A stretch of DNA of 64,000 nt. Origin: a virus. The stretch covers positions 1-64,000 of IMG/VR virus record IMGVR_UViG_3300046804_004208. One strand, written 5' to 3'. Shown one piece after another: positions 1-64,000 of this stretch (within the stretch, counting starts at the first letter, position 1; each line of letters opens with the position of its first letter). The position numbers and the translations under genes are program-made. The notes beneath the pieces were generated by a model. The model had not been told where the DNA came from and did no database searches. It worked only from the letters and a program-made list of their open reading frames with translations.

Positions 1-27
1 GGCAAATCCTACTGGGTGGCAGTTTAG
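1..27 (+). CDS. 3' end of an upstream cassette ORF (partial, GKSYWVAV*)
   Basis: Open frame ending TAG at 25-27, followed at once by the array's intergenic unit, implying the array continues left of the window. Confidence 0.45.
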   Translation, partial: GKSYWVAV

Positions 28-35
28 ATCCGCCA

Positions 36-88
36 GGGGGGCACACCCGCCCCCCGTGCTACAGTACCCAAGCAACCGACACCCCACC
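36..88 (+). promoter_or_regulatory. Type-B cassette promoter (extended -10 TGcTACAGT) with upstream GC hairpin
   Basis: GGGGGGC-ACACCC-GCCCCCC hairpin 36-55; TG-n-TACAGT 57-65; A/C-rich leader to ATG 89. Confidence 0.65.
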
Positions 89-259
89 ATGACCGACCGC
101 ACCCTCCGCAATGCCATCGCTGCCATGCTCTTCTGCTCTGTGAGCATCGTGGCAGGTGCCTGGACCCTGAAGGCCGCGGCAACCGTTGACGCCCACCAGG
201 AGCGCATGGCAGACGCCCTCTGCACCGCCGACCCTGCCTGGTGTGGTGAGCGCCGCTGA
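89..259 (+). CDS. Small protein with N-terminal hydrophobic/transmembrane helix (cassette 1)
   Basis: ATG at 89 after repeat leader; AIAAMLFCSVSIVAGAWTL hydrophobic stretch. Confidence 0.7.
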   Translation: MTDRTLRNAIAAMLFCSVSIVAGAWTLKAAATVDAHQERMADALCTADPAWCGERR

Positions 260-261
260 CC

Positions 262-296
262 TGCTACAGTACCCAAGCAACCGACACCCCACACCC
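262..296 (+). promoter_or_regulatory. Type-B cassette promoter (extended -10 TGcTACAGT)
   Basis: Near-identical copy of 57-88. Confidence 0.65.
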
Positions 297-476
297 ATGG
301 CGATCTTTTCACAGTGCTCCGACCTGCAGACCCGCGAAACCATGTGGGTCGCTCGCAAGACAGACGACGCACCCCAGACCCGCTTCGCTGGACAGATCAA
401 CCCTGCCGAAGGGTACTGGTGGGCAGCACGTTACGCCGAACGCTACGCCGACGACGTGGTGCCCCTGGAGGGTTGA
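297..476 (+). CDS. Hypothetical protein (cassette 2)
   Basis: ATG 297 after repeat leader; stop TGA overlaps the next -35 (TTGACC 473-478). Confidence 0.75.
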   Translation: MAIFSQCSDLQTRETMWVARKTDDAPQTRFAGQINPAEGYWWAARYAERYADDVVPLEG

Positions 477-526
477 CCCCTGCCCCCTGACCCTGTAGAA
501 TTCCAGAGCAAACCGCACCCCACCCC
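473..526 (+). promoter_or_regulatory. Type-A sigma70 promoter TTGACC-17-TAGAAT plus leader
   Basis: -35 at 473-478, -10 at 496-501, exact 17-bp spacer. Confidence 0.85.
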
Positions 527-691
527 ATGCTGGACGGAACCATCGCCACCGCCTTCCACGACCTGACCTCCTTCCAACTGGAGGAGTGGCTGTGGGAAGG
601 CAACCCCACCACCAAGGAGCAGCGGGCCATCCTGAAGGAACTGGCAACCCGCCAGCAGCGCCTGGAAGCAATCGCTGACCTGCTCTGGTGA
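527..691 (+). CDS. Hypothetical 54-aa protein (cassette 3; not in ORF track)
   Basis: MLDGTIATAFHDLTSFQLEEWLWEGNPTTKEQRAILKELATRQQRLEAIADLLW*; ATG 25 nt after the -10 like the other cassettes. Confidence 0.75.
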   Translation: MLDGTIATAFHDLTSFQLEEWLWEGNPTTKEQRAILKELATRQQRLEAIADLLW

Positions 692-698
692 CCCCTAC

Positions 699-760
699 GG
701 GGCACCTTGACGGGTGCCCCACCACCCTGTAGAATTCCAGAGCAAACCGCCACGGACCTG
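699..760 (+). promoter_or_regulatory. Type-A promoter TTGACG-17-TAGAAT; -35 is the loop of a perfect 8-bp stem
   Basis: GGGGCACC-TTGACG-GGTGCCCC 699-720; TAGAAT 730-735. Confidence 0.9.
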
Positions 761-967
761 ATGACCACCCTGACCCTGACCGTGACCCCTGCCATCGCTG
801 ATGAGATCTGCCACGCTCTGATCGACGCTGGTATCCGCTGGGGCGAACTGGAGACTGCTGCCCGCAACGGTGAGAACGGCATGGCACCCAGCGCCTGCCG
901 CAGCATCCGTGAGAGCGCCTTTGCCATCCGCACCATGATCCGTGAGCAGATGGCAGAGCAGATCTGA
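761..967 (+). CDS. Hypothetical protein (cassette 4)
   Basis: ATG 761, 25 nt after the -10. Confidence 0.75.
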   Translation: MTTLTLTVTPAIADEICHALIDAGIRWGELETAARNGENGMAPSACRSIRESAFAIRTMIREQMAEQI

Positions 968-974
968 CCCCCCA

Positions 975-1034
975 GGGGGGTTGGCAAACGACCCCCCATC
1001 CTGTAGAATTCCAGAGCAAACCGCAACGCACCCG
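975..1034 (+). promoter_or_regulatory. Type-A promoter TTGGCA-17-TAGAAT in hairpin
   Basis: GGGGGGT 975-981 / ACCCCCC 991-997; -35 at 981-986; -10 at 1004-1009. Confidence 0.85.
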
Positions 1035-1259
1035 ATGACCACCGCCCTCCGCGACTGCCTCAACGTGTACGCCCCTGGCACCACCTTCTCCGACATCCTG
1101 TGGGATTGCTCTCACCCTGCCGACGACACCATCGCCTGGCACATCGCCCTGGAGTCTGCAGAGATGCACTCCGCCCTCTACGACTTCCGCAAGGACTACG
1201 GGCACCTGCAGGGTGAGCGCATCGACTGCGGTGAGTTCCTCTCCTGGCTGGGGTACTGA
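1035..1259 (+). CDS. Hypothetical acidic protein (cassette 5)
   Basis: ATG 1035, 25 nt after the -10. Confidence 0.75.
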   Translation: MTTALRDCLNVYAPGTTFSDILWDCSHPADDTIAWHIALESAEMHSALYDFRKDYGHLQGERIDCGEFLSWLGY

Positions 1260-1267
1260 TCCGCTGA

Positions 1268-1330
1268 GGGGGTGGGTTGACCCCTGCCCCCCGACCCTGT
1301 AGAATTCCAGAGCAAACCGCAACGCACCCG
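1268..1330 (+). promoter_or_regulatory. Type-A promoter TTGACC-17-TAGAAT in hairpin
   Basis: GGGGGTGGG-TTGACC-CCTGCCCCC (two G.T pairs); -10 at 1300-1305. Confidence 0.9.
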
Positions 1331-1528
1331 ATGAGCAGCACCTGCCTCTACCGCATCGAACTGGATCGCGCCGATGGCACCACTGCCGTAGAGTTCCGCC
1401 GCCGCCGTCGTCCCACGACTCCTAAAGGGTTCGATCGCCAGCACAACAACGTGGTCAACTCTATCCTTGAGGAGATCCGCTACTACCGCATCGAAGGGTG
1501 GAAGCGCCTGACCGTGACGCGGGTGTGA
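1331..1528 (+). CDS. Hypothetical basic protein (cassette 6)
   Basis: ATG 1331; Arg-rich (FRRRRRP). Confidence 0.75.
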   Translation: MSSTCLYRIELDRADGTTAVEFRRRRRPTTPKGFDRQHNNVVNSILEEIRYYRIEGWKRLTVTRV

Positions 1529-1533
1529 GGGGG

Positions 1534-1587
1534 TCGACCCTCGGCACCCGACCCTGTAGAATTCCAGAGCAAACCGCAACGCACCCG
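1534..1587 (+). promoter_or_regulatory. Type-A promoter TCGACC-17-TAGAAT
   Basis: -35 at 1534-1539, -10 at 1557-1562; imperfect hairpin 1521-1549 overlapping the upstream stop. Confidence 0.8.
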
Positions 1588-1890
1588 ATGCCTGCCACCA
1601 CCGCCACCGCCTTCACCCCCGACCAGATGCTCTACCTGGGGCACTCCGTGTTCAGCAGCGCCATGCGCTCCTGGGCACTGGTGATGAACAACGACAACGA
1701 TGCCGAACTGCTGGTGCTGTTCAACAGCAGCGACACCGTGTACCGCTACGCCTTCCGCTCCTGGGAGGATGCCCGCAACTGGGATGAGATCCGCAAGCAG
1801 GGTGAGGATGAGGATGCCGACCGCATCTCCTGGGGGCGCTGCTTCCACCGCTTCTTGAGCGAAGGGGCGATCCTGCCCATCGCCGCCTGA
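1588..1890 (+). CDS. KTSC-domain-like protein (cassette 7)
   Basis: SSAMRS...ELLVLFNSSDTVYRY...SWGRCFHRFL matches the KTSC pattern SSxIxS..LxVxFxxGxxYxY..SxGxxFN. Confidence 0.6.
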   Translation: MPATTATAFTPDQMLYLGHSVFSSAMRSWALVMNNDNDAELLVLFNSSDTVYRYAFRSWEDARNWDEIRKQGEDEDADRISWGRCFHRFLSEGAILPIAA

Positions 1891-1897
1891 ACCCTAC

Positions 1898-1959
1898 GGG
1901 GCACCTTGACGGGTGCCCCCTGACCCTGTAGAATTCCAGAGCAAACCGCAACGCACCCG
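1898..1959 (+). promoter_or_regulatory. Type-A promoter TTGACG-17-TAGAAT; -35 in loop of perfect 8-bp stem
   Basis: GGGGCACC-TTGACG-GGTGCCCC 1898-1919, identical to 699-720; -10 at 1929-1934. Confidence 0.9.
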
Positions 1960-2220
1960 ATGCTCACCTCCATCATCCGCACCGCGATCCGCACCCGCCT
2001 CATCAACGACGGCCCGATGACCTGCAGCGATCTGGTTCGCGCCATGGGCATGGACCCCCGCCGCCATAAGGGCACCATCCACGCCGTGATGGTTGACCTG
2101 GAGAAGGCAGGCATCCTGGATTCCACCCGCAGCGACAACGGCAAGCGTGACCTCTGGTTCATCGTGCCCACCGCGATCCGCAAGCGTGATCGCCTTGCCG
2201 CCGCCATGGCAGGCATCTGA
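1960..2220 (+). CDS. Winged helix-turn-helix putative DNA-binding protein (cassette 8)
   Basis: IRTRLINDGPMTCSDLVRAMG...TIHAVMVDLEKAGILDS...DLWFI is a typical wHTH helix/wing pattern. Confidence 0.65.
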   Translation: MLTSIIRTAIRTRLINDGPMTCSDLVRAMGMDPRRHKGTIHAVMVDLEKAGILDSTRSDNGKRDLWFIVPTAIRKRDRLAAAMAGI

Positions 2221-2226
2221 TCTGCT

Positions 2227-2291
2227 GGGGGTGGGTTGACCCCTGCCCCCCGACCCTGTAGAATTCCAGAGCACACCACCCCCATACGAGA
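2227..2291 (+). promoter_or_regulatory. Type-A promoter TTGACC-17-TAGAAT in hairpin
   Basis: Near-identical to 1268-1314; -35 at 2236-2241, -10 at 2259-2264. Confidence 0.9.
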
Positions 2292-2588
2292 ATGGACTTC
2301 ACCATCACCCGCCTGCCCCGCCGTGGTCCCCGCAAGGGTGAGACTCTGACCCGCAACGCTCAGCACGGTGCTGGATCCGCCGTGGGTTCTGTTCGTGATT
2401 CTGACCTGCCCGCTGGTGGATTCTCCCATGCCGTTGGCGCTGGCAAGGGACTGACCATCACCCGCGTCAGTGGGTTGGGGCGTCAGTGGGTTGGCGATAA
2501 AGACGCCAACGCCTCCCGCTTCGCCGCCCAGGCGAAGGCAGACCGAATCGCTGCCGCCCGTGACCGCCTGGCAGAGCGGCAGGGGTGA
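2292..2588 (+). CDS. Hypothetical Gly/Ala/Arg-rich protein (cassette 9)
   Basis: ATG 27 nt after the -10; basic; internal xTITRx repeat. Confidence 0.7.
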   Translation: MDFTITRLPRRGPRKGETLTRNAQHGAGSAVGSVRDSDLPAGGFSHAVGAGKGLTITRVSGLGRQWVGDKDANASRFAAQAKADRIAAARDRLAERQG

Positions 2589-2835
2589 CAGTTCGTGGGG
2601 CGGCACACCCGCCCCTCATTCGTTCGTGAAGCAGCAGTTAATTGTATAACGTTATCGTTATGGCGGCGGGCCGTGTTTATAAAATCGATGGGTCCCACCA
2701 GTCTACAAAGTGTTACGAAAGGCATCGATATAATACCTTAAAAACAAAAAAATCCGGAATGAAAGAAAAGACTTAAAAGTTCATTGAAAATACACAAATC
2801 ATATATAATTTCAAAGTAAAAAATATATTAAAAAA

Positions 2836-3009
2836 ATGAAAAAAAAATCCGGAGATGAAAAACGCCCTATACAGGTTGATACAGTTAGTGGTGAGTATTA
2901 TGTTACCATTCCCGAGTGGATTATGAATGAATTATCTTGGTATGAGGATACTGAGATTAATTTTTTAATTGAAAATGGAGATGTTATTATATCAGAGTGT
3001 AATGAATAA
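2836..3009 (+). CDS. AbrB/MazE/SpoVT-like small DNA-binding protein (not in ORF track)
   Basis: MKKKSGDEKRPIQVDTVSGEYYVTIPEWIMNELSWYEDTEINFLIENGDVIISECNE*; 'VTIPxxxxxxLxWxxxxxIxFxxxxGxVII' is the AbrB swapped-hairpin signature. Confidence 0.7.
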   Translation: MKKKSGDEKRPIQVDTVSGEYYVTIPEWIMNELSWYEDTEINFLIENGDVIISECNE

Positions 3010-3184
3010 TAAGATAATGAAAGTTTATAACATATATGCAAAGAACAAGTGTTTATATCATCTTATAAGTGAACAAGAGTTTGAAATTACATGGAAAACA
3101 CTCAAAAATATGGTCGGTTTAATGAAGACCGACTACAGTGTTGAGGACCTTTCATATGAAGAGGCGTTCATTGACATTGTATAG
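3002..3184 (+). CDS. Hypothetical phage protein
   Basis: ORF track 2969..3184; ATG 3002 overlapping the upstream gene end is the likelier start. Confidence 0.6.
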   Translation: MNNKIMKVYNIYAKNKCLYHLISEQEFEITWKTLKNMVGLMKTDYSVEDLSYEEAFIDIV

Positions 3185-3199
3185 ATAATATTGTATGAT
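3171..3199 (+). promoter_or_regulatory. sigma70 (early) promoter
   Basis: TTGACA 3171-3176, 17 bp, TATGAT 3194-3199. Confidence 0.75.
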
Positions 3200-3221
3200 A
3201 TGATTGTAACTACTTTCAATT

Positions 3222-3977
3222 ATGGCAAAAGGATTTACTGTTAAGGCAAAGGCACCACTTACAAGCCAAGAAATGGAATGGGATTATGACAAAGCAAGAG
3301 AAATTCTTAAAGGTAAAAGTATAGTATTTTGTCTTCCTGGTAGAGGAGTTTCCTATACTTATCTTAAGAATTTTGTACAGCTATGTTTTGATCTTGTACA
3401 ATCTGGTGCAAGTATTCAAATATCTCAAGATTATTCTTCCATGGTTAACTTTGCAAGATGCAAATGCCTGGGAGCAAATGTTCTAAGGGGACCAGATCAA
3501 TTACCATGGGATGGTAAATTAAACTATGATTATCAGTTATGGATTGATAGTGATATTGTGTTTACAACTGAAAAGTTTTTACAACTAGTTTTAATGGATA
3601 AAGACATTGCAGCTGGTTGGTATTGTACAGAAGATGGTATGACATCTTCTGTTGCTCATTGGTTAGAAGAAGATGATTTTAGAACAAATGGTGGAGTGAT
3701 GAATCATGAGACCATTGAAACAATGAAAAATCGTAGAAAACCATTTACAGTTGATTATACTGGATTTGGTTGGTTACTAATTAAACATGGAGTTTTTGAG
3801 CATCCAGAAATGAAGTATCCATGGTTTGCACCAAAAATGCAAGTTTTTGAATCTGGAGATGTTCAAGATATGTGTGGAGAGGATGTAAGTTTCTGTCTGG
3901 ATGCAAAGGAAGCGGGATTTGAAATTTGGTGCGATCCTCGTATTAGAGTTGGTCACGAGAAAACAAGAATTATTTGA
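3222..3977 (+). CDS. GT-A fold (family 2-like) glycosyltransferase
   Basis: LWIDSD DxD motif, TGFGWLLIK, GEDVSFC, RVGHEK. Confidence 0.8.
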   Translation: MAKGFTVKAKAPLTSQEMEWDYDKAREILKGKSIVFCLPGRGVSYTYLKNFVQLCFDLVQSGASIQISQDYSSMVNFARCKCLGANVLRGPDQLPWDGKLNYDYQLWIDSDIVFTTEKFLQLVLMDKDIAAGWYCTEDGMTSSVAHWLEEDDFRTNGGVMNHETIETMKNRRKPFTVDYTGFGWLLIKHGVFEHPEMKYPWFAPKMQVFESGDVQDMCGEDVSFCLDAKEAGFEIWCDPRIRVGHEKTRII

Positions 3978-4145
3978 ATGTCTGACAATACACGATACAA
4001 TGTTTTTTGCAAAGGTCGGAAAATTTATTCCGATCTAGATCAAAATTCGTTTTTTGATGTAATGGAGGATCTGGCACAGGAATTTTATGAAAATGGAACA
4101 CCAGATCCTTCTGATATAACCACAGAAATTATTGGAGAAAATTAA
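3978..4145 (+). CDS. Hypothetical 55-aa acidic protein (not in ORF track)
   Basis: MSDNTRYNVFCKGRKIY...TEIIGEN*, abutting both neighbours. Confidence 0.7.
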   Translation: MSDNTRYNVFCKGRKIYSDLDQNSFFDVMEDLAQEFYENGTPDPSDITTEIIGEN

Positions 4146-4301
4146 ATGGCAGTAAAAGCAAAAGGTGGACTGAATAAGCACTCGTCTTATATTCCTGGTC
4201 CTCCTAAAAAATCTCGTCAAGGAGATGGTAATGGGACCAAATATGCAGCATCTTCTCGTAATAAAGCACGTAAAGCATATAGGGGTCAAGGAAAAGGATG
4301 A
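4146..4301 (+). CDS. Small basic 51-aa protein (not in ORF track)
   Basis: MAVKAKGG...KARKAYRGQGKG*; ATGA overlap with next gene. Confidence 0.7.
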   Translation: MAVKAKGGLNKHSSYIPGPPKKSRQGDGNGTKYAASSRNKARKAYRGQGKG

Positions 4302-4909
4302 GTTATTTCCTAAATGTCAATGATGAATGGAATCAAATACATCACAAAGACATTTGGGCATATAACAAATTGTCATTAAGTCGGATTTTGGAATACAAAT
4401 GTGGTCCTTCGGGTACTACTGTTCCAAAATCCGACTTTTATATTGTTCGGCCATGTATCAATTTAATGGGTATGGGCCGTTTTGCTCGTAAAGAATGGAT
4501 AGAGGATACGACAGAACATTTTCATCCATCAGAATTTTGGTGTGAAATCTTTCAAGGACCTCATTTAAGTGTTGATTTTCATGAGAAGAAGTCAAAATTG
4601 GTGGTTTTGGGTGAGAAAACTGCCAATGACCTCCTATACAAGTGGCGTAAATGGACTAAAATAGATGTAGAAGTAGATTTTCCTTTAATTTTATGCGATT
4701 TGGTTGGTAATTATGAGTGGATCAATTGTGAATTTATAGGAAATAAGTTAATTGAAGTTCAATTTAGGCAAAATCCAGATTTTAGATATAAAAATTCGGT
4801 TGCAGTTCCAATATGGGAGAAAAAAATAAATAAAAATATAAAAGGATATCGTTTTATTGAAGACTTAGAATACGATACATATAAAAGAAAAGGATTTTAT
4901 GTTGATTAA
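4298..4909 (+). CDS. Putative ATP-grasp fold protein
   Basis: YIVRP..NLMGMG, FWCEIFQG..LSVD, INCEF...KLIEVQFR resemble ATP-grasp motifs. Confidence 0.5.
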   Translation: MSYFLNVNDEWNQIHHKDIWAYNKLSLSRILEYKCGPSGTTVPKSDFYIVRPCINLMGMGRFARKEWIEDTTEHFHPSEFWCEIFQGPHLSVDFHEKKSKLVVLGEKTANDLLYKWRKWTKIDVEVDFPLILCDLVGNYEWINCEFIGNKLIEVQFRQNPDFRYKNSVAVPIWEKKINKNIKGYRFIEDLEYDTYKRKGFYVD

Positions 4910-4961
4910 GGGATAGAAACCCCTTAAAAAGTTCTAATTTTCTTTCATTTAGAACAAATTT

Positions 4962-5213
4962 ATGGCAATTCAACCAAATCCAGACAGAAATCAAGACTAC
5001 ATGTACAAAATGTGGGGAACAACTCATTTAGTGACTGATTATAATCAATCAAATTCAAAAAAAGTAATTCAAGAAATCATGCATGATGAAATTTTACCAA
5101 AAAAACATCATTTAAAAGAACAATCAGATCTTCATAAGATGATTCGTAATGATGATAACTATGATGATTGGGATTATGGTACAGAACCAAATTATGGAGA
5201 AACTTGGGCATAA
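4962..5213 (+). CDS. Hypothetical phage protein
   Basis: 83-aa ORF with acidic aromatic C-terminus (DDWDYGTEP). Confidence 0.65.
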   Translation: MAIQPNPDRNQDYMYKMWGTTHLVTDYNQSNSKKVIQEIMHDEILPKKHHLKEQSDLHKMIRNDDNYDDWDYGTEPNYGETWA

Positions 5214-5216
5214 ATA
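5209..5216 (+). promoter_or_regulatory. Late promoter (CATAAATA)
   Basis: NATAAATA just upstream of the baseplate cluster. Confidence 0.65.
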
Positions 5217-5243
5217 AAGTTAATGTAAAGTCTTGTTTGGTAA

Positions 5244-5648
5244 GTGGCACAGATACAGAAAATATCACAATCATTCAAAGATATTAGTTTGTCTCTAGAT
5301 GTTCACCCGATTACAAAAGATTTATTGACTATAAAAGATTCGGATGCAATTAAAAAATCAATCCGAAACTTAATACAAACAATTCCTGGAGAAAAATTTT
5401 TTAATTCATCTTTTGGATCGGAATTAAGAGTAAGTTTATTTGATTTTATTGATTTTGGTACTGCATCTGTGCTTCAACAACAAATTGAAATAGCTGTTTC
5501 AAATTATGAACCAAGAGTTGAAAATGTATCAGTTGAAGTAAATCCAAAACCAAATGATAATGCATTTGAAATTTCAGTATATTTTGATATTATCGGACAA
5601 GAATTTCCAAGTCAAAAATTCAACTATATTTTAGAGGCAACAAGATAA
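5244..5648 (+). CDS. gp25: Baseplate wedge subunit gp25
   Basis: AIKKSIRNLIQTIPGEKFF, FGS, YEPRV motifs; synteny. Confidence 0.9.
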   Translation: MAQIQKISQSFKDISLSLDVHPITKDLLTIKDSDAIKKSIRNLIQTIPGEKFFNSSFGSELRVSLFDFIDFGTASVLQQQIEIAVSNYEPRVENVSVEVNPKPNDNAFEISVYFDIIGQEFPSQKFNYILEATR

Positions 5649-5649
5649 A

Positions 5650-7512
5650 ATGCCTTTTACCAAATTTACCAATTTAGATTTTGATCAAATAAAGGAATCC
5701 ATTCGGGATTACCTTCGTGCAAATTCAAATTTTACAGATTATGATTTTGAGGGGTCAAATTTTTCCGTTCTTATTGATACTCTTGCATATAATACTTATA
5801 TAACGGCATTTAACTCAAACATGGCCGTAAATGAATCTTTTTTAGATTCTGCCACGGTAAGAGAAAATGTAGTTTCTCTTGCAAGGAATATCGGATATGT
5901 TCCAAGATCTAAAACTTGTGCAAAAGCTACGGTATCATTTACAATACAAACTTCAAGTACAGAAGGGCAACTTACTTTAAAATCTGGATTAGTATGCGTT
6001 GGTAATGTAGATAATACATCTTATGTTTTTTCTATTCCTCAAAATATTACTACTTCTATTAATAATGGAGAAGCAAGGTTTAGTGACATAGAAGTTTATC
6101 AAGGAGTACTATTAAACAAGCAATTTGTAGTTGATAACACTATTAACCAAAGATTTATTTTAGATAATTCTAATATTGATACTGATACTTTAGTTGTAAT
6201 AGTTGGTACAAGACAATATAGGAAGATTGATAATATTTTAAATTTAGATGGATCATCAGAAATATATTTAATTCAAGAAATTGCAGATGAAAAATATGAA
6301 ATTCTATTTGGAGATGGTATATTGGGAAAAAAACTTACTCATGGCGAAACTATAAAAATTAGTTATATAACAACTGATGGAAAAGAAGGCAATGGACCTT
6401 CATTATTTTCATATTCTGGAACTACAGTAGATTCATTGGATAGATTTGTTTCTCCAACAAATACAGTCACAATTGAGACAATAGTAAAAGCATCTAATGG
6501 TGGTGATATAGAACCAATTGAATCAATCAAATATTTTGCTCCAAGAGTATATTCATCACAATATCGTGCTGTTACTGCAATTGATTATGAAGCAATTATT
6601 CAAAAAATTTATTCTGATACAGAATCTGTTTCTGTAGTTGGTGGAGAAGAATTAAATCCTCCACAATATGGAAATGTTTTAATTAGTATAAAGCCCAAAA
6701 ATGGCATATCTATTTCAGATTTTACTAAATCTAGAATTTTAACAGAATTAAAAAAATATTCAGTAAGTGGAATTAACCAACAGATTATTGATCTTAAACT
6801 TCTTTATGTTGAAATTGAAAGCTATATTTACTACAATACTTCATTATCTTCAAATGCAAATGATGTAAGAACTAAAATTTTAAATACTTTAGAAAAATAT
6901 TCTAAGACTATAGATTTAAATAAATTTGGAGGAAGATTTAAATACAGTAAAGTTTTACAGTTAATTGATAATGTTGATTCTTCAATAACATCAAACATTA
7001 CTCGTGTTAAAATGAGAAGAAATATGAATTGTGTATTAAATACTTTTGCTCAATATGAGATATGCTTTGGAAATCAATTCCATAAAAATATAGGTGGATA
7101 TACGATAAAAAGTACAGGATTTAATATTGTTGGAGAACCGGATATGGTTTATTTTGTCGATGTTCCAAATCCAGATAGTAATATAGGAACACTTTCAATT
7201 GTCAAACCAAATGAAGAACTTAATAATTATCAAGTAGTCAAAAAGTCAATAGGAACAGTAGATTACACAAAAGGTGAAATTATAATTAATACAATAAATG
7301 TTTTATCTACAGAATTGGATGGTGGTATTATTGAAATTCAGGCATATCCAGAATCAAATGATATTATTGGACTTAAAGATCTTTATCTTGTTTTTGATAC
7401 TTCAAAAAGCACCATAAATATGGTAAAAGATACTATTTCTTCTGGTGATAAACTATCTGGCATAGACTTTTTAGTAACTTCAAGCTATTCAAACGGAAAA
7501 ATAACGAGGTAA
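5650..7512 (+). CDS. gp6: Baseplate wedge subunit gp6
   Basis: LDFDQIK, DYDFEGS, FLDSATVRENVVSLA, FGDG, RAVTAIDY. Confidence 0.93.
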   Translation: MPFTKFTNLDFDQIKESIRDYLRANSNFTDYDFEGSNFSVLIDTLAYNTYITAFNSNMAVNESFLDSATVRENVVSLARNIGYVPRSKTCAKATVSFTIQTSSTEGQLTLKSGLVCVGNVDNTSYVFSIPQNITTSINNGEARFSDIEVYQGVLLNKQFVVDNTINQRFILDNSNIDTDTLVVIVGTRQYRKIDNILNLDGSSEIYLIQEIADEKYEILFGDGILGKKLTHGETIKISYITTDGKEGNGPSLFSYSGTTVDSLDRFVSPTNTVTIETIVKASNGGDIEPIESIKYFAPRVYSSQYRAVTAIDYEAIIQKIYSDTESVSVVGGEELNPPQYGNVLISIKPKNGISISDFTKSRILTELKKYSVSGINQQIIDLKLLYVEIESYIYYNTSLSSNANDVRTKILNTLEKYSKTIDLNKFGGRFKYSKVLQLIDNVDSSITSNITRVKMRRNMNCVLNTFAQYEICFGNQFHKNIGGYTIKSTGFNIVGEPDMVYFVDVPNPDSNIGTLSIVKPNEELNNYQVVKKSIGTVDYTKGEIIINTINVLSTELDGGIIEIQAYPESNDIIGLKDLYLVFDTSKSTINMVKDTISSGDKLSGIDFLVTSSYSNGKITR

Positions 7513-7513
7513 T

Positions 7514-10500
7514 ATGATCACAACTGGTTTTGATACTAGAGTAAAAATCCAACAAATTGTTGAAAATCAGTTACCAGAATTTGTTCTATCAGAAAATCCG
7601 AAGGTTTCTGAATTTTTAAAGCAATATTATATTTCACAAGAATATCAAGGTGGACCATTAGATATTGCAGAAAATCTTGATCAATATATTAATTTAAATA
7701 ATTTAACTCCAGAAGTTATTTCTGGTATAACAAGTATAACTAAAAGTATTTCTTCTACCAATGATATAATATTTGTTAATACGACTAAAGGATTTCCTAA
7801 AGAATATGGATTACTAAAAATTGATGATGAAATTATCACATATACTGGAATTACCACAAATTCTTTTACAGGTTGTGTAAGGGGATTTAGCGCAATTTCA
7901 TCTTATAAAAATGACTTAAATTCAGATGAATTAGTATTTTCAAGCACAAGGTCCTCCTCACATATAAAAAATAGTAAGGTTGAAAATTTAAGTGCTTTAT
8001 TTTTAAAGGAATTTTATAAAAAAATAAAAATTCTGTTAGCTCCTGGATTTGAAAATATTGATTTTGTTTCAGGATTAAACGTAAATAATTTTATAAAGGA
8101 AATAAAATCTTTCTATCAGTCAAAAGGGACAGAAGAATCTTTTAAAATACTTTTTAATGTTTTATATGGAATAACTCCAAAAGTTCTTAATTTGGAAGAA
8201 TTTTTAATAAAACCATCTTCCAGTGAATTTATAAGAAGAGAGATTTTAGTAACTGAAAGAATAAGTGGTGATCCAAATAAGTTAATCGGTCAAATAGTTA
8301 AAAGTTATGATGACTCTGCTTCTGGACCAGTATCCGAAGTTGAATTGATAACTAGAAACAATAAAGTTTATTACAAACTACAATTATTTTCTGGATTTAA
8401 TGATAAAACTTTGATTGAAGGTCAATTTGAAATAACCGGAGAAACTAAATCTATAGATTCAGTTTCAATTGGATCTTCAATAATTACAGTTGATTCAACT
8501 ATTGGATTTTCACAATTCGGAACATTATATTCTGGTGATAATGTAATTTCATATTCAGATAAATCTATCAATCAATTTTTTGGATGTTCCGGGATTATTA
8601 AAAAAATAAATCCAAGAGATCAAATTAGATCTAATAATATCATTTATGGGTATGAAGATGGAAAAATTGACAAAAAAGTAGAATTGAGGGTAACAGGTGT
8701 ACTTTCAGAGTTGGAAGATACCCAAAATGTATTTCTTTTATCAAAAGGAGATGTAATTGAAATAACTAGTATTGGTGATAAAATTGAAAATCCTTCTGGA
8801 TTAAAAACATATAAAGAAGAGGTGTTTAATTCTTTTATTTACAATACTTCTTCTAGATATGAAATTGAATCTTTTTCTGGTAATAATGTTTTTTTATATG
8901 ATATTCCAGATAAATCTAGTTTAAAAATCGGAGATCATGTAGATATTTTAAATAGAAATTCTGAGAGTATTGTTTTAGAAAACGTAATAATTTTAAATAT
9001 TATTTCAAACAAATTAATATTAAACGTAAATATAACTAATGTAGATCAAAAAACAGAATTAAGTATTAGAAGAAAATTAAGTTATTCTTCTAGTTCAGGA
9101 ATACCACTGAAGTATGATAATATAACTTCAAATATACAAAACACTTATATTGAAAAAATTGGAGATGAAGAATTTATTAATATTGCAGCAAACTCTCTTC
9201 CAGATTATCCTATAGGTTGCAATTATAAATCTTCTTCTTTAATAATAAATTCTTCCTCAAATTTGGATCAAATATTTCAAGGATATGATGAAGGAGATCT
9301 AACATATTCTATAATATCATTTAAAAATAATGTTCCATTTAATAATGGAGATGCTGTTGTTTATACTGGATCTAATAAACCTTTATTTAACTTATCTTTT
9401 GGAAAAATATATTATATTCAAGTTTTAGTAAATGGAACCGAAAAAAACAAAATAAGGTTATATAATTCTAGATCTTTTATAGAATCCAACAATTATATTA
9501 AATTTGATTTATCTGAGGGTTATGTAGGAACTCACACATTTACCTTAGAATCTCAAAATGATAAATTAATTGAACCAAAAAAATATCTATTAAAGTTTCC
9601 TTTAAAACAAAATATAGAATCTGGAAAAAATATTCCAACACCAGTTGGATCAACAGGAGTTTTAATAAATGGTGTTGAAATTGTAAATTATAAATCAAAT
9701 GATAAATTATATTTCGGACCAATAGAAAATGTAAGAATTTATAATTCTGGGAAAGATTATGATGTAATAAATTTACCAAAAATTAAAATTTCTTCTCCCA
9801 TTGGGGTTGGGTCTACTGCTTATGCCGATGCGGTTATTAGAGGTTCTGTTAGAGAGGTAATAGTAGATCCAAATCAAGTTGATTTGGTAAGAGTTGTTTC
9901 TGCATCAATTTCTGGAGGAAATGGATCTGGTGCTGTATTGGAACCAATCTTAGAAAAAACTTTTAGAGAAATTGAATTTGATTCTGATCTATCACTATAT
10001 GGTGGAGGGATAGATAAAGATAATGATAGTCTTACATTTTTAAAAAATCATAACTTAAAAAATGGAACACCAATTGTATATAACAATAATGGAAATACTT
10101 CCATAGGTATTGGAACTTTTGATGGATTAAATACCGATCAAAATTTATACTTGGAGAATGGTGAAACATATTACCCAGAAATAATTAATTCTAGAGCAAT
10201 AAAATTATATAAAACTATTTCTGATTTAAATTCTGGAATTAATACTGTAGGATTTACTACTGTGAATTCTGGTGGTATTCATAAATTTAGGCTTTTAGAA
10301 GGAAAAAATGTTTTAAAAAATATCAAAGTTTTAAATAGCGGAAGTGGATATGAAAATAGATCTTTAAAGGTTAATCCATCTGGAATTTCAACAATTAATG
10401 ATAGTATTAGTTTCATAAACCATAATTTTAATGATGGAGATTTGGTCGAGTATCAAACGACTGGATCTGTTATTTCTGGATTGTCTACAGAAAAAAATTA

Positions 10501-13500
10501 TTATGTTTTAAAACTTGATGATAATTCTTTTAGACTTTGTGATGCTGGATACGTTGGAGTTGGTGCAGCAAAAACTGATTATTTAAGAAAAAAATACGTA
10601 AACTTTGAAAGTTCTGGAATTGGATATCAAATATTTTCATATCCAAAAATTACATTATCTTTGAATGTTGAATACTCTGGTTTTATAGGAACAATAACTG
10701 CAACACCAATTGTTAGGGGAAATTTAGTAGATTGTTACTTATATGAAAATGGATCTGGATATGGTTCACAAATTATGAATTTTCATAAAAAACCAAGTAT
10801 ATCAATATTAAATGGTGTTAATGCCCAAGTTAAACCAATTGTAAATAAAGGAAAAATAATTGCTGTAGAACTACAAAACGGTGGTCAAAATTATTATTCA
10901 ACTCCAGATTTAGTGGTAAATGGAAATGGAACGGGTGCAAAATTAAGAGCTGTTATTTCAAATGGATCAATAGTTAAAGTCATAGTTATAAATCAAGGTG
11001 TAAATTATGATAAAAATAATACTACAGTAAGTGTTATTTCTGCTGGAAGAAATGCAGTATTAAATTGTTCCGTGAAACCTTTAACAGTTAACAACTTTAA
11101 AAGATTTTCAGATGAAATAGCTCAAGAATTTAATGATAATTTATCTTATGGATTAGTTGGATATTCTACTATTAGAGAAGGTAGTAGTTTTTCAGATCCT
11201 ACATTAGAATCTGGACATTCAAAAATTATTGGATATGCATACGATGGAAATCCAATCTATGGACCTTTTGGATTTTCTGATCCAAACGACGATAATTCTA
11301 CTATAAAAAAATTAGAAACAGGATATGTTTTAGATCCTTCTTCAGTAAAAAGTAGACCATCAATTATTGATTTTGAACCTGGATTTTTTGTAGAAGATTA
11401 TATATTTTCTAATACTGGAGATTTGGATATTCATAATGGGAGATTTGCAAAAACTCCAGAATTTCCGGAAGGAATTTATGCATATTATGTTGGGGTAACA
11501 ACTGATACTAATACCAACACCTTAATTCCGAAATTTCCATATTTTATAGGAAATTTTTATCGTTCTTCATTAGATAATACTTCTATATTTGATCAATCGT
11601 TTGATTTTAATTCTTCAAATTTAGTAAGAAACACTTTTCCTTATAGATTAAATGAATTAAATTCCGGAAATGATTTTATACCAGAAGCAAATGACACTTT
11701 AAGACAAACTTCAATTATAAACTCAATTTCTTTAGGTGAAATTGAAGAAATTGAAATAAAAAATCCAGGAGAAAATTATGAAGTAAATGATTCTATCTCA
11801 ATTTTTTCAAAAACTGGAGGAGGATCTTCTGCAATCGTCAGTAAAATTAAAGGAAAGGAAATATATGGTTTAGAAACTAATTTTATTAAATATGAAAATG
11901 TTGTTTTTTCTTGGTTAGATGAAAATACTGTTTCTGCAAATATAAACCCACATCATAATTTTATAAACGGTGACAGTGTAAATATTTCTGGATTATCCAC
12001 AAGTATAAAAAATTTATCAGGATTTAAAGTAATTAGTTTTTCTCCAGAAGTAACAAGTTTAGCAAGTTCAATTTCTGCAAATTCAACTGTTGGTATTGTT
12101 ACAGATATAAGTATTTTTTCTCCAATATCGAAATTGAGTGTTGGCAGTTCAATTGGAATTGGAACAGAAACTTTTTCAGTTCTTAATATTTTTGATAATG
12201 AAAAAATATTAAGAGTTCGTAGAGGTGTTTCTGCTGGTCATTCTGAAGGATCATTAGTTAATAGTCTTTCAAATTTAATAACTTTAAAAGCAAATTGTCC
12301 ACAGTTTGATTCTACATTAAATAATATTGCTTATTTCAATCCTACTCTTTCTATTGGTGTCGGTACAATATCAGGATCTAATACAAATGTTTTATTTCCT
12401 ATTGGAAATTCTACAAGATTACTTTCTATTCCAACTCAAAGTATATATTTACCAAACCATAAATTTAAAAATAATCAAAAAGTATTATTATCAAAACCAC
12501 AATCTTCTTCACAATTAACTGTTAAAGATACTCCATCTGGATCATCTTTTAACTTACCTATAAGTGGAAATAGTCAATATGTTTATATAATTAATAAATC
12601 AAAAGATTATATTGGATTAGTTACTGAAGTTGGACTTACTACAACAACAAATGGATTATATTTTACTAATAATGGATCAGATAATTATCAATATAAATTA
12701 GAATCAGATTTTAATCAAGTTACTGGAGTATTACAAAAGGTTGAAACAAAAGTTTCATTATCAACATATCATGGACTAAGTTATGGTGATAAAATCGATT
12801 TAGTTGTAAATCCAAGTTTATCGGTTGGTATTGGAACTTCTTTAAGTATAAAATTAAAGTATAATGATCAATATGAAAAATTATTATTTAATCCAATTGG
12901 ATTTACTTCAACTTCCGTCAATATTTCTAATAATACAATCAATATAATAAATCATAAATTATCAACTGGAGATAAAATTTTATATACTTCAGAAGACTTA
13001 GTTTGTAGTGGATTATCTAGTGGTAAATATTTTGTTTATAGAAATGACGATAACTCCATAAGTTTGTGTGAAACTTATATTGATACTTTTTCAAATCCAC
13101 CAAATATAGTAAGCCTTGGTAGCACAGGAGGTAATTTACAAGAACTATCTTTAATTAATCCACAAGTAAAACTTTTTAGAAATAATAACTTAGTTTTTGA
13201 TACTAGTGATTCTAGTTTAATTAATTCAAATTTAAAAATATTTTATGATTCAAATTTTATTAATGAATTTGTTTCTGTTGGAACAACTAATTCATTTTTA
13301 ATTGAACAAACTGGAGAACCGGGGGTAGGAACTATATTTACGGACTCAAACATAACAATAAAATATAATCAAAAAATTCCAACAAAACTATACTATGCTC
13401 TTGAAAAAAATGGGACATTATTATCCAAAGACACTGAAGTAATTAATAATTCAGAAATATTGTATACTAATAGTCTCTATAATGGATCATACAATATATA

Positions 13501-16500
13501 TGGAATAGGAACCACAACTTTTAATATTAATTTAAATGATGTACCAGAAAAATTATCTTACAAAAAGTCCGAATGTTTTGATTTATCATATACAACAAAT
13601 TCCACCAATGATAGTGGACCAATTGACAAAATAAAAATTATATCTAGTGGATTTGGATATGATAGTTTACCTAATTTTGTTGGTGTTTCTACCATCAGTA
13701 GAGGTAAAAATGCAATTTTAAAATCAAAATCAAAATCAATAGGAAAAATAAATGATCTTCGTATTATTAATGAAGGTTTTGAGTATTCTTCAGATAAAAC
13801 ATTAAGACCAAAAGGAAAAATACCAACAGTTTTACAATTAGATAACAGCAGTAAATTAACTTCAGTTTCTGTTTTAAGTGGTGGAAGAAACTTTTTGTCT
13901 ACTCCTATTTTAGAATTAGTAAATAATTACACTAGAAAAAAAGTTAATAGTGGTATTTTAATTCCAGTTGTAAAAAATAATACTATAGTAGAAGTTAACG
14001 TAGTTGAAGAACCGTTGGGATTGCAATCAGTAGACCATACCATATTTACTACAAATAACAGTAATGGAATTCAAGTTTCTAAAATTCTTTCTTATACTAA
14101 TGGTATTGTTGAGTGTGAATTATCGACTCCACCTATTACTGGATTTTTAAATGTACCATTTAAACCTGGAGATAAAATATTTGTAGAAGGTATTTCAAAA
14201 GAATCCTTTACTGATGCATTAGGAAATACAACAACGCCTGGGAGTGGATTTAATTCTGTAGATCATGGATATGTATTTTTTACAGTAACTGAATTTAATA
14301 ATACAGATCCAGCGATATTAAAATATGATATATCTAAATTTACAGATAATGCAGGTGTTCCTAAAACATTACAAACAAATTATAGTTTAATTGTAAATCA
14401 AAAAAATTATCCAATATTTAGTATTGAGAAATCTTTAGCACAATTTTATGATAATGAAACTTTATTTGTTAATGGTTTAGAAACTGATTTAACTGTAAGG
14501 TCTTCAAATTATGATATTCTTAAAATATCTGGAGAATACCCAGTTAAATTGAATGATTTAATTTACGGAAAAATCTCAGGAAATTCTGCAACTGTTTCTG
14601 CAGTTAATAATTTTGAAAAATATTTTAAAGTAGATTATTCTAACAAAAGAAATTTTGACTGGAAAAATGATTTTGGAAAACTTAATAATGAAACACAAGT
14701 AATACAAGATAGTGACTATTACCAAACTCTTTCATACACAATTAAAAGTCCAATTTCTTATGAAGATTCTAAAGATTTTGTATCTAGGATGGTTCATCCT
14801 GTTGGAATGAAAAATTTTGCAGATATGGACATTTTTTCAAATTCTAATGTTTCAATTGCTGCTACACAGAATCTTTTACAAGTTCTTGATTTTGTCTCAG
14901 AACAAAGAGTGGATGTTGTCAGAAATTTTGATCTTGTAACTGATTATGAACCATTTTCAAATTCTTCAAATGCCATAAAGTTTAGGTATAAAAAATTATC
15001 AGACTATATTGATTGTAAAACAAATAGAGTTTTGCAAATTGATGATATAAGTTCTAGATTTTCTAGTCAAGAATTTAATAGAGATGCTTTTACTGAAGTA
15101 ATAGAATATCCAATTACAGATTTTTATTCTAAATTTTTAGTACAAGTTCATGATGAAGATAAACTAAGTTATCAGATCAGTGAAGTAGTAATCCTTAATA
15201 ATTTTGATAATACATTTACACTTAATAAATCAGATTTATACACGTTAGAAAAATTAGGAGATTTTACTGGAGAATTTGCACCTTCTGGAGATCCAGTATT
15301 AAAATTTATTCCAACAGATCCATATACAACTAATTATAATATTAAAGTTCATAGAGAAAGTTTTTCTCCAAATCCATTTAACATTGGTGTAGGATTTACT
15401 GATCTTGGATTTGTAAGGCTAACATCAAAAACTGAAAGAATGCCAAGATCATCTGGAATAAAAACTGATATTTTTATAGGATTATCTTCTTCATTCAATA
15501 CAATATATTCCAATATATTTGTTATGGATGAAGATACTTATGAAATGAATTATTTCGAAGTGATTGGATTTTATGATAGTAAAGATACGCACAAATCAGA
15601 ATTTTATTTTGATACTTATCCCTCTATAGGTGGATTATCTCAAGGATTTATTGGTACTTTTGGACTTTTTGTTGAAAACAATATTATAAAACTGCAATTT
15701 ACAAAAAATAATAATTTATCAAATATTTTAATAAAAGGAAAAACAGTTGGATTTGGTTCTACATCTGCAGGAATAGGTACATATAGATTTTTAGTTGCAG
15801 ATCAACTTGAAGGTACAGAAAAAACTTCTAAACTAGAGTCTAAACAATACAAAGGAACTGGAATTTCAACATTTATATCATATAATGCAGATGTAGAGTC
15901 TTCAGTTAAATCTTTAGTCAAAGTAGGTATAGGTACAACAGTAACTTCTCTACAGCAAGTTTTAGTATTATCAGATCTCAATAGAGTTAATATTCAACAA
16001 TATCCATTTGTTTCTGTTGGAAGCACTTCTGGTATAGGAACATTTGGTGTAACATTGAATAATAGTGTGGTTGATGTAATATTTTATCCAGACCCTCTAT
16101 ATTCTAGCAGTGAATACACAATTCAATCATTTAATCATTTTATGTTCTATGAAATTGATGAATTTAATATTCCAGAAGAATTAACTTATGGAACAGCAAA
16201 GGAGTCTTTTGATATATCATTTTACGGATCATTAAATGAGTTTGGAAAGGATAGATTAGATTTTGATTTAAACTATGAAAGAATTCCAATTTTTGAAAAA
16301 GTTTTTAATCCAAAAAATTCAAGTTTATTAGATTTGAGCACTGGAGTCTTTAAAATAAAAGATCATTTCTTCCAAACTGGAGAAGAATTAATATATACGC
16401 CTTCCTCAACTCTTATTGGAGTTCCTGGTGAACCACTTGGAATAGGTTCAACCTTAGTTAGTGGTACAACATTAATTGGAGATATTATAATTGGATTCTC

Positions 16501-19500
16501 AACAATTACAGGTGTTGGTTCAACTATTGGAATATCTACAAATGGTACTATAATTTTGGGTTCATCTATCCCAGATAATACTCAGATAATAGGAATAGGT
16601 AGAACATATACTTATTTTGTTGGTAATGTAGTTTCTTCTGGTTCATCGATAATAACTGGAGTTGCTAATACTCTTGCTCTAAAAGTTGGATCTGGAATTT
16701 ATTCTGGAAATAATATTTCTTTAGGAAATATTACATCAATTGGAATTAATTCAATAACTTCTTCAGTAACTATAAGTGAAGGTGATGATAGAATATATTA
16801 TTCTACAGATAACAATATATCACTTACTTTATCCAATGTTGCAACAGCCACTACAATTAGACAAAATTATATAACTGGAATAGTGACAGATATTTGTCCA
16901 GAAAAAGTTTATACAATTAAACTTAGTAAAGATACTTTTAAATTAACGGGAACTTTAGGTCAAACTGGAGCAGGTTTTACTTTTACATCTTCAGGATCTG
17001 GAAATATTCATAAACTAGAGATGAAAAAGAAATTAGAAAAATGTTTAATAACTGTTGATGGAGTAAATCAATATCCATTAATTCGTACGCCACTACAATT
17101 TTCAATTAAAAATAATGGAAATCCTATAGGATCTGCAACTACATTCATTACTTTAAGTGGCATTTCTTCAATATCTCCAAGAGATCTATATCAAGTAGAT
17201 GATGAATTTATGTATATTAACAATGTTGGATTGGCAACAGAAAATAATGGATTTGGACCTATAACTGGAATTGGAACTATTCCAGTTATAGAAGTTAAGC
17301 GTGGATGGGTTGGAACTGCTGCGACTACTCATGATGATAATTCAATTGGAAGAATTTATAAGGGTGCATATAATATTGTTGGTAATAGAATATGGTTTAC
17401 AGAAGCTCCTGATGGAAGAGGAAATAACAATAGATTGAATAGTAGTTTATTGCCTTTTGCGAAATCAACATTTAATGGGAGAGTATATTTAAGACAAGAT
17501 TATTCAACTAATAAAATTTATGATGATGTATCAGAAAATTTTAATGGAATTGGTAGAACTTTTACTGTTAAAAAAGATGGTGAAAATACTACAGGAATAG
17601 AAATTGGTAGTGGATTAGTCTTTATTAATGATGTTTTTCAGACTCCAGACACTGAAAATAATGCTGGCAATAATTATACATTTTCAGAAAATTCTGGAAT
17701 AACAAGCATTACATTTACCTCTGTATCAAGACCAACTCCACCATATGACATTTTAATATCCGAATATGATGTTAATCAAAATCAAGTTCCAAGAGGAGGT
17801 CTTATTGTATCTCTTGGATCTACTGGAGGATTAGGATATGCTCCTTTAGTTGGCGCTTCTGTTACTGCTATACTAAATTCTGGATCTATAGTTTCAATAG
17901 GAATAGGAACAAGTGGTTCTTTTGGATCGGGATATACAGGTAATGTATCTATAGGTGTTACAGACTCTACAGGAAATGGTGCAAATGTAACTGCAACTGT
18001 TGGTCTTGGCGGAACATTAATTTTTAATGTCGTTTCTGGGGGATTTGGGTATTCTAATCCAGAATTTATTATTAGTGATCCCTCATATCAAGATTTGCCA
18101 ATTGTTGGAGTTTCTAGATTATCGGTTGGAAATACAACGACTACTGGTATAGGATTGTCTATAACAGTTCAAGTTGGACCAAGTGATTCTGTTGGTATAG
18201 GATCTAGCTATTTTGAAGTTAAGTCTTTCAAAATAACAAAACCAGGATATGGATTTTCTCGTGGAGATGTTTTTGAAGTTGTTGGATTAGTAACTGATTC
18301 CAGATTAAATTATCCCATAGAACCATTCAGACTCGTTGTTGATGAAATATTTACAGACTCATTTGCTTCTTGGCAAATGGGAGAATTTGATTATATTGAT
18401 AGTATTAAACCTTTACAAGATGGAGTTAGAACTAGATTTCCATTGTACAGAAATAATGAATTATTAAGTTTTGAAGTTGATAGAAATGATATTGAAGCAT
18501 CTCAAATAGATTTTAATTCACTCTTATTGATATTTGTTAATGGTGTGATGCAAGAACCAAACGTATCTTATACTTTTGAAGGTGGAACAACATTTAGATT
18601 TAAAGAACCCCCTGTACAGACTGATAATATAGCAATATTCTTCTACAGAGGAACAAGAGGTGTTGATAGTGACATTATTAATATTAATGAAACTATTAAG
18701 GTTGGAGATACTATTAAAATAAACAAAAATAATAACATTTTTGGCACAATACCTCAAGATGAAAGAATTGTATCTTTAATACAGTCTGCAGATACAACAG
18801 AAACTGGAATTTATCTTGGAGATGGAATAGATGAAAATAATTTTAAACCTTTAGATTGGTTTAAGCAAAAAAGAGATTTAATTGTAAATGAATCTTTTGA
18901 ATATAAGTCAAGAGATTCATTAGAAGCACTGGTATTTCCAAGTGCAAAAATAATAAAAGATTTATCTACAAAAGATAATTCAATTTTTGTTGATGATTCA
19001 ACACTATTTAATTATGAAGAAAATGAATCTACATTAGAAATACAAAAGTTTTCTGCATTAGTTTTACCTCATTCTAATTTTTCCCCAGGAAAAATAACTG
19101 CCGTGGTAGACAATAACAGCACTGACATATCTTCATTGATAATTGAAAATGGTGGTAGTGGATATACTGGAAATTCAGTTGTTTTAAAAATTTCCAATCC
19201 TAAAAAAATTGGTATTGGTATAGGAACTACCGCAACTGCTACTGTCACTGTGTCTGCTGCCGGTACTTTAACAAGTCCAATAACAATATCAAATCCAGGA
19301 TTTGGTTATACCTTTATCCCACAGGTTTTAATACCAGAACCAGAAACAATTGGTGAAATGTTAGACGACATTCAACTTGTTGAGGGATTTTCGGGAATTA
19401 TAACTGGAATTACTACTAGTGTTGGCACAAATGGAAATCCATTGGCAATAAATTTCCAAGTTAAATTTGATCCAGAAAGTATAATCAGTGGATTATTGCC

Positions 19501-19897
19501 AGGTTATCCTATTTTTGTTTTTGATACAACCGTTGGTAATGGAATTACATCTATAGATAATGGAGACTTAAATGTAGTAGGAATTGGTACAACTTTTGTA
19601 GATAACATATATTATGTTCACAATATTACAGAAAATAATTTAAGAGGTTTAATTGTTAGTAATATTTTATCATCAACTGATTTATCAGGACTAAGTACTT
19701 CTGGAGTTGATATTTGTGGTAGATTCTCTTGGGGAAAATTATCTGGATTTAAGAGATCTTCTAATCCGATTTCAATAGGAGTTAGTGGATATACTATCAA
19801 CTCTGGACTTACAACATTCCATTCAATACAAAGAAGAAAGTATGGATTGAGAGATAGTGGATCGCTGATAAAACAGTTCCCAGAGGGATCTTTATAA
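7514..19897 (+). CDS. gp7: Giant baseplate wedge initiator gp7-like structural protein (4127 aa)
   Basis: Between gp6 and gp8; QLPEFV..FLKQYY and FYQSKGTEESFKILF N-terminus; QDSDYYQTLSYTIKS..VHPVGMKNF; many NHxxxxGDxxxY and NxGSGY repeats. Confidence 0.75.
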   Translation: MITTGFDTRVKIQQIVENQLPEFVLSENPKVSEFLKQYYISQEYQGGPLDIAENLDQYINLNNLTPEVISGITSITKSISSTNDIIFVNTTKGFPKEYGLLKIDDEIITYTGITTNSFTGCVRGFSAISSYKNDLNSDELVFSSTRSSSHIKNSKVENLSALFLKEFYKKIKILLAPGFENIDFVSGLNVNNFIKEIKSFYQSKGTEESFKILFNVLYGITPKVLNLEEFLIKPSSSEFIRREILVTERISGDPNKLIGQIVKSYDDSASGPVSEVELITRNNKVYYKLQLFSGFNDKTLIEGQFEITGETKSIDSVSIGSSIITVDSTIGFSQFGTLYSGDNVISYSDKSINQFFGCSGIIKKINPRDQIRSNNIIYGYEDGKIDKKVELRVTGVLSELEDTQNVFLLSKGDVIEITSIGDKIENPSGLKTYKEEVFNSFIYNTSSRYEIESFSGNNVFLYDIPDKSSLKIGDHVDILNRNSESIVLENVIILNIISNKLILNVNITNVDQKTELSIRRKLSYSSSSGIPLKYDNITSNIQNTYIEKIGDEEFINIAANSLPDYPIGCNYKSSSLIINSSSNLDQIFQGYDEGDLTYSIISFKNNVPFNNGDAVVYTGSNKPLFNLSFGKIYYIQVLVNGTEKNKIRLYNSRSFIESNNYIKFDLSEGYVGTHTFTLESQNDKLIEPKKYLLKFPLKQNIESGKNIPTPVGSTGVLINGVEIVNYKSNDKLYFGPIENVRIYNSGKDYDVINLPKIKISSPIGVGSTAYADAVIRGSVREVIVDPNQVDLVRVVSASISGGNGSGAVLEPILEKTFREIEFDSDLSLYGGGIDKDNDSLTFLKNHNLKNGTPIVYNNNGNTSIGIGTFDGLNTDQNLYLENGETYYPEIINSRAIKLYKTISDLNSGINTVGFTTVNSGGIHKFRLLEGKNVLKNIKVLNSGSGYENRSLKVNPSGISTINDSISFINHNFNDGDLVEYQTTGSVISGLSTEKNYYVLKLDDNSFRLCDAGYVGVGAAKTDYLRKKYVNFESSGIGYQIFSYPKITLSLNVEYSGFIGTITATPIVRGNLVDCYLYENGSGYGSQIMNFHKKPSISILNGVNAQVKPIVNKGKIIAVELQNGGQNYYSTPDLVVNGNGTGAKLRAVISNGSIVKVIVINQGVNYDKNNTTVSVISAGRNAVLNCSVKPLTVNNFKRFSDEIAQEFNDNLSYGLVGYSTIREGSSFSDPTLESGHSKIIGYAYDGNPIYGPFGFSDPNDDNSTIKKLETGYVLDPSSVKSRPSIIDFEPGFFVEDYIFSNTGDLDIHNGRFAKTPEFPEGIYAYYVGVTTDTNTNTLIPKFPYFIGNFYRSSLDNTSIFDQSFDFNSSNLVRNTFPYRLNELNSGNDFIPEANDTLRQTSIINSISLGEIEEIEIKNPGENYEVNDSISIFSKTGGGSSAIVSKIKGKEIYGLETNFIKYENVVFSWLDENTVSANINPHHNFINGDSVNISGLSTSIKNLSGFKVISFSPEVTSLASSISANSTVGIVTDISIFSPISKLSVGSSIGIGTETFSVLNIFDNEKILRVRRGVSAGHSEGSLVNSLSNLITLKANCPQFDSTLNNIAYFNPTLSIGVGTISGSNTNVLFPIGNSTRLLSIPTQSIYLPNHKFKNNQKVLLSKPQSSSQLTVKDTPSGSSFNLPISGNSQYVYIINKSKDYIGLVTEVGLTTTTNGLYFTNNGSDNYQYKLESDFNQVTGVLQKVETKVSLSTYHGLSYGDKIDLVVNPSLSVGIGTSLSIKLKYNDQYEKLLFNPIGFTSTSVNISNNTINIINHKLSTGDKILYTSEDLVCSGLSSGKYFVYRNDDNSISLCETYIDTFSNPPNIVSLGSTGGNLQELSLINPQVKLFRNNNLVFDTSDSSLINSNLKIFYDSNFINEFVSVGTTNSFLIEQTGEPGVGTIFTDSNITIKYNQKIPTKLYYALEKNGTLLSKDTEVINNSEILYTNSLYNGSYNIYGIGTTTFNINLNDVPEKLSYKKSECFDLSYTTNSTNDSGPIDKIKIISSGFGYDSLPNFVGVSTISRGKNAILKSKSKSIGKINDLRIINEGFEYSSDKTLRPKGKIPTVLQLDNSSKLTSVSVLSGGRNFLSTPILELVNNYTRKKVNSGILIPVVKNNTIVEVNVVEEPLGLQSVDHTIFTTNNSNGIQVSKILSYTNGIVECELSTPPITGFLNVPFKPGDKIFVEGISKESFTDALGNTTTPGSGFNSVDHGYVFFTVTEFNNTDPAILKYDISKFTDNAGVPKTLQTNYSLIVNQKNYPIFSIEKSLAQFYDNETLFVNGLETDLTVRSSNYDILKISGEYPVKLNDLIYGKISGNSATVSAVNNFEKYFKVDYSNKRNFDWKNDFGKLNNETQVIQDSDYYQTLSYTIKSPISYEDSKDFVSRMVHPVGMKNFADMDIFSNSNVSIAATQNLLQVLDFVSEQRVDVVRNFDLVTDYEPFSNSSNAIKFRYKKLSDYIDCKTNRVLQIDDISSRFSSQEFNRDAFTEVIEYPITDFYSKFLVQVHDEDKLSYQISEVVILNNFDNTFTLNKSDLYTLEKLGDFTGEFAPSGDPVLKFIPTDPYTTNYNIKVHRESFSPNPFNIGVGFTDLGFVRLTSKTERMPRSSGIKTDIFIGLSSSFNTIYSNIFVMDEDTYEMNYFEVIGFYDSKDTHKSEFYFDTYPSIGGLSQGFIGTFGLFVENNIIKLQFTKNNNLSNILIKGKTVGFGSTSAGIGTYRFLVADQLEGTEKTSKLESKQYKGTGISTFISYNADVESSVKSLVKVGIGTTVTSLQQVLVLSDLNRVNIQQYPFVSVGSTSGIGTFGVTLNNSVVDVIFYPDPLYSSSEYTIQSFNHFMFYEIDEFNIPEELTYGTAKESFDISFYGSLNEFGKDRLDFDLNYERIPIFEKVFNPKNSSLLDLSTGVFKIKDHFFQTGEELIYTPSSTLIGVPGEPLGIGSTLVSGTTLIGDIIIGFSTITGVGSTIGISTNGTIILGSSIPDNTQIIGIGRTYTYFVGNVVSSGSSIITGVANTLALKVGSGIYSGNNISLGNITSIGINSITSSVTISEGDDRIYYSTDNNISLTLSNVATATTIRQNYITGIVTDICPEKVYTIKLSKDTFKLTGTLGQTGAGFTFTSSGSGNIHKLEMKKKLEKCLITVDGVNQYPLIRTPLQFSIKNNGNPIGSATTFITLSGISSISPRDLYQVDDEFMYINNVGLATENNGFGPITGIGTIPVIEVKRGWVGTAATTHDDNSIGRIYKGAYNIVGNRIWFTEAPDGRGNNNRLNSSLLPFAKSTFNGRVYLRQDYSTNKIYDDVSENFNGIGRTFTVKKDGENTTGIEIGSGLVFINDVFQTPDTENNAGNNYTFSENSGITSITFTSVSRPTPPYDILISEYDVNQNQVPRGGLIVSLGSTGGLGYAPLVGASVTAILNSGSIVSIGIGTSGSFGSGYTGNVSIGVTDSTGNGANVTATVGLGGTLIFNVVSGGFGYSNPEFIISDPSYQDLPIVGVSRLSVGNTTTTGIGLSITVQVGPSDSVGIGSSYFEVKSFKITKPGYGFSRGDVFEVVGLVTDSRLNYPIEPFRLVVDEIFTDSFASWQMGEFDYIDSIKPLQDGVRTRFPLYRNNELLSFEVDRNDIEASQIDFNSLLLIFVNGVMQEPNVSYTFEGGTTFRFKEPPVQTDNIAIFFYRGTRGVDSDIININETIKVGDTIKINKNNNIFGTIPQDERIVSLIQSADTTETGIYLGDGIDENNFKPLDWFKQKRDLIVNESFEYKSRDSLEALVFPSAKIIKDLSTKDNSIFVDDSTLFNYEENESTLEIQKFSALVLPHSNFSPGKITAVVDNNSTDISSLIIENGGSGYTGNSVVLKISNPKKIGIGIGTTATATVTVSAAGTLTSPITISNPGFGYTFIPQVLIPEPETIGEMLDDIQLVEGFSGIITGITTSVGTNGNPLAINFQVKFDPESIISGLLPGYPIFVFDTTVGNGITSIDNGDLNVVGIGTTFVDNIYYVHNITENNLRGLIVSNILSSTDLSGLSTSGVDICGRFSWGKLSGFKRSSNPISIGVSGYTINSGLTTFHSIQRRKYGLRDSGSLIKQFPEGSL

Positions 19898-19917
19898 TTA
19901 ATATCTTAAATATCAAT

Positions 19918-19925
19918 TATAAATA
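19918..19925 (+). promoter_or_regulatory. Late promoter TATAAATA
   Basis: Exact T4 late consensus upstream of gp8. Confidence 0.75.
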
Positions 19926-19948
19926 TAGAAAAAAGCTAAAAATATAAA

Positions 19949-21505
19949 ATGGCGGCAATTGTAACAGACCAATTTAGAATTTTAAATGCTAATAATTTTG
20001 TAGAATCTGTACAAAATAGTGACAATTCATATTATGTATTTTTAAGTTTGCCTAATCCATCAATTGTTGGATTCGGTAGATCTGAGTCTTGGGATGATAG
20101 TGTACCAAATCCTATTGATAATTTAGATTATTTAAGTCATGTAAGAGATACTATTATATTTGGTAAGAAAATTTCTCCCAATGACATTAGAAGATTAGTA
20201 AAAAGAGTTAATTGGGAGCAAGGAAAAATCTATGAAATGTATAGGCATGATTATAGTATTTCAAATCGTTCTCCACAGACAAACTCCGCACGGTTATACG
20301 ATGCAAACTACTACGTAATTAATAGTGATTACAGAGTTTATATCTGTATTAGTAATGGATCTAGTGCTACCAATCCATTAGGTAATTTTTCTCAAGATGA
20401 ACCAACTTTTATTGATTTAGAACCTTCTAGAGCTGGTGAAAGTGGAGATGGTTATATTTGGAAATATCTTTTTACAGTTTCTCCAAGCGATATCATTAAG
20501 TTTGATTCTATTGAATATATTCCTGTTCCAAATAAATGGTTAACAAGCACTGATTCGCAAATACAGTCTATTAGGGAAAATGGAAACTCTAACGTAAATG
20601 ATAATCAAATAAAGACTGTATATATCGATTCGGAAGGATCTGGTTATAATACTACAGAAAGTGAACTTGATATTATTGGAGATGGAAGTGGCGCAAAAGT
20701 TATTGTCGATGTTGTTGGTGGAAAAATAACAAATACTACAGTTTCATCTGGTGGAAAAGGATATACATATGGAAGAGTTGATTTATCTTCTATAAATTCT
20801 GGAGCAACTTCTTTTGCCAAATTAATTCCAATTATTCCTCCAGAAAAGGGGCATGGTAGTGATATATATTCCGAATTAGGAACTGATAAGGTTTTAATTT
20901 ATGCTCGTTTTGATGATTCAACAAAAGATTTTCCAATAGACACAAGATTTTCTCAAATTGGAATTATTAAAAATCCATGTAGAGTTGGATCATATTCTTC
21001 AATATTCTTAGAAAATCAATTTTCTGGTTTATACTCTATTAAAATGAATTCAGTATCTAATCCAGAAGATGCCGTGCCTGGTAATAAAATATATCAAACT
21101 ATCGCTGGAGTTGGAACTGCTATTGGATATATCGCTTCTTATGATATAGAAACTAAAGTATTGAAATATTTTGTAGATAGATCTTTATATTATAATACTC
21201 TTTCATACGATCAAAAAGATTCAAGAAGAGTTTCAATAGAATCTAAAAAAGTGGACTTTTTACCTTCTTCAGGAACAATAATTTCAGATAATAGTTTTAC
21301 TGGTTCTCCAGATCCAACATTTACAGGAATTAGTACCACAGTGTCTTTGACAAAAAGAGTAAATTTAGCAACTAATTTTACAAATGGTTTCTCTCCTCCA
21401 GAGATAAATAAATCAACAGGACAAATTATTTACTTGGATAATAGACCAACAGTTTCTAGAAATCCAAGACAAAAAGAAGATATTAAAATTATCCTGGAAT
21501 TCTAA
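19949..21505 (+). CDS. gp8: Baseplate wedge subunit gp8
   Basis: YRVYICISN, DGYIWKYLFTV, GQIIYLDNR..R..RQKEDIKIILEF. Confidence 0.92.
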   Translation: MAAIVTDQFRILNANNFVESVQNSDNSYYVFLSLPNPSIVGFGRSESWDDSVPNPIDNLDYLSHVRDTIIFGKKISPNDIRRLVKRVNWEQGKIYEMYRHDYSISNRSPQTNSARLYDANYYVINSDYRVYICISNGSSATNPLGNFSQDEPTFIDLEPSRAGESGDGYIWKYLFTVSPSDIIKFDSIEYIPVPNKWLTSTDSQIQSIRENGNSNVNDNQIKTVYIDSEGSGYNTTESELDIIGDGSGAKVIVDVVGGKITNTTVSSGGKGYTYGRVDLSSINSGATSFAKLIPIIPPEKGHGSDIYSELGTDKVLIYARFDDSTKDFPIDTRFSQIGIIKNPCRVGSYSSIFLENQFSGLYSIKMNSVSNPEDAVPGNKIYQTIAGVGTAIGYIASYDIETKVLKYFVDRSLYYNTLSYDQKDSRRVSIESKKVDFLPSSGTIISDNSFTGSPDPTFTGISTTVSLTKRVNLATNFTNGFSPPEINKSTGQIIYLDNRPTVSRNPRQKEDIKIILEF

Positions 21506-21507
21506 AA

Positions 21508-24500
21508 ATGACACAAAAAACAAATTTAAACATTTCACCATATTATGATGATTTTGATCAGGAAAAAAATTACTATAGGGTTCTTTTTAAACCAGGATTT
21601 CCAGTTCAATCAAGAGAACTGACTACTTTACAATCAATTTTACAAAGTCAAATTTCATCTTTTGCTAATCATATCTTTAAAGATGGATCAGTTGTTATTC
21701 CTGGAAATATTTCATATGATCCAAATTATTACGCAGTCAAATTAAATCCTAAACATTTAGGATTAGACGTAGGATTATATATTAACGAATTAATTGGAAA
21801 AAAAATATCCGGACAAACAAGCGGAATAACTGCTATTGTAAAAAATATTATTACAAACTCACAATCTGAAGAAGGATACTACACTTTATATGTAAAATAT
21901 TTAAATTCCGACACATCTTTTAAAATTAATACTTTTTCGGATGGAGAAACCTTAATAACACAAGATACTTTTTCTTATGGTAATACGAGTATTGTTTCTG
22001 GGGAGACAATATGTAGTTTAATAAGTTTAAATTCAACTGCAACTGGTTCTGCAGTTTCAATTTCAAAAGGAATATATTACGTTAGAGGAACGTTTGTAAA
22101 TGTTGATGATTATACTTTAATTCTAGATCAATATACAAATACACCATCATACAGAATTGGATTAGAGGTTATTGAAGAAATAATAGATTCTCAGAATGAT
22201 AATAGTTTATATGATAATGCAAGAGGGTTCGCAAATTTTTCAGCTCCAGGATCTGATAGGCTAAAAATATCTACAATATTAAATAAAAAATCATTAAATG
22301 ATTATAATGATAAAAATTTTATAGAAATATTAAGAGTTACTAATGGTATAGTTAAAAAAATACAAGATACGAACACATATTCATTAATAAAGGAATATAT
22401 TGCTAAAAGAACATATGAAGAATCTGGAGATTATTCACTGATTCCTTTTGATATTGAAATCAATAATTCTCTTAATGATAAAATTTCTTCAGATGGATTA
22501 TTTTTTAGTGAGCAAAAAACAGATCAAGGAAATACCCCAAATGATAATCTTCTTTGTGTTAAAGTTTCACCAGGAAAAGCATATGTAAGGGGATTTGATA
22601 TTGATAAATCATCAACTTCTATCTTAGATATAGAAAAACCAAGGGATGTTGAATTTATAAAAACATTTGGAATTCCCTTTGAAATGGGAAATCTTGTTAA
22701 GATTAATAATGTATCGGGAACTCCATTATTGGGTTTAGATAATAATTTTTATGTCAATCTCCAAAATCAAAGAAAATCTTCAACAACTGTTGGTTCCGGA
22801 ATAACTATAGGAAATGCAAGAATATATTCTTTTTCATTAGCGGATTCTTCATATTCTAATCAATCTTCAGAATGGAATTTATATCTATTTGATATTCAAA
22901 CTTATGAGGTTTTAACTTTAAATCAACCTTTAAATTCATCAGAGTGTCCAGAAACTTCTTATGTTAAAGGATTAAGCAGTGGTGCATCCGGTTATGTAGT
23001 TTCACCTCCAAATGGGGTAGAGGTTACTATAACACAAACATCTGGAACATTTTCCACTGGAGAACAGTTAGAAATAAATGGATCTAAATTTCTTTCAAGA
23101 ACAGTATCCGCAATTAAGAGATATTCAATTCAAGATATAAAATCTTTATACCAAAATAAAAATATTACCGGATTAAGTACATCATTTACAGCAGATACTG
23201 TTCTTCAGAGCAAAATAGGATCTAATTTTAGTATATCTGATCAAATTGAAATATCTTCATCTGGAATAGCCTCATGTGCAGGAAGAAACTTTGTTGGAAT
23301 AAAAAGTGATACAATAATTAGATACAGAAGAGTTGGATTTTTAACAGAGACTTATAACAGAATTGTATCTGTTTCTTCTGATGGGTTATATGCATCTCTT
23401 GCAGGAGTTTCGACCGTAAATCAAGTTTGTGATGGTGGAGTACCAACTACAATAACAAATGTTCCTTTTACATTTGGTGATCCTACTATTTTATACTCAG
23501 AAAAATCTTCATTGTATTCTCCATTAGGACATAAAAATATTTCTGAACTTGATTTATCTAATTCAAACTTAAAATTAACAAAACAAATAAAAGGAAAATC
23601 TAGTGGTAGTTTGGGGTCTTTATCTATAGGTTTGGCAGATGTTGGACTAACTAGTTCATTTTATGAACCATATGATTCTGAAAGATATTCTATTTTTTAT
23701 GAAGATGGATCTATTGAAAATTTGTCTAATAACAATGTATCATTAGACCCTGGATTATCATTAGTGACTTTTTCTGGATTAAAACCAAATCAAAATAATA
23801 TTACTATTAATACAACAATTCAAAAAAATTCTATTATTAGTAAACAAAAATTATATGTTAGAAGTGAAAAATTAGAGGTTAATAAGATATCTTCCGCAGT
23901 CTTAACCTCAATTTCTGGGTTAAGTACAAGTAATTATTACGGTTTAAGAGTTGATGATAAAGAAATATCATTAAATGTTCCAGATGTATCTAAAATAGTA
24001 GCGATATACGAATCTTTAAATACTTCATCTCCAGTACTAGACAAATTAAGTTTTAACACCTCATTAAATTTGGATAGTTCATCTATTTTAGGTGAACAAA
24101 TTATTGGTTCTTCAAGTGGTGCAATTGGTCAATTAGTTACAAAATATTCTTCATCTGAAATTGAATTTGTTTACTTGAATACTAATAAATTTATTAATGG
24201 GGAAACAGTTCGTTTTCAAGAGTCTAATATTGTTGGATCTATACAATTTATAACTGTTGGAAATTATTTGGATAGAACTCAAGATTATATTTTAGATAAT
24301 GGACAAAAAGAACAGTATTATGATTATTCCAAATTAATTAGAAAAAACAATTTTAGTATACCAACAAAAAAATTGTTGATAATTTACGATTGCTATCAAG
24401 TTCCCTCTAATGATTCTGGAGATCTTTACACAGTACAGAGTTATGGTAAAGAAAGGTATAATAAAGATGTTCCTATCTTAAATAATAATACTAGATTATC

Positions 24501-27500
24501 AGATGTCATTGATTTTAGACCAAGAGTTTCTAAATTCACAAACTCTTCTTCTTCGCCATTTGCATTTACATCAAGAGATTTTTCAATTTCAGGTTTAAAT
24601 CCAACCATAATTCTTTCACCAAATGAAAGTGCAAATATTGGATATTATTATTATTTACCAAGAATAGATAAACTTGTTTTAAATAAAAATGGAAATTTTT
24701 CTTTGGTAAAGGGAATTTCTTCTATAAATCCTAAGATTCCATCTTCAATTGATGAATCAATGGATATTGCAACTATTGAACTTCCAGCATATTTATATAA
24801 TACTTCCGATGCTAAAGTTAAATTAATTGACAATAGACGTTATACTATGAGAGATGTTGGAAAATTAGAACAAAGAATAGAAAATTTAGAAAATTTGTCT
24901 TCGTTATCTTTATTAGAAATAGATACAAAATCTTTGGAAATCAAAGATTCTGATGGATTTTCTAAATTTAAATGTGGATTTTTTGCGGATGGATTTAAAA
25001 ATACATCTTTTATTGATGTTGAGAATGGAATTTCTAAATTTTCAATTAATAATAATCTTGAAGAGTTGGAATCAGATATTTCACTATACTCTTTAAAATC
25101 TGAAATTTCATTATCTTCTGCAACAAATATAGAAAATGCAGATTTTTCTGCAGATTTAACACTTTCAGATCCAAATGTTAAAAAAACCGGAGATTTAATT
25201 ACTTTAAATTATGCAGAAGTAGATTGGGTTGACATTTCTCAAAATTTTGCTACAAAAGAAGAATCAATAAATCCATTTTCAAATGTTAATTATAATGGAA
25301 ACATTAGATTATACCCATCATCGGATACTTGGGTTAAAACTGTTCTTAGTGAAACTGGATCTATAGTTAGATCAGAAAATGATTGGAAAAATACTTATAT
25401 TTCAAATTTAGTTACTGGAAGCCAATATAGTGATTATACAAGATCCAGAAATGTGGAATTTTCTGCAAGTGGATTGATACCTAAAACTCAATATTACTCA
25501 TTTTTAGATGGAAATACTAATATAGATGTAATTCCAAAATTACTTCAAATTTCCATGTCTTCTGGAATTTTTCAAACTGGTGAGGATGTTAATGGTTACA
25601 TAGGAAATGAACTTGTATGTTGTTTTAGATTGGCGACACAAACTCATAAGTATGGTCTTTATAATTCTCCATCTGAAGTTTATTCAGAAAATCCATATAA
25701 TCCTGCAGCAAGTTTTACTAATTATTCTTCTTCATCTACAATTCTTAATATTGATACAAAATCTTTATCAGATAATTCGAGTGGTAAATATTTTGGATAT
25801 ACCCCAACTGGAATGGTATTAATTGGAAAAACATCAAAAGCACAAGCTACTGTAATTCCACAATCTTTAATTTCAGATAGTTTTGGAGATTTAATAGGTT
25901 GTTTTTATATTAGAAATCCATTATCTAATCCAACACCTCCAGTTTTATTTAAAAGAAATTCTAAATCATTTAGATTATCTTCTAGTTCAACAAATTCTAG
26001 TTCTATTTCTATTAGTTATACAGAAACTACTTTCTTTGCTTCTGGGATTTTAAATTCATCCACTTATTCCGAAAGTATATCTGTCAGAAAATCTCCACCA
26101 GCTTTGCCATTAAATGCTTTAAGGAAAGATCCTTTTTCTCAAACATTTAGAACTGATAATGATGGAGGATTTTTAACTAGTGTAGATCTTTTCTTCTCAA
26201 ATAAAGATTCTGCAGAAAAATTATTTGTAGAAATTAGAGAATGTGATATTGGTGGTGTTCCAAAAGATCAACTAGTTCAAGATTTTGCTAGAGTGGAAGT
26301 TTTACCATCTCAGATAGCAGTATCTTCAGATGCCTCAGTTCCAACTAATATAAAATTTAAATCTCCAATATATCTTCAACCAAATAAACAATACGCAATA
26401 TCAATTTTCTGCCCTACGTCATCAAATTATAAAGTTTGGATTGCAGAATCAAATAATCCTACTGTTACTACTTCTTCCTTACCCGCTGTTCTCCAAACAA
26501 TATATTCAAATAACTACACAGGAGGACATTTATTCAAACCTCAAAATGGATCAGTATGGAATTCAAGTTTATCTGAAGACTTATGCTTTAAATTTAAAAA
26601 AGCTCAATTTGTTAGTAAATCTGGGACAATTTATTTCCACAACCCATCATTATCAATTGGAAGTACCCATGGTAGATACGATTCAAATATTCAAAATTTA
26701 ATAAAAAACCCATTAAAGGCACTTCCTAGAAAACTTGTAGTTGGAATCATAACTTCTTCAAATATCTCTAATGTACTTTCAGTAGGTACAAAAGTGCTTG
26801 AGGGAACGAATTTTGGATACATTGAAAAAATAGGGGGTAATATAGGTATTATTACATCAACTAATACAGGAATTGGATATTCAAATGGATCTTTCACTTC
26901 TGTACCATTATATACAATAACAGGTTCTGGCAATGGTGCTACTGCAAATATAACTTTCATAAATTCAAAAGTATCTACAGTATCTATTGCTAATACTGGA
27001 TCTGGATATGTTGTTGGAGATGTTTTGGGAATTACTACAAGTGCTGTAAATAAAGGTAAAGGAGCAACTATAACAGTTTCATCAACTATTAATTCCGATA
27101 CTTTATATTTAACTAACGTTCAGGGTCAATCTTTTACTCAAGGGAATGTCATTTCATATTATGATGGTTCTACAAATGTTTCTCTATCTGGAACTACTGT
27201 TAGAGGTCAAACATATGTAGAAGATGATTTGTATACAGGAAATGTATTTGAAGTTACTCAATACAATCATAGTATGCATTCTGATAATAATATTCTTTCC
27301 ATTTCTGGAGTATTTCCGGATACTATTCCTGAACTATTAACTGCGTCATTACCTTCAACAACTTTAACAATATCTGTTGCAAATACAGCAAATTTTGTTA
27401 ATTTTGAGGGTAGTCAAGTTAGTGGATCTAATCTTGGATATGTATTAATAAACAATGAAATAATTTCTTATAGTGGAATAACAGTTGGTGGATTAACAAT

Positions 27501-28563
27501 TAATAAAAGATCTGAAAATGATTCAATATTCAGAATTCATCAAGTTAATGATTTAGTATACAAATATGAAATAAATGGAATTTCTCTTACAAGAATTAAT
27601 ACTGCACACAATATGCCTACAAATTCGTTATTGAAATCAATTAGAGATTTGGATAGATATCATATCGAATTTAATAGAGACGATAAACCTTTATTGAGTT
27701 TTATTGAAGAAAAAAGTTTTGGTGGATCTCACTGTCAAGCAACACAAAATTATCAATTCAATTCAATTATACCCCAATTTAATTTAATTTATCCAAATCA
27801 AACTAATGTTTTTGCATCATTGAGAACAGTTTCTGGAACAAGTTGTTCTGGAAATGAGACTTCTTTCTTAGATCAAGGGTTTGAAAGTGTAGAATTAAAT
27901 GCAGTAAATAATTTATCTTCTCCTAGAATGGTATGTTCAAGAATAAATGAACTTAATAATCTTTCTGATTCTGTATTTAAAAATAATAAATCATTAACAC
28001 TAGGAATTACTTTAGAAAGTGAATCCTCAAATGTTTCTCCAGTAATAGATACTTCAGAATCTGCTACATTTATTTTTATTAGAAACAGAATAAACAGTCC
28101 TGTAAAAAATTATGTTTCTGATTCTACATCTCATGATATCATATTTGATCCACATCAGTTCTGCTATGTTTCTAAAAAAATATCTCTAAAAAAACCGGCA
28201 ACTTCTTTAAAAGTTATTTTAAACGCTTATAGGAGTTCTCAAAATGAATTTAGAGTTTATTACAGATTATTTAAATCTGATTCTGATCAGATATCTCAAT
28301 CTTATAATCTTTTCCCAGGATATAATAATTTAAAAGATATTGATGGGGATAATATTGGAGATCTTATTATAGACACATCTCTAAATGATGGTCTTTCTGA
28401 TATATTTGTTAATCCAAGTACTTTTAATGAATTTTTAGAATATCAATATACTGCAAATGAATTAGAAGAGTTTAATGCATTTTCTATTAAAATAGTTGCA
28501 AATGGATCAAATGAAGCAGATACTCCAAGATTTACAGATATTAGAGCAATCGCATTAGCATAA
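21508..28563 (+). CDS. VrlC-like (DUF4815) large virion structural protein
   Basis: SPYYDDFD..KNYYRVLFKPGFPVQSRELTTLQSILQ N-terminus; NRRYTMRDVGKLE; ends DIRAIALA. Confidence 0.85.
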   Translation: MTQKTNLNISPYYDDFDQEKNYYRVLFKPGFPVQSRELTTLQSILQSQISSFANHIFKDGSVVIPGNISYDPNYYAVKLNPKHLGLDVGLYINELIGKKISGQTSGITAIVKNIITNSQSEEGYYTLYVKYLNSDTSFKINTFSDGETLITQDTFSYGNTSIVSGETICSLISLNSTATGSAVSISKGIYYVRGTFVNVDDYTLILDQYTNTPSYRIGLEVIEEIIDSQNDNSLYDNARGFANFSAPGSDRLKISTILNKKSLNDYNDKNFIEILRVTNGIVKKIQDTNTYSLIKEYIAKRTYEESGDYSLIPFDIEINNSLNDKISSDGLFFSEQKTDQGNTPNDNLLCVKVSPGKAYVRGFDIDKSSTSILDIEKPRDVEFIKTFGIPFEMGNLVKINNVSGTPLLGLDNNFYVNLQNQRKSSTTVGSGITIGNARIYSFSLADSSYSNQSSEWNLYLFDIQTYEVLTLNQPLNSSECPETSYVKGLSSGASGYVVSPPNGVEVTITQTSGTFSTGEQLEINGSKFLSRTVSAIKRYSIQDIKSLYQNKNITGLSTSFTADTVLQSKIGSNFSISDQIEISSSGIASCAGRNFVGIKSDTIIRYRRVGFLTETYNRIVSVSSDGLYASLAGVSTVNQVCDGGVPTTITNVPFTFGDPTILYSEKSSLYSPLGHKNISELDLSNSNLKLTKQIKGKSSGSLGSLSIGLADVGLTSSFYEPYDSERYSIFYEDGSIENLSNNNVSLDPGLSLVTFSGLKPNQNNITINTTIQKNSIISKQKLYVRSEKLEVNKISSAVLTSISGLSTSNYYGLRVDDKEISLNVPDVSKIVAIYESLNTSSPVLDKLSFNTSLNLDSSSILGEQIIGSSSGAIGQLVTKYSSSEIEFVYLNTNKFINGETVRFQESNIVGSIQFITVGNYLDRTQDYILDNGQKEQYYDYSKLIRKNNFSIPTKKLLIIYDCYQVPSNDSGDLYTVQSYGKERYNKDVPILNNNTRLSDVIDFRPRVSKFTNSSSSPFAFTSRDFSISGLNPTIILSPNESANIGYYYYLPRIDKLVLNKNGNFSLVKGISSINPKIPSSIDESMDIATIELPAYLYNTSDAKVKLIDNRRYTMRDVGKLEQRIENLENLSSLSLLEIDTKSLEIKDSDGFSKFKCGFFADGFKNTSFIDVENGISKFSINNNLEELESDISLYSLKSEISLSSATNIENADFSADLTLSDPNVKKTGDLITLNYAEVDWVDISQNFATKEESINPFSNVNYNGNIRLYPSSDTWVKTVLSETGSIVRSENDWKNTYISNLVTGSQYSDYTRSRNVEFSASGLIPKTQYYSFLDGNTNIDVIPKLLQISMSSGIFQTGEDVNGYIGNELVCCFRLATQTHKYGLYNSPSEVYSENPYNPAASFTNYSSSSTILNIDTKSLSDNSSGKYFGYTPTGMVLIGKTSKAQATVIPQSLISDSFGDLIGCFYIRNPLSNPTPPVLFKRNSKSFRLSSSSTNSSSISISYTETTFFASGILNSSTYSESISVRKSPPALPLNALRKDPFSQTFRTDNDGGFLTSVDLFFSNKDSAEKLFVEIRECDIGGVPKDQLVQDFARVEVLPSQIAVSSDASVPTNIKFKSPIYLQPNKQYAISIFCPTSSNYKVWIAESNNPTVTTSSLPAVLQTIYSNNYTGGHLFKPQNGSVWNSSLSEDLCFKFKKAQFVSKSGTIYFHNPSLSIGSTHGRYDSNIQNLIKNPLKALPRKLVVGIITSSNISNVLSVGTKVLEGTNFGYIEKIGGNIGIITSTNTGIGYSNGSFTSVPLYTITGSGNGATANITFINSKVSTVSIANTGSGYVVGDVLGITTSAVNKGKGATITVSSTINSDTLYLTNVQGQSFTQGNVISYYDGSTNVSLSGTTVRGQTYVEDDLYTGNVFEVTQYNHSMHSDNNILSISGVFPDTIPELLTASLPSTTLTISVANTANFVNFEGSQVSGSNLGYVLINNEIISYSGITVGGLTINKRSENDSIFRIHQVNDLVYKYEINGISLTRINTAHNMPTNSLLKSIRDLDRYHIEFNRDDKPLLSFIEEKSFGGSHCQATQNYQFNSIIPQFNLIYPNQTNVFASLRTVSGTSCSGNETSFLDQGFESVELNAVNNLSSPRMVCSRINELNNLSDSVFKNNKSLTLGITLESESSNVSPVIDTSESATFIFIRNRINSPVKNYVSDSTSHDIIFDPHQFCYVSKKISLKKPATSLKVILNAYRSSQNEFRVYYRLFKSDSDQISQSYNLFPGYNNLKDIDGDNIGDLIIDTSLNDGLSDIFVNPSTFNEFLEYQYTANELEEFNAFSIKIVANGSNEADTPRFTDIRAIALA

Positions 28564-28775
28564 TGTTAAAAATAGAAGGACATGGAAATTTATTTAGAGA
28601 TGAAAATAATAATGCAATTATAAATTGCAATGATTTTGAATATGAGGAATATATTAAACTAAAAAATGAAAGAAAAAATAAAAAAAATGAAATAAAAGAA
28701 TTGAAGAAAGAAGTAAATTACCTTAAATCTTTAGTAGAGGAACTTATCAATGAAACCAGAAGAAATCAAAATTGA
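28563..28775 (+). CDS. Small hypothetical protein with C-terminal coiled coil
   Basis: KIEGHGNLFRD...AIIN then a K/E-rich helix; overlaps the VrlC stop. Confidence 0.75.
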   Translation: MLKIEGHGNLFRDENNNAIINCNDFEYEEYIKLKNERKNKKNEIKELKKEVNYLKSLVEELINETRRNQN

Positions 28776-28920
28776 AAGTATTGATAAACTTTTCGAATAT
28801 GAAAAACATTGTAGAATAATTGAAGAGTTGGATTTTAATGATCTTAAAAATTTTGCTAAACTTTATTGCAAACTTTATTTAAAGCAACAAGAAGTTATTT
28901 CTTCTCTAGGGGCATTGTAG
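28750..28920 (+). CDS. Small helical protein, possibly NblA-like (not in ORF track)
   Basis: MKPEEIKIESIDKLFEYEKHCRIIEELDFNDLKNFAKLYCKLYLKQQEVISSLGAL*; size and two-helix pattern resemble NblA. Confidence 0.5.
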   Translation: MKPEEIKIESIDKLFEYEKHCRIIEELDFNDLKNFAKLYCKLYLKQQEVISSLGAL

Positions 28921-28928
28921 TATAAATA
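28921..28928 (+). promoter_or_regulatory. Late promoter TATAAATA
   Basis: Exact consensus. Confidence 0.75.
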
Positions 28929-28961
28929 TAGTTTAGGTAATTAAAAATTGGAGGATACCTT

Positions 28962-29120
28962 ATGTCTAGTGAAATTGACATTAATTCATTAGTAACAATC
29001 TATAATCAAAAAATTTCTTCACTAATTAATGAAAATATTATTTTGGAGGCAAAATTACTTCTTTTGGATAAAGAATTAAGAGAAACAAAGAAGTTATTTG
29101 AAGAAAGTAATAAAAAATAA
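28962..29120 (+). CDS. 52-aa coiled-coil protein (not in ORF track)
   Basis: GGAGG SD; MSSEIDINSLVTIYNQKISSLINENIILEAKL... Confidence 0.7.
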   Translation: MSSEIDINSLVTIYNQKISSLINENIILEAKLLLLDKELRETKKLFEESNKK

Positions 29121-29154
29121 GTATCAATATAGTAAACAATTATAGGTCATATTA

Positions 29155-30000
29155 ATGGCAAAACCATCAAGTAGACAAGAATTAATTGATTATTGTCTTA
29201 GACGCTTGGGTGCTCCAGTATTGGAAATAAACATAGATGATGATCAAATAGATGATCTTGTCGATGATGCCTTACAATATTTCAATGAAAGGCATTTTGA
29301 TGGAGTTGAAAAAATGTTTTTGAAGTATAAAATAACAGAAGATGATATTAATAGAGGTAAAGGATCTATATCAAATGGATCTGGTGTTGGAGTAACTACT
29401 ACCACTGCGACTACTTCTATAAATGGGGTTCCAACCTCATTTAACTTTTATGAATCTTCAAATTATATTCAAGTTCCAGACTCTATAATAGGAATAGAAA
29501 AAATTTTTAAATTTGATACTAGTGATATTTCTGGAGGAATGTTTAGTATCAAATATCAATTATTTTTGAATGATTTATATTATTTTAATTCAGTTGAACT
29601 TTTACAGTATTCAATGGTTAAATCATATCTTGAAGATATTGATTTTCTTTTAAAAACGGATAAACAAATTAGATTTAATAAAAGGCAAAATAGATTATAT
29701 TTAGATATTGAATGGTCAGCACAAAAAAAGGATACTTATTTAATAATAGAGTGTTATAGAATTTTAGATCCGAATGATTTTACAAAAGTATACAATGATA
29801 GCTTTCTAAAAAAATATTTAACTTCTTTAATTAAAAAGCAATGGGGACAAAATTTAATTAAGTTTAGAGGTGTTAAACTTCCGGGAGGAATTGAATTGAA
29901 TGGGAGAGAAATTTATGAAGATGCTTTACGAGAGTTAGAAGATATCAAAAATAGTATGGTTCTTGAATATGAATTACCACCTCTAGATTTTATAGGATAA
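29155..30000 (+). CDS. gp13: Neck protein gp13
   Basis: YCLRRLGAPVLEINI, QWGQNLIKF..LPGGIELNG. Confidence 0.93.
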   Translation: MAKPSSRQELIDYCLRRLGAPVLEINIDDDQIDDLVDDALQYFNERHFDGVEKMFLKYKITEDDINRGKGSISNGSGVGVTTTTATTSINGVPTSFNFYESSNYIQVPDSIIGIEKIFKFDTSDISGGMFSIKYQLFLNDLYYFNSVELLQYSMVKSYLEDIDFLLKTDKQIRFNKRQNRLYLDIEWSAQKKDTYLIIECYRILDPNDFTKVYNDSFLKKYLTSLIKKQWGQNLIKFRGVKLPGGIELNGREIYEDALRELEDIKNSMVLEYELPPLDFIG

Positions 30001-31391
30001 TGGCACTAAATCCATTTTTTATACAAGGGTCTAAATCTGAACAAAGATTAATTCAGAATTTAGTTAACGAACAATTAAAAATATATGGGGTTGAAGTTAC
30101 TTATATTCCCAGAAAATTTGTAAGAAGAGATAGAATACTCAGAGAAATTACTTCTTCCAAGTTTGATGATAGTTTTTTAATAGAAGCATATGTAAATAAC
30201 TATGATGGTTATGGTGGTGCGGGAGATATTTTAACCAAATTTGGAATGTCTTTAAGGGATGAATTATCCCTTGTAATTTCAAGAGAAGTTTTTGAAAACT
30301 TTATTGCACCATTTTTAAAATCAGAAAATGATGATGAGATTCCGGAAGAAGTTTCTCATAGACCTAAAGAGGGTGATTTAATTTATTTTCCTTTAGGAAA
30401 AAGATTATTTGAGGTAAAATTTGTTGAACATGAGCAACCTTTTTATCAATTAGGTAAAAATTATGTGTATGAATTAAAATGTGAATTATTTGAGTATGAA
30501 GATGAAATTCTTGATACAACTATTGAAGAAATTGATGATCTTTCGGAAGGTTCTATTACTACTTTAAATTTATTAGGTATAGGAAAAACTGCCCTTGCTT
30601 CTGCTACAATTGGAACAGGATATGTTAGAGAAATATTCATTAATAATGACGGAAGTAAGTACAAATATACACCAACAATAACATTTTCTCCTTCTCCAGT
30701 TAGTGGTGGAACTGCTATCGGAATTGGAATTTTAACCACAGTCGGCGGTGTTACTTCCCTAGAAAAAATTCTTTTAACTAGTTCTGGATATGGATATACA
30801 GAAGCACCTACAATAAAAATTACTGATGGTGGTGGGTCTGGCGCTGCAGCAACTTGTTCTATAGAAACTGTTCGTAGTGGAGTTACCTCAATAACTGTAA
30901 CAGATTTGGGAGATGGTTATCCTATCAATCCATTGATTATTTTATCAACTCCACTGGATGAAGTTGGATATGGAATTACTGCTACTGCAGTTTCATTTAT
31001 AAATAATGAAACTAATTCTCTGTCTTCAATAAAAATATCCAATCCTGGTATTGGATATTCTCAAGCACCTATAGTTACTGTTACAAATCCACCATTAATA
31101 ACAGGAATAGGAACTTATTTGTTTAATGAAATAGTTATTGGATCTCAATCTGGAGCAAAAGGAAGAGTTAAATCTTGGAATGCAGTTACTGGAGAACTAA
31201 AAATTTCAGTAACAGATGGAAAATTTACTCCAGGTGAGACTGTTGTTGGATATGCTTCTTCAGCAATTTATACAATAGATACATATGATAGAAAAACAAT
31301 ATCTGATAAATATAGTCAAAACGATGAGATTGAAGAAGAAGCAGATCTCATATTAGATTTTTCACAGTCAAATCCATTTGGTGTCTATTGA
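30000..31391 (+). CDS. gp14: Neck protein gp14 with inserted beta-repeat region
   Basis: EQRLIQNLVNEQLKIYG, RPKEGDLIYFP, EHEQPFYQLGK, DFSQSNPFG. Confidence 0.9.
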   Translation: MALNPFFIQGSKSEQRLIQNLVNEQLKIYGVEVTYIPRKFVRRDRILREITSSKFDDSFLIEAYVNNYDGYGGAGDILTKFGMSLRDELSLVISREVFENFIAPFLKSENDDEIPEEVSHRPKEGDLIYFPLGKRLFEVKFVEHEQPFYQLGKNYVYELKCELFEYEDEILDTTIEEIDDLSEGSITTLNLLGIGKTALASATIGTGYVREIFINNDGSKYKYTPTITFSPSPVSGGTAIGIGILTTVGGVTSLEKILLTSSGYGYTEAPTIKITDGGGSGAAATCSIETVRSGVTSITVTDLGDGYPINPLIILSTPLDEVGYGITATAVSFINNETNSLSSIKISNPGIGYSQAPIVTVTNPPLITGIGTYLFNEIVIGSQSGAKGRVKSWNAVTGELKISVTDGKFTPGETVVGYASSAIYTIDTYDRKTISDKYSQNDEIEEEADLILDFSQSNPFGVY

Positions 31392-32437
31392 TGTTAGGAA
31401 CTTATTTTTATCACGAAATTATTCGCAAAACAGTTGTTTCATTTGGAACTGTTTTTAATCAGATTTATATTAAGCACAAAGATGCTAATTCCGATGTTAT
31501 TAGTGACATGAGAGTTCCTCTTGCATATGGTCCTATGCAAAAGTTCTTAGCTAGAATAGAACAACAACCAGATTTGAATAAACCCATTCAAATCACATTA
31601 CCTAGAATGTCATTTGAATTGAACGGTATTGAATATGATCCAACAAGAAAAAGTACTGTGACTCAAACGTTTTCGTCTGTTGGATCTAACGATAAGATAA
31701 GAAAGGTATATATGCCCGTTCCTTATAATTTAAGGTTTGAATTGAATATTTTAACTAAAATAAATGATGATATGCTTCAAATAATTGAACAGATATTACC
31801 ATTTTTTCAACCTTCTTTTTCATTGACAGTTGATTTAATAGATTCTATTGGAGAAAAAAAGGATATTGCAATTGTTTTGGACAGTATTAATATTCAAGAT
31901 GATTACGAAGGAGATTTAACTACTAGGAGGGCATTGATTTATACATTACAGTTTACAGCTAAAACCTTTATGTTTGGTCCAATTGCGGACGATCCTGAAG
32001 GTCTTATTCGCAAAGTTCAAGTTGATTACTATTCGACTACAAATACAAATACTGCTAAAAGAGAGGTAAGATATATTGTTACACCAACTGCTAAAAAAGA
32101 CTATGATTCAGATTCCTCGGCGTCTTTACAAGAAGATATAAATCTTTCAGAACAAAATTTAAATTTAAATGATGCTTCGGCAATTTCTTCTGGAGATAGA
32201 ATTATTATTGATAGTGAAATTATGTATGTAAAATCAAAATCAGGAAACATGATAATTGTCAAAAGAGGATATGATAATACTAAATCTTCTGAGCATAGTG
32301 CAGGAACAGAAATTAATATTTTATCTTCAGTTGACAATTCACAAATAGTTCCTGGAGATGATTTTGGGTTTAGTGAAGAAACAACATTTTTTACTGATGG
32401 TTCAACATACAGTCCTACTAGAAAAATTGATATATAA
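31391..32437 (+). CDS. gp15: Tail sheath stabilizer / terminator gp15
   Basis: YFYHEIIRK, VPLAYGP, LPRMSFE, EQILPFFQP. Confidence 0.92.
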   Translation: MLGTYFYHEIIRKTVVSFGTVFNQIYIKHKDANSDVISDMRVPLAYGPMQKFLARIEQQPDLNKPIQITLPRMSFELNGIEYDPTRKSTVTQTFSSVGSNDKIRKVYMPVPYNLRFELNILTKINDDMLQIIEQILPFFQPSFSLTVDLIDSIGEKKDIAIVLDSINIQDDYEGDLTTRRALIYTLQFTAKTFMFGPIADDPEGLIRKVQVDYYSTTNTNTAKREVRYIVTPTAKKDYDSDSSASLQEDINLSEQNLNLNDASAISSGDRIIIDSEIMYVKSKSGNMIIVKRGYDNTKSSEHSAGTEINILSSVDNSQIVPGDDFGFSEETTFFTDGSTYSPTRKIDI

Positions 32438-32441
32438 TACC

Positions 32442-32867
32442 ATGGCCGATAACTTTAAATCTATTGGAAAAAGTCTTAATGTAGACAATCAATTTTCAGA
32501 TTCAAATATTATAAAATCTTCAGAAAATATTGATATTGTTAAAAATGAAGATAATGATGTACAAAAAGATTATGAGTATACTAGGGCAAATTTATACTCA
32601 TTAATAGAAAAGGGTCAAGAAGCAATAAATGGAATTATGGAATTAGCGGGCGAAGGAGGTAGCCCAAGAGCATATGAAGTTGCTGGACAATTAATAAAAA
32701 ATGTAGCAGATACTACAGATAAACTTATAGATTTGCAAAAGAAATTAAAAGAAGTTTCTAATGAAACTATTAAAACAACAAATGTTACAAATAACGCACT
32801 ATTTGTTGGATCAACATCAGAACTATCAAAATTATTAAAACAAGGTTTTCTAAATAATAAAGAGTAA
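32442..32867 (+). CDS. gp16: Terminase small subunit gp16
   Basis: DYEYTRANL, SPRAYEV, NNALFVGSTSEL; ATG 32442 likelier than the track start. Confidence 0.9.
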   Translation: MADNFKSIGKSLNVDNQFSDSNIIKSSENIDIVKNEDNDVQKDYEYTRANLYSLIEKGQEAINGIMELAGEGGSPRAYEVAGQLIKNVADTTDKLIDLQKKLKEVSNETIKTTNVTNNALFVGSTSELSKLLKQGFLNNKE

Positions 32868-32880
32868 ATGTATATTTTTA

Positions 32881-34641
32881 ATGAGTTGGTCTAAGGATTA
32901 TAAGAAATCAATAGACTGTGATAATCCAAGAGGATTTTCACAGAGATCTCATTGTGCGGCTCGTAGAAAAAGAAAAAGAGGTGAAGAAACTAGATCTAAA
33001 TCACTTTTTAGTGAGGGAACTTTGCATCATTGGTATCAAGGATCTGAATCTGAAGGAGGAAAACCAGGTTGGGTTCAATCTGATGGTTCTCCATGTGCAA
33101 ATGAACCAGGAGAAACTAAAACTCCTAAATGTTTTAGTAGTGGAAGATTGAGAGCATTAAAAAGAAAAGGAAAAAAAGGTCTTTCATTAATTAAATCAGC
33201 AGTTCGTCGTAAGCGTCAAAAAGATAAAGGACAACAAGAAAAATCCGGAGCAGCAGCACCCACAAATGTTCCAACCTTTGCAAAAGGTAAAAAAGATAAA
33301 AATTACGTTAAATCTGAACCAGGAATTAAGGAATCAATGGAACTTAACGAAGCAAAAAAAGATAGACCAGGTAAAGGTAGTGGTACAAAAGACGCTTGTT
33401 ATCATAAGGTAAAATCAAGATATGATGTTTGGCCAAGTGCTTATGCATCTGGAGCACTTGTTAAATGTCGTAAAGTTGGTGCTGCAAATTGGGGAACCAA
33501 AACAGAAGAAGCAACAACATCTTTAAATTATGATTGGGATACGCCAATTCGTGAAAGACCTGATAGATATTGTCCAAAATGCGAAAAATTAGAATTAAGA
33601 CATGAATGTAAATATGGTCCAAAATATTGGGATTTATATTCATTACCGGCAGAAATAATTCAAAATAAAAAAGATTATAGTGTAACTATGCCATATGCAG
33701 TACCAAATTCAGTTTCAGTTTCACCATCATTATCTTTAAATCAAATGAGATATAATTCAACTAGACCTCATCCCGCAAATGAAGAAAAAGATCACGAGTA
33801 TTCAATGGCTCGTTCTGAACTTTCTACTATCATTTCGGCAGCAAAAAGATTAAAGAAAAAAATGAAGGGTGAAGGCGGAATTGAGGCATGGGTTCAATCA
33901 AAAATTACAAAAGCAGCAGATTATATTGATACTGCAGCAGACTACTTGGAAAGTGGAGAACATAAGATAGAATCTGTTTCTATTGAAGATTCTAATGGAA
34001 GGCACTACGCAGAATTTATTGATATAATTAAGGTAGAACCACTAAAGCCCTCAAGAGGTATAGGTAGTAGACTTCTTGGAGAAGGATCTAAAAAATGCTG
34101 GAAGGGATATGAAAAAAAGGGATCACAAGAGATATTTGGGAAAAGATATAATAGATGTGTTAAAAGCGAAGAGTACTCGGATTGGAGGAAAGAATTATTT
34201 GAGCAGGGAAATTATATAATGCCTAGTGCAAGTCAATCTGGTGCTTATTCGGGTGGAATCAAAGGACGTGCTTATAAAGTAGGAGACACAATTCCGACGA
34301 GTGCTACAAAACCAAAACCACAATTAAATTTAAAGGCAATTAGAGATGCTGGTGATAAGTATGGAAAAACAACATTTAATGAAGACTGGCAATCAGCAAA
34401 TCGTAAAGATAGAACTGATGGAATGAGTCGTAAAACAGTTAAAAAATATCGTGATGAAAATCCAGGTTCAAAACTTCAGACTGCAGTAACTGAGAAGAAA
34501 CCAACAGGAAAAAGAGCAAAGCGTCGTGCAAACTTCTGCCGTCGTATGAAAGGCATGAAGTCAAAACTGACTTCTGCAAAAACTGCAAGAGATCCTGATT
34601 CAAGAATTAACAAAGCACTACGTCGTTGGAACTGTAACTAA
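32881..34641 (+). CDS. Modular basic protein (putative internal head polyprotein)
   Basis: Concatenated short Lys/Arg/Cys-rich modules separated by xxE motifs. Confidence 0.6.
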   Translation: MSWSKDYKKSIDCDNPRGFSQRSHCAARRKRKRGEETRSKSLFSEGTLHHWYQGSESEGGKPGWVQSDGSPCANEPGETKTPKCFSSGRLRALKRKGKKGLSLIKSAVRRKRQKDKGQQEKSGAAAPTNVPTFAKGKKDKNYVKSEPGIKESMELNEAKKDRPGKGSGTKDACYHKVKSRYDVWPSAYASGALVKCRKVGAANWGTKTEEATTSLNYDWDTPIRERPDRYCPKCEKLELRHECKYGPKYWDLYSLPAEIIQNKKDYSVTMPYAVPNSVSVSPSLSLNQMRYNSTRPHPANEEKDHEYSMARSELSTIISAAKRLKKKMKGEGGIEAWVQSKITKAADYIDTAADYLESGEHKIESVSIEDSNGRHYAEFIDIIKVEPLKPSRGIGSRLLGEGSKKCWKGYEKKGSQEIFGKRYNRCVKSEEYSDWRKELFEQGNYIMPSASQSGAYSGGIKGRAYKVGDTIPTSATKPKPQLNLKAIRDAGDKYGKTTFNEDWQSANRKDRTDGMSRKTVKKYRDENPGSKLQTAVTEKKPTGKRAKRRANFCRRMKGMKSKLTSAKTARDPDSRINKALRRWNCN

Positions 34642-34642
34642 A

Positions 34643-34951
34643 ATGAAATCCTTTCAACAGTTTATTTCAGAAAGTATCACTATCAATGGTGATTTCAATG
34701 GAACTCTAAATGTAGGTTCCTCTCAACCAGAACAAGCAACCGAGTCTTTCTTTGCCGACGTTGTTTGGGAAGGGAAGATGTATCGTTTGGAAGTGGAAGG
34801 CAAGATGCTTTCTAAGAATGAACTCGCAGAACAAATTCAAGGGGAATATCCTGGCGCAATTGTTCATAATGTTTATCCTTCTCAAGTAAATACTTCAAGA
34901 ATCAAAAACGCACAGAGATACCAACCAGAAAGATTATCGTGGAGTGAATGA
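34643..34951 (+). CDS. Protein with T4-like capsid targeting sequence
   Basis: N-terminus MKSFQQFISE resembles T4 internal-protein MKTYQEFIAE. Confidence 0.65.
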   Translation: MKSFQQFISESITINGDFNGTLNVGSSQPEQATESFFADVVWEGKMYRLEVEGKMLSKNELAEQIQGEYPGAIVHNVYPSQVNTSRIKNAQRYQPERLSWSE

Positions 34952-34954
34952 TTA

Positions 34955-36805
34955 ATGGCTCAGTGGAATAAGAATACACAAGACTTTCTAAATCAAGAAA
35001 GAACTCTTTTTGAAGTTTTTAATGTAGCAACAAAAGATGGAGAACAGGTTAGTTACTCTAATCCATTTCCAGTATCTCTTGGAAGTTCGACAATTACAAT
35101 TGTTGGAGATATTACAATTCCAACAACAGTAAGTGTTGCAAGTTCTCCAGCAAATCCAATTCATAATCACATTACAGAAGTTGGAACAAGTGATATATTG
35201 AATGTTCCATATCTTCCAGTTGGTATTGGAACTACAAATTTAAATCTAACATATCTTCCAGTTGGTATTTCTTCATTACTAAACACAGTATCAATATCTA
35301 ACACATCATTCTATATTAGTGGTTTCGGTTCTCATGTTTCTATATCCAATACAAGTTTTTATATCTTAAATCCTGTTACTTCAGTAACTGTTGGTGGAAC
35401 TGTATCAATTGCTAATACAGTATCAATATCTAACACATCATTCTTTGTAACTGGTATTGGTTCTACTGTATCAGTTTCAGGAACGGTAAGTATCAATGAT
35501 GGTGGTAATAGTATCACTGTTGATGGAACAGTTTCCGTTAGTGCTGGTGCATCAATCGCAATCACTGGTCAAAATCTTGATGCATTTGGAAGATTAAGAG
35601 TATCAGAACCATTTACACTTGGAGATTATTCTCATGTTTATGGTGAAGAAGTAGAACTTCTCACAAAGACAGTTGGTGCAGCATCAACAACAACTTCAAG
35701 TGGAACAGAAGCAGCAATTATTCTTTCAGTTGGAACTGGTGCGACTGATAGAGTAGTTCACCAGTCCAGGATGTATCATCATTATATGCCTGGAAAATCT
35801 CAATATATTCTAGAAAGTTTTAATTTCAGAGAACCCAGAAATAATACTTATAAAGCAATTGGATATTTTGATGCCTATAATGGTGTTTTTGTAAAACAAG
35901 TTGGTATTGGAACAACAGCAAGATATGATATTGTAAAAAGGTCTAATGTTGGTGGAGCAGTCACTGAAACTACAATTCCTCAAAGTGAGTGGAATATTGA
36001 TTCACTAGACGGAACTGGACCTAGTGGCATTAATATATTCTTTGAAAGGTCTCAATTACTCTTTATTGATTTCCAATGGTTAGGTGTTGGTAGAGTCAGA
36101 GTTGGATTTGAGAATGGTGGAACTTTCCATACTGCTCACGAATTTGTACATACTGGTAATATTGAATATGTTTATTGGAGTCTTCCTTCACTTCCAATAA
36201 GATGTGAGGTTGGTAATTTTGGTGCAGCAGTTGGTATTGCGTCTATGAACCAGATGTGTGCAACTGTAATGAGTGAAGGTGGATATAAGGAAACTGGTGT
36301 AGAATTTTCAGTCAATACTGGCGGAATTACACTTGCAAAGACTGATCCTACAAATACACAATGTGTATTAGCAATTCGTCTCAAAAACTCATACAAAGGA
36401 CTTCCAAATCGGTCAATTGTAAGAATTAGTGATTTACAAATTTTAAGTTCTTCAGCATCTTGTGGATATTCAGTTTGGAGACTTCCATCTTCAACACTAA
36501 TAACTGGGGGAAGTTGGGTAAGTGATAATGATGATTCCACTGTTGAATATAACACGAGTGTTGGAACTGCATTTACAACTACTGGTGGATTAAGACAAGC
36601 ATCTGGATTTATTGCTGCTAATAATCCATCAGGAAAACAATCAAGTGGTGTTGCTGCTGGAGACCCAACATCAGCAAAAAGGTCTTATTTAAGTCAGAAC
36701 ATTGATAGTGATGATAGTAATGTATATGCGATTGTTGTTACAAATTTAAGCACAAGTGCAGAAACAGACATTTATGGTTCATTACAGTGGAGAGAGACTA
36801 GGTAA
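34955..36805 (+). CDS. Putative virion structural protein with Ser/Thr/Val-rich repeats
   Basis: Repeated VSISNTSF and YLPVGI; DAFGRLRVSEP-type C-terminal beta domain; lies in the gp16-gp17 variable interval. Confidence 0.6.
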   Translation: MAQWNKNTQDFLNQERTLFEVFNVATKDGEQVSYSNPFPVSLGSSTITIVGDITIPTTVSVASSPANPIHNHITEVGTSDILNVPYLPVGIGTTNLNLTYLPVGISSLLNTVSISNTSFYISGFGSHVSISNTSFYILNPVTSVTVGGTVSIANTVSISNTSFFVTGIGSTVSVSGTVSINDGGNSITVDGTVSVSAGASIAITGQNLDAFGRLRVSEPFTLGDYSHVYGEEVELLTKTVGAASTTTSSGTEAAIILSVGTGATDRVVHQSRMYHHYMPGKSQYILESFNFREPRNNTYKAIGYFDAYNGVFVKQVGIGTTARYDIVKRSNVGGAVTETTIPQSEWNIDSLDGTGPSGINIFFERSQLLFIDFQWLGVGRVRVGFENGGTFHTAHEFVHTGNIEYVYWSLPSLPIRCEVGNFGAAVGIASMNQMCATVMSEGGYKETGVEFSVNTGGITLAKTDPTNTQCVLAIRLKNSYKGLPNRSIVRISDLQILSSSASCGYSVWRLPSSTLITGGSWVSDNDDSTVEYNTSVGTAFTTTGGLRQASGFIAANNPSGKQSSGVAAGDPTSAKRSYLSQNIDSDDSNVYAIVVTNLSTSAETDIYGSLQWRETR

Positions 36806-36854
36806 TTTTTTATGAGTGAAGTTTATCTTAGGGGTCCAGAAAGGGGGTATGAAT

Positions 36855-39491
36855 ATGTCTAACGATGTCTATTTGGGCAATCCTCTGCTCAAAAAAGCAA
36901 ACACACAGATTGAATTTACAGAAGACCAAATTATTGAGTTCTTAAAGTGCAAGGAAGACCCTGTTTACTTTGCTAGAAATTATATCAAAATTGTTTCTTT
37001 GGATCACGGTTTAGTTCCTTTTGAGATGTATCCATTTCAAGAGAAATTGATTCAAAACTTTCATAATAATCGTTTTAATATTTGTAAGATGCCCCGTCAG
37101 ACGGGTAAAGCTTTATCATTGGATACTCCAATTCCAACTCCAAACGGTTGGACAACTATGGGAGATCTTAAAGTTGGTGATGATATTTTATCTCCAACAG
37201 GAGATTCTGTTTCAGTTGTAATGAAAACTGAAACAATGTACAATCATGATTGTTATAAAATATATTTTGATAATGGTGAAGAAATAATTGCAGATGCAGA
37301 TCATTTATGGGAAGTTAATAGTTCATATTGGAGAACTGGAAAGAAAGTTATAACTTCTAAAGATATATTTGATCAATATCAATCAAAGGTAAAAAATAAA
37401 AGAGGAAAGGGATTTCAAGGATCTTTATTTGTAGACAAATCAAAACCAATTAACTTTATTAAAAATATATTAGATATTGATCCATATCTTCTTGGTGTTT
37501 GGTTGGGTGATGGATATTCTTCTGATGGAAGAATAATCGCACATAAAGATGACTATGATTTTTATAAAGAAAAGTTTGATATAGAACATGGGAAAGAACA
37601 GAATAATTGTATTAGATTTAAAATTAAAAATTTATATTCCAAATTAAAAAACTATAATTTACTTAAAAATAAGCACATTCCGCCAAAATATCTTCGTTCT
37701 TCTTATGAAGATAGATTAGAACTTCTTCGAGGTTTAATGGACACTGATGGATCTGTTAGAAACAACAGCAGATCGTTTGAATTTTATCAAAAAAATTATG
37801 ATATAATTTTACAAGTTGTTGAGTTACTTTCTTCTCTTGGCATAAAGTCAAATATAAGAAGGAAAAAAATTGAAGAAAATTACTATCATACAGTATCTTT
37901 TTCAACTAAAGAAAGAGTATTTAATCTTCCAAGAAAAATTAAAAATATAAATTCAACAAAGTTAGTCAGAAAACAAGAAAGTAGACACTATATTCATAAA
38001 ATAGAAAAAGTTGATAGTGTACCAGTTGCGTGTATACAAGTTGATAGTGAAGATCATCTGTTTTTGTGCGGTAGAACTTTTATTCCCACTCACAATTCTA
38101 CAACTGTCGTTTCATATCTTTTACACTACGCTGTTTTTAATGATAATGTCAATATTGCAATTTTGGCAAACAAGGCATCAACGGCAAGAGACCTACTTGG
38201 TAGGTTACAACTTGCATATGAAAACTTGCCAAAGTGGATGCAACAAGGTATCATATCTTGGAATAAGGGTAGTTTAGAATTAGAAAATGGCTCCAAAATT
38301 TCATCTAACTCTACTTCTTCATCTGCTGTCCGAGGCGGATCCTATAATGTCATCTTTCTTGACGAGTTCGCGTTCATCCCGAATCACATTGCTGATGACT
38401 TCTTTGCCTCTGTTTATCCTACTATTTCTTCTGGACAGAGTACGAAAGTAATTATCGTTTCTACTCCACGCGGTATGAACCATTTCTACCGCATGTGGCA
38501 TGACGCTGAACGGGGCAAGAATGAATACGTACCTACAGATGTCCATTGGTCGGAAGTACCTGGTAGAGACGCTGCCTGGAAGGAGCAGACGATTGCTAAC
38601 ACTTCTGAGCAGCAGTTTAATGTGGAATTTAACTGCGAGTTCTTGGGTTCTACAAATACCCTTATCAATCCAGCAAAACTCAGAAATCTAGTTTATGAGG
38701 ATCCAATTAAGAGAAATGCTGGGTTGGACATTTATGAACATCCAAAAAAGGATAATAATTATCTAATAACTGTTGATGTTGCTCGCGGTATGGGTAACGA
38801 TTATTCAGCATTTGTTGTTTTTGATATTACAAATTTTCCATATAAAGTAGTTGCAAAGTATAGAAATAATGAAATAAAACCAATGTTATTTCCAAACATT
38901 ATTAATGAAGTAGCAAAGGGTTACAATAATTCTTGGGTTTTGATTGAAGTTAATGATATTGGTGATCAAGTATCTAATATACTTCACTTTGATTTAGAAT
39001 ATGATAATATTTTAATGTGTTCAATGCGTGGTCGTTCTGGACAAATTGTTGGATCTGGATTTAGTGGAAAAAAATCTCAACTTGGAATTAGAATGACATC
39101 TTCTGTTAAAAAATTAGGTTGTTCAAATTTAAAAACTTTAATGGAGGATGATAAATTAATTACTGTAGATTATGATATTATTTCAGAATTAACTACATTT
39201 ACCCAACGTCATAATTCTTTTGAAGCGGAAGAGGGTTGCAATGATGATTTATCCATGTGTCTTGTCATTTTTTCTTGGTTAGTTGCACAAGATTATTTTA
39301 AAGAAATGACAGATAATGATGTTAGAAAAAGAATTTATGAAGAGCAAAAAAATCAAATAGAACAAGATATGGCACCATTTGGATTTTTATCCGATGGATT
39401 GAGTAACGTAACAAGTTTTACTGATGTTGATGGTGATAGATGGTATTCAGATGAATACGGTGATATATCATATATGTGGGATTACCAATAA
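36855..39491 (+). CDS. gp17: Terminase large subunit gp17, intein-containing
   Basis: YLGNPLLK, PRQTGK|ST Walker A split by intein, IFLDEFAF Walker B, VSTPRG, DVARG, NDDLSMC. Confidence 0.95.
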   Translation: MSNDVYLGNPLLKKANTQIEFTEDQIIEFLKCKEDPVYFARNYIKIVSLDHGLVPFEMYPFQEKLIQNFHNNRFNICKMPRQTGKALSLDTPIPTPNGWTTMGDLKVGDDILSPTGDSVSVVMKTETMYNHDCYKIYFDNGEEIIADADHLWEVNSSYWRTGKKVITSKDIFDQYQSKVKNKRGKGFQGSLFVDKSKPINFIKNILDIDPYLLGVWLGDGYSSDGRIIAHKDDYDFYKEKFDIEHGKEQNNCIRFKIKNLYSKLKNYNLLKNKHIPPKYLRSSYEDRLELLRGLMDTDGSVRNNSRSFEFYQKNYDIILQVVELLSSLGIKSNIRRKKIEENYYHTVSFSTKERVFNLPRKIKNINSTKLVRKQESRHYIHKIEKVDSVPVACIQVDSEDHLFLCGRTFIPTHNSTTVVSYLLHYAVFNDNVNIAILANKASTARDLLGRLQLAYENLPKWMQQGIISWNKGSLELENGSKISSNSTSSSAVRGGSYNVIFLDEFAFIPNHIADDFFASVYPTISSGQSTKVIIVSTPRGMNHFYRMWHDAERGKNEYVPTDVHWSEVPGRDAAWKEQTIANTSEQQFNVEFNCEFLGSTNTLINPAKLRNLVYEDPIKRNAGLDIYEHPKKDNNYLITVDVARGMGNDYSAFVVFDITNFPYKVVAKYRNNEIKPMLFPNIINEVAKGYNNSWVLIEVNDIGDQVSNILHFDLEYDNILMCSMRGRSGQIVGSGFSGKKSQLGIRMTSSVKKLGCSNLKTLMEDDKLITVDYDIISELTTFTQRHNSFEAEEGCNDDLSMCLVIFSWLVAQDYFKEMTDNDVRKRIYEEQKNQIEQDMAPFGFLSDGLSNVTSFTDVDGDRWYSDEYGDISYMWDYQ
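37110..38096 (+). mobile_element. Class 3 intein with LAGLIDADG homing endonuclease (329 aa)
   Basis: Starts ALSLDTPIPTPNGW, block B ADHLW, LGVWLGDG and LLRGLMDTDGS, block F VACIQV, ends PTHN followed by Ser. Confidence 0.92.
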
Positions 39492-39718
39492 TGGAATTAA
39501 ATGATCAATTTGATTTAGAACATTTATTTTTTACGGAAAGAAAATGTAGATCTTGTAAAAATATAAAAAGTCTCACAGATTCTTTTTATAGAATTCGAAA
39601 GAATAATACATTGTCTTCTTCATATTCTTATGAGTGTAAAGATTGCACAATAAAAAGAATTATTGAGTCTAAAAAGAAAAAAGTTTATAAGATTGAATGG
39701 GAATATCCAGATTGGTAG
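39491..39718 (+). CDS. Small Zn-finger protein (CxxC...CxxC)
   Basis: RKCRSC...YECKDC between gp17 and gp18. Confidence 0.7.
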   Translation: MELNDQFDLEHLFFTERKCRSCKNIKSLTDSFYRIRKNNTLSSSYSYECKDCTIKRIIESKKKKVYKIEWEYPDW

Positions 39719-39755
39719 GTTCATGCAGTGTTTCCCCAATGGAAATAGTATTTTT

Positions 39756-39763
39756 AATAAATA
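39756..39763 (+). promoter_or_regulatory. Late promoter AATAAATA
   Basis: NATAAATA upstream of gp18. Confidence 0.7.
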
Positions 39764-39799
39764 TTTTTAGAATAATTCTGGATATCACGGAGAAACAAG

Positions 39800-41947
39800 A
39801 TGCCACTAAATTTAGCATCTCCTGGAATTGTAATAAGGGAAGTTGACTTAACACTTGGGAGAGTAAGTCCTGCGTCAGATAAGATAGGTGCTATTGTGGC
39901 ACCTTTTCCCAAAGGAATAGTAGGAGAACCAATTTTAATTCAAAATGAACAAGAATTAATTGAAAATTTTGGAACACCATCCCTTGCCGATAAGCAATAT
40001 GAAACTTGGTTAGTTGCCTCTTCATTTTTATCATATGGAGGTAGTCTTAGAGTAATTAGATCAGATGATGAAAATATTTCTAATGCTTTTGTTGGATCAG
40101 CAACTAGCATAAAGATTAAAAGTTATGAAGACTACATTAACTTGGGATATGACGAAAATGTAATTTCTGGGGTAACAGTTTGTGCTAAAGATCCTGGATC
40201 TTGGGCAAATGGTGTTAAAGTTGCAATCATTGATGCGAAAGCAGATCAGATTTTAAGTGGTCTTAGCACAGATATTCAAGTTGGTTGTGGAGTAACTCAA
40301 GCAATTACTTCGGTTCTTGCTGGTTCAGGATCTACATCTGTTTTGGGTGGATATTTAAAGGGTGTAGTTACTGGAATAGGTGTAAGTTCAATCCAAGTAA
40401 AAGTTTTGAGTCATGTATCTGCAGATGGAACAGAGACTACAGTAGATTATCAACCACAAGGAGTTTACTCTTTTGCGTCTGGAGGAACACTTGGTATTCA
40501 TACCAGCGGTGTATTAACCGCATATACAACTAAAACATATGCCGCTCAACAAGATTGGTTTGATCAACAAACAATCAGTCTTACAAATTCTAAAGTTTAT
40601 TGGAATACTCTTGCAGATAGACCCTCAACCTCAAACTTTGCTGCAGCAAGAGGAGCAAGATTCGATGAAGTTCACGTAGTTGTATTTGATGATATTGGGT
40701 CTATTAGTGGAAATACTGGAACAATATTAGAAAAGCATCTTTCACTTTCTAAAGCGTCTGATGCGGAATTCTCTGTTGGAAGTACTTCGTACTGGAGAAA
40801 GTACATAGCAGAAAATTCTAGATATATTTTTGCTGGATCTGCACCGTCTGGAATTGTTACTACCGCATATACTTCTGGATTTACTTTAGCAACAGATACA
40901 GGTTGGGATCAATCTGCGAGTGGAATTTATTTTGCTGGAACAGGATCAAATGTTCTAACATTAGCAAATGGTAAAAATTATGATGGAAATACTGATTTAA
41001 CTGTAGAAGGATCACTCAGTTCAACCCTCGCCAATTTGTCTAGTGGTTATGAAATTTTTTCAAATTCTAATGAGTATCTAGTAGATTTCTTACTCATGGG
41101 ATCTGCAGGTTATGAGAAAGAAACTGCACAAGCTCTTGCTTCTAAATTGATATCTGTTGCCGAAGAAAGAAAAGATTGTATAGCATTTATATCTCCATAT
41201 AGATCCGCACTTTTAACAGAATCTTCTGGTAATAAATATGTTCTTAAAGATTCTGCAACTATAACTGATAATTTAATTAGTTTCTATTCTTCAATTCCAT
41301 CTTCATCATTTGCAGTATTTGACAGTGGATACAAGTACATGTATGATCGTTTTAGTGATACTTTTAGATATGTTCCTTTAAATGGAGATATTGCTGGTGT
41401 TTGTGCTAGAACTGATACAACTTCTTTCCCATGGTTTTCCCCAGCAGGAACTTCAAGAGGTGCAATTTTAAATGCCGTAAAATTAGCATATAATCCTTCA
41501 AAAATCCAAAGAGATAGACTTTATTCGAATAGAATCAATCCAATTATTTTTTCACCTGGTTCTGGAATAGTATTGTTTGGGGATAAAACTGGACTTGCAA
41601 AATCCTCTGCATTTGATAGAATTAATGTTCGTAGATTGTTTATCTATCTAGAAAAAGCAATTTCTAGTGCTGCAAAAGATCAATTGTTTGAATTCAATGA
41701 TGAAAATACAAGAAGAAACTTCGTATCCACAGTTGAACCATTCTTGAGAGATATTCAATCAAAGAGAGGTATTGAAGGTTATAGAGTAATTTGTGACACA
41801 ACAAATAACACAGCTTCTGTTATTGATTCGAATGAATTTATTGCCGATATTTTTATAAAACCAAATAGATCTATTAATTACATTGGATTAACATTTGTTG
41901 CTACTAGAACAGGTGTTTCTTTTGAAGAAATAGTTGGTACGGTTTAA
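39800..41947 (+). CDS. gp18: Tail sheath protein gp18
   Basis: SPGIVIREVDLT, PWFSPAG..RG, FDRINVRRLF, FEFND, FIKPNRSINYI. Confidence 0.96.
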   Translation: MPLNLASPGIVIREVDLTLGRVSPASDKIGAIVAPFPKGIVGEPILIQNEQELIENFGTPSLADKQYETWLVASSFLSYGGSLRVIRSDDENISNAFVGSATSIKIKSYEDYINLGYDENVISGVTVCAKDPGSWANGVKVAIIDAKADQILSGLSTDIQVGCGVTQAITSVLAGSGSTSVLGGYLKGVVTGIGVSSIQVKVLSHVSADGTETTVDYQPQGVYSFASGGTLGIHTSGVLTAYTTKTYAAQQDWFDQQTISLTNSKVYWNTLADRPSTSNFAAARGARFDEVHVVVFDDIGSISGNTGTILEKHLSLSKASDAEFSVGSTSYWRKYIAENSRYIFAGSAPSGIVTTAYTSGFTLATDTGWDQSASGIYFAGTGSNVLTLANGKNYDGNTDLTVEGSLSSTLANLSSGYEIFSNSNEYLVDFLLMGSAGYEKETAQALASKLISVAEERKDCIAFISPYRSALLTESSGNKYVLKDSATITDNLISFYSSIPSSSFAVFDSGYKYMYDRFSDTFRYVPLNGDIAGVCARTDTTSFPWFSPAGTSRGAILNAVKLAYNPSKIQRDRLYSNRINPIIFSPGSGIVLFGDKTGLAKSSAFDRINVRRLFIYLEKAISSAAKDQLFEFNDENTRRNFVSTVEPFLRDIQSKRGIEGYRVICDTTNNTASVIDSNEFIADIFIKPNRSINYIGLTFVATRTGVSFEEIVGTV

Positions 41948-41985
41948 TTTTTAAAAAATTCACATAAAAAACAGAGGTAAAAACA

Positions 41986-42579
41986 ATGACATTAAGAAGT
42001 ATTACAGATTTTAAGGGTCAACTTATTGGTGGAGGATCTAGACCCAATTTATTTTCAGTTGCTCTAACTTTTCCTACTACAATAGGATCTCAAGCAATAA
42101 CAGATTCTGTTAATGCTGGAAGTAAACTTGAATTTTTAGCAAAATCAGCAGCACTACCAGCTTCAAATATTACTCCAATTGAAGTGCCATTTAGAGGAAG
42201 AGTTTTAAAAGTTGCTGGAGAAAGAACATTCGATACTTGGTCAATTACTGTAATTAATGATGTAGATTTCAAAATTCGTACCGCATTTGAAGAATGGATG
42301 AATGGAATTAATGATCTTAATCAGGCAACTGGTGAGACAAGACCTGCCGAATATGATTGCGATTTACAAGTATCACAATTAAATAGAGCAGGTGAAGCAA
42401 TAAGAACATATGATTTTATTGGTTGTTTCCCAACAAATATTTCTCAAATTGATTTGTCCATGGACACAACTGATACAATTGAAGAGTATAGTGTTGAATT
42501 TCAAATTCTTTATTGGAGAGCTTCTGCAACAACTGCATCTAGTCCAGTTCCTATTACTTCACCTGCAATTTCTACCTGA
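41986..42579 (+). CDS. gp19: Tail tube protein gp19
   Basis: GGSRPNLF, LPASN..EVPFRGR..AGERTFDTW. Confidence 0.95.
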   Translation: MTLRSITDFKGQLIGGGSRPNLFSVALTFPTTIGSQAITDSVNAGSKLEFLAKSAALPASNITPIEVPFRGRVLKVAGERTFDTWSITVINDVDFKIRTAFEEWMNGINDLNQATGETRPAEYDCDLQVSQLNRAGEAIRTYDFIGCFPTNISQIDLSMDTTDTIEEYSVEFQILYWRASATTASSPVPITSPAIST

Positions 42580-42585
42580 TAAATA
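42578..42585 (+). promoter_or_regulatory. Late promoter GATAAATA
   Basis: NATAAATA upstream of portal. Confidence 0.65.
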
Positions 42586-42618
42586 GTTTTAAGATATTTA
42601 AAACTATAAAATTATAAA

Positions 42619-44298
42619 ATGGCAAAACTCTTTGGTTTCTCTATTGAAAATTCTGATCAAAAATCTAAATCAATTGTCTCCCCCGTTCCTCCAAATAATG
42701 AGGACGGGGTTGATAATTACATTGCTAGCGGTTTTTATGGTTCGTATGTAGATATTGAAGGGGTATATAGGACAGAATATGATTTAATTAAAAGATATAG
42801 AGAAATGGCATTACATCCTGAGTGTGATAATGCTATTGAAGATGTTGTAAATGAAGCCATTGTAAGTGATCTTTATGATTCACCTATAGAAATAGAACTT
42901 TCTAATTTAAATGCAAGTGATAGATTAAAGGAAGTTATAAGAGAAGAATTTAAATATATTAAGGAAATATTAGATTTTGATAAAAAATGCCATGAGATTT
43001 TTAGAAATTGGTATGTTGATGGAAGAATTTATTATCATAAAGTAATTGACTTAAAAAAACCAGAAGAAGGGATTAAAGAAGTAAGATATATAGATCCCAT
43101 GAAAATGAGATTTATAAGACAACATAAAAAAGATAAAAATTCTATACCTGGTTCAAATCTTAATAGATTAGATGAAACAGAAAAATCTATTCATCCAGAA
43201 ATAGAAGAATATTTTTTATATACACCAAAACCAAATTTTCCAGTTGGTGCTATTGCTAGTGTAGGTACATCTACAAAAGGAATAAAAATAGCAAAAGATT
43301 CTATTACTTATGTAACTTCTGGACTAGTAGATAGAAATAAAGGAAGTATTCTTTCATATTTACATAAAGCAATTAAAGCACTCAATCAACTTAGAATGAT
43401 TGAAGACTCTTTGGTAATTTATAGACTATCGAGGGCACCGGAACGTAGAATTTTTTATATTGATGTTGGAAATTTGCCCAAAGTAAAGGCAGAACAATAT
43501 CTCAGAGATGTTATGCATCGTTATAGGAATAAATTAGTCTATAACGCTTCAACTGGAGAAGTTCGTGATGATCGTAAATTTATGAGTATGATGGAAGATT
43601 TTTGGCTTCCAAGAAGAGAGGGTGGTAGAGGAACTGAGATTACTACTCTTCCAGGTGGACAAAATCTTGGAGAACTTTCAGATATTGAATATTTTCAAAA
43701 AAAACTTTATAGAGCACTTGGAGTTCCAGAATCTAGAATTGCCTCAGATGGTGGATTTAATCTTGGAAGATCATCAGAAATTTTACGTGATGAATTAAAA
43801 TTTTCAAAGTTTGTTGGACGTTTGAGAAAACGTTTTTCATATTTATTCAATGATATGTTAAAGACGCAATTAATTCTTAAAAATATTATTACTCCAGAAG
43901 ATTGGGAAAAAATTTCAGACCATATTCAATATGATTTTCTATACGACAATCAATTTGCAGAATTAAAAGAATCGGAATTGATGACTGAAAGAATAACACT
44001 ATTGGCATCAGTGGAACCATATATTGGAAAATATTTTTCCCAGGATTATGTTCGGAGAAAAATACTTCGCCAAACAGACGCGGAAATTGTTGAAATTGAC
44101 AAAAGAATTAAAAAAGAAATTGAAGATGGGATAATTCCGGATCCAAATTCTATTGATCCTATTACTGGTGAACCATTACCTCCACAAAATGGAGAAGTGG
44201 GTCCTCTTGGAGAAGTTCCTCAAGAACCAAATCTTGATGCACAAGGAGCAGCAACAGATGCTCAGTTGCAAAAAGATACCAAAAAAGCTGAAATATAA
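42619..44298 (+). CDS. gp20: Portal protein gp20
   Basis: YRLSRAPERRIFYIDVGNLPK, EDFWLPRREGGRGTEITTLPGGQNLG. Confidence 0.97.
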   Translation: MAKLFGFSIENSDQKSKSIVSPVPPNNEDGVDNYIASGFYGSYVDIEGVYRTEYDLIKRYREMALHPECDNAIEDVVNEAIVSDLYDSPIEIELSNLNASDRLKEVIREEFKYIKEILDFDKKCHEIFRNWYVDGRIYYHKVIDLKKPEEGIKEVRYIDPMKMRFIRQHKKDKNSIPGSNLNRLDETEKSIHPEIEEYFLYTPKPNFPVGAIASVGTSTKGIKIAKDSITYVTSGLVDRNKGSILSYLHKAIKALNQLRMIEDSLVIYRLSRAPERRIFYIDVGNLPKVKAEQYLRDVMHRYRNKLVYNASTGEVRDDRKFMSMMEDFWLPRREGGRGTEITTLPGGQNLGELSDIEYFQKKLYRALGVPESRIASDGGFNLGRSSEILRDELKFSKFVGRLRKRFSYLFNDMLKTQLILKNIITPEDWEKISDHIQYDFLYDNQFAELKESELMTERITLLASVEPYIGKYFSQDYVRRKILRQTDAEIVEIDKRIKKEIEDGIIPDPNSIDPITGEPLPPQNGEVGPLGEVPQEPNLDAQGAATDAQLQKDTKKAEI

Positions 44299-44301
44299 AT
44301 A
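44294..44301 (+). promoter_or_regulatory. Late promoter TATAAATA
   Basis: Exact consensus overlapping the gp20 stop. Confidence 0.7.
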
Positions 44302-44326
44302 AAGTATACAGTTATATTAAATTTTT

Positions 44327-44494
44327 ATGGAAGAACTTATAGATTTGGTGGCAACTGATTGTCAACCTTCTGATATTAGTGACAAAATTAAAGAACTTTT
44401 ATTTGCAAAGGCAATCGAAAGAATTGAATTTGCAAAACCAATAGTTGCTTCTTCATTATTTGATGGAGAAGTAGAAGGTACTGAGGAAGAATAA
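44327..44494 (+). CDS. Small acidic prohead core protein (gp67-like position; not in ORF track)
   Basis: MEELIDLVATD...ASSLFDGEVEGTEEE*; directly after portal. Confidence 0.65.
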   Translation: MEELIDLVATDCQPSDISDKIKELLFAKAIERIEFAKPIVASSLFDGEVEGTEEE

Positions 44495-44760
44495 TGACTA
44501 CAAAAATTTTAGCAGATGAAATAAGTTTACCGATTTCAACAGGCGCTGCTACTAGTTTTAGTTCTGCAACTGTTGTTCGTCTTGTAAATACAGATACTTC
44601 AGCACATACCATATCAATTGTTGAAACTCAAGGAGGAACTGGTGTCGGTTCTATCACTATGCCAGCTGGATCTGTTGAACAGATTGTAAAAGTTGCAAGT
44701 TATTGTGTTTTTGCAGATAGTGCTTTAGTTAGAGGAACAAAAGTAGGATTTACAAACTAA
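44494..44760 (+). CDS. Hypothetical head-cluster protein
   Basis: 88-aa beta-rich ORF between gp20 and gp21. Confidence 0.7.
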   Translation: MTTKILADEISLPISTGAATSFSSATVVRLVNTDTSAHTISIVETQGGTGVGSITMPAGSVEQIVKVASYCVFADSALVRGTKVGFTN

Positions 44761-44765
44761 AAAAA

Positions 44766-45416
44766 ATGAAACTCATCACAGAAGAAATTCAAAAAGTAGA
44801 ATTTATTACCGAAGGTAAAGGTGCTGAAAAACAGTGTTACATTAAAGGTATTTTTCTACAAGCAGAACAAGTTAATAGAAATGGGAGAATGTATCCCATG
44901 TCTATTATGGAGAGAGAAGTAAATCGTTATAACGAAAACTTTGTTCTAAAGGGTCGTGCTCTCGGTGAATTGGGTCATCCAGATGGTCCAACTGTAAATC
45001 TTGATAGGGTTTCGCATAAAATTTGTGAACTTTATAGAGATGGTAATAATTTTATGGGTAAAGCAAAACTTCTCGAAACACCTATGGGTAAAATTGCAAT
45101 GTCTTTAATTAAGGAGGGTGTTTGTCTTGGTGTTTCTTCTCGTGGTGTTGGATCTCTTCAAATGACTCAGGAAGGTCATAAAGTTGTTGGTGAAGATTTC
45201 ATGCTTGCTACTGCTGCAGATATTGTTGCAGATCCTTCTGCACCTGACGCTTTTGTTCAAGGAGTTATGGAAGGTAAAGAATGGATTTGGGAAGGAGGAA
45301 TTCTTCGTGAACAATTTGTAGAGTCAACAAAACGCAGAATTAACACTTTAGTCGATGAAAGAAGACTTCAAGAACACAAAGTTAAATTATTCAAAGAATT
45401 TCTTTCAAATCTTTAA
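44766..45416 (+). CDS. gp21: Prohead protease gp21
   Basis: MKLITE, NRNGRMYP, GELGHP, GVSSRGVGS, DIVADPSAPDA. Confidence 0.96.
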   Translation: MKLITEEIQKVEFITEGKGAEKQCYIKGIFLQAEQVNRNGRMYPMSIMEREVNRYNENFVLKGRALGELGHPDGPTVNLDRVSHKICELYRDGNNFMGKAKLLETPMGKIAMSLIKEGVCLGVSSRGVGSLQMTQEGHKVVGEDFMLATAADIVADPSAPDAFVQGVMEGKEWIWEGGILREQFVESTKRRINTLVDERRLQEHKVKLFKEFLSNL

Positions 45417-45418
45417 TT

Positions 45419-45426
45419 TATAAATA
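45419..45426 (+). promoter_or_regulatory. Late promoter TATAAATA
   Basis: Exact consensus upstream of gp22. Confidence 0.75.
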
Positions 45427-45457
45427 AATATAGATTATAAACAAATATCTAAAAACA

Positions 45458-46594
45458 ATGTCCGTTGGTAGTAATTTACAAGAAATGGAAAACGTAGTAA
45501 CCAAAGGAGCTAAACCTGCAGAACCAATGCAAAAGTTAACCACAGGAATTCCTGATGGTCAAACTGGCAATTGGGAAGATCTGGGTGGACCAACTCCAGA
45601 AAATTATCGTTCAGACGATGATTCGGCAAAACTTAAAGATGCAACTTCTCTTGCTTCTGTAAGAAATGTTGTCAATCAGAAAGCACAACAAGCGATGCCT
45701 ATGCAAAAACTTGCATCAGGTTCTGTTAAGGAAGAATCTGAAGATGAAGGTGAAGTTTTAGTTGATGATGAAGAAGAAGAAGAAGTTTTAGTTGATGAAG
45801 AGGATATTGAAGAAGTTGAAGAAACTGCTGCTGAAGAAGAAGTAGTAGAAGAAGAAATTGATATTGAAGAAGATGTTCAAGCTCTTTTAGAAGGAGAAGA
45901 TCTTTCAGAAGAGTTTCAAGAAAAAGCACGTACTATTTTTGAAGCATCTATTAGATCAAAAGTTTTAGAAATTAAAGAAGATTTGCAGACAAGATATGAA
46001 AATTCTTTAATTGAGGAAATATCCTTAATTAAAGAAGAACTTACAGATCGTGTTGATGCATATCTAGAATATGTTGCTGATGAGTGGATTCAGGAAAATG
46101 CACTCGCAGTTGAGCACGGTCTTAAGACTGAAATGACCGAATCATTCCTTCAAGGAATGAAGGGTCTTTTTGAAGATCATTATGTTTCAATCCCTGAAGA
46201 TAGATATGATGTAATCGAGAGTATGGTAGATAAACTTGATGAAATGGAAGCAAAACTCAACGAGCAAATCGAAAGAAATGTTGCTCTAAATAGAAGATTA
46301 GCAGAGTCAGTTGCTGATGTAATTTTTGCAGATGTCGCTGAGGGTCTTGCACTTTCTCAGAAAGACAAACTCGCTTCTCTTGCCGAAAATGTTGAGTTTG
46401 ATAGTGAAGCAAACTATCGTGAGAAACTGGTAACTCTGAGGGAATCTTATTTCCCAACCAGATCCGCTGGTACTCAAAAAGACTTTTCTGAGAATTTGTC
46501 CGAAGAATTTTCATATGAGGAAAATCTGAACGAATCAGTATCTCCAATTATGGAAGCATACCTTCAAACTCTCAGTAGAGTATCTAAAAAGTGA
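45458..46594 (+). CDS. gp22: Prohead scaffolding protein gp22
   Basis: Highly acidic; LSEEFQEKARTIFEA, YLEYVADEW. Confidence 0.92.
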   Translation: MSVGSNLQEMENVVTKGAKPAEPMQKLTTGIPDGQTGNWEDLGGPTPENYRSDDDSAKLKDATSLASVRNVVNQKAQQAMPMQKLASGSVKEESEDEGEVLVDDEEEEEVLVDEEDIEEVEETAAEEEVVEEEIDIEEDVQALLEGEDLSEEFQEKARTIFEASIRSKVLEIKEDLQTRYENSLIEEISLIKEELTDRVDAYLEYVADEWIQENALAVEHGLKTEMTESFLQGMKGLFEDHYVSIPEDRYDVIESMVDKLDEMEAKLNEQIERNVALNRRLAESVADVIFADVAEGLALSQKDKLASLAENVEFDSEANYREKLVTLRESYFPTRSAGTQKDFSENLSEEFSYEENLNESVSPIMEAYLQTLSRVSKK

Positions 46595-46643
46595 TTTTTA
46601 AATCATAACAATCAAACTAAATTTTTTAAAGAGGTAAACTAAA

Positions 46644-48053
46644 ATGCAAATGTTCAATGCCGAGCATCTGCAGGAGAAGTGGGCACCAATCCTTGACTAC
46701 CAAGGAATGGATCCGATCAAAGATTCACATCGTAGAGCGGTAACTGCTATCCTGTTAGAAAATCAAGAAAGAGAACTTCGTGAGGAAAGAGCATTCCTTG
46801 CCGAAGGTCCAACTGTAAATACTGGTTCATCTGGTGGAACTGCTGGTTTCAGTGCTAACGCATCAGCACCTGTTGCAGGTTTTGATCCTGTTCTGATCTC
46901 ATTAATCAGACGCTCAATGCCTAACTTAGTCGCATATGACCTTGCTGGCGTTCAACCAATGAATGGTCCTACTGGACTTATCTTCGCAATGCGTTCGAAG
47001 TATAGTTCTATGAGCGGCACAGAAGCTCTATTCAATGAAGCAGATACTGCATTCTCTGGAACTGATTCCACTCCAGCAACTGGAGAAATTGGAACTGCAT
47101 ATGTATCTGGTTCCGATGGTGCTTCAGTTGGTTTTGGTACTACCGCTCATGGTGGTACAAATCCAGGTCTTTTAAATCCAGAAAGTGGTCAAGCATACAA
47201 CACCTATAGTGTAGGTCGTGGTATGGATACCGAGGATGCAGAATCACTCGGAACAAACAGCAACCACTTTAACGAAATGGCATTCTCAATCGAGAAAGTC
47301 ACCGTTACTGCAAAGTCAAGAGCATTGAAAGCTGAGTATTCACTTGAGCTTGCTCAAGACCTCAAGGCAATTCATGGTTTGAATGCAGAAGCTGAGTTGG
47401 CAAACATTCTGTCAACTGAAATTCTTGCCGAAATTAACCGTGAGGTTATTCGTACAATTTATAAGGCAGCTGAGTCTGGTGCTCAGAATAACGTTGCTTC
47501 TGCTGGTACGTTTGACCTTGATGTTGACTCCAACGGTCGTTGGTCGGTTGAGAAGTTCAAGGGTCTTATCTTCCAAATTGAGCGCGATGCCAACGCAATT
47601 GCACAAAGAACTCGTAGAGGAAAGGGCAACATGATCCTTTGCTCTGCAGACGTTGCCTCAGCTCTGACCATGGCTGGTGTACTTGATTACACTCCTGCCC
47701 TGAATGCTAATCTTAACGTTGATGACACCGGAAACACTTTTGCTGGTGTTCTGCAGGGTAAGTATCGTGTTTATATCGATCCTTATTCGGCAAACGTTTC
47801 AAATAGTCAGTACTACGTTGTTGGGTATAAGGGTTCTAGCCCATATGATGCTGGTATTTTCTATTGCCCATATGTTCCTCTCCAAATGGTTCGTGCCGTT
47901 GGTGAGAACACCTTCCAACCAAAGATTGGATTTAAGACCCGTTACGGTCTTGTCGCCAATCCATTTGCTGAAGGAACTGAAGCGGGTCTTGGACGTATCA
48001 CTGCTAATAGCAATCGCTATTATAGAAGAGTTCGCGTTAACAACCTTATGTGA
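46644..48053 (+). CDS. gp23: Major capsid protein gp23
   Basis: LISLIRRSMPNL, GVQPMNGPTGLIFAMR, AKSRALKAEYS, FQPKIGFKTRYG. Confidence 0.98.
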   Translation: MQMFNAEHLQEKWAPILDYQGMDPIKDSHRRAVTAILLENQERELREERAFLAEGPTVNTGSSGGTAGFSANASAPVAGFDPVLISLIRRSMPNLVAYDLAGVQPMNGPTGLIFAMRSKYSSMSGTEALFNEADTAFSGTDSTPATGEIGTAYVSGSDGASVGFGTTAHGGTNPGLLNPESGQAYNTYSVGRGMDTEDAESLGTNSNHFNEMAFSIEKVTVTAKSRALKAEYSLELAQDLKAIHGLNAEAELANILSTEILAEINREVIRTIYKAAESGAQNNVASAGTFDLDVDSNGRWSVEKFKGLIFQIERDANAIAQRTRRGKGNMILCSADVASALTMAGVLDYTPALNANLNVDDTGNTFAGVLQGKYRVYIDPYSANVSNSQYYVVGYKGSSPYDAGIFYCPYVPLQMVRAVGENTFQPKIGFKTRYGLVANPFAEGTEAGLGRITANSNRYYRRVRVNNLM

Positions 48054-48070
48054 TCCAATTTCACATATTC

Positions 48071-48100
48071 AAAAGACCCCCATTTTGGGGGTCTTTTTTT
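48071..48100 (+). terminator. Rho-independent terminator after gp23
   Basis: AAAAGACCCCCA-TTT-TGGGGGTCTTTT then T-run. Confidence 0.9.
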
Positions 48101-48130
48101 ATCTAAATAAAAATAAAACTAATAATAAAA

Positions 48131-48289
48131 ATGAAACCAACACCTAAACAAATGCAAGAAATATATAAAAACTACGAAAAAGTAGTTGAACATTTAATCA
48201 GAGAAGGTTATGCCGTTGATAAAGAATCTGCCCATACTATTATTAATGGTATGAGTGAATCGTGGTTTAATCTAATTATAGAAGAATGA
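48131..48289 (+). CDS. 52-aa stand-alone 'EGYA' module protein (not in ORF track)
   Basis: HLIREGYAVDKESAHTIINGMSESWFNLIIEE, the same motif as in the 55454, 56564 and 57655 proteins. Confidence 0.75.
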   Translation: MKPTPKQMQEIYKNYEKVVEHLIREGYAVDKESAHTIINGMSESWFNLIIEE

Positions 48290-48504
48290 AAAGTTTTAAA
48301 AATTTTTGTGAGCAAGCATTTCATCCAGATTTGGTAATTAAAGTGAACGATCCTGAGGTTCAAAAAAACCTTAGAAGTACTGTTATACCTCCTGGACAAA
48401 GATATGCATCAGGTCCTCCAGAAATAAAAGTTCCTGAAAAAAAACCCATCATCAAATCTAAAAATTCATTTTTAGATAGAATAATTCGCAATGCACCTTA
48501 TTAA
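48286..48504 (+). CDS. Small protein with capsid-targeting-like N-terminus
   Basis: MKSFKNFCEQA. Confidence 0.6.
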   Translation: MKSFKNFCEQAFHPDLVIKVNDPEVQKNLRSTVIPPGQRYASGPPEIKVPEKKPIIKSKNSFLDRIIRNAPY

Positions 48505-48513
48505 TAAATCGTA

Positions 48514-49053
48514 ATGACATTTCCAAATCAAATTAGTAATAGAAATTTTTTATCTCCAATTGGATTTAAATTTAATATATCTAAAAACAGGAAAATTGAT
48601 TTTTTTTCAAATAAAGCTAGAATACCAGGGTTAAATTTAGGAATATCAAAACAACCATCTCCATTTAAAATAATTGATGTTCCAGGTGATACCATTGAAT
48701 ATGAAGATTTTATTCTAAATTTTATAGTTGATGAAAATTTGGAGAATTATATGCTAATCCATAATTGGATTACTGGTTTAGGATTTCCAGAAAATTTTGA
48801 TCAATTTAAAAATTTAACTACAAACGATGATGGGATAGGAGATGAAAAATTACAGTTTAGTGATGGTTCTTTAGCTATACTCAATAGTAACTATAAAGAA
48901 ATTGCACAAATTAGATTTAGAGATTTATATCCTTATATGATAACGCCAATTGAGTTTGATGCAACAGTAAATGATATTCAATACTTTACAGCAGAGGTAA
49001 GTTTCAAGTATACTATCTACAATATTGTTGATACAAATGGAAATCCTTTATGA
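48514..49053 (+). CDS. gp3: Tail tube terminator / completion protein gp3
   Basis: NFLSPIGFKF, FIVDENLENY..IHNWI; synteny before uvsY. Confidence 0.85.
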   Translation: MTFPNQISNRNFLSPIGFKFNISKNRKIDFFSNKARIPGLNLGISKQPSPFKIIDVPGDTIEYEDFILNFIVDENLENYMLIHNWITGLGFPENFDQFKNLTTNDDGIGDEKLQFSDGSLAILNSNYKEIAQIRFRDLYPYMITPIEFDATVNDIQYFTAEVSFKYTIYNIVDTNGNPL

Positions 49054-49481
49054 ATCTTGATGAAATTCAGGAGATGTGGCAGAGAGATTCTGTCATTGAT
49101 CCTGATAATTTACACGATGAATCTTTAAAAATTCCTCAACTTCACGCTAAGTATTATACAATTTACAATACAATTACTCTGTTACGTGAAAAAGCAAGAG
49201 AATCATACAATAGAGTTAAACTTGAACGCTATAACTACTACACTGGAAAGGCACCTATAGAGGTCTACGAAGAAGAACCATTTCCCTATAAAGTTCGGGA
49301 CAAAGAGGCATTACAGAGGCATATGGATGGGGATGAGAAACTAAGTAAGGTAGAACTCAAGATAAGATACTACGATATTATGTTGAAGTTTTTAGAGGAG
49401 GTCATTCGTATGATTTCTAATAGGACTTATCAAATTAAGAATAGTATAGAGTTTTTAAAATTTACTGCTGGTTACAATTAA
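49050..49481 (+). CDS. uvsY: Recombination mediator UvsY
   Basis: SLKIPQLHAKY, YYTGKA, RTYQIKNSIEF. Confidence 0.9.
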   Translation: MNLDEIQEMWQRDSVIDPDNLHDESLKIPQLHAKYYTIYNTITLLREKARESYNRVKLERYNYYTGKAPIEVYEEEPFPYKVRDKEALQRHMDGDEKLSKVELKIRYYDIMLKFLEEVIRMISNRTYQIKNSIEFLKFTAGYN

Positions 49482-49513
49482 TCAAATAAATAATCATAAC
49501 TGATATGTTATGA

Positions 49514-50977
49514 ATGTCCCATTTGATTATTTCAAAAAAGAATGAGGTATTTCTTCAAGTTGAAGCAGAACCACACGTCTACTATGAACTAAGAGACGCA
49601 TTTCAATTTGAAGTACCAAATGCTAAATTCGCTCCTGCTTACCGAAACAAGTGGTGGGACGGATTTATCTATCTTTTTAATGTAAATACACAAGAAATAT
49701 ACGTTGGTCTATTAGATAAACTCATAAGATTTTGTGAGCAACATAATTACACTTATGAGTTTCGTAACAATAAGTATTACGGCCTTCCTTTTGAAGTAAA
49801 TGAACACATCTCAAAGGAAGGTGTAAAGGATTATATAAATTCTATCTGCAAGTACGCTCCCCGCGATTATCAAGTTGAGGGAGTATACGACGCTTTACGA
49901 CATAATAGAAAGTTGCTGATATCTCCAACTGCTTCTGGAAAGTCTTTGATGATATATTCAATTGTGAGATATTACGTTGAGAAAGGACAAAATATTCTCG
50001 TAGTTGTCCCAACGACATCCCTTGTAGAGCAGATGTATAAAGATTTTGCAGACTATGGGTGGGATGTTGGTTCATTTTGCCACAAGATATATGCTGGAAA
50101 AGAAAGAGAAACAGACTCTCAGGTAATTATCACAACCTGGCAGTCCATCTACAAACTTCCCCGACAATATTTTTCAAGATTTAATGTGGTAGTTGGAGAT
50201 GAAGCACACCAGTTTAAATCAAAGTCATTAGTATCTATAATGACAAAACTTTCTGACTGCAAATATAGATTTGGATTTACTGGTACATTAGACGGATCAC
50301 AGACTCATAAGTGGGTACTGGAAGGTTTATTTGGACCTTCCTATAAGATTATTAAAACTGATGAATTAATGAAAAAAGGTCATGTCGCTACATTAGATAT
50401 TAATATTCTTCTATTGAAACACCCACCGAATCGCTTCGAAACTTTTGAAGATGAGATTCAATATATTATTAATCATGAAAAAAGAAATAAGTTTATTAAA
50501 AATCTTGCTCTTGATCTAAAAGGCAATACTCTGATTCTTTTTGCAAGAGTTGAAGGTCATGGTCAACCTTTATATGAATTAATAAATAAGAGTATCAATG
50601 ATGATCGCCATGTATTCTTCGTACATGGTGGTGTTGATACTGAAGATAGAGAAAAAGTTCGTGAAATTACTGAAAAGGAAAATAATGCGATCATTGTGGC
50701 ATCATATGGAACTTTTAGTACAGGAATTAACATTAAAAATTTACATAATGTTATTTTTGCATCACCTTCAAAGTCTAGAATACGTAACTTACAATCAATC
50801 GGAAGAGTGCTTAGAAAAAGCAATAACAAAGTAAAAGCAACTCTATACGACATTGCTGATGATATCAGTTATAAGTCAAGAAAGAATTACACACTTAATC
50901 ACTTAATAGAAAGAATAAAAGTTTATAACGAAGAAAACTTTAATTATGATATTGTAAACATACCACTTAAAAACTAA
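49514..50977 (+). CDS. uvsW: DNA helicase UvsW
   Basis: PRDYQ, SPTASGKS, GDEAH, GFTGT, QSIGRVLR. Confidence 0.95.
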   Translation: MSHLIISKKNEVFLQVEAEPHVYYELRDAFQFEVPNAKFAPAYRNKWWDGFIYLFNVNTQEIYVGLLDKLIRFCEQHNYTYEFRNNKYYGLPFEVNEHISKEGVKDYINSICKYAPRDYQVEGVYDALRHNRKLLISPTASGKSLMIYSIVRYYVEKGQNILVVVPTTSLVEQMYKDFADYGWDVGSFCHKIYAGKERETDSQVIITTWQSIYKLPRQYFSRFNVVVGDEAHQFKSKSLVSIMTKLSDCKYRFGFTGTLDGSQTHKWVLEGLFGPSYKIIKTDELMKKGHVATLDINILLLKHPPNRFETFEDEIQYIINHEKRNKFIKNLALDLKGNTLILFARVEGHGQPLYELINKSINDDRHVFFVHGGVDTEDREKVREITEKENNAIIVASYGTFSTGINIKNLHNVIFASPSKSRIRNLQSIGRVLRKSNNKVKATLYDIADDISYKSRKNYTLNHLIERIKVYNEENFNYDIVNIPLKN

Positions 50978-51384
50978 TGGGAGAAGAGTTCTACGCAATT
51001 ATAAAATTAATCTCTGGAGAAGAAATATTTTCCATAGTTTGTATAGATGAAAATGATGGAGACCCAGTAGTAATATTATCAAATCCAGTGATAATAAAAT
51101 ATATTCATACAGCAGAAACAATAATGGTTAAGATTAAACCATGGATAGATTTATCTGATGATGATTTTTTTATTCTCAGACAAGATAAAATAATTACAAT
51201 GACCGAAACTAAAAATAAAAATTTAATTGGAATGTATAATAATTACATTAGCAATGATTTGGGAGAATCTTCTTTTACAAACGATCTGGGTAATGGTAGA
51301 GTAAAAGTATCTAATAAAATGGGTTATATATCTTCAGTAGAAAATGCTAAGAAAATTCTTGAAAAGATATTTAATAACACTTAA
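50977..51384 (+). CDS. Conserved hypothetical protein (Sm-like N-terminus)
   Basis: IKLISGEEI...NPV...PW; between uvsW and gp55. Confidence 0.65.
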   Translation: MGEEFYAIIKLISGEEIFSIVCIDENDGDPVVILSNPVIIKYIHTAETIMVKIKPWIDLSDDDFFILRQDKIITMTETKNKNLIGMYNNYISNDLGESSFTNDLGNGRVKVSNKMGYISSVENAKKILEKIFNNT

Positions 51385-51444
51385 ATAATTCTTATATTAT
51401 TATCTTCAACCATGACAAAGGTAGTCTAGTCCTATTTGGCAATC

Positions 51445-51473
51445 TTGTCAAGATCTAGTAATAATGTTATAAT
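51445..51473 (+). promoter_or_regulatory. sigma70 promoter for gp55
   Basis: TTGTCA 51445-51450, 17 bp, TGt-TATAAT (extended -10) 51468-51473. Confidence 0.7.
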
Positions 51474-51514
51474 AAATTTAACTTATAAAATTAGATTTAT
51501 TAAAATTAAATAAT

Positions 51515-52030
51515 ATGACGAAAAAAAAATCAGAGCATTATGTAAATAATAAAGAATTGTTAGAAGCACTTATTGTTTATCGGAAAAAAGTAGAAAAAGA
51601 TTTTTTTTCTAAAAATTCTAGAAATCCAACAAGAGAAGATAGGGCCAAATATTGGGAAGGTAAACCACAAATACCGAACTACTTGGGAGATTGCTTTCTC
51701 AAAATTGCAACTCATTTATCATATAAACCAAATTTTGTAAATTATATGTTCCGTGAAGATATGATTTCTGATGGTATTGAAAATTGCGTTCAGTATATTC
51801 ATAACTTTGATCCAGAGAAATCAAATAATCCTTTTGCATACTTTACTCAAATCATTCATTATGCATTTTTAAGAAGAATTCAGAAAGAAAAGAAACAACT
51901 TGAGATAAAAACAAAAATTATTGAAAGAAGTGGATTTGATGAGGTCATGATGGTAGATGAGGGCTTGCTTACTGGGAGTAGTTCGGAGTATAATAGTATT
52001 AAGGACGCCATCCAATACCGCAATAAATGA
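51515..52030 (+). CDS. gp55: Late transcription sigma factor gp55
   Basis: HYVNNKEL, EDMISDGIENC, NPFAYFTQI..YAFLRRIQKEK. Confidence 0.95.
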   Translation: MTKKKSEHYVNNKELLEALIVYRKKVEKDFFSKNSRNPTREDRAKYWEGKPQIPNYLGDCFLKIATHLSYKPNFVNYMFREDMISDGIENCVQYIHNFDPEKSNNPFAYFTQIIHYAFLRRIQKEKKQLEIKTKIIERSGFDEVMMVDEGLLTGSSSEYNSIKDAIQYRNK

Positions 52031-53061
52031 AGGTAGCAATTATTACAGATACTCATTATGGGGCAAAAAAAGGTTCAAAGTATCTTCACGACCATTTTGA
52101 ACTTTTTTATAAAAATGTATTTTTTCCTTCCCTAGGAGAATACAATGTAGAAACAGTTATTCATATGGGAGATGCTTTTGATAGTCGTAAATCAATTGAT
52201 TATCAAAGTCTTGAGTGGTCAAAGCGTGTGGTATTTGACCCACTTAAAAAATATGATGTTCATATGATTATTGGTAATCACGATACATATTACAAAAATA
52301 CCAATACAGTAAATTCTCCAGAACTTCTTCTTCAAACTTATTCTAACATTAAGACTTATAGTAAACCGACAGAAGTTAATATTGGTGGATTGAATATTTT
52401 ATTTTTACCCTGGATTAATCAAGAAAATGAAGAACTCACTTTTAAACTTATTAAAAACACAACTTGCAAGTGTGCGATGGGGCACCTTGAGTGTCAAGGA
52501 TTTAGAGTTAATCGACAACTCATCATGGAACATGGTTTGGAGAGCCAATTATTTGAGAAGTTCGAACGTGTCTTCTCGGGACATTATCACACTAGATCGT
52601 CTAATGGAACAATCTATTATCTAGGAAATCCATATGAGATGTATTGGACTGATGTGAATGACACTCGTGGTTTTCATATCTTTGATACGGAAACATTGGA
52701 GCATACTCCAATCAACAATCCTTATAAATTATTCTATAACATTTACTATGAAGATACTCCACATCAATTATTTGATGCGACAGAGTATAAAAATAAAATT
52801 GTCAAAGTGATTGTTCGTAAAAAATCTAAACCAAAAGATTTTGAAAAATTTATTGATAAACTTTATAGTGTTGGAGTTCAAGAATTAAAAATTATTGAAA
52901 ACTTTGAAATTCAAGAAAGTGAAGATTTTCAAGTAGATGAAGATGAAAACACTTTATCCGTATTGAATCGTTATATAGATGATTCTGAATTTAATTGTGA
53001 TAAAAATATCATAAAAACAATCATTCAAGATCTTTATCAACAAGCGTCACAAGTAGAGTAA
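52027..53061 (+). CDS. gp47: Recombination endonuclease subunit gp47 (SbcD/Mre11-like)
   Basis: DTHYG, GDAFD, GNHD, SGHYH metallophosphoesterase motifs. Confidence 0.95.
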   Translation: MKVAIITDTHYGAKKGSKYLHDHFELFYKNVFFPSLGEYNVETVIHMGDAFDSRKSIDYQSLEWSKRVVFDPLKKYDVHMIIGNHDTYYKNTNTVNSPELLLQTYSNIKTYSKPTEVNIGGLNILFLPWINQENEELTFKLIKNTTCKCAMGHLECQGFRVNRQLIMEHGLESQLFEKFERVFSGHYHTRSSNGTIYYLGNPYEMYWTDVNDTRGFHIFDTETLEHTPINNPYKLFYNIYYEDTPHQLFDATEYKNKIVKVIVRKKSKPKDFEKFIDKLYSVGVQELKIIENFEIQESEDFQVDEDENTLSVLNRYIDDSEFNCDKNIIKTIIQDLYQQASQVE

Positions 53062-53062
53062 A

Positions 53063-53332
53063 ATGTTTCTTCTAACTATTAAAGATAAAAAAGATGATGG
53101 AGCATATGCTGTCCAAGATCAATATGGACACAAAGTTTTATTTCTTTTTGAGGAAGAAGATGATGCTACTCGGTATGCTCTAATGTTGGAAGATCAAGAA
53201 GACGCTGAAATGGATGTAGTTGAAGTTGATGATGAACTTGCAATAAAAACATGTAAAATGTACAACTACAAATATGCAGTGATTACACCTGAAGATATCG
53301 TAATTCCCCCCAAAAATGATACTATTTCATAA
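53063..53332 (+). CDS. Conserved hypothetical acidic protein
   Basis: GAYAV, LFEEEDDATRYA, DIVIPP; between gp47 and gp46. Confidence 0.75.
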   Translation: MFLLTIKDKKDDGAYAVQDQYGHKVLFLFEEEDDATRYALMLEDQEDAEMDVVEVDDELAIKTCKMYNYKYAVITPEDIVIPPKNDTIS

Positions 53333-55043
53333 GATTAAATATAAAAATTTCCTTTCATCTGGAAATCATTTTACTGAAATTGACTTTCAAAAAAGTAATA
53401 CAAATCTCATAATTGGGACAAATGGTGCAGGAAAGTCTACAATGTTAGATGCACTTACATTTGTTCTTTTTAATAAAAGTTTTAGAGGAATTACAAAACC
53501 GCAACTTGTCAATAGTGTAAATGAAAAAGATTGTGTAGTTGAAATTGAGTTTTCAATTAATAGTAAAAAATATTTGGTTCGTCGTGGAATTAAACCAAAT
53601 ATTTTTGATATTGAAATAAATGGAATTCCTCTTCATAAAGAATCGGATGATCGTGCAAATCAAAAAATCTTAGAAGAAAATATTCTTAAAGTAAATTACA
53701 AATCCTTCACTCAAATTGTGATATTAGGTAGTAGTAATTTTGTACCATTCATGCAACTTACTTCTTCGAATCGTCGTGAAGTAATTGAAGATCTTTTAGA
53801 TATTAGGGTCTTTTCTGCTATGGGTGGTATTGTAAAGGAAAGGATTAAGGAACAAAAAGAAGAGATTAAATCTTTAAATTTAAAAAAGGATAATCTCAAG
53901 GATAAAATCAGTATGCAAGAAAGTTTCATTGAAGAACTTGAAAATCGCGGAAATGCCAATATAAATGCCAATAAAGAAAAGATTGCTAATTTAGATAAAG
54001 AAGTTGGCATTTATATGACTGAGAACGCTAAGGTAGAAGAAGAAATTATTAAGTATACAAAAGAACAGGAAGAAGTAATTGGTGCTGATGATAAATTAGT
54101 AAAGCTCAACAATTTAAAGGGTAAAATATCTCAAAAAGTATTAACTATTACTAAGGAGCACAAGTTTTTTAATGAAAATACGGTCTGCCCTACCTGTACA
54201 CAAACTATAGAAGAAGAGTTTCGGTTAAATAGAATTACAGACGCTCAAAATAAGGCAAAGGAACTCCAGAAAGGTTTTCAAGAACTTGAGGAGACTATAA
54301 AGTTTGAACAAGAACGAGAGCGTCAATTTACCGTTCTTTCCAAGGAGATTACGAAACTCAACCATGAGATTTCTCAAAACAATACTCGGATTTCCCTTAA
54401 CCAGAGACAAATACGAGACCTTGAATCTGAAATTCAAACTATTGCCCAAAACCTTGCAAACAGAAATACTGAGCATGAGAAGTTAGAAGAATTTCAAACC
54501 AATCTCCAAAAAACATTCGAAGACCTTTCAAAGAAAAAAGAAGAAATCGTTTATTACGATTTTGCCTACTCCTTACTCAAGGACGATGGTGTAAAAACGA
54601 AGATCATTAAGAAGTATCTTCCGTTCATAAATCAGCAGGTCAATCGTTATCTTCAGATGATGGATTTTTATATTAATTTCCATCTTGATGAAGAGTTTAA
54701 TGAGACAGTAAAATCTCCCATTCACGAAGACTTTTCTTATAGTTCTTTTAGTGAAGGTGAAAAGATGAGGATTGACCTTGCTCTACTCTTCACCTGGAGA
54801 GAAGTGGCAAGAGTTAAGAACTCTGTGAATACGAACCTGCTGATTATGGATGAGGTGTTTGATTCCTCACTTGATGGTTTCGGCACTGATGAGTTCCTTA
54901 AGATTATCCGTTATGTGATTAAAGATGCTAATATTTTTGTGATTTCTCATAAGGCAGACCTTCATGACAAATTTGAAAGTGTCATAAGGTTTGAAAAGGT
55001 CAAAGGTTTTTCCCGTATGATACCTCCATCAACACAAGACTAA
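53316..55043 (+). CDS. gp46: Recombination endonuclease ATPase subunit gp46 (SbcC/Rad50-like)
   Basis: GTNGAGKST, CPTC zinc hook, FSEGEK, LIMDEVFD. Confidence 0.96.
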   Translation: MILFHKIKYKNFLSSGNHFTEIDFQKSNTNLIIGTNGAGKSTMLDALTFVLFNKSFRGITKPQLVNSVNEKDCVVEIEFSINSKKYLVRRGIKPNIFDIEINGIPLHKESDDRANQKILEENILKVNYKSFTQIVILGSSNFVPFMQLTSSNRREVIEDLLDIRVFSAMGGIVKERIKEQKEEIKSLNLKKDNLKDKISMQESFIEELENRGNANINANKEKIANLDKEVGIYMTENAKVEEEIIKYTKEQEEVIGADDKLVKLNNLKGKISQKVLTITKEHKFFNENTVCPTCTQTIEEEFRLNRITDAQNKAKELQKGFQELEETIKFEQERERQFTVLSKEITKLNHEISQNNTRISLNQRQIRDLESEIQTIAQNLANRNTEHEKLEEFQTNLQKTFEDLSKKKEEIVYYDFAYSLLKDDGVKTKIIKKYLPFINQQVNRYLQMMDFYINFHLDEEFNETVKSPIHEDFSYSSFSEGEKMRIDLALLFTWREVARVKNSVNTNLLIMDEVFDSSLDGFGTDEFLKIIRYVIKDANIFVISHKADLHDKFESVIRFEKVKGFSRMIPPSTQD

Positions 55044-55177
55044 TGAACACTCCAAACTGGCAACACCACTCTAAAAAGGAGCAGAAGCGGAAACTGAAAC
55101 CGCAAGCACTCCGACAAGCAAAGGCACGTCGCCAAGCACTCAAGAAGCGCCTCTCTGGAGGCGCTTCTTTTTTATAA
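55043..55177 (+). CDS. 44-aa basic protein (not in ORF track)
   Basis: MNTPNWQHHSKKEQKRKLKPQALRQAKARRQALKKRLSGGASFL*; TAATG overlap with gp46. Confidence 0.7.
   Translation: MNTPNWQHHSKKEQKRKLKPQALRQAKARRQALKKRLSGGASFL
55142..55173 (+). terminator. Rho-independent terminator (12-bp stem) inside the 3' end of the small ORF
   Basis: AAGAAGCGCCTC-TCTG-GAGGCGCTTCTT-TTTT, merging into late promoter TATAAATA 55173-55180. Confidence 0.85.
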
Positions 55178-55195
55178 ATATCTAAAAACCATAAT

Positions 55196-55414
55196 ATGAA
55201 AACTTTTCAAGAATTTCAAACTGAGAGTAAATCTCAAGAATTTAAAGATAGGTTGGAAAAATTGAAAAAAAGAAGTGCTGCTACAGATGCTGAAGCACAA
55301 AAAACGGCGTCTCAAGCCAGATCAGATTTTGATAGATTATCTACATCGGTTGAAAAATATAAAAAAACAGTTAGTACGGATAGAAAGGCAAATCCTCATG
55401 CGGATGAGAACTGA
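55196..55414 (+). CDS. Putative internal head protein with capsid targeting sequence
   Basis: MKTFQEFQTES; own late promoter. Confidence 0.7.
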   Translation: MKTFQEFQTESKSQEFKDRLEKLKKRSAATDAEAQKTASQARSDFDRLSTSVEKYKKTVSTDRKANPHADEN

Positions 55415-55421
55415 CTTTAAA

Positions 55422-55429
55422 TATAAATA
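55422..55429 (+). promoter_or_regulatory. Late promoter TATAAATA
   Basis: Exact consensus. Confidence 0.75.
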
Positions 55430-55453
55430 ACTAAAAAGTTTTTTTATAAAAAA

Positions 55454-56482
55454 ATGAAAGCACAACAGATGCAGTCTTTGTTTGAGGCATATCAAAACAT
55501 ATATGTCCGAGAAGAAGTACAAGAAGAATTTTCGGAAGAAGTAGAAATTGCTGCTCAATATTTTTATGAAATGGGTTTAAATGAGGTTGGTGTAGATATT
55601 TTAATTGAAGAACTCGGTGACGAAGAATTTGCTGAGTTTGTTTATGATATTGCCGAAGAATATGTTTTAACGGAAGCACGTGCTGGTGGCGCAAAGATTG
55701 AACCTAAACTTGCTTCTGGAAAAGCAATTCAGGGAAAACCAAAAGCAGCATCATTAAAAAGACTACGTGATCAAAAGGCAGAAAGAAAAGAAGCTGAATC
55801 AAAAGCATCTGAATCAAAACCATCTGGAATGAAGGCATCTCTTCAAAGACAATCTGCAGTTGCTGCTGCTGCAAAGAAGCAACCTAAAAAACCAGGTCTT
55901 TTAGATCGTGTTGCTGGTGCAGTGAACAGAGGTATTGAAGCTGCTCAAACAAGATCTGCTGCTGACGTACAAAGAAGAAAAGAATTTATGAGTGCTGCAA
56001 AAGAGACTGGAAAGGTAATTCGTAACGCAGCAGGAAAAGTTGGTGGTGTTGCAAAAGAAGTTGGCAGAGGAGCATCTGGTGCTACTAAACTTGCTGGGCA
56101 TGTTGCAAGAAAAGGATTGAGTGATGAGTATATTATAGGATATCTGATTGATGAAGGGTATGCTGAAACAACAGAAGCAGCAGAAGCAATTGTGGTGAAT
56201 ATGAGTGAAGAATGGAGAGAAGATATTGTTGAGGCAGCAAAGGATCAATCAAATAAGCAAATTGAAAGAGGTGTAAAGACAACTTATAAGGCAGGAAATG
56301 TTCTTGATAATCAACATCAAGGTAGGAGTCGTGGTTTATCCCGACTTTCGGCAGGTGAAAGAGAAGAAAAAACTAAAAGAATGAGAGGTCGTCTAAAGAG
56401 TCGTAGAGATGATTTATTTGGAGAGCGTAACAGACGTGAAGATGAAGCAAGAGCAGAAATGAAGAAAAAATACGGTCTGTAA
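55454..56482 (+). CDS. 'EAY/EGYA' family protein, paralog 1
   Basis: N-term SLFEAYQNIY; YLIDEGYA...NMSEEW; alternating acidic and basic segments. Confidence 0.75.
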   Translation: MKAQQMQSLFEAYQNIYVREEVQEEFSEEVEIAAQYFYEMGLNEVGVDILIEELGDEEFAEFVYDIAEEYVLTEARAGGAKIEPKLASGKAIQGKPKAASLKRLRDQKAERKEAESKASESKPSGMKASLQRQSAVAAAAKKQPKKPGLLDRVAGAVNRGIEAAQTRSAADVQRRKEFMSAAKETGKVIRNAAGKVGGVAKEVGRGASGATKLAGHVARKGLSDEYIIGYLIDEGYAETTEAAEAIVVNMSEEWREDIVEAAKDQSNKQIERGVKTTYKAGNVLDNQHQGRSRGLSRLSAGEREEKTKRMRGRLKSRRDDLFGERNRREDEARAEMKKKYGL

Positions 56483-56487
56483 TAGGA

Positions 56488-56540
56488 CACTTCTCAAACT
56501 GATACACTAGAGGGTCTCACCACCCTTTTTTTTATAAATA
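56488..56540 (+). promoter_or_regulatory. CACTT-N4-AACTG motif, hairpin/terminator and late promoter
   Basis: Motif 56488-56501; stem 56509-56528; TATAAATA 56533-56540. Confidence 0.65.
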
Positions 56541-56563
56541 TTAAAAAAAGTTTTTATAAAAAA

Positions 56564-57631
56564 ATGAATTCAAAAGAATATAAAAATATATTGGAAGCAT
56601 ACCAAAGTATTTACGAGCAGATTGGAATTCCTATTCCTCCTGGAAAAACTGCCAAGGATGTTTTAACCCCTTTAATTAAATCTCATGGTGGTGGTAAAGT
56701 TGTTGAACCTAAAAAACCAACATTGCAAAATGCACATTATCAGTTTGAAGATGGTGAAGAGTTAACTGAAAATCCTTTATCAACATTAGATAGGATTGGA
56801 AGATCTGCAGCTCAAACTGTTGGTAGTGAGATTGGTAGGAGACAGGGACAGAAAACTGGAATTCCTGGTGGGGGGGTAATAGGTGGTTTAGTTGGTAGTA
56901 ATAAAGGTGGACAGATGTATGATAAAGCGACAGCACCATTGAGGAAAATTCCTGGATTCAACAAAGGGGGAACAGTTAAATCTGAAGATGTTGAAAATGA
57001 TATCTTTAACTGTCTTGTAGAATATTTGATTTCTGAAGGATATGCTGATAATGAAAACAGTGCCTCAGTAATTATCTGCAATATGGGTGAAACTTGGAGA
57101 ACTAGTGTTCTTGAAGAATTGATTGTTGAAAATGCTTTGCAGGATGTTGGAAGAAATATTGGCAATGCTGCAAAGATGTTTAGAATGATGACTGGTATTG
57201 AAAAAATCCCTCAAAAAGCACCTAGTGGACCTGCTAATTTGACTAAAATTGCTATACAAGGACCTTCAGAGCAAACTCCTCCTAAACAAACATTTAAAAT
57301 TGGTACACCACCCAAACCAAATCAAACAGGTCAATATAATTTAATGAGAACTGTTCAATCTAATACTTCATTAAGACCCAAAAATCCAGGTATTTCAATT
57401 CCTGGAAGATTGGGTGTTGCAGCTGCTGGATTACAGGCATATAATACTGGAGATTCAACACTTAAGGCTGCTTTGAAAAGAGGTGATTATAAACCAGAAC
57501 AAGGTCCAAAAAATCCAGACCAGGGATTGACTAAAGCACAATCTTTTGATAAAGCTTTTAAACAAGCTAGATCTTCAGGACAAAAAGAATTTACCTGGAA
57601 CAATAAAAAATATAATACAAAAATTAAATAA
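56564..57631 (+). CDS. 'EAY/EGYA' family protein, paralog 2
   Basis: NILEAYQSIYE; YLISEGYA...NMGETW; C-term SFDKAFKQAR..FTWNNKKYNT. Confidence 0.75.
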   Translation: MNSKEYKNILEAYQSIYEQIGIPIPPGKTAKDVLTPLIKSHGGGKVVEPKKPTLQNAHYQFEDGEELTENPLSTLDRIGRSAAQTVGSEIGRRQGQKTGIPGGGVIGGLVGSNKGGQMYDKATAPLRKIPGFNKGGTVKSEDVENDIFNCLVEYLISEGYADNENSASVIICNMGETWRTSVLEELIVENALQDVGRNIGNAAKMFRMMTGIEKIPQKAPSGPANLTKIAIQGPSEQTPPKQTFKIGTPPKPNQTGQYNLMRTVQSNTSLRPKNPGISIPGRLGVAAAGLQAYNTGDSTLKAALKRGDYKPEQGPKNPDQGLTKAQSFDKAFKQARSSGQKEFTWNNKKYNTKIK

Positions 57632-57634
57632 ATA
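57627..57634 (+). promoter_or_regulatory. Late promoter AATAAATA
   Basis: NATAAATA overlapping the upstream stop. Confidence 0.65.
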
Positions 57635-57654
57635 ACTAAAAAAGTATTCGTAAA

Positions 57655-58299
57655 ATGGAAGCAAAACAAGTTAGAAGTTTAATGGAGGCTTATACTTCCA
57701 TTTATACAGACATCTCCGAATCCCACTTTAAAGTTGGTGATGAGGTTGTATGTAAAGCGAGTGGGATGGAAGGTGAGATTGTAAAAGTTGACCCAGAAGG
57801 CAAGGGTAAGTATTATACTGTCAAGCGTGAAGATGGTAAAACAATGAAGTATGCTCCTGACGAGTTAAAACTTGATAAGGAGGAAGAAAAAGGTGAAAAG
57901 GAGGAAGAAGGCGCAAGTAAAGAAAAAGAAGGTGAGTTTCACGACAAGTTAGATAAAATGGTTCATAAAACTTTTGGTAAAAGACCAGAAGAAAAGAAAA
58001 TGAAGGAAGAAGTAGAAACCGATCTCTTTGATTATCTTCTAGAATACTTAGTTGCCGAAGGTTATGCAGACACCAATAAGGCAGCACTTGCTATTATGGC
58101 AAATATGAGTGAAGAGTGGAAGCAGAGTATTGTTGAGCAAACTGCAAGAATTGATTACACTCAAGACAAATTTAATCGTCAAAATGCTGAAAAATCTGGA
58201 TCAGGTCTTACTTATATTCCAGGAAAACAAAATGCTGGACAAGCACTTCAAAAAGCAAAAGAGTCTGCAAGACAGATGGGGAAACTTGAAGGGGTTTGA
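57655..58299 (+). CDS. 'EAY/EGYA' family protein, paralog 3, with SH3/KOW-like insert
   Basis: SLMEAYTSIY; FKVGDEV...GEIVKV..YTVK..DG; YLVAEGYA...NMSEEW. Confidence 0.75.
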   Translation: MEAKQVRSLMEAYTSIYTDISESHFKVGDEVVCKASGMEGEIVKVDPEGKGKYYTVKREDGKTMKYAPDELKLDKEEEKGEKEEEGASKEKEGEFHDKLDKMVHKTFGKRPEEKKMKEEVETDLFDYLLEYLVAEGYADTNKAALAIMANMSEEWKQSIVEQTARIDYTQDKFNRQNAEKSGSGLTYIPGKQNAGQALQKAKESARQMGKLEGV

Positions 58300-58323
58300 T
58301 GCCACTTTCTAAACTGTCCACTG

Positions 58324-58348
58324 GGAGGTCTTCGGACCTCCTTTTTTT
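58324..58348 (+). terminator. Rho-independent terminator with cUUCGg tetraloop
   Basis: GGAGGTC-TTCG-GACCTCC-TTTTTTT; followed by TATAAT 58350-58355. Confidence 0.85.
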
Positions 58349-58376
58349 GTATAATGACTCCATACGCAACAAATCT

Positions 58377-60533
58377 ATGACCGTCCGCCACGAAATCAAG
58401 TCTCAACTCGCCAAACTGCTTGCCACCGAAGACCTTGTGGTTGAGCACAAGAAGGTGGAGACTGCCTGCTTCAATGTTCACACTCGTGTGCTGACTCTGC
58501 CTATGTGGGAGAAGGCAAGCAACACCGTGTATGACCTTCTGGTGGGGCATGAGGTTGGTCACGCTCTTTATACTCCCGATGAGGATTGGACCAAGAATTT
58601 AAAGGTTCCTCCTCAATTTGTGAACATCGTAGAGGATGCACGTATTGAGAAGATGATGAAGCGCCGTTATCCTGGTCTTTCCAAAACCTTTTATAACGGA
58701 TATAAAGAGTTTTCTGATGATGACTTCTTCCAGATTGGTGATGATGATCTGGAAACCTATAACCTTGCAGATCGTGTAAACCTTTGGTTCAAGATCGGTA
58801 ACTATGTAGATATTCCTATTGAACGTGGCGAAGAGACTGAAATCATCAATATGGTTGCCGAAACCGAAACCTTTGCCGATGTTCTGATTGCTGCAGAAGC
58901 ACTGTATAAGTACTGTAAGCGCAAGCAACAGGAGGAAACCAAGACTCCTATGGATAATCTGGAGGCGCAGGATAGTGGTGCAAGTCAACAACCTGCCTCT
59001 GATTTTACTGATCAGCAGGAAGGTGAGAATGATCAACAGGAGCAACCTGGCGAATCTGGATCGTATGGTGGAACTGCCGAAAAGAATGACCAGCAGCAAC
59101 CTAAAAACACTCAAGAGGGTGGAGAAAAGGATGAAGATCCAGAAGTTAAAACTATGGACTCTCTGGAAGAGGCACTGAAGGATCTTGTCAATCCTGACTC
59201 ATATGAGAATGTTTATCTTGAACTGCCTCAACTTGATCTTAATAGGGTAATTGTCTCAAATCAAGAAATTCATTCTAATTGCAAACAGTATTGGAATAAT
59301 TATGTTGAGGATCAGGGATGGAAATATGAAGATATTTTTGGTGCGGTTGATAAGAAGTTTAATGAGTTCAAGCGTTCTGCTCAAAAGGAAGTTAATTACC
59401 TTGTGAAAGAATTTGAATGTCGTAAAGCAGCAGACTCCTATGCCCGTGCTTCTACTGCACGTACTGGTGTTTTGGACTGCACTAAACTTCATACTTACAA
59501 ATACAATGAAGATCTTTTTAAGAAAGTAACTACTCTTTCTGACGGTAAGAACCATGGATTGGTGTTTATTCTTGATTGGTCTGGATCTATGTCAAACGTG
59601 ATGGAAGATACAGTCAAGCAACTTTTTAATCTTGTTTGGTTCTGTAAAAAAGTTTCTATTCCTTTTGAGGTTTATGCTTTTACTACCGACTATCCTCTGG
59701 TGAAGTATGATGACAACGGTAAAGCAACACTTCGCCAACTCTCTTATGAAAAGAAAGATGGACTTATTCAAGTTGGCGAATGGTTCTCTTTGATGAACCT
59801 TCTTACCAGTAAAGTGAATGGCAAAACGCTTGAAGAGCAAATGCTGAACGTATTTCGTCTTGCTGCTTCCTTTGCTTATAAATCTCACTGTTATTACAGC
59901 ACTCCTCCAGGTCTGACTCTTTCTGGAACTCCTTTGAATGAGTCGCTGATTGCCTTGCATCAAATTCTTCCTAAATTCCAAAAAGAAAACAAACTTCAAA
60001 AGGTTCAGTGTGTTGTTCTGACTGATGGAGAGGGTTGCTATCTTAAGTATCACCGTGAAGTTCAACGCCGATGGGAAGAAGAACCTTACCTGGGAACTTC
60101 TCATATTGGTCCTAATGCATATATTCGGGATCGTAAGACTGGAATGACTTATTCATGCGATGGTGAACATTATGATTTCACTGATGTCCTTCTTCGTAAT
60201 TTGAGGGATAAGTTTACTGATATCAACTTTATTGGTATTCGTGTTCTTGAGTCTCGTGATGCTGGACACTTCATTCGCCGTTACTATGGGTATTATGGTG
60301 ATGAATATGATAAGGTAATGAACTCTTGGAAAAAGGAGAAAGCATTTACCATCAAGAAGTCTGGATACCATTCATATTTTGGTCTTTCTTCTAGTGCTCT
60401 TTCTCAAGAGGCAGAATTTTCTGTTGCTGAAGATGCCACAAAAGCACAAATTAAAAGTGCTTTTGTGAAGAGCTTAAAGACTAAAAAAATGAATAAGCGT
60501 ATTCTTGGTGAGTTTGTAGAACTTGTTGCCTGA
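58377..60533 (+). CDS. CobT-like protein: N-terminal HExxH peptidase-like domain plus VWA domain
   Basis: HEVGH, NIVEDARIE, acidic linker, DWSGSM MIDAS, SGTPL, LTDGE; start ATG 58377. Confidence 0.85.
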   Translation: MTVRHEIKSQLAKLLATEDLVVEHKKVETACFNVHTRVLTLPMWEKASNTVYDLLVGHEVGHALYTPDEDWTKNLKVPPQFVNIVEDARIEKMMKRRYPGLSKTFYNGYKEFSDDDFFQIGDDDLETYNLADRVNLWFKIGNYVDIPIERGEETEIINMVAETETFADVLIAAEALYKYCKRKQQEETKTPMDNLEAQDSGASQQPASDFTDQQEGENDQQEQPGESGSYGGTAEKNDQQQPKNTQEGGEKDEDPEVKTMDSLEEALKDLVNPDSYENVYLELPQLDLNRVIVSNQEIHSNCKQYWNNYVEDQGWKYEDIFGAVDKKFNEFKRSAQKEVNYLVKEFECRKAADSYARASTARTGVLDCTKLHTYKYNEDLFKKVTTLSDGKNHGLVFILDWSGSMSNVMEDTVKQLFNLVWFCKKVSIPFEVYAFTTDYPLVKYDDNGKATLRQLSYEKKDGLIQVGEWFSLMNLLTSKVNGKTLEEQMLNVFRLAASFAYKSHCYYSTPPGLTLSGTPLNESLIALHQILPKFQKENKLQKVQCVVLTDGEGCYLKYHREVQRRWEEEPYLGTSHIGPNAYIRDRKTGMTYSCDGEHYDFTDVLLRNLRDKFTDINFIGIRVLESRDAGHFIRRYYGYYGDEYDKVMNSWKKEKAFTIKKSGYHSYFGLSSSALSQEAEFSVAEDATKAQIKSAFVKSLKTKKMNKRILGEFVELVA

Positions 60534-60564
60534 TAAATAATTTTATAGAATTCTATTATGATTA

Positions 60565-60717
60565 ATGAGTAGATTTACCGATTTATTCCAAGAGTCTGTA
60601 CCAGAACCTGCAGTAGAACCAGCACCTACAGTAAAACAAGAAACTGCAGTAGAACCAGAACCTGCAGTTAAAGAAACTAAAACCCCCCTGCCAAAAAAGA
60701 AGTTCACTATGGATTGA
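60565..60717 (+). CDS. 50-aa Pro/Glu/Ala-rich late protein (not in ORF track)
   Basis: Late promoter GATAAATA 60532-60539; MSRFTDLFQESVPEPAVEPAP... Confidence 0.6.
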   Translation: MSRFTDLFQESVPEPAVEPAPTVKQETAVEPEPAVKETKTPLPKKKFTMD

Positions 60718-60720
60718 TAA

Positions 60721-60776
60721 CCAGTTACTGAACTGGCACAGGGGGCACTCACCTGCCCCCTTTTTTCTTCTATAAT
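60721..60776 (+). promoter_or_regulatory. Palindromic motif, hairpin/terminator and -10 box
   Basis: CCAGTT-ACTG-AACTGG; AGGGGGCA-CTCACC-TGCCCCCT-TTTTT; TATAAT 60771-60776. Confidence 0.7.
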
Positions 60777-60808
60777 TACTTTGTTGAAACGAACCACCTA
60801 ACTAAATC

Positions 60809-61942
60809 ATGCCCCGCAAAATTTCTGTGACTGACGAACAACTCATTTCTGATCTGAAATCTCTGTTTGGTACAGAGTTTTCTTCTGGTGATGTACGTGG
60901 TTATTGTGCCTCTAAGGGTATTTCTTATCCCACTGTTACCAGTCGCCTTGAAAAATTCAAAACTGATCGTGGTCGTTGGAACCTGGAAGTGACTCAAGAA
61001 CGTGTTGAAGAGATTGAGCGTTCTTATCAAGCACCTTCTGTTCTCCCCGCAGCAGAACAAAACCTCATTCCTGATAAAGATGATACCTTCGTCAAGTTTG
61101 GTAACTTTAACGATATTAAGAAAATTATTCAGTCCAATCTTTTTTATCCGACGTTTATTACGGGTCTTTCGGGTAATGGTAAAACGTTCAGTGTTGAACA
61201 AGCGTGTGCTCAACTTAAGCGTGAACTAATCCGCGTAAACATTACAATTGAAACTGATGAAGATGATCTTATCGGTGGTTTTCGTCTTGTGGATGGTGCT
61301 ACTGTTTGGCATAATGGTCCAGTCATCGAAGCACTCCAGCGTGGGGCGATCTTGCTCCTTGACGAGATTGACCTTGCCTCCAACAAAATCCTTTGCTTAC
61401 AATCCGTGCTAGAAGGCAAGGGTGTGTTCCTTAAGAAGATTGGTAAATTTGTAAAACCTGCTGAAGGTTTCAACGTATTTGCTACTGCAAACACCAAGGG
61501 CAAGGGTAGCGATGATGGACGTTTCATCGGCACCAACGTGCTCAACGAGGCGTTCTTGGAGCGTTTCCCTGTGACCTTTGAACAGTCCTATCCCGCTCCC
61601 AGCACCGAGCAGAAGATCCTTGAGGGGGTTGCTCTGGATTTGGGTGTGGAGGATCGTGACTTCTGTAAGCGACTGGTGGACTGGGCAGACATTATCCGCA
61701 AGACCTTCTACGATGGTGGTATTGAGGAAATTATCAGCACCCGCCGATTGGTTCATATCATCCGTGCTTATGGCATCTTCCAAGACAAGGCAAAAGCAAT
61801 TCAAGTATGTGTGAACCGTTTTGATGACGAAACCAAGCAAGCATTCATGGAACTCTATGACAAAGTGGATGTTGACTTCCAGATGCCTTCTACTGGTCCC
61901 GAACTGACTGTAGAATATATTGACGACAAGCAAGCAAACTGA
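60809..61942 (+). CDS. cobS: CobS-like MoxR-family AAA+ ATPase
   Basis: GLSGNGKT Walker A, LLLDEID Walker B, ATANTKG, NEAFLERF, STRRL. Confidence 0.88.
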   Translation: MPRKISVTDEQLISDLKSLFGTEFSSGDVRGYCASKGISYPTVTSRLEKFKTDRGRWNLEVTQERVEEIERSYQAPSVLPAAEQNLIPDKDDTFVKFGNFNDIKKIIQSNLFYPTFITGLSGNGKTFSVEQACAQLKRELIRVNITIETDEDDLIGGFRLVDGATVWHNGPVIEALQRGAILLLDEIDLASNKILCLQSVLEGKGVFLKKIGKFVKPAEGFNVFATANTKGKGSDDGRFIGTNVLNEAFLERFPVTFEQSYPAPSTEQKILEGVALDLGVEDRDFCKRLVDWADIIRKTFYDGGIEEIISTRRLVHIIRAYGIFQDKAKAIQVCVNRFDDETKQAFMELYDKVDVDFQMPSTGPELTVEYIDDKQAN

Positions 61943-61948
61943 TAGAAT
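61920..61948 (+). promoter_or_regulatory. sigma70 promoter TTGACG-17-TAGAAT
   Basis: Same hexamers as the array promoters. Confidence 0.7.
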
Positions 61949-61950
61949 AT

Positions 61951-61976
61951 GAGGAGGTAAATGTGCCTCCTCTTTT
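61951..61976 (+). terminator. Hairpin / possible terminator or attenuator
   Basis: GAGGAGG-TAAATGTG-CCTCCTC-TTTT. Confidence 0.55.
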
Positions 61977-61998
61977 GTTAACTTTACTATGAAAAATC

Positions 61999-62508
61999 AT
62001 GCCCTCTGAAAACCTAGAAACAAACTATTCGGATTACATTCCTGCACAAACCATCTTTGGTAGTGCTAGTTCAGATACTATTTCATTCACAAGTTCTCGT
62101 CTTCCTGGTGGAATGGCAGATCATTCTCAAGACTTCTGGAATTATGATGGAATTAGTTTGACTGGAAATCCTTACACTTCTCCCGATACTATTACTTTTA
62201 ATTTGAACATGCCTGAAGATACAAACAAAAACGGTTTCTGGAAATATAACGAGGATAAAATCCTCAAGCAACTTGAAGAATATATTGCAAGCACTTATCG
62301 GCAACATTATGTTGATCGTACTGGTGGTGGTAAAGAGCAAACCCTAGATAAGATCAAGCACAATCGTCGTGAAGGTTTCTGTGCTGGTAATGTAACCAAG
62401 TACATTGACCGTTATGATACAAAAGGTACTCCCCGTGCTGATTTGTTCAAAGTTTTGCACTACACTATTCTTCTGATTAATCATCTCAACCTTATTGAAA
62501 ACAAGTGA
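61999..62508 (+). CDS. DUF3310-like protein with low-complexity N-terminal extension
   Basis: HY...GFCAGNVTKYIDRY..KG...DLFKVLHY. Confidence 0.65.
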   Translation: MPSENLETNYSDYIPAQTIFGSASSDTISFTSSRLPGGMADHSQDFWNYDGISLTGNPYTSPDTITFNLNMPEDTNKNGFWKYNEDKILKQLEEYIASTYRQHYVDRTGGGKEQTLDKIKHNRREGFCAGNVTKYIDRYDTKGTPRADLFKVLHYTILLINHLNLIENK

Positions 62509-62525
62509 AACTCCAAGACAAAACT

Positions 62526-63191
62526 ATGAAACTATCTGATAACACTCTGACTATTCTCAAAAATTTTGCTGGTATTAATAATTCTATTCTTGTGAAGCAA
62601 GGAAACAAACTTCGCACTATTTCTGTTGCTAAGAACATTCTGGCAGAAGCAGACATTACTGAAGATTTTCCTCGTGACTTTGCCATTTACGATCTCAATC
62701 AATTTCTGAATGGTTTGAGTCTTCATAATGATCCTGATTTGGATTTTAAAGAAGATTCTTATCTGAGTATCAAAGAAGGTAAGCGTAGGGTTAAGTATTT
62801 CTTTGCAGATCCTAATGTGATTATTTCTCCTCCTGAGAAAGACATTCAACTTCCATCACAAGATGTTTGCTTCCAATTGGATAGCACTTCTCTGGAGAAA
62901 TTGGTAAAAGCAGCAGCAGTTTATCAACTTCCCGATCTTTCTGCTATTGGTGAAGCGGGTGTAATCAAACTGGTTGTTCGTGATAAGAAGAATGATACTT
63001 CTAACGAATATGCTATCGTTGTTGGTGAAACCGATGATGAATTTACATTTAACTTCAAGGTTGAAAACATCAAGATCATTCCTGGTGCCTATGACGTTGT
63101 GGTCTCTTCTAAACTTTTGTCACAATTCACCAACACCAAGTACAATCTGACCTATTATATTGCTCTGGAACCCGATTCTACTTTTGGTTGA
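62526..63191 (+). CDS. gp45: DNA polymerase sliding clamp gp45
   Basis: MKLSDNTLTILKNFAGINNSI, FAIYDLNQFL, YYIALE. Confidence 0.95.
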   Translation: MKLSDNTLTILKNFAGINNSILVKQGNKLRTISVAKNILAEADITEDFPRDFAIYDLNQFLNGLSLHNDPDLDFKEDSYLSIKEGKRRVKYFFADPNVIISPPEKDIQLPSQDVCFQLDSTSLEKLVKAAAVYQLPDLSAIGEAGVIKLVVRDKKNDTSNEYAIVVGETDDEFTFNFKVENIKIIPGAYDVVVSSKLLSQFTNTKYNLTYYIALEPDSTFG

Positions 63192-63706
63192 TGAACATTT
63201 TTGTCACTTCCCCCTGGCCTGCTGAGAGTGCTATTTGCCTCCCAGACAAGCATGTTGTTAAAATGCCCTTAGAGTGCTGTCAGATGCTCTCTATCGTTGC
63301 CTCTGACAAGTGGGGACACGGGTATGGCACCCTCCCTAAGGCAGATGGAACCCCCTACAAGACCGAGAAAGGAGCATTCCGCAATCATCCCTGTACCAAG
63401 TGGGCACTGGAGAGCATCCATAATGCCTACTGGTTAATCAAGTGGGGATTGAACTTGTCTGATGAATACTGCCTGCGGTATAATAAAACTCACTCCTGCT
63501 ATAAAACTCTTGTGGACGCATATTATTTGTTTCCCAAAGGTAAGATTACAGAAGTGACTCCATTTGCTCGTGCTATGCCTGAGGAATGGAAGACTGACAA
63601 AACTATTGATACATTTGAGGCATATAAAAGATATATTGCATCCAAACCTTGGGTGTCTGAAAATTATCTTCGTATGCCTGAGCGTAAACCTTCTTGGATA
63701 AATTAA
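63191..63706 (+). CDS. Pyrimidine-dimer DNA glycosylase (DenV-related family)
   Basis: MNIF..., DKHVVKMPLECCQMLS, NHPCTKW, EY..RY.KTH, FARAMP. Confidence 0.75.
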   Translation: MNIFVTSPWPAESAICLPDKHVVKMPLECCQMLSIVASDKWGHGYGTLPKADGTPYKTEKGAFRNHPCTKWALESIHNAYWLIKWGLNLSDEYCLRYNKTHSCYKTLVDAYYLFPKGKITEVTPFARAMPEEWKTDKTIDTFEAYKRYIASKPWVSENYLRMPERKPSWIN

Positions 63707-63709
63707 ATT

Positions 63710-64000
63710 ATGGCGAGTGAATTTCTTCTGACCGAAAAATACAGGCCGCAAGTAATTGATGACTGTATTCTTCCTGACGAAACTAAAAAAACATTTAAGG
63801 AGTTTGTAGAGAGGGGCGAGATTCCAAATCTCCTTCTTGCAGGACCTCCTGGTATTGGTAAAACCACAATTGCAAAGGCACTGTGTAACGAATTAGGAGC
63901 AGACTATTATGTCATCAACGGATCCGACGAAGGACGTTTCTTGGATACTGTACGGAACCAAGCAAAGAACTTCGCTTCGACCGTCTCACTTACGGAATCT
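63710..64000 (+). CDS. gp44: Clamp loader large subunit gp44 (5' partial)
   Basis: EKYRPQVIDDCILP, GPPGIGKTT, INGSDEG; runs off the window end. Confidence 0.93.
   Translation, partial: MASEFLLTEKYRPQVIDDCILPDETKKTFKEFVERGEIPNLLLAGPPGIGKTTIAKALCNELGADYYVINGSDEGRFLDTVRNQAKNFASTVSLTES

Follow-up and report, generated by a model that had tools for sequence, protein, structure and literature searches.

An island of single-gene cassettes probably shuffled at promoter–hairpin repeats in T4-like cyanomyoviruses

We analysed a 64,000-nt stretch of viral DNA (the window; positions 1 to 64,000 of IMG/VR record IMGVR_UViG_3300046804_004208) and conclude that positions 1–2620 fall within a hyperplastic island of putative expression cassettes with one gene each, which belongs to one T4-like cyanomyovirus lineage including S-PM2 and is probably shuffled at the repeats between its genes. 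The record is a 'linear' contig of 103,861 bp (CheckV completeness 53%) from a T4-like cyanomyovirus: its major capsid protein shares 78% identity with the P-SSM2 protein, and it carries T4-like genes for capsid, sheath, terminase and gp25. The contig starts within the island, so that positions 1–2620 represent its right-hand part.

Results

Architecture of the array

The original prediction had placed nine small ORFs and a partial tenth at the start of the window, and all of them are present (Table 1). The nine ORFs, of 54–100 aa, are mutually unrelated, with no clustering among them at E<1e-4, and are preceded by the tail of the tenth. They are separated by intergenic units of 37–71 bp, seven of the type TTGAC-17-TAGAAT and two of the TACAGT type, and a sigma-70 scan and repeat comparison recovered this predicted set. 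The 19-mer CCTGTAGAATTCCAGAGCA occurs in seven copies, all on the + strand (reversed-pattern control, 0), and the 31-mer TGCTACAGTACCCAAGCAACCGACACCCCAC in two identical copies. The non-adjacent recurrence of upstream-arm subtypes also proved real, positions 689–769 and 1888–1968 being 89% identical.

Table 1. Features of the right-hand part of the island in the window (numbers in square brackets denote cassette ORF families; L numbers denote related loci).
Feature	Position	Strand	Remarks
3′ end (GKSYWVAV*) of cassette ORF family [27]	1..27	+	C-terminus and downstream unit also in L013, L020, L021, L031
Unit 1, repeat family D3	28..88	+	GC hairpin ~36–54; TG-extended −10 TACAGT 60–65; C/A-rich leader; no TTGAC −35
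Cassette ORF [26], 56 aa	89..259	+	Hydrophobic N-terminus; no family match
Unit 2	260..296	+	Exact second copy of 31-nt TACAGT unit (262–292); direct repeat bracketing [26]
Cassette ORF [0], 59 aa	297..476	+	Commonest family (35 copies across relatives); S-PM2 has it as well
Unit 3	470..526	+	−35 TTGACC 473–478 overlaps TGA stop of [0]; −10 TAGAAT 496–501; leader
Cassette ORF [9], 54 aa	527..691	+	
Unit 4	692..760	+	Hairpin 699–720, loop holds −35 TTGACG (707–712); −10 730–735
Cassette ORF [36], 68 aa	761..967	+	
Unit 5	968..1034	+	C6/G6/C6 alternative hairpins; −35-like TTGGCA 981–986; −10 1004–1009
Cassette ORF [3], 74 aa	1035..1259	+	Family second in spread
Unit 6	1260..1330	+	Hairpin 1268–1290 with G-U wobble pairs; −35 1277–1282 in loop; −10 1300–1305
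Cassette ORF [47], 65 aa	1331..1528	+	PHROG 5495 (function unknown)
Unit 7	1529..1587	+	GGGTCGACCC mini-palindrome; −35-like TCGACC 1534–1539; −10 1557–1562
Cassette ORF [7], 100 aa	1588..1890	+	Probable KTSC fold
Unit 8	1891..1959	+	Hairpin 1898–1919; −35 (1906–1911) in loop; −10 1929–1934
Cassette ORF [10], 86 aa	1960..2220	+	Weak MarR-type winged-helix match
Unit 9	2221..2291	+	Hairpin 2227–2249; −35 (2236–2241) in loop; −10 2259–2264; divergent leader
Cassette ORF [24], 98 aa	2292..2588	+	Last cassette of the island
Right boundary	2589..2740	+	Promoter-less hairpin 2597–2615, then conserved stretch with palindrome ATAACGTTAT, switch to AT-rich DNA

Promoters, leaders and hairpins

The sigma-70 scan of positions 1–3300 returned 13 sites, compared with 1.7 ± 1.2 in shuffled sequence. 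Seven of the 13 correspond to the units; the spacer is 17 nt in each, and two of the seven have a degenerate −35 box (units 5 and 7); the −35 box is missing from the two TACAGT units. Among relatives, a TAnnnT box is present in 190 of 226 distinct upstream regions and lies 22–27 nt from the ATG in 159 of these 190, with T1, A2 and T6 of the −10 element invariant among its variants (TAGAAT, TACAAT, TATACT, TACACT, TACAGT and TATAAT). A −35 box matching at 5/6 positions was found in 77/190 units of relatives, with spacers of 17 (53) or 18 (26) nt. The leaders in relatives are 44% C and 27% A, and just 8/190 contain a Shine–Dalgarno (SD)-like motif.

TTGAC lies in a hairpin loop in 46 of 50 distinct sequence windows, and only 1.3% of control coding windows fold equally strongly. 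The stems covary, with both-sided changes in four of eight pairs and an observed score that was reached in 0/500 shuffles; no Rfam match to a known RNA family was found in 1–3300. A terminator scan left the GC-rich hairpins of the window units uncalled because none is followed by a T-run. In the marine phage S-SM2 the same hairpin precedes a T6 run and then the −10 box, and the S-RIM32 version of the unit also carries a T-run. On sequence grounds, these data support reading the unit as a putative host-type promoter joined to a stem-loop.

In anatomy, each cassette comprises a predicted promoter, a C/A-rich SD-less leader of approximately 18–20 transcribed nt and a small ORF, and closes with a GC hairpin that encloses the −35 TTGAC of the following cassette; a 17–18-bp spacer and the TAnnnT −10 come next. 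We propose that host RNA polymerase with a sigma-70-type factor would transcribe each gene separately, and that the hairpin, forming in RNA, would end or stabilise the upstream transcript; both the promoter activity, which the original prediction called strong, and the terminator activity are what we infer from the sequence.

In the left part of the island, relatives carry a promoter class lacking the −35 box, some copies of which have TGGCAC ~38 nt upstream of the −10. Neither TGGCAC nor GGCACA occurs at that distance from the −10 in the window units, which have a −35 box. Doron 2016 reportedly described an early-gene element with a two-armed upstream site ~30 nt before the −10 and no −35, and the left-part class may be this element. 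In Syn9, host-like promoters are said, in the same work, to drive middle genes and not early ones, and any timing class given to the units, including the early one of the original prediction, would be provisional. The Doron 2016 classes resemble our units as repeated promoter cassettes ahead of small cyanomyovirus genes, whereas the seven window units differ from them as full host-like −35/−10 promoters.

Cassette exchange at the repeats

A search of related phages for the unit, as suggested in the original prediction, revealed that cargo content and order differ between repeats. The flanks are syntenic among relatives, gene order within the island is mosaic rather than identical, and BLAST segments shared between relatives begin and end in units. 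As had been anticipated, relatives have gained, lost or reordered individual cassettes, and the breakpoints fall within the units. Two loci with 96.8% identical flanks (L020 and L009; 97–98.5% in other contigs of these lineages) differ by three single-cassette indels. The repeats are near-identical over 13–50 bp and directly oriented, which argues for homologous recombination at the units. The phage's own recombination functions would delete, insert and permute cassettes there, as at the promoter early stem-loop (PeSL) elements of RB49/phi1, T4/PST and KVP40/nt-1; the enzymes and any circular intermediates are postulated.

Alternatively, the units could be expression punctuation only, alike through selection for one signal, with the mosaicism generated by illegitimate or microhomology recombination plus selection. 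We regard this as unlikely, given the details of individual junctions. The [26] indel is a clean two-to-one collapse of a 30-nt direct repeat, of which relatives without [26] keep the single copy; the [9] crossover falls inside CCCTGTAGAATTC, a 13-nt core common to both units; and one 35-nt promoter-leader is found unchanged ahead of four window cassettes whose genes have other leaders in other phages. Many contigs, the window's own included, also end inside the island, and in practice metagenome assemblies are interrupted here by the repeats. Punctuation alone would nevertheless suit the [38] crossover, which lies in a G-run of the hairpin, and the very short homology (G-runs) at some junctions, as well as the diversity of −10 boxes and leaders across the island. 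It would also suit the behaviour of the leaders: in 185 of 285 cassettes the promoter-leader is nearer to the same family in other lineages than to contig neighbours, so units mostly move with their gene and within-genome homogenisation is only partial (84/285). Moreover, selection alone would enrich intergenic junctions, because viable rearrangements of packed genes must break between genes. Comparison of cassette with flank identity, which was meant to show horizontal flow and is confounded by composition, gave a mixed result, with cassettes >5 points more similar in only ~25% of pairs with flanks <80%.

Distribution and position

Unit variants were found in 237 IMG/VR loci, 196 of which include a segment reaching 55% GC or more, and in all 39 contigs with the exact 19-mer, ~60–65% GC DNA is joined to 25–35% GC DNA. 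The position of the island is constant: a few genes separate it from the gp25/gp6 baseplate genes downstream, and in 135 of the 136 loci that hold the flanking PHROG 1574 gene, it lies just upstream of that gene; relatives have a tRNA-Leu(UAA) gene just upstream of the island, and the right-boundary stretch is kept in L018, L027, L030 and L038. The cultured phage S-PM2 carries an orthologous island (21.6–24.8 kb, 55–62% GC) that has both flanks, seven cassette families and the unit design in common with the window. The RefSeq annotation of S-PM2 appears to omit several cassettes or to place them on the wrong strand. No GC-rich island was found upstream of gp25 in S-SKS1 and Syn9, which both infect Synechococcus, or in the Prochlorococcus phages P-TIM68 and P-TIM40.

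The location of the island at the extreme start of a 'linear', 53% complete contig could point to an assembly chimera, in which an AT-rich phage contig had a GC-rich fragment misjoined at its end. This is scarcely credible: far more than 100 independent contigs, drawn from many samples, show this junction, several contigs (up to 177 kb) contain both flanks, and S-PM2, an isolate with a finished genome, has the junction too. Recurrence and the S-PM2 genome therefore refute the chimera, which the original prediction had named as a refuting condition.

Composition and origin

The GC content is 63–64% up to position ~2620 and then breaks sharply to 25–35%. GC3 is 0.81 in the island versus 0.14 in the backbone (0.68–0.89 for the nine ORFs in the called frame), and codon usage in the island is opposite to that of the backbone. 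The S-PM2 host WH7803 has ~60% GC. The abrupt 35-point change in GC at the boundary, the opposed codon usage and the closeness of the WH7803 value to that of the S-PM2 island would all be expected of a foreign block, imported once or repeatedly from a GC-rich donor (host chromosome or co-infecting phages) together with its repeats. We consider such an import very improbable. Neither the 19-mer nor any relative of cargo family [7] was found in 185,579 prokaryote genomes, and we reject a host origin on these grounds. All viral relatives of [7] belong to islands of this type within AT-rich backbones, and no backbone is GC-rich among the unit-bearing loci >6 kb; we reject a GC-rich phage reservoir on this basis. 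Further arguments against import are the constant position of the island across backbones just 69–78% identical and in S-PM2, and the lack of an integrase in the 104 kb record. A search for psbA as a lead towards host loci found no copy in the record.

The compositional contrast is the new feature of this cassette array. As to its cause, we tentatively raise the possibility, to which we attach limited confidence, that the host-like composition is kept by selection and not by ancestry, the island serving as a dedicated expression platform whose content is swappable through the units. Its genes would use the codon dialect of a GC-rich host (CTG, CGC, ATC, AAG) and its mRNAs would be G-poor, unstructured and SD-less, and therefore translatable before phage tRNAs for AT-rich codons are available; perhaps they would also escape AU-directed RNase E. 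In a non-adaptive variant of this tentative reading, GC-biased gene conversion at a recombination hotspot would have made the island. The idea that GC-rich hosts require host codon matching is weakened because the Synechococcus phages S-SKS1 and Syn9 have no GC-rich island upstream of gp25.

Cargo

Pfam gave no match for 27 of the 29 cassette families scanned. The sole hits from Pfam and PHROGs, none with a known function, were DUF7249, PHROG 5495, a weak match to MarR and two further weak PHROG matches (E ~0.004). The MarR_2 match of ORF [10] (E 0.012) is under the curated cut-off. ORF [7] is probably a KTSC-fold protein, as judged from its AlphaFold2 model (pLDDT 80), the best PDB matches of which are the KTSC proteins 4rgi and 7x8c (probability 0.93–0.96, E 0.17). 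A homologue of ORF [47], with 55% GC, is present in the marine phage S-RIM32, and for ORF [3] the protein atlas returned viral hypothetical clusters only. The RefSeq label 'anti-restriction protein' on S-PM2p068 found no support from Pfam. Any role assigned to the cargo, such as the host takeover or anti-defence named in the original prediction, would be conjectural.

Discussion

The island is a cyanophage version of the PeSL cassettes of the T4-type phages RB49/phi1, T4/PST and KVP40/nt-1 (PMC2839356, PMC4122927). Both place a stem-loop and a sigma-70-like promoter (−35, ~17 bp, −10) ahead of each small ORFan, both occupy a hyperplastic region of a T4-like genome as clusters of elements, and in both, the elements mark the sites of indels, replacements and displacements that distinguish close relatives, with no dedicated recombinase. 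In contrast, the island hairpin encloses the −35 whereas the PeSL stem-loop lies upstream of it; the window units have neither a T-run after the stem nor a Shine–Dalgarno motif, whereas the PeSL is an effective terminator with an SD at its 3′ end; and here the host is cyanobacterial and the whole array is a compositional island. The original prediction of a distinct GC-rich cyanophage system stands as regards a GC-rich cyanophage array; 'distinct' was overstated for a PeSL variant with an orthologous island already in S-PM2.

Its comparison to an integron without an integrase holds as a loose analogy. The two have in common a one-way array of unrelated single-gene cassettes, structured repeats between them and content varying among relatives. 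Integron cassettes, however, are promoterless, whereas each island cassette has its own −35/−10 promoter; the island has no attC or attI, its repeats being promoter-hairpins, and exchange would proceed via general homologous recombination. No PF00589 match indicating IntI or another tyrosine recombinase was found in the 103,861-bp record (53% complete).

In S-PM2, the 'ORFanage' spans ORF002–078 (PMC2984593; PMC4503421), and its 3′ end is orthologous to the window's island. Puxty et al. reported that ORFanage ORFs are intensely shuffled and enriched in freshwater metagenomes, judged PeSLs too sparse to explain the shuffling in the ORFanage segment that their mutant had lost, and left the mechanism of this 'intense shuffling' open (PMC4503421). 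The GC-rich sub-island and its repeated units are undescribed in PMC2984593 and PMC4503421; the original S-PM2 genome paper may mention them.

PeSL-type shuffling has so far been documented only in T4-like phages of enterobacteria and vibrios. Direct testing is feasible in the cyanophage case because S-PM2 and Synechococcus WH7803 are cultured. Cyanomyoviruses have been viewed as having constitutively low GC content (PMC3152331), a view at odds with the opposite codon dialects within one lytic genome; these dialects open codon usage, tRNA supply and infection timing to study as a natural experiment. The array would offer a concrete, widespread mechanism by which cyanomyoviruses of fresh and coastal waters exchange small accessory genes.

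GC-rich cassette island at a fixed position in a cyanomyovirus lineage

The source virus is a T4-like cyanomyovirus, with a major capsid protein in the window that is 78% identical to that of P-SSM2 and 77% to that of S-SRM01, together with genes for tail sheath, large terminase, UvsW-type helicase, gp46-type nuclease subunit and gp25. Downstream of gp6, two giant ORFs of 4127 and 2351 aa hold the position of large structural/fibre proteins in Syn9, P-TIM68 and P-TIM40, and the terminase ORF, at 891 aa, is far above the usual length.

Bases 1–2620 of the window, which starts at base 1 of a 103,861-bp IMG/VR record (CheckV completeness 53%), form an island of 63–64% GC; the remaining 61 kb is mostly 25–35% GC and stays at or below 45% in all 1-kb windows. 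The switch is complete within about 50 bp past the right-edge hairpin. The original prediction had placed nine unrelated ORFs and a partial tenth here, behind seven units of one promoter type and two of a second, and each of these points held. All nine ORFs are present, with codon-position GC typical of real high-GC genes (GC3 0.68–0.89) and no mutual similarity on clustering, in the order [26][0][9][36][3][47][7][10][24] (bracketed numbers are cassette ORF families), and the partial ORF at 1–27 represents the last eight codons and stop codon of family [27], known in relatives. The inter-ORF units span 37–71 bp. The 19-mer CCTGTAGAATTCCAGAGCA is common to seven of them without mismatch, and the other two have in common a 31-mer, identical in both, that contains TGCTACAGT. 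A sigma-70 consensus scan of positions 1–3300 revealed 13 sites versus 1.7 ± 1.2 in shuffles, and seven of these sites coincide with the units; the seven lie on the + strand and have spacers of 17 nt. At the right edge, a conserved stretch (TCATTCGTTCGTG...) with the palindrome ATAACGTTAT comes after the hairpin; this region recurs at the right island edge in four relatives and has no Rfam match.

The exact 19-mer was found in 39 further IMG/VR contigs, all 39 of which have 1–5 kb of about 60–65% GC adjoining DNA of 25–35% GC; several hold both island flanks, in contigs of up to 177 kb. Two more unit variants occur in at least 119 contigs each. Of all 237 loci with unit variants, 196 contain a window with GC of 55% or more, and 136 include the flanking PHROG 1574 gene; in 135 of these 136 the island is immediately upstream of that gene. 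Units also occur in isolate S-PM2, whose genome is finished. The possibility, raised in the original prediction, that the island is an assembly chimera is thus ruled out, as the GC junction recurs in 39 other contigs, in some of them internally, and in finished S-PM2.

In S-PM2 (genome GC 37.8%), the region 21.57–24.80 kb holds about 11 + strand cassettes of 55–89 aa with GC3 of 0.71–0.84 and the unit design of the window. Flanks common to this and window-type islands comprise gene clusters 33, 22 and 102 on the left and 2, 17 and gp25 on the right, and seven cassette families are shared ([28], [80], [97], [56], [18], [81] and [0]). The region is the 3′ end of the S-PM2 'ORFanage' (PMC2984593). 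Several of its unit-preceded, GC-rich + strand cassettes are unannotated or overlapped by spurious-looking minus-strand ORFs (p067, p070); the 'anti-restriction protein' label on p068 has no support from Pfam. Puxty et al. found promoter-early stem-loop (PeSL) elements too sparse in the mutant-deleted part of the ORFanage, left its shuffling mechanism open and did not discuss 21.5–24.8 kb (PMC4503421). Our literature search, which did not extend to the 2005 S-PM2 genome paper or Doron 2016, returned no description of the GC-rich sub-island or its units.

Features of the island, its relatives and the remaining window (L-numbers are loci or contigs of relatives)
Feature	Record	Position	Remarks
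Right-edge hairpin	window	2597–2615	resembles hairpin 36–54; no -10 box, no ORF
Conserved right-edge stretch	window	2589–2740	recurs in L018, L027, L030, L038
Cassette [0] leader, variable poly-C	window	283–296	
Cassette [0] leader, variable poly-C	L009, L019, L020, L027, L039; also L026, L033, L035		
Second promoter class	L013, L031, L027, L046, L023, L032	gp25-distal (left) island half	
tRNA-Leu(UAA)	L013	13404–13490	
tRNA-Leu(UAA)	L025	9623–9707	
tRNA-Leu(UAA)	L027	9656–9741	
tRNA-Leu(UAA)	L031	2356–2441	
S-PM2 island	NC_006820 (L246)	21570–24802	
S-PM2 cassettes, unannotated or overlapped (examples)	NC_006820	21570–21758, 21830–22027, 22097–22264, 23012–23215, 23263–23466, 23503–23718, 23789–24058	+ strand
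AT-context unit	S-SM2 NC_015279 (L247 5990–6060)	46750–46830	GGGCACC-TTGAC-GGGTGCCC, then T6 and -10 box
Giant ORF, 4127 aa	window	7514–19897	
Giant ORF, 2351 aa	window	21508–28563	
Large terminase ORF	window	36816–39491	

Units combine a predicted promoter with a hairpin

Among 226 distinct upstream regions gathered from relatives, 190 contain a TAnnnT box, and in 159 this box and the ATG are 22–27 nt apart. The -10 variants TAGAAT (62), TACAAT (49), TATACT (21), TACACT (17), TACAGT (11) and TATAAT (10) all keep the positions required of a -10 element, and 77 units have a 5/6 match to a TTGAC -35 box, at spacer lengths of 17 nt (53) or 18 nt (26). Leaders consist of 44% C, 27% A and 16% G, with a Shine–Dalgarno-like motif in only 8 of 190. 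A poly-C run directly before the ATG of cassette [0] varies from about 8 to 13 C among units that are near-identical in all other respects; slippage or an error of assembly could account for this, and the variation might change leader length or translation of [0].

In 46 of 50 distinct windows a GC hairpin encloses the TTGAC box in its loop; folding energies are typically -15 to -21 kcal/mol, compared with a mean of -6.7 in control windows taken from coding sequence of the island, 1.3% of which reach -15. Stem arms vary yet remain complementary (GGGGCACC/GGTGCCCC, GGGGCAGG/CCTGCCCC, GGGGCGGG/CCGCCCC and GGGGAGGG/CCCTCCCC, plus G–U wobbles). In 23 same-register hairpin copies, both sides had changed in 4 of 8 stem pairs, and their covariation score was reached by 0 of 500 shuffles; as the copies were picked because they fold, their 99.5% of paired cells follows from that choice, but the double changes do not. 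The G–U pairs in the stems suggest that hairpin structure matters in RNA. The window hairpins have no T-run. Marine phage S-SM2 has a matching hairpin followed by T6 and a -10 box, and S-RIM32 a hairpin with T7 ahead of its copy of cassette [47], which supports reading the unit as a putative terminator-plus-promoter composite. Because the S-SM2 unit lies in AT context, the design with the -35 box in a terminator loop would also be present in marine cyanomyoviruses without a GC-rich island.

Complete islands of relatives are bipartite. In the gp25-proximal part, which corresponds to the window's, the promoter is TTGAC-17/18-TAGAAT and the leader is of the TCCAGAGCAAACC kind. Promoters of the distal part consist of TATACT, TACACT or TACAAT, have no -35 box and are followed by a GATCTCAGTTC-type leader; in some copies TGGCAC lies about 38 nt upstream. 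The distal promoters may belong to a different temporal class. In Syn9, Doron et al. in 2016 reportedly saw a novel element driving early genes and host-like promoters driving middle genes; by this analogy, the window cassettes may be middle rather than early.

Codon usage and cargo

GC3 is 0.81 in the island versus 0.14 in 16 backbone genes, and codon choices are opposite: for Leu, CTG (67%) in the island versus TTA (53%) in the backbone; for Arg, CGC (77%) versus AGA (70%); for Ile, ATC (100%) versus ATT + ATA (92%); and for Lys, AAG (88%) versus AAA (81%). Four relatives carry a tRNA-Leu(UAA) gene upstream of the island, at a distance of a few kb; the S-PM2 tRNA cluster at 17.4–19.3 kb occupies the matching relative position, and the 64-kb window contains no tRNA genes. 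An attractive reading, which fits the framework of PMC3152331, is that host-matched codons would serve genes translated before phage tRNAs act. It is weakened because S-SKS1 and Syn9, which infect Synechococcus, lack such an island upstream of gp25, as do two Prochlorococcus phages. Alternatively, GC-biased gene conversion at a recombination hotspot may have made the island GC-rich.

Of 29 cassette families scanned, only [18] has a Pfam family match (DUF7249); [10] has a weak MarR-type winged-helix match, and [47] is PHROG 5495, of unknown function. The predicted fold of [7] (pLDDT 80) has KTSC-domain proteins as its two best PDB matches (probability 0.93–0.96, E 0.17). These matches speak neither for nor against an anti-defence role of the cargo. 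Its 50 relatives are all metagenomic, with none in 185,579 prokaryote genomes, and its viral relatives all lie in the same kind of island. Host origin was rejected on these grounds: judged by such searches, the cargo is not host-derived.

Cassettes are probably exchanged at the units

Joint clustering of window ORFs with those of 39 relatives revealed syntenic flanks around islands of 6–18 cassettes in mosaic orders, for example ...[9][14][26][0][47][36][3][10][12] in L013 and [9][40][7][3][0] in L010, and BLAST segments between window and relatives begin and finish in units. L020 and L009, 96.8% identical in flanking genes (97–98.5% for other contigs of these two lineages), carry [14][26][0][9][3][15][12] and [14][0][3][10][15][12], respectively, that is, three single-cassette indels. 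Likewise, [38] and a second copy of [0] distinguish L026 from L033 (flanks 97.7% identical), and [41] and [7] distinguish L018 from L027 (94.7%). Family [26] is flanked by two copies of a 30-nt repeat, of which a single copy is left in L009; the [9] junction joins the left unit's hairpin to the right unit's leader, with the crossover within CCCTGTAGAATTC; and the [38] junction falls in the hairpin G-run. Gain, loss and reordering of cassettes at the repeats, as originally predicted, are thus borne out by mosaic orders, single-cassette indels and junctions in units; the contrary outcome, identical gene order without breakpoints at the repeats, is not what the relatives display.

An identical 35-nt promoter-leader precedes four window cassettes, and the same genes have other leaders in other phages; for 185 of 285 cassettes, the unit most resembles those that accompany its gene family in other lineages. 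Many contigs, the window record included, stop within the island, as expected of a repeat-rich and heterogeneous locus. Some samples contributed more than one island variant, for example 3300010354 and 3300021962 with at least three contigs each, so a single community can hold several cassette variants.

By definition, a PeSL joins a terminator stem-loop to a strong sigma-70-like promoter and includes a Shine–Dalgarno sequence with start codon; PeSLs cluster in hyperplastic regions, are tied to indels that separate closely related phages, and give rise to mini-circles (PMC4122927). The array shares four of these features (sigma-70-like promoter, joined stem-loop, hyperplastic clustering and indels at the elements), but its units lack a Shine–Dalgarno sequence. 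The likeness to an integron that had been proposed holds only as a loose analogy: no tyrosine recombinase is encoded in the 104-kb record (53% complete), the island has no attC sites and, unlike in integrons, each cassette carries its own promoter. The array is not an integron; its cassette is best seen as promoter–leader–ORF–hairpin, with crossovers in shared cores.

Follow-up and report, generated by a model that had tools for sequence, protein, structure and literature searches.

Promoter-early stem-loops (PeSLs) are elements of T4-like phages, described in RB49/phi1, T4/PST and KVP40/nt-1 (Arbiol et al. 2010, PMC2839356; Comeau et al. 2014, PMC4122927). Such an element closes one small early gene, opens the next and permits these genes to be shuffled from phage to phage. 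PeSLs have polyG/polyC stems with G-T pairs, include a subclass that overlaps the -35, and take five different stem-loop positions in RB49 and phi1 (PMC2839356); the stem-loop terminates in a lacZ assay (PMC2839356; PMC4122927), and the motifs differ between phage groups (PMC4122927). The evidence so far comes from two papers and few phage pairs. A paper on the cyanophage S-PM2 judged PeSLs too sparse to matter there (PMC4503421), and we found nothing beyond it in the literature on later PeSL work or on cyanophage PeSLs. Cyanobacteria are without Rho, hairpin-only 3' ends are not the norm in S. elongatus, and the ending of transcripts in cyanobacteria is largely unexplained (PMC12642595).

We analysed a 64,000-nt stretch of viral DNA (referred to hereafter as the window; positions 1 to 64,000 of IMG/VR record IMGVR_UViG_3300046804_004208), the first 2620 nt of which appear to belong to a T4-like cyanomyovirus and to form a hyperplastic early-gene region, with one-gene cassettes probably separated by PeSL-type composite elements. 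The likenesses to PeSLs are several: a T4-like myovirus genome with intergenic repeats among the small ORFans of a hyperplastic region; a sigma70-like -35, N17 and -10 in each unit (here at the sequence level); a polyG...polyC stem-loop with G-T pairs, the -35 overlap being one described PeSL subclass; and units situated at single-ORF insertions, deletions and swaps between related phages. The array of hairpins with the -35 in the loop is a cyanophage case of the already known PeSLs rather than a new principle. A preliminary description of this DNA had observed the conjunction of hairpin and promoter, an observation that stands, and had not recognised the class, for which the -35 overlap, the polyG/polyC stems and the G-T pairs are on record (PMC2839356).

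Repeat units and hairpins of the cassette array

We applied a promoter scan, an intrinsic-terminator scan and RNA and DNA folding to positions 1-2620 of the window; all features given below lie on the plus strand. Nine small cassette ORFs (54-100 aa) occupy positions 89-2588 (89-259, 297-476, 527-691, 761-967, 1035-1259, 1331-1528, 1588-1890, 1960-2220 and 2292-2588). Their GC3 is 0.80 vs 0.11 for the backbone, a Pfam search with the nine gave no match, and their PHROGs matches are all of unknown function. The promoter scan found 13 promoter sites against 1.7 expected and identified seven repeat units, each with a 17-bp spacer (a constancy that the preliminary description had pointed out) and TAGAAT; at the sequence level the -35 variants are TTGACN and also TTGGCA and TCGACC. 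The 19-nt core of the unit occurs seven times where 0.02 occurrences are expected, and the 81-nt repeat (family D1) likewise has seven copies in the window. Six of the seven units fold well as RNA and place the -35 box in or at the hairpin loop (-17.2 to -22.9 kcal/mol, z -1.7 to -3.95). The hairpins lie 5-9 nt 3' of the upstream stop codon; the region 5' of the -35 is a G-rich stem arm, and the leader is A/C-rich and, as read from the sequence, carries neither a GGAG-type motif nor a Shine-Dalgarno.

Four of the hairpins come as two pairs of units with identical arms. In unit 2 (699-760), the hairpin at 699-720 consists of GGGGCACC (699-706), the -35 TTGACG as loop (707-712) and GGTGCCCC (713-720), followed by TAGAAT at 730-735 and a leader that runs to the ATG at 761 (fold -19.0 kcal/mol, z -3.2). 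Unit 6 (1898-1959) has the same arms (GGGGCACC at 1898-1905, GGTGCCCC at 1912-1919; hairpin 1898-1919) around TTGACG at 1906-1911, with the -10 at 1929-1934 and then the leader (-18.6 kcal/mol, z -3.95). Unit 4 (1268-1330; hairpin 1268-1291, -10 at 1300-1305, leader) encloses TTGACC (1277-1282) between GGGGGTGGG (1268-1276) and CCTGCCCCC (1283-1291), with two tandem G.T pairs. These arms recur, with the same two tandem G.T (G.U) pairs, in unit 7 (2227-2291; GGGGGTGGG at 2227-2235 and CCTGCCCCC at 2242-2250, hairpin 2227-2250, -35 TTGACC at 2236-2241, -10 at 2259-2264, a variant leader; -17.2 kcal/mol).

Units 3, 5 and 1 have stems of their own. Unit 3 (975-1034) forms the hairpin GGGGGGT / TGGCAAACG / ACCCCCC at 975-997, with the -35 TTGGCA (981-986) partly within the stem, the -10 at 1004-1009 and a leader (-19.7 kcal/mol), and unit 5 (1520-1587) has an imperfect 12-pair hairpin at 1520-1550 around TCGACC (1534-1539), with the -10 at 1557-1562 and a leader (-22.9 kcal/mol, z -3.0). 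Unit 1 (467-526) has a weak stem, GGAGGG/CCTGCC, around TTGACC (473-478), TAGAAT at 496-501 and a leader; it folds at only -8.5 kcal/mol, the stop codon of the upstream gene falls within its -35, and by its sequence it looks like a chimera, its 5' arm pairing perfectly with CCCTCC of a related locus (L044).

Two hairpins stand at the ends of the array. The first, GGGGGGC / ACACCC / GCCCCCC (36-55; -19.9 kcal/mol, z -2.8), has a loop without a -35 and lies 3' of a gene truncated by the contig end. It is followed at 57-88, before the ORF at 89-259, by a second promoter type, TGcTACAGT (an extended -10 with no -35), with an A/C-rich leader; this forms an exact 31-nt repeat with 262-292 (family D4), and the promoter type recurs in more than 20 other loci. 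Its second copy with leader (262-296) precedes the ORF at 297-476 and has no hairpin 5' of it. The closing hairpin, GGGGCGG / CACAC / CCGCCCC (2597-2615; -15.6 kcal/mol, z -3.3), lies 3' of the last cassette gene, with a T-rich tail and no promoter behind it, coincides with a sharp drop in GC and is kept in a related locus (L028). The preliminary description had listed six units, and its hairpins at 699, 975, 1268, 1521-1549, 1898 and 2227 are all present; it missed the weak-stem unit at 467-501 and the hairpins at 36-55 and 2597-2615.

The tails 3' of the stems are ACCACCCTG or CGACCCTG. No T-run or U-tract follows the stems, which is why the terminator scan reports no hairpin of the array; the stems are therefore not canonical intrinsic terminators, as had been proposed from the sequence at the outset. 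Rfam covariance models searched against 1-3300 gave no match up to E = 1.

Association of hairpins with the upstream gene and their separability from the -35

Comparison of unit pairs reveals with which gene the hairpin travels. Pairs that have the upstream gene tail in common and differ downstream carry the same hairpin in 50% of cases, against 2.8% of pairs with only the downstream gene in common (background 2.2%). The hairpin lies 5' of its own promoter's predicted start site and so is carried only by transcripts from upstream. The preliminary description had suggested that the hairpin may act on the upstream mRNA at its 3' end, and the position shortly after the stop codon, the inheritance with the upstream gene and the occurrence of hairpins without a -35 and after the last gene all agree with it. 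The linkage of hairpin and upstream gene could just mirror the position of the longest homology block.

Hairpin and -35 also occur apart. Some hairpins have non-promoter loops (CACG, AACC, ACACCC), the stem GGGGCACC/GGTGCCCC is found both with and without TTGACG in its loop, and a canonical terminator (hairpin plus T7) at another place in this genome has a TTGACG -35 in its 3' arm and the T-run in the spacer. Because the two can be separated in this way, the initial idea that the hairpin "displays" the -35 is needless.

The units are probably PeSL-type composites, in which a hairpin belonging to the upstream gene is joined to the early promoter of the next gene within a system of cassette shuffling. 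Each element (~70 nt) would hold two separable functions. The first would be a G-run/C-run RNA hairpin on the transcript of the upstream ORFan, which may end, attenuate or 3'-protect that transcript; the second, a predicted sigma70-type promoter (TTGACN, 17 bp, TAGAAT) with a conserved leader, would serve the next gene. The -35 would then sit in the hairpin loop because hairpin and promoter overlap, and not in order to be presented. Given stems that lack a U-tract, a Rho-less host and hairpin-only 3' ends that are not the rule in S. elongatus, the stem may cause termination or pausing, or may act by stabilisation alone.

Two readings give the overlap a purpose. According to the first, a joint claim that we hold to be rather unlikely, the overlap is a design and the hairpin with CCTG a compact non-canonical terminator in a Rho-less host: the 5' end of a cassette would be the -10 and leader, its 3' end a hairpin that supplies in its loop the -35 for the gene that follows, and exchange in the common -10/leader block would restore promoter and 3' end alike in full. 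The terminator part would consist of the U-tract-less hairpin and the invariant CCTG 7-8 nt 3' of it.

The second, unlikely in our judgement, is a functional coupling in which the hairpin stops or pauses the upstream RNA polymerase in the spacer and the loop position of the -35 is itself selected; a halt at the invariant CCTG, 7-9 nt past the stem, would leave the -10 not overrun and the neighbouring promoters insulated. Consistent with this, the distance from stem end to -10 is 9-10 nt in the main class and in most hairpins without a loop -35, the CCTG directly 5' of the -10 is at least 90% conserved though outside the sigma70 consensus, and in S. elongatus 3' ends that lack a U-tract are marked by 5'-TG-3' (PMC12642595). 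The constant distance may, however, reflect common ancestry; the stem of the hairpin at 36-55 ends just 4 nt 5' of its -10, and the five stem-loop positions in RB49 and phi1 likewise speak against a selected placement.

The stems are conserved through compensatory changes

We collected 112 unique homologous units from ~100 further contigs of viral or metagenomic origin. In 64% of 73 unique units the -35 is enclosed by an unbroken stem of 8 bp or more, vs 2% of 1339 control positions within the same GC-rich genes; at least six Watson-Crick pairs surround the -35 in 81 of the 112, the stem being weak or missing in about a quarter of units. RNAalifold, run unaided on a MAFFT alignment, predicts three inner pairs flanking the -35, with both sides changed and pairing kept in 23, 14 and 16 sequences. 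It did not recover the outer pairs, since loop lengths vary and place these pairs out of register in the alignment, and the units were therefore also scored each in its own register. With the register fixed at 9 pairs (73 units, 500 shuffles), the covariation score of 0.270 compares with 0.139 +/- 0.014 for the shuffles (0/500 reach 0.270) and with no more than 0.156 for slid partners, and the covarying pairs are the four inner stem pairs. Cells changed on both sides number 69 vs 24 +/- 4.6 in the shuffles, counts that represent non-independent events since duplication and exchange connect the units. With 41 distinct arm pairs, the hairpins are real and conserved through compensatory changes; the selection on structure suspected from the window's units, for which covariation among homologues had been named as the check, is borne out by the score and the RNAalifold pairs alike.

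This bears directly on whether the hairpins are functionless by-products, that is, palindromes that recombination or template switching left behind, or the chance pairing of G-runs with C-runs in 64% GC DNA. Individual units still fold fairly well once shuffled (mean -10 to -15 kcal/mol) and a good stem is missing from a quarter of units, as a by-product would have it; stems are nonetheless ~30 times as frequent as at positions of equal composition, they vary in a compensatory manner with G.U tolerated and A.C not, and they are preserved even where the 5' arm overlaps coding sequence, all of which makes this reading very unlikely.

The strand on which pairing is kept can be read from the mismatches. 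Counted with equal penalties for both, non-Watson-Crick positions within stems comprise 43 G.U vs 2 A.C, so the selected pairing is that of the sense-strand RNA. Folded as DNA, stems with G.T pairs behave like shuffles (z -0.9 to -1.3); unit 4 reaches -17.8 kcal/mol as RNA vs only -6.9 kcal/mol (z -1.2) as DNA. The RNA-level role that G.T tolerance had suggested is thereby upheld, at the expense of a second proposal made alongside it, a supercoiling-dependent cruciform whose extrusion would take the -35 out of the duplex and turn the promoter off. The perfect 8-bp inverted repeats around the -35 at 699-720 and 1898-1919, both strands of which fold as DNA at about -10 kcal/mol, would suit such a switch. 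It requires pairing on both strands, however, against the sense-strand asymmetry observed and the shuffle-level DNA folds of the G.T-bearing stems; arms of 7-9 bp are short, the loops measure 4-12 nt and promoterless hairpins exist, and we regard the cruciform as highly improbable.

We give as little credence to an operator, in which the GGGG...CCCC inverted repeat across the -35 would be the site of a dimeric DNA-binding protein (a candidate being the small winged-helix-like cassette protein encoded at 1960-2220). The outer GGGG/CCCC is indeed conserved and overlaps the -35, but the four inner positions change in a compensatory manner that a protein site does not need, the G.U/A.C asymmetry shows pairing on one strand, the loop varies from 4 to 12 nt, and the 1960-2220 protein is without a Pfam match.

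Cassette exchange, genome context and known systems

Cassette order is variable among 43 loci: B-K-A-M-N-C-G in the window, B-M-K-A-C-D in L013, B-K-A-C-D in L019, A-N-C-G in L028 and B-A-D in L021. Over the cassettes common to both, the window matches L028 at 91-94% identity, and the two differ by a 257-bp one-gene indel with a unit at each boundary; between phages, cassettes are 88-98% identical, with adjacent backbone at only 66-78%. Blocks common to units start or end within the unit, and their ends fall in the -10 and leader rather than at a fixed point of the hairpin, and some hairpins are chimeras in which one 5' arm is combined with several 3' arms. Under the PeSL-type reading, the ~40-nt identical block (linker, -10 and leader) found at every junction would serve as substrate for homologous recombination, which may insert, delete and swap cassettes within and between phages. 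That the hairpins are instead attC-like sites of folded single-stranded DNA that a site-specific recombinase would cut and join in integron fashion (a further suggestion of the preliminary description), is the least probable reading of all: it would fit the one-gene cassette array with imperfect hairpins at cassette ends, the variable order and the chimeric hairpins, but a tyrosine recombinase (PF00589) is absent from the contig and from three relatives 83-100% complete (the search recovered it in 14/14 control genomes), every cassette is preceded by its own promoter, conserved core sites and bulged bases are absent, and common blocks end in an identical -10/leader stretch, as expected from homologous exchange.

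The island has a fixed place in the genome, upstream of the baseplate genes (baseplate wedge protein match, 2.8e-203), and is also internal to other contigs. DNA matches are to Synechococcus T4-like phages, and relatives carry psbA. Among isolates of the phage collection none has the unit; in cultured relatives we observe a single cassette gene match (S-RIM32, 69%), and S-SRM01 has different hairpin units at the same genome position. Three other origins of the island were considered and rejected. An assembly chimera at the GC jump is contradicted by many independent contigs in which the island is flanked on either side by AT-rich DNA and followed downstream by the same genes; host-derived DNA, by the 18-nt core being found only 4 times in 596 Gb of prokaryote genomes (none cyanobacterial, chance level); and a GC-rich donor phage was not found, every longer contig in the metagenome scan being an island within AT-rich DNA.

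More than 100 natural variants of one unit on ~100 contigs make the PeSL model testable by sequence alone, and the conserved structure, the movement of the hairpin with the upstream gene and exchange in the -10/leader give it support at that level. The units would be compact, hairpin-only gene boundaries evolved in cyanobacteria, and hence candidate insulators or terminators for cyanobacterial engineering.

Among other known systems, lambdoid phage morons are likewise accessory genes that come singly, each between a promoter and a hairpin of its own; they are scattered and have no conserved flanking repeat, whereas here the repeat bounds every gene of a tandem array. Integron attC cassettes resemble the island in their tandem one-gene array, imperfect terminal hairpins and variable order, and differ from it in having an integrase, attI and one common promoter (Pc) in place of a promoter per cassette, and a conserved core with extrahelical bases where the junctions here fit homologous exchange. 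E. coli REP-type hairpins are also GC-rich, placed just 3' of the stop and without a U-tract, and by analogy the hairpins here could block 3'-5' exonucleases (PMC12642595); in transcripts of S. elongatus, stabilisers of this kind are reported to be rare (PMC12642595), and REP elements are neither fused to promoters nor boundaries of mobile cassettes.

PeSLs are the closest of these systems, with some differences. Early promoter activity, terminator or attenuator activity and excised mini-circles are PeSL traits, whereas the units here are known from their sequence. The GGAG-type motif missing from the leader is descriptive of the enterobacterial examples. Unlike the hosts of those phages, the host here is a cyanobacterium and Rho-less. 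The cassettes have a GC3 of 0.80 in a 0.11 backbone and are held in common, at 88-98%, by phages ~70% identical in their backbone; and in contrast to the range of placements in RB49 and phi1, the stem-loop here hardly varies in position and keeps the -35 in its loop.

Composition and anatomy of the island

The window, 64 kb long, opens a viral contig of 103,861 bases and has a GC content of 63–64% in bases 1–2620, versus 25–40% in the remainder, which codes for T4-like virion proteins (baseplate wedge protein match, 2.8e-203); at the DNA level it matches the Synechococcus myoviruses S-SKS1, S-SRM01, and S-T4. Near-complete relatives each have one such island and carry psbA, and are therefore cyanophages. 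The GC-rich part holds nine plus-strand ORFs of 54–100 aa, with a GC3 of 0.80 compared with 0.11 for backbone genes of the same genome; these ORFs have no Pfam match, and the only PHROGs matched are of unknown function. Island GC stays at 55–65% while the backbones of carrier phages span about 28% to 45%, and we found no GC-rich donor genome. Different cassette genes, from several families, share a C-terminal (E)FLxWLGY-stop motif (e.g., window 1230–1259), encoded either as TAC TGA followed by the hairpin or as TAT TGA, in which case the stop falls within the −35 TTGACC.

Seven of the nine ORFs follow an approximately 81-nt repeat unit (family D1, whose 19-nt core occurs 7 times versus 0.02 expected), running from stop codon through 5–9 nt, G-rich arm, TTGACN, C-rich arm, linker ending in CCTG, TAGAAT, and A/C-rich leader to ATG. 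Direct reading of the sequence confirmed every hairpin listed in the preliminary description (699–2264), each at the position given there, and its 17-bp spacer was kept in 7/7 units by promoter scan; the scan also agrees that these are not standard intrinsic terminators, classing none as such because a T-run after the stem is absent. Two hairpins can be added, at 36–55 (loop ACACCC) and at 2597–2615 (beyond the last gene and not followed by a promoter). Folded as RNA, six units give −17.2 to −22.9 kcal/mol (z −1.7 to −3.95); that at 467–501 folds weakly (−8.5 kcal/mol). The remaining two ORFs follow a second promoter and leader type, TGcTACAGTACCCAAGCAACC (window 57–88 and 262–296), which has an extended −10 (TGcTACAGT) and no −35; this type is found again in more than 20 loci (L009, L021, L028, and L044 among them), where the upstream sequence is often not a hairpin but a conserved gene tail. 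After the closing hairpin comes a boundary sequence (window 2616–2735), ATTCGTTCGTG ... CAGTTAATT ... ATAACGTTATCGTTATGGCGGCGGGCCG, which is conserved in the compared locus L028 and, in part, in cultured S-SRM01 (L115, about 3022–3255), so that the 3′ border of the island is an old, fixed site.

Selection on the stem

Units were collected by profile search, yielding 73 unique examples, or 112 after addition of metagenome loci. The −35 is enclosed by an uninterrupted stem of 8 bp or more in 64% of units, versus 2% of 1339 control positions taken from within the same GC-rich genes. On a MAFFT alignment (A1) with a fixed nine-pair structure, the covariation score is 0.270, compared with 0.139 ± 0.014 in shuffles (0/500 reach the observed value) and at most 0.156 with slid partners; cells changed on both sides number 69 versus 24 ± 4.6. 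The inner four pairs alternate between CACC/GGTG, CAGG/CCTG, AGGG/CCCT, TGGG/CCAC, and CGGG/CCGC, and distinct arm pairs total 41. As an independent prediction, RNAalifold also puts the −35 hexamer within the loop, keeping pairs with both sides changed in 23, 14, and 16 sequences; it recovers three inner pairs only, because loop lengths vary among units. None of these counts represents independent events, since duplication and exchange have made the units relatives of one another. The enrichment, the covariation, and the number of arm pairs bear out the earlier proposal that structure is selected, with pairing kept as the stem sequence varies.

With equal penalties for G.U and A.C, the stems contain 43 G.U and 2 A.C, and pairing is therefore maintained on the sense strand only; G.T-carrying stems treated as DNA are indistinguishable from shuffles, whichever strand is folded (z −0.9 to −1.3). 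Both results favor the RNA-level role that had been suggested from G.T tolerance, and selection on the RNA structure of the hairpin is well supported. The two results also argue against a supercoiling-dependent cruciform, in which both strands must pair.

Relation of the hairpin to its neighboring genes and to the −35

The start site of each unit's predicted promoter lies downstream of its hairpin, such that only transcripts arriving from upstream contain the hairpin. The same hairpin is present in 50% of unit pairs with a common upstream gene tail and different downstream genes, and in 2.8% of those with only the downstream gene in common, a level equal to the 2.2% background. Some hairpins have non-promoter loops (CACG, AACC, ACACCC; at locus L020, stem GGGGCACC/GGTGCCCC carries CACG instead of TTGACG), and −35 boxes without a good stem also exist, chiefly those with the upstream stop codon inside TTGA. 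Hairpin and −35 are therefore separable, and their overlap looks like packing. The original observation is sound and the loop placement of the −35 real; the element represents no novel mode of promoter display. Beyond the window, the AT-rich backbone of the same genome has a classical terminator/promoter overlap (contig about 68,190–68,260; L054 about 4190–4260), namely a canonical intrinsic terminator (long hairpin and T7) with a TTGACG −35 in its 3′ arm and its T-run in the promoter spacer, followed by TATAAT.

The hairpin may terminate transcription, pause polymerase, or only protect the 3′ end. The stem is not followed by a U-tract; Rho is absent from cyanobacteria, and in S. elongatus canonical terminators end only 22% of transcription units (PMC12642595). 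An invariant CCTG lies 7–8 nt past the stem and may, as a lead only, be likened to the TG motif reported at S. elongatus 3′ ends without a U-tract (PMC12642595).

Distribution, cassette shuffling, and comparison with PeSLs

We located an 18-nt core on 42 IMG/VR and 58 metagenome loci. In many of these the island is internal to the contig with AT-rich DNA on either side, and the downstream flank is identical in kind across nearly all (the next conserved gene in L049 encodes a protein 74% identical to that of window gene 3222–3977), leading us to reject an assembly artefact. The core was absent from cultured phages and, save four non-cyanobacterial matches at chance level, from 185,579 prokaryote genomes. 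At the equivalent genome position, the small ORFs of the cultured reservoir Synechococcus phage S-SRM01 (MW015081; L115 1750–3100) alternate with GGGG...CCCC hairpins that have T-rich tails and loops lacking a −35, and a GTTACAC motif recurs; these intergenic units look like a distinct family. The marine cyanophage S-RIM32 (L056 about 3950–4010) encodes a homologue of cassette gene M (window 1331–1528, phrog_5495), with local GC enrichment (0.53 versus 0.39); ahead of the gene stands a canonical terminator that includes a T7 run.

Clustering of the ORFs after units into 21 families reveals that cassette order varies by locus: B-K-A-M-N-C-G in the window, B-M-K-A-C-D in L013, B-K-A-C-D in L019, A-N-C-G in L028, B-A-D in L021, and P-I-L-C-H-D in L026. 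Between the window and L028, shared cassettes are 91–94% identical, cassette M is a 257-bp insertion with a unit at either end, the hairpin after A is swapped, and the upstream neighbor of A differs as far as the linker before the −10. Shared blocks between units start or stop in the invariant stretch of linker, −10, and leader; some weak stems look like chimeras, with a single coding 5′ arm, GGAGGG, occurring alongside four different 3′ arms. Between phages, cassettes are 88–98% identical versus 66–78% for adjacent backbone, a disparity that points to exchange of cassettes between phages. An integron reading, with the hairpin as an attC-like recombination substrate, was rejected, as a tyrosine recombinase is absent from the contig and from three 83–100% complete relatives, and a promoter stands ahead of every cassette.

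PeSLs occupy the hyperplastic regions of T4-like phages, where these repeated promoter-early/stem-loop cassettes separate ORFans; their stems are polyG...polyC and contain G-T pairs. Five subclasses are described, one with stem-loops overlapping the −35; one stem-loop was as effective as rrnB T1 in stopping lacZ expression, and unit-to-unit recombination gave rise to mini-circles (PMC2839356; PMC4122927). When sought in cyanophage S-PM2, PeSLs were too sparse to explain gene gain (PMC4503421), and our literature search found no later PeSL report. The window element matches PeSLs in its promoter/stem-loop repeats between small ORFs, polyG...polyC-type stems, and −35 overlap, and belongs to this known kind as a cyanophage case; it differs from those described in its carrier, in having neither an AT-rich upstream region nor a Shine-Dalgarno sequence, in the nearly fixed placement of the −35 in the loop, and in its extreme base-composition contrast to the backbone.
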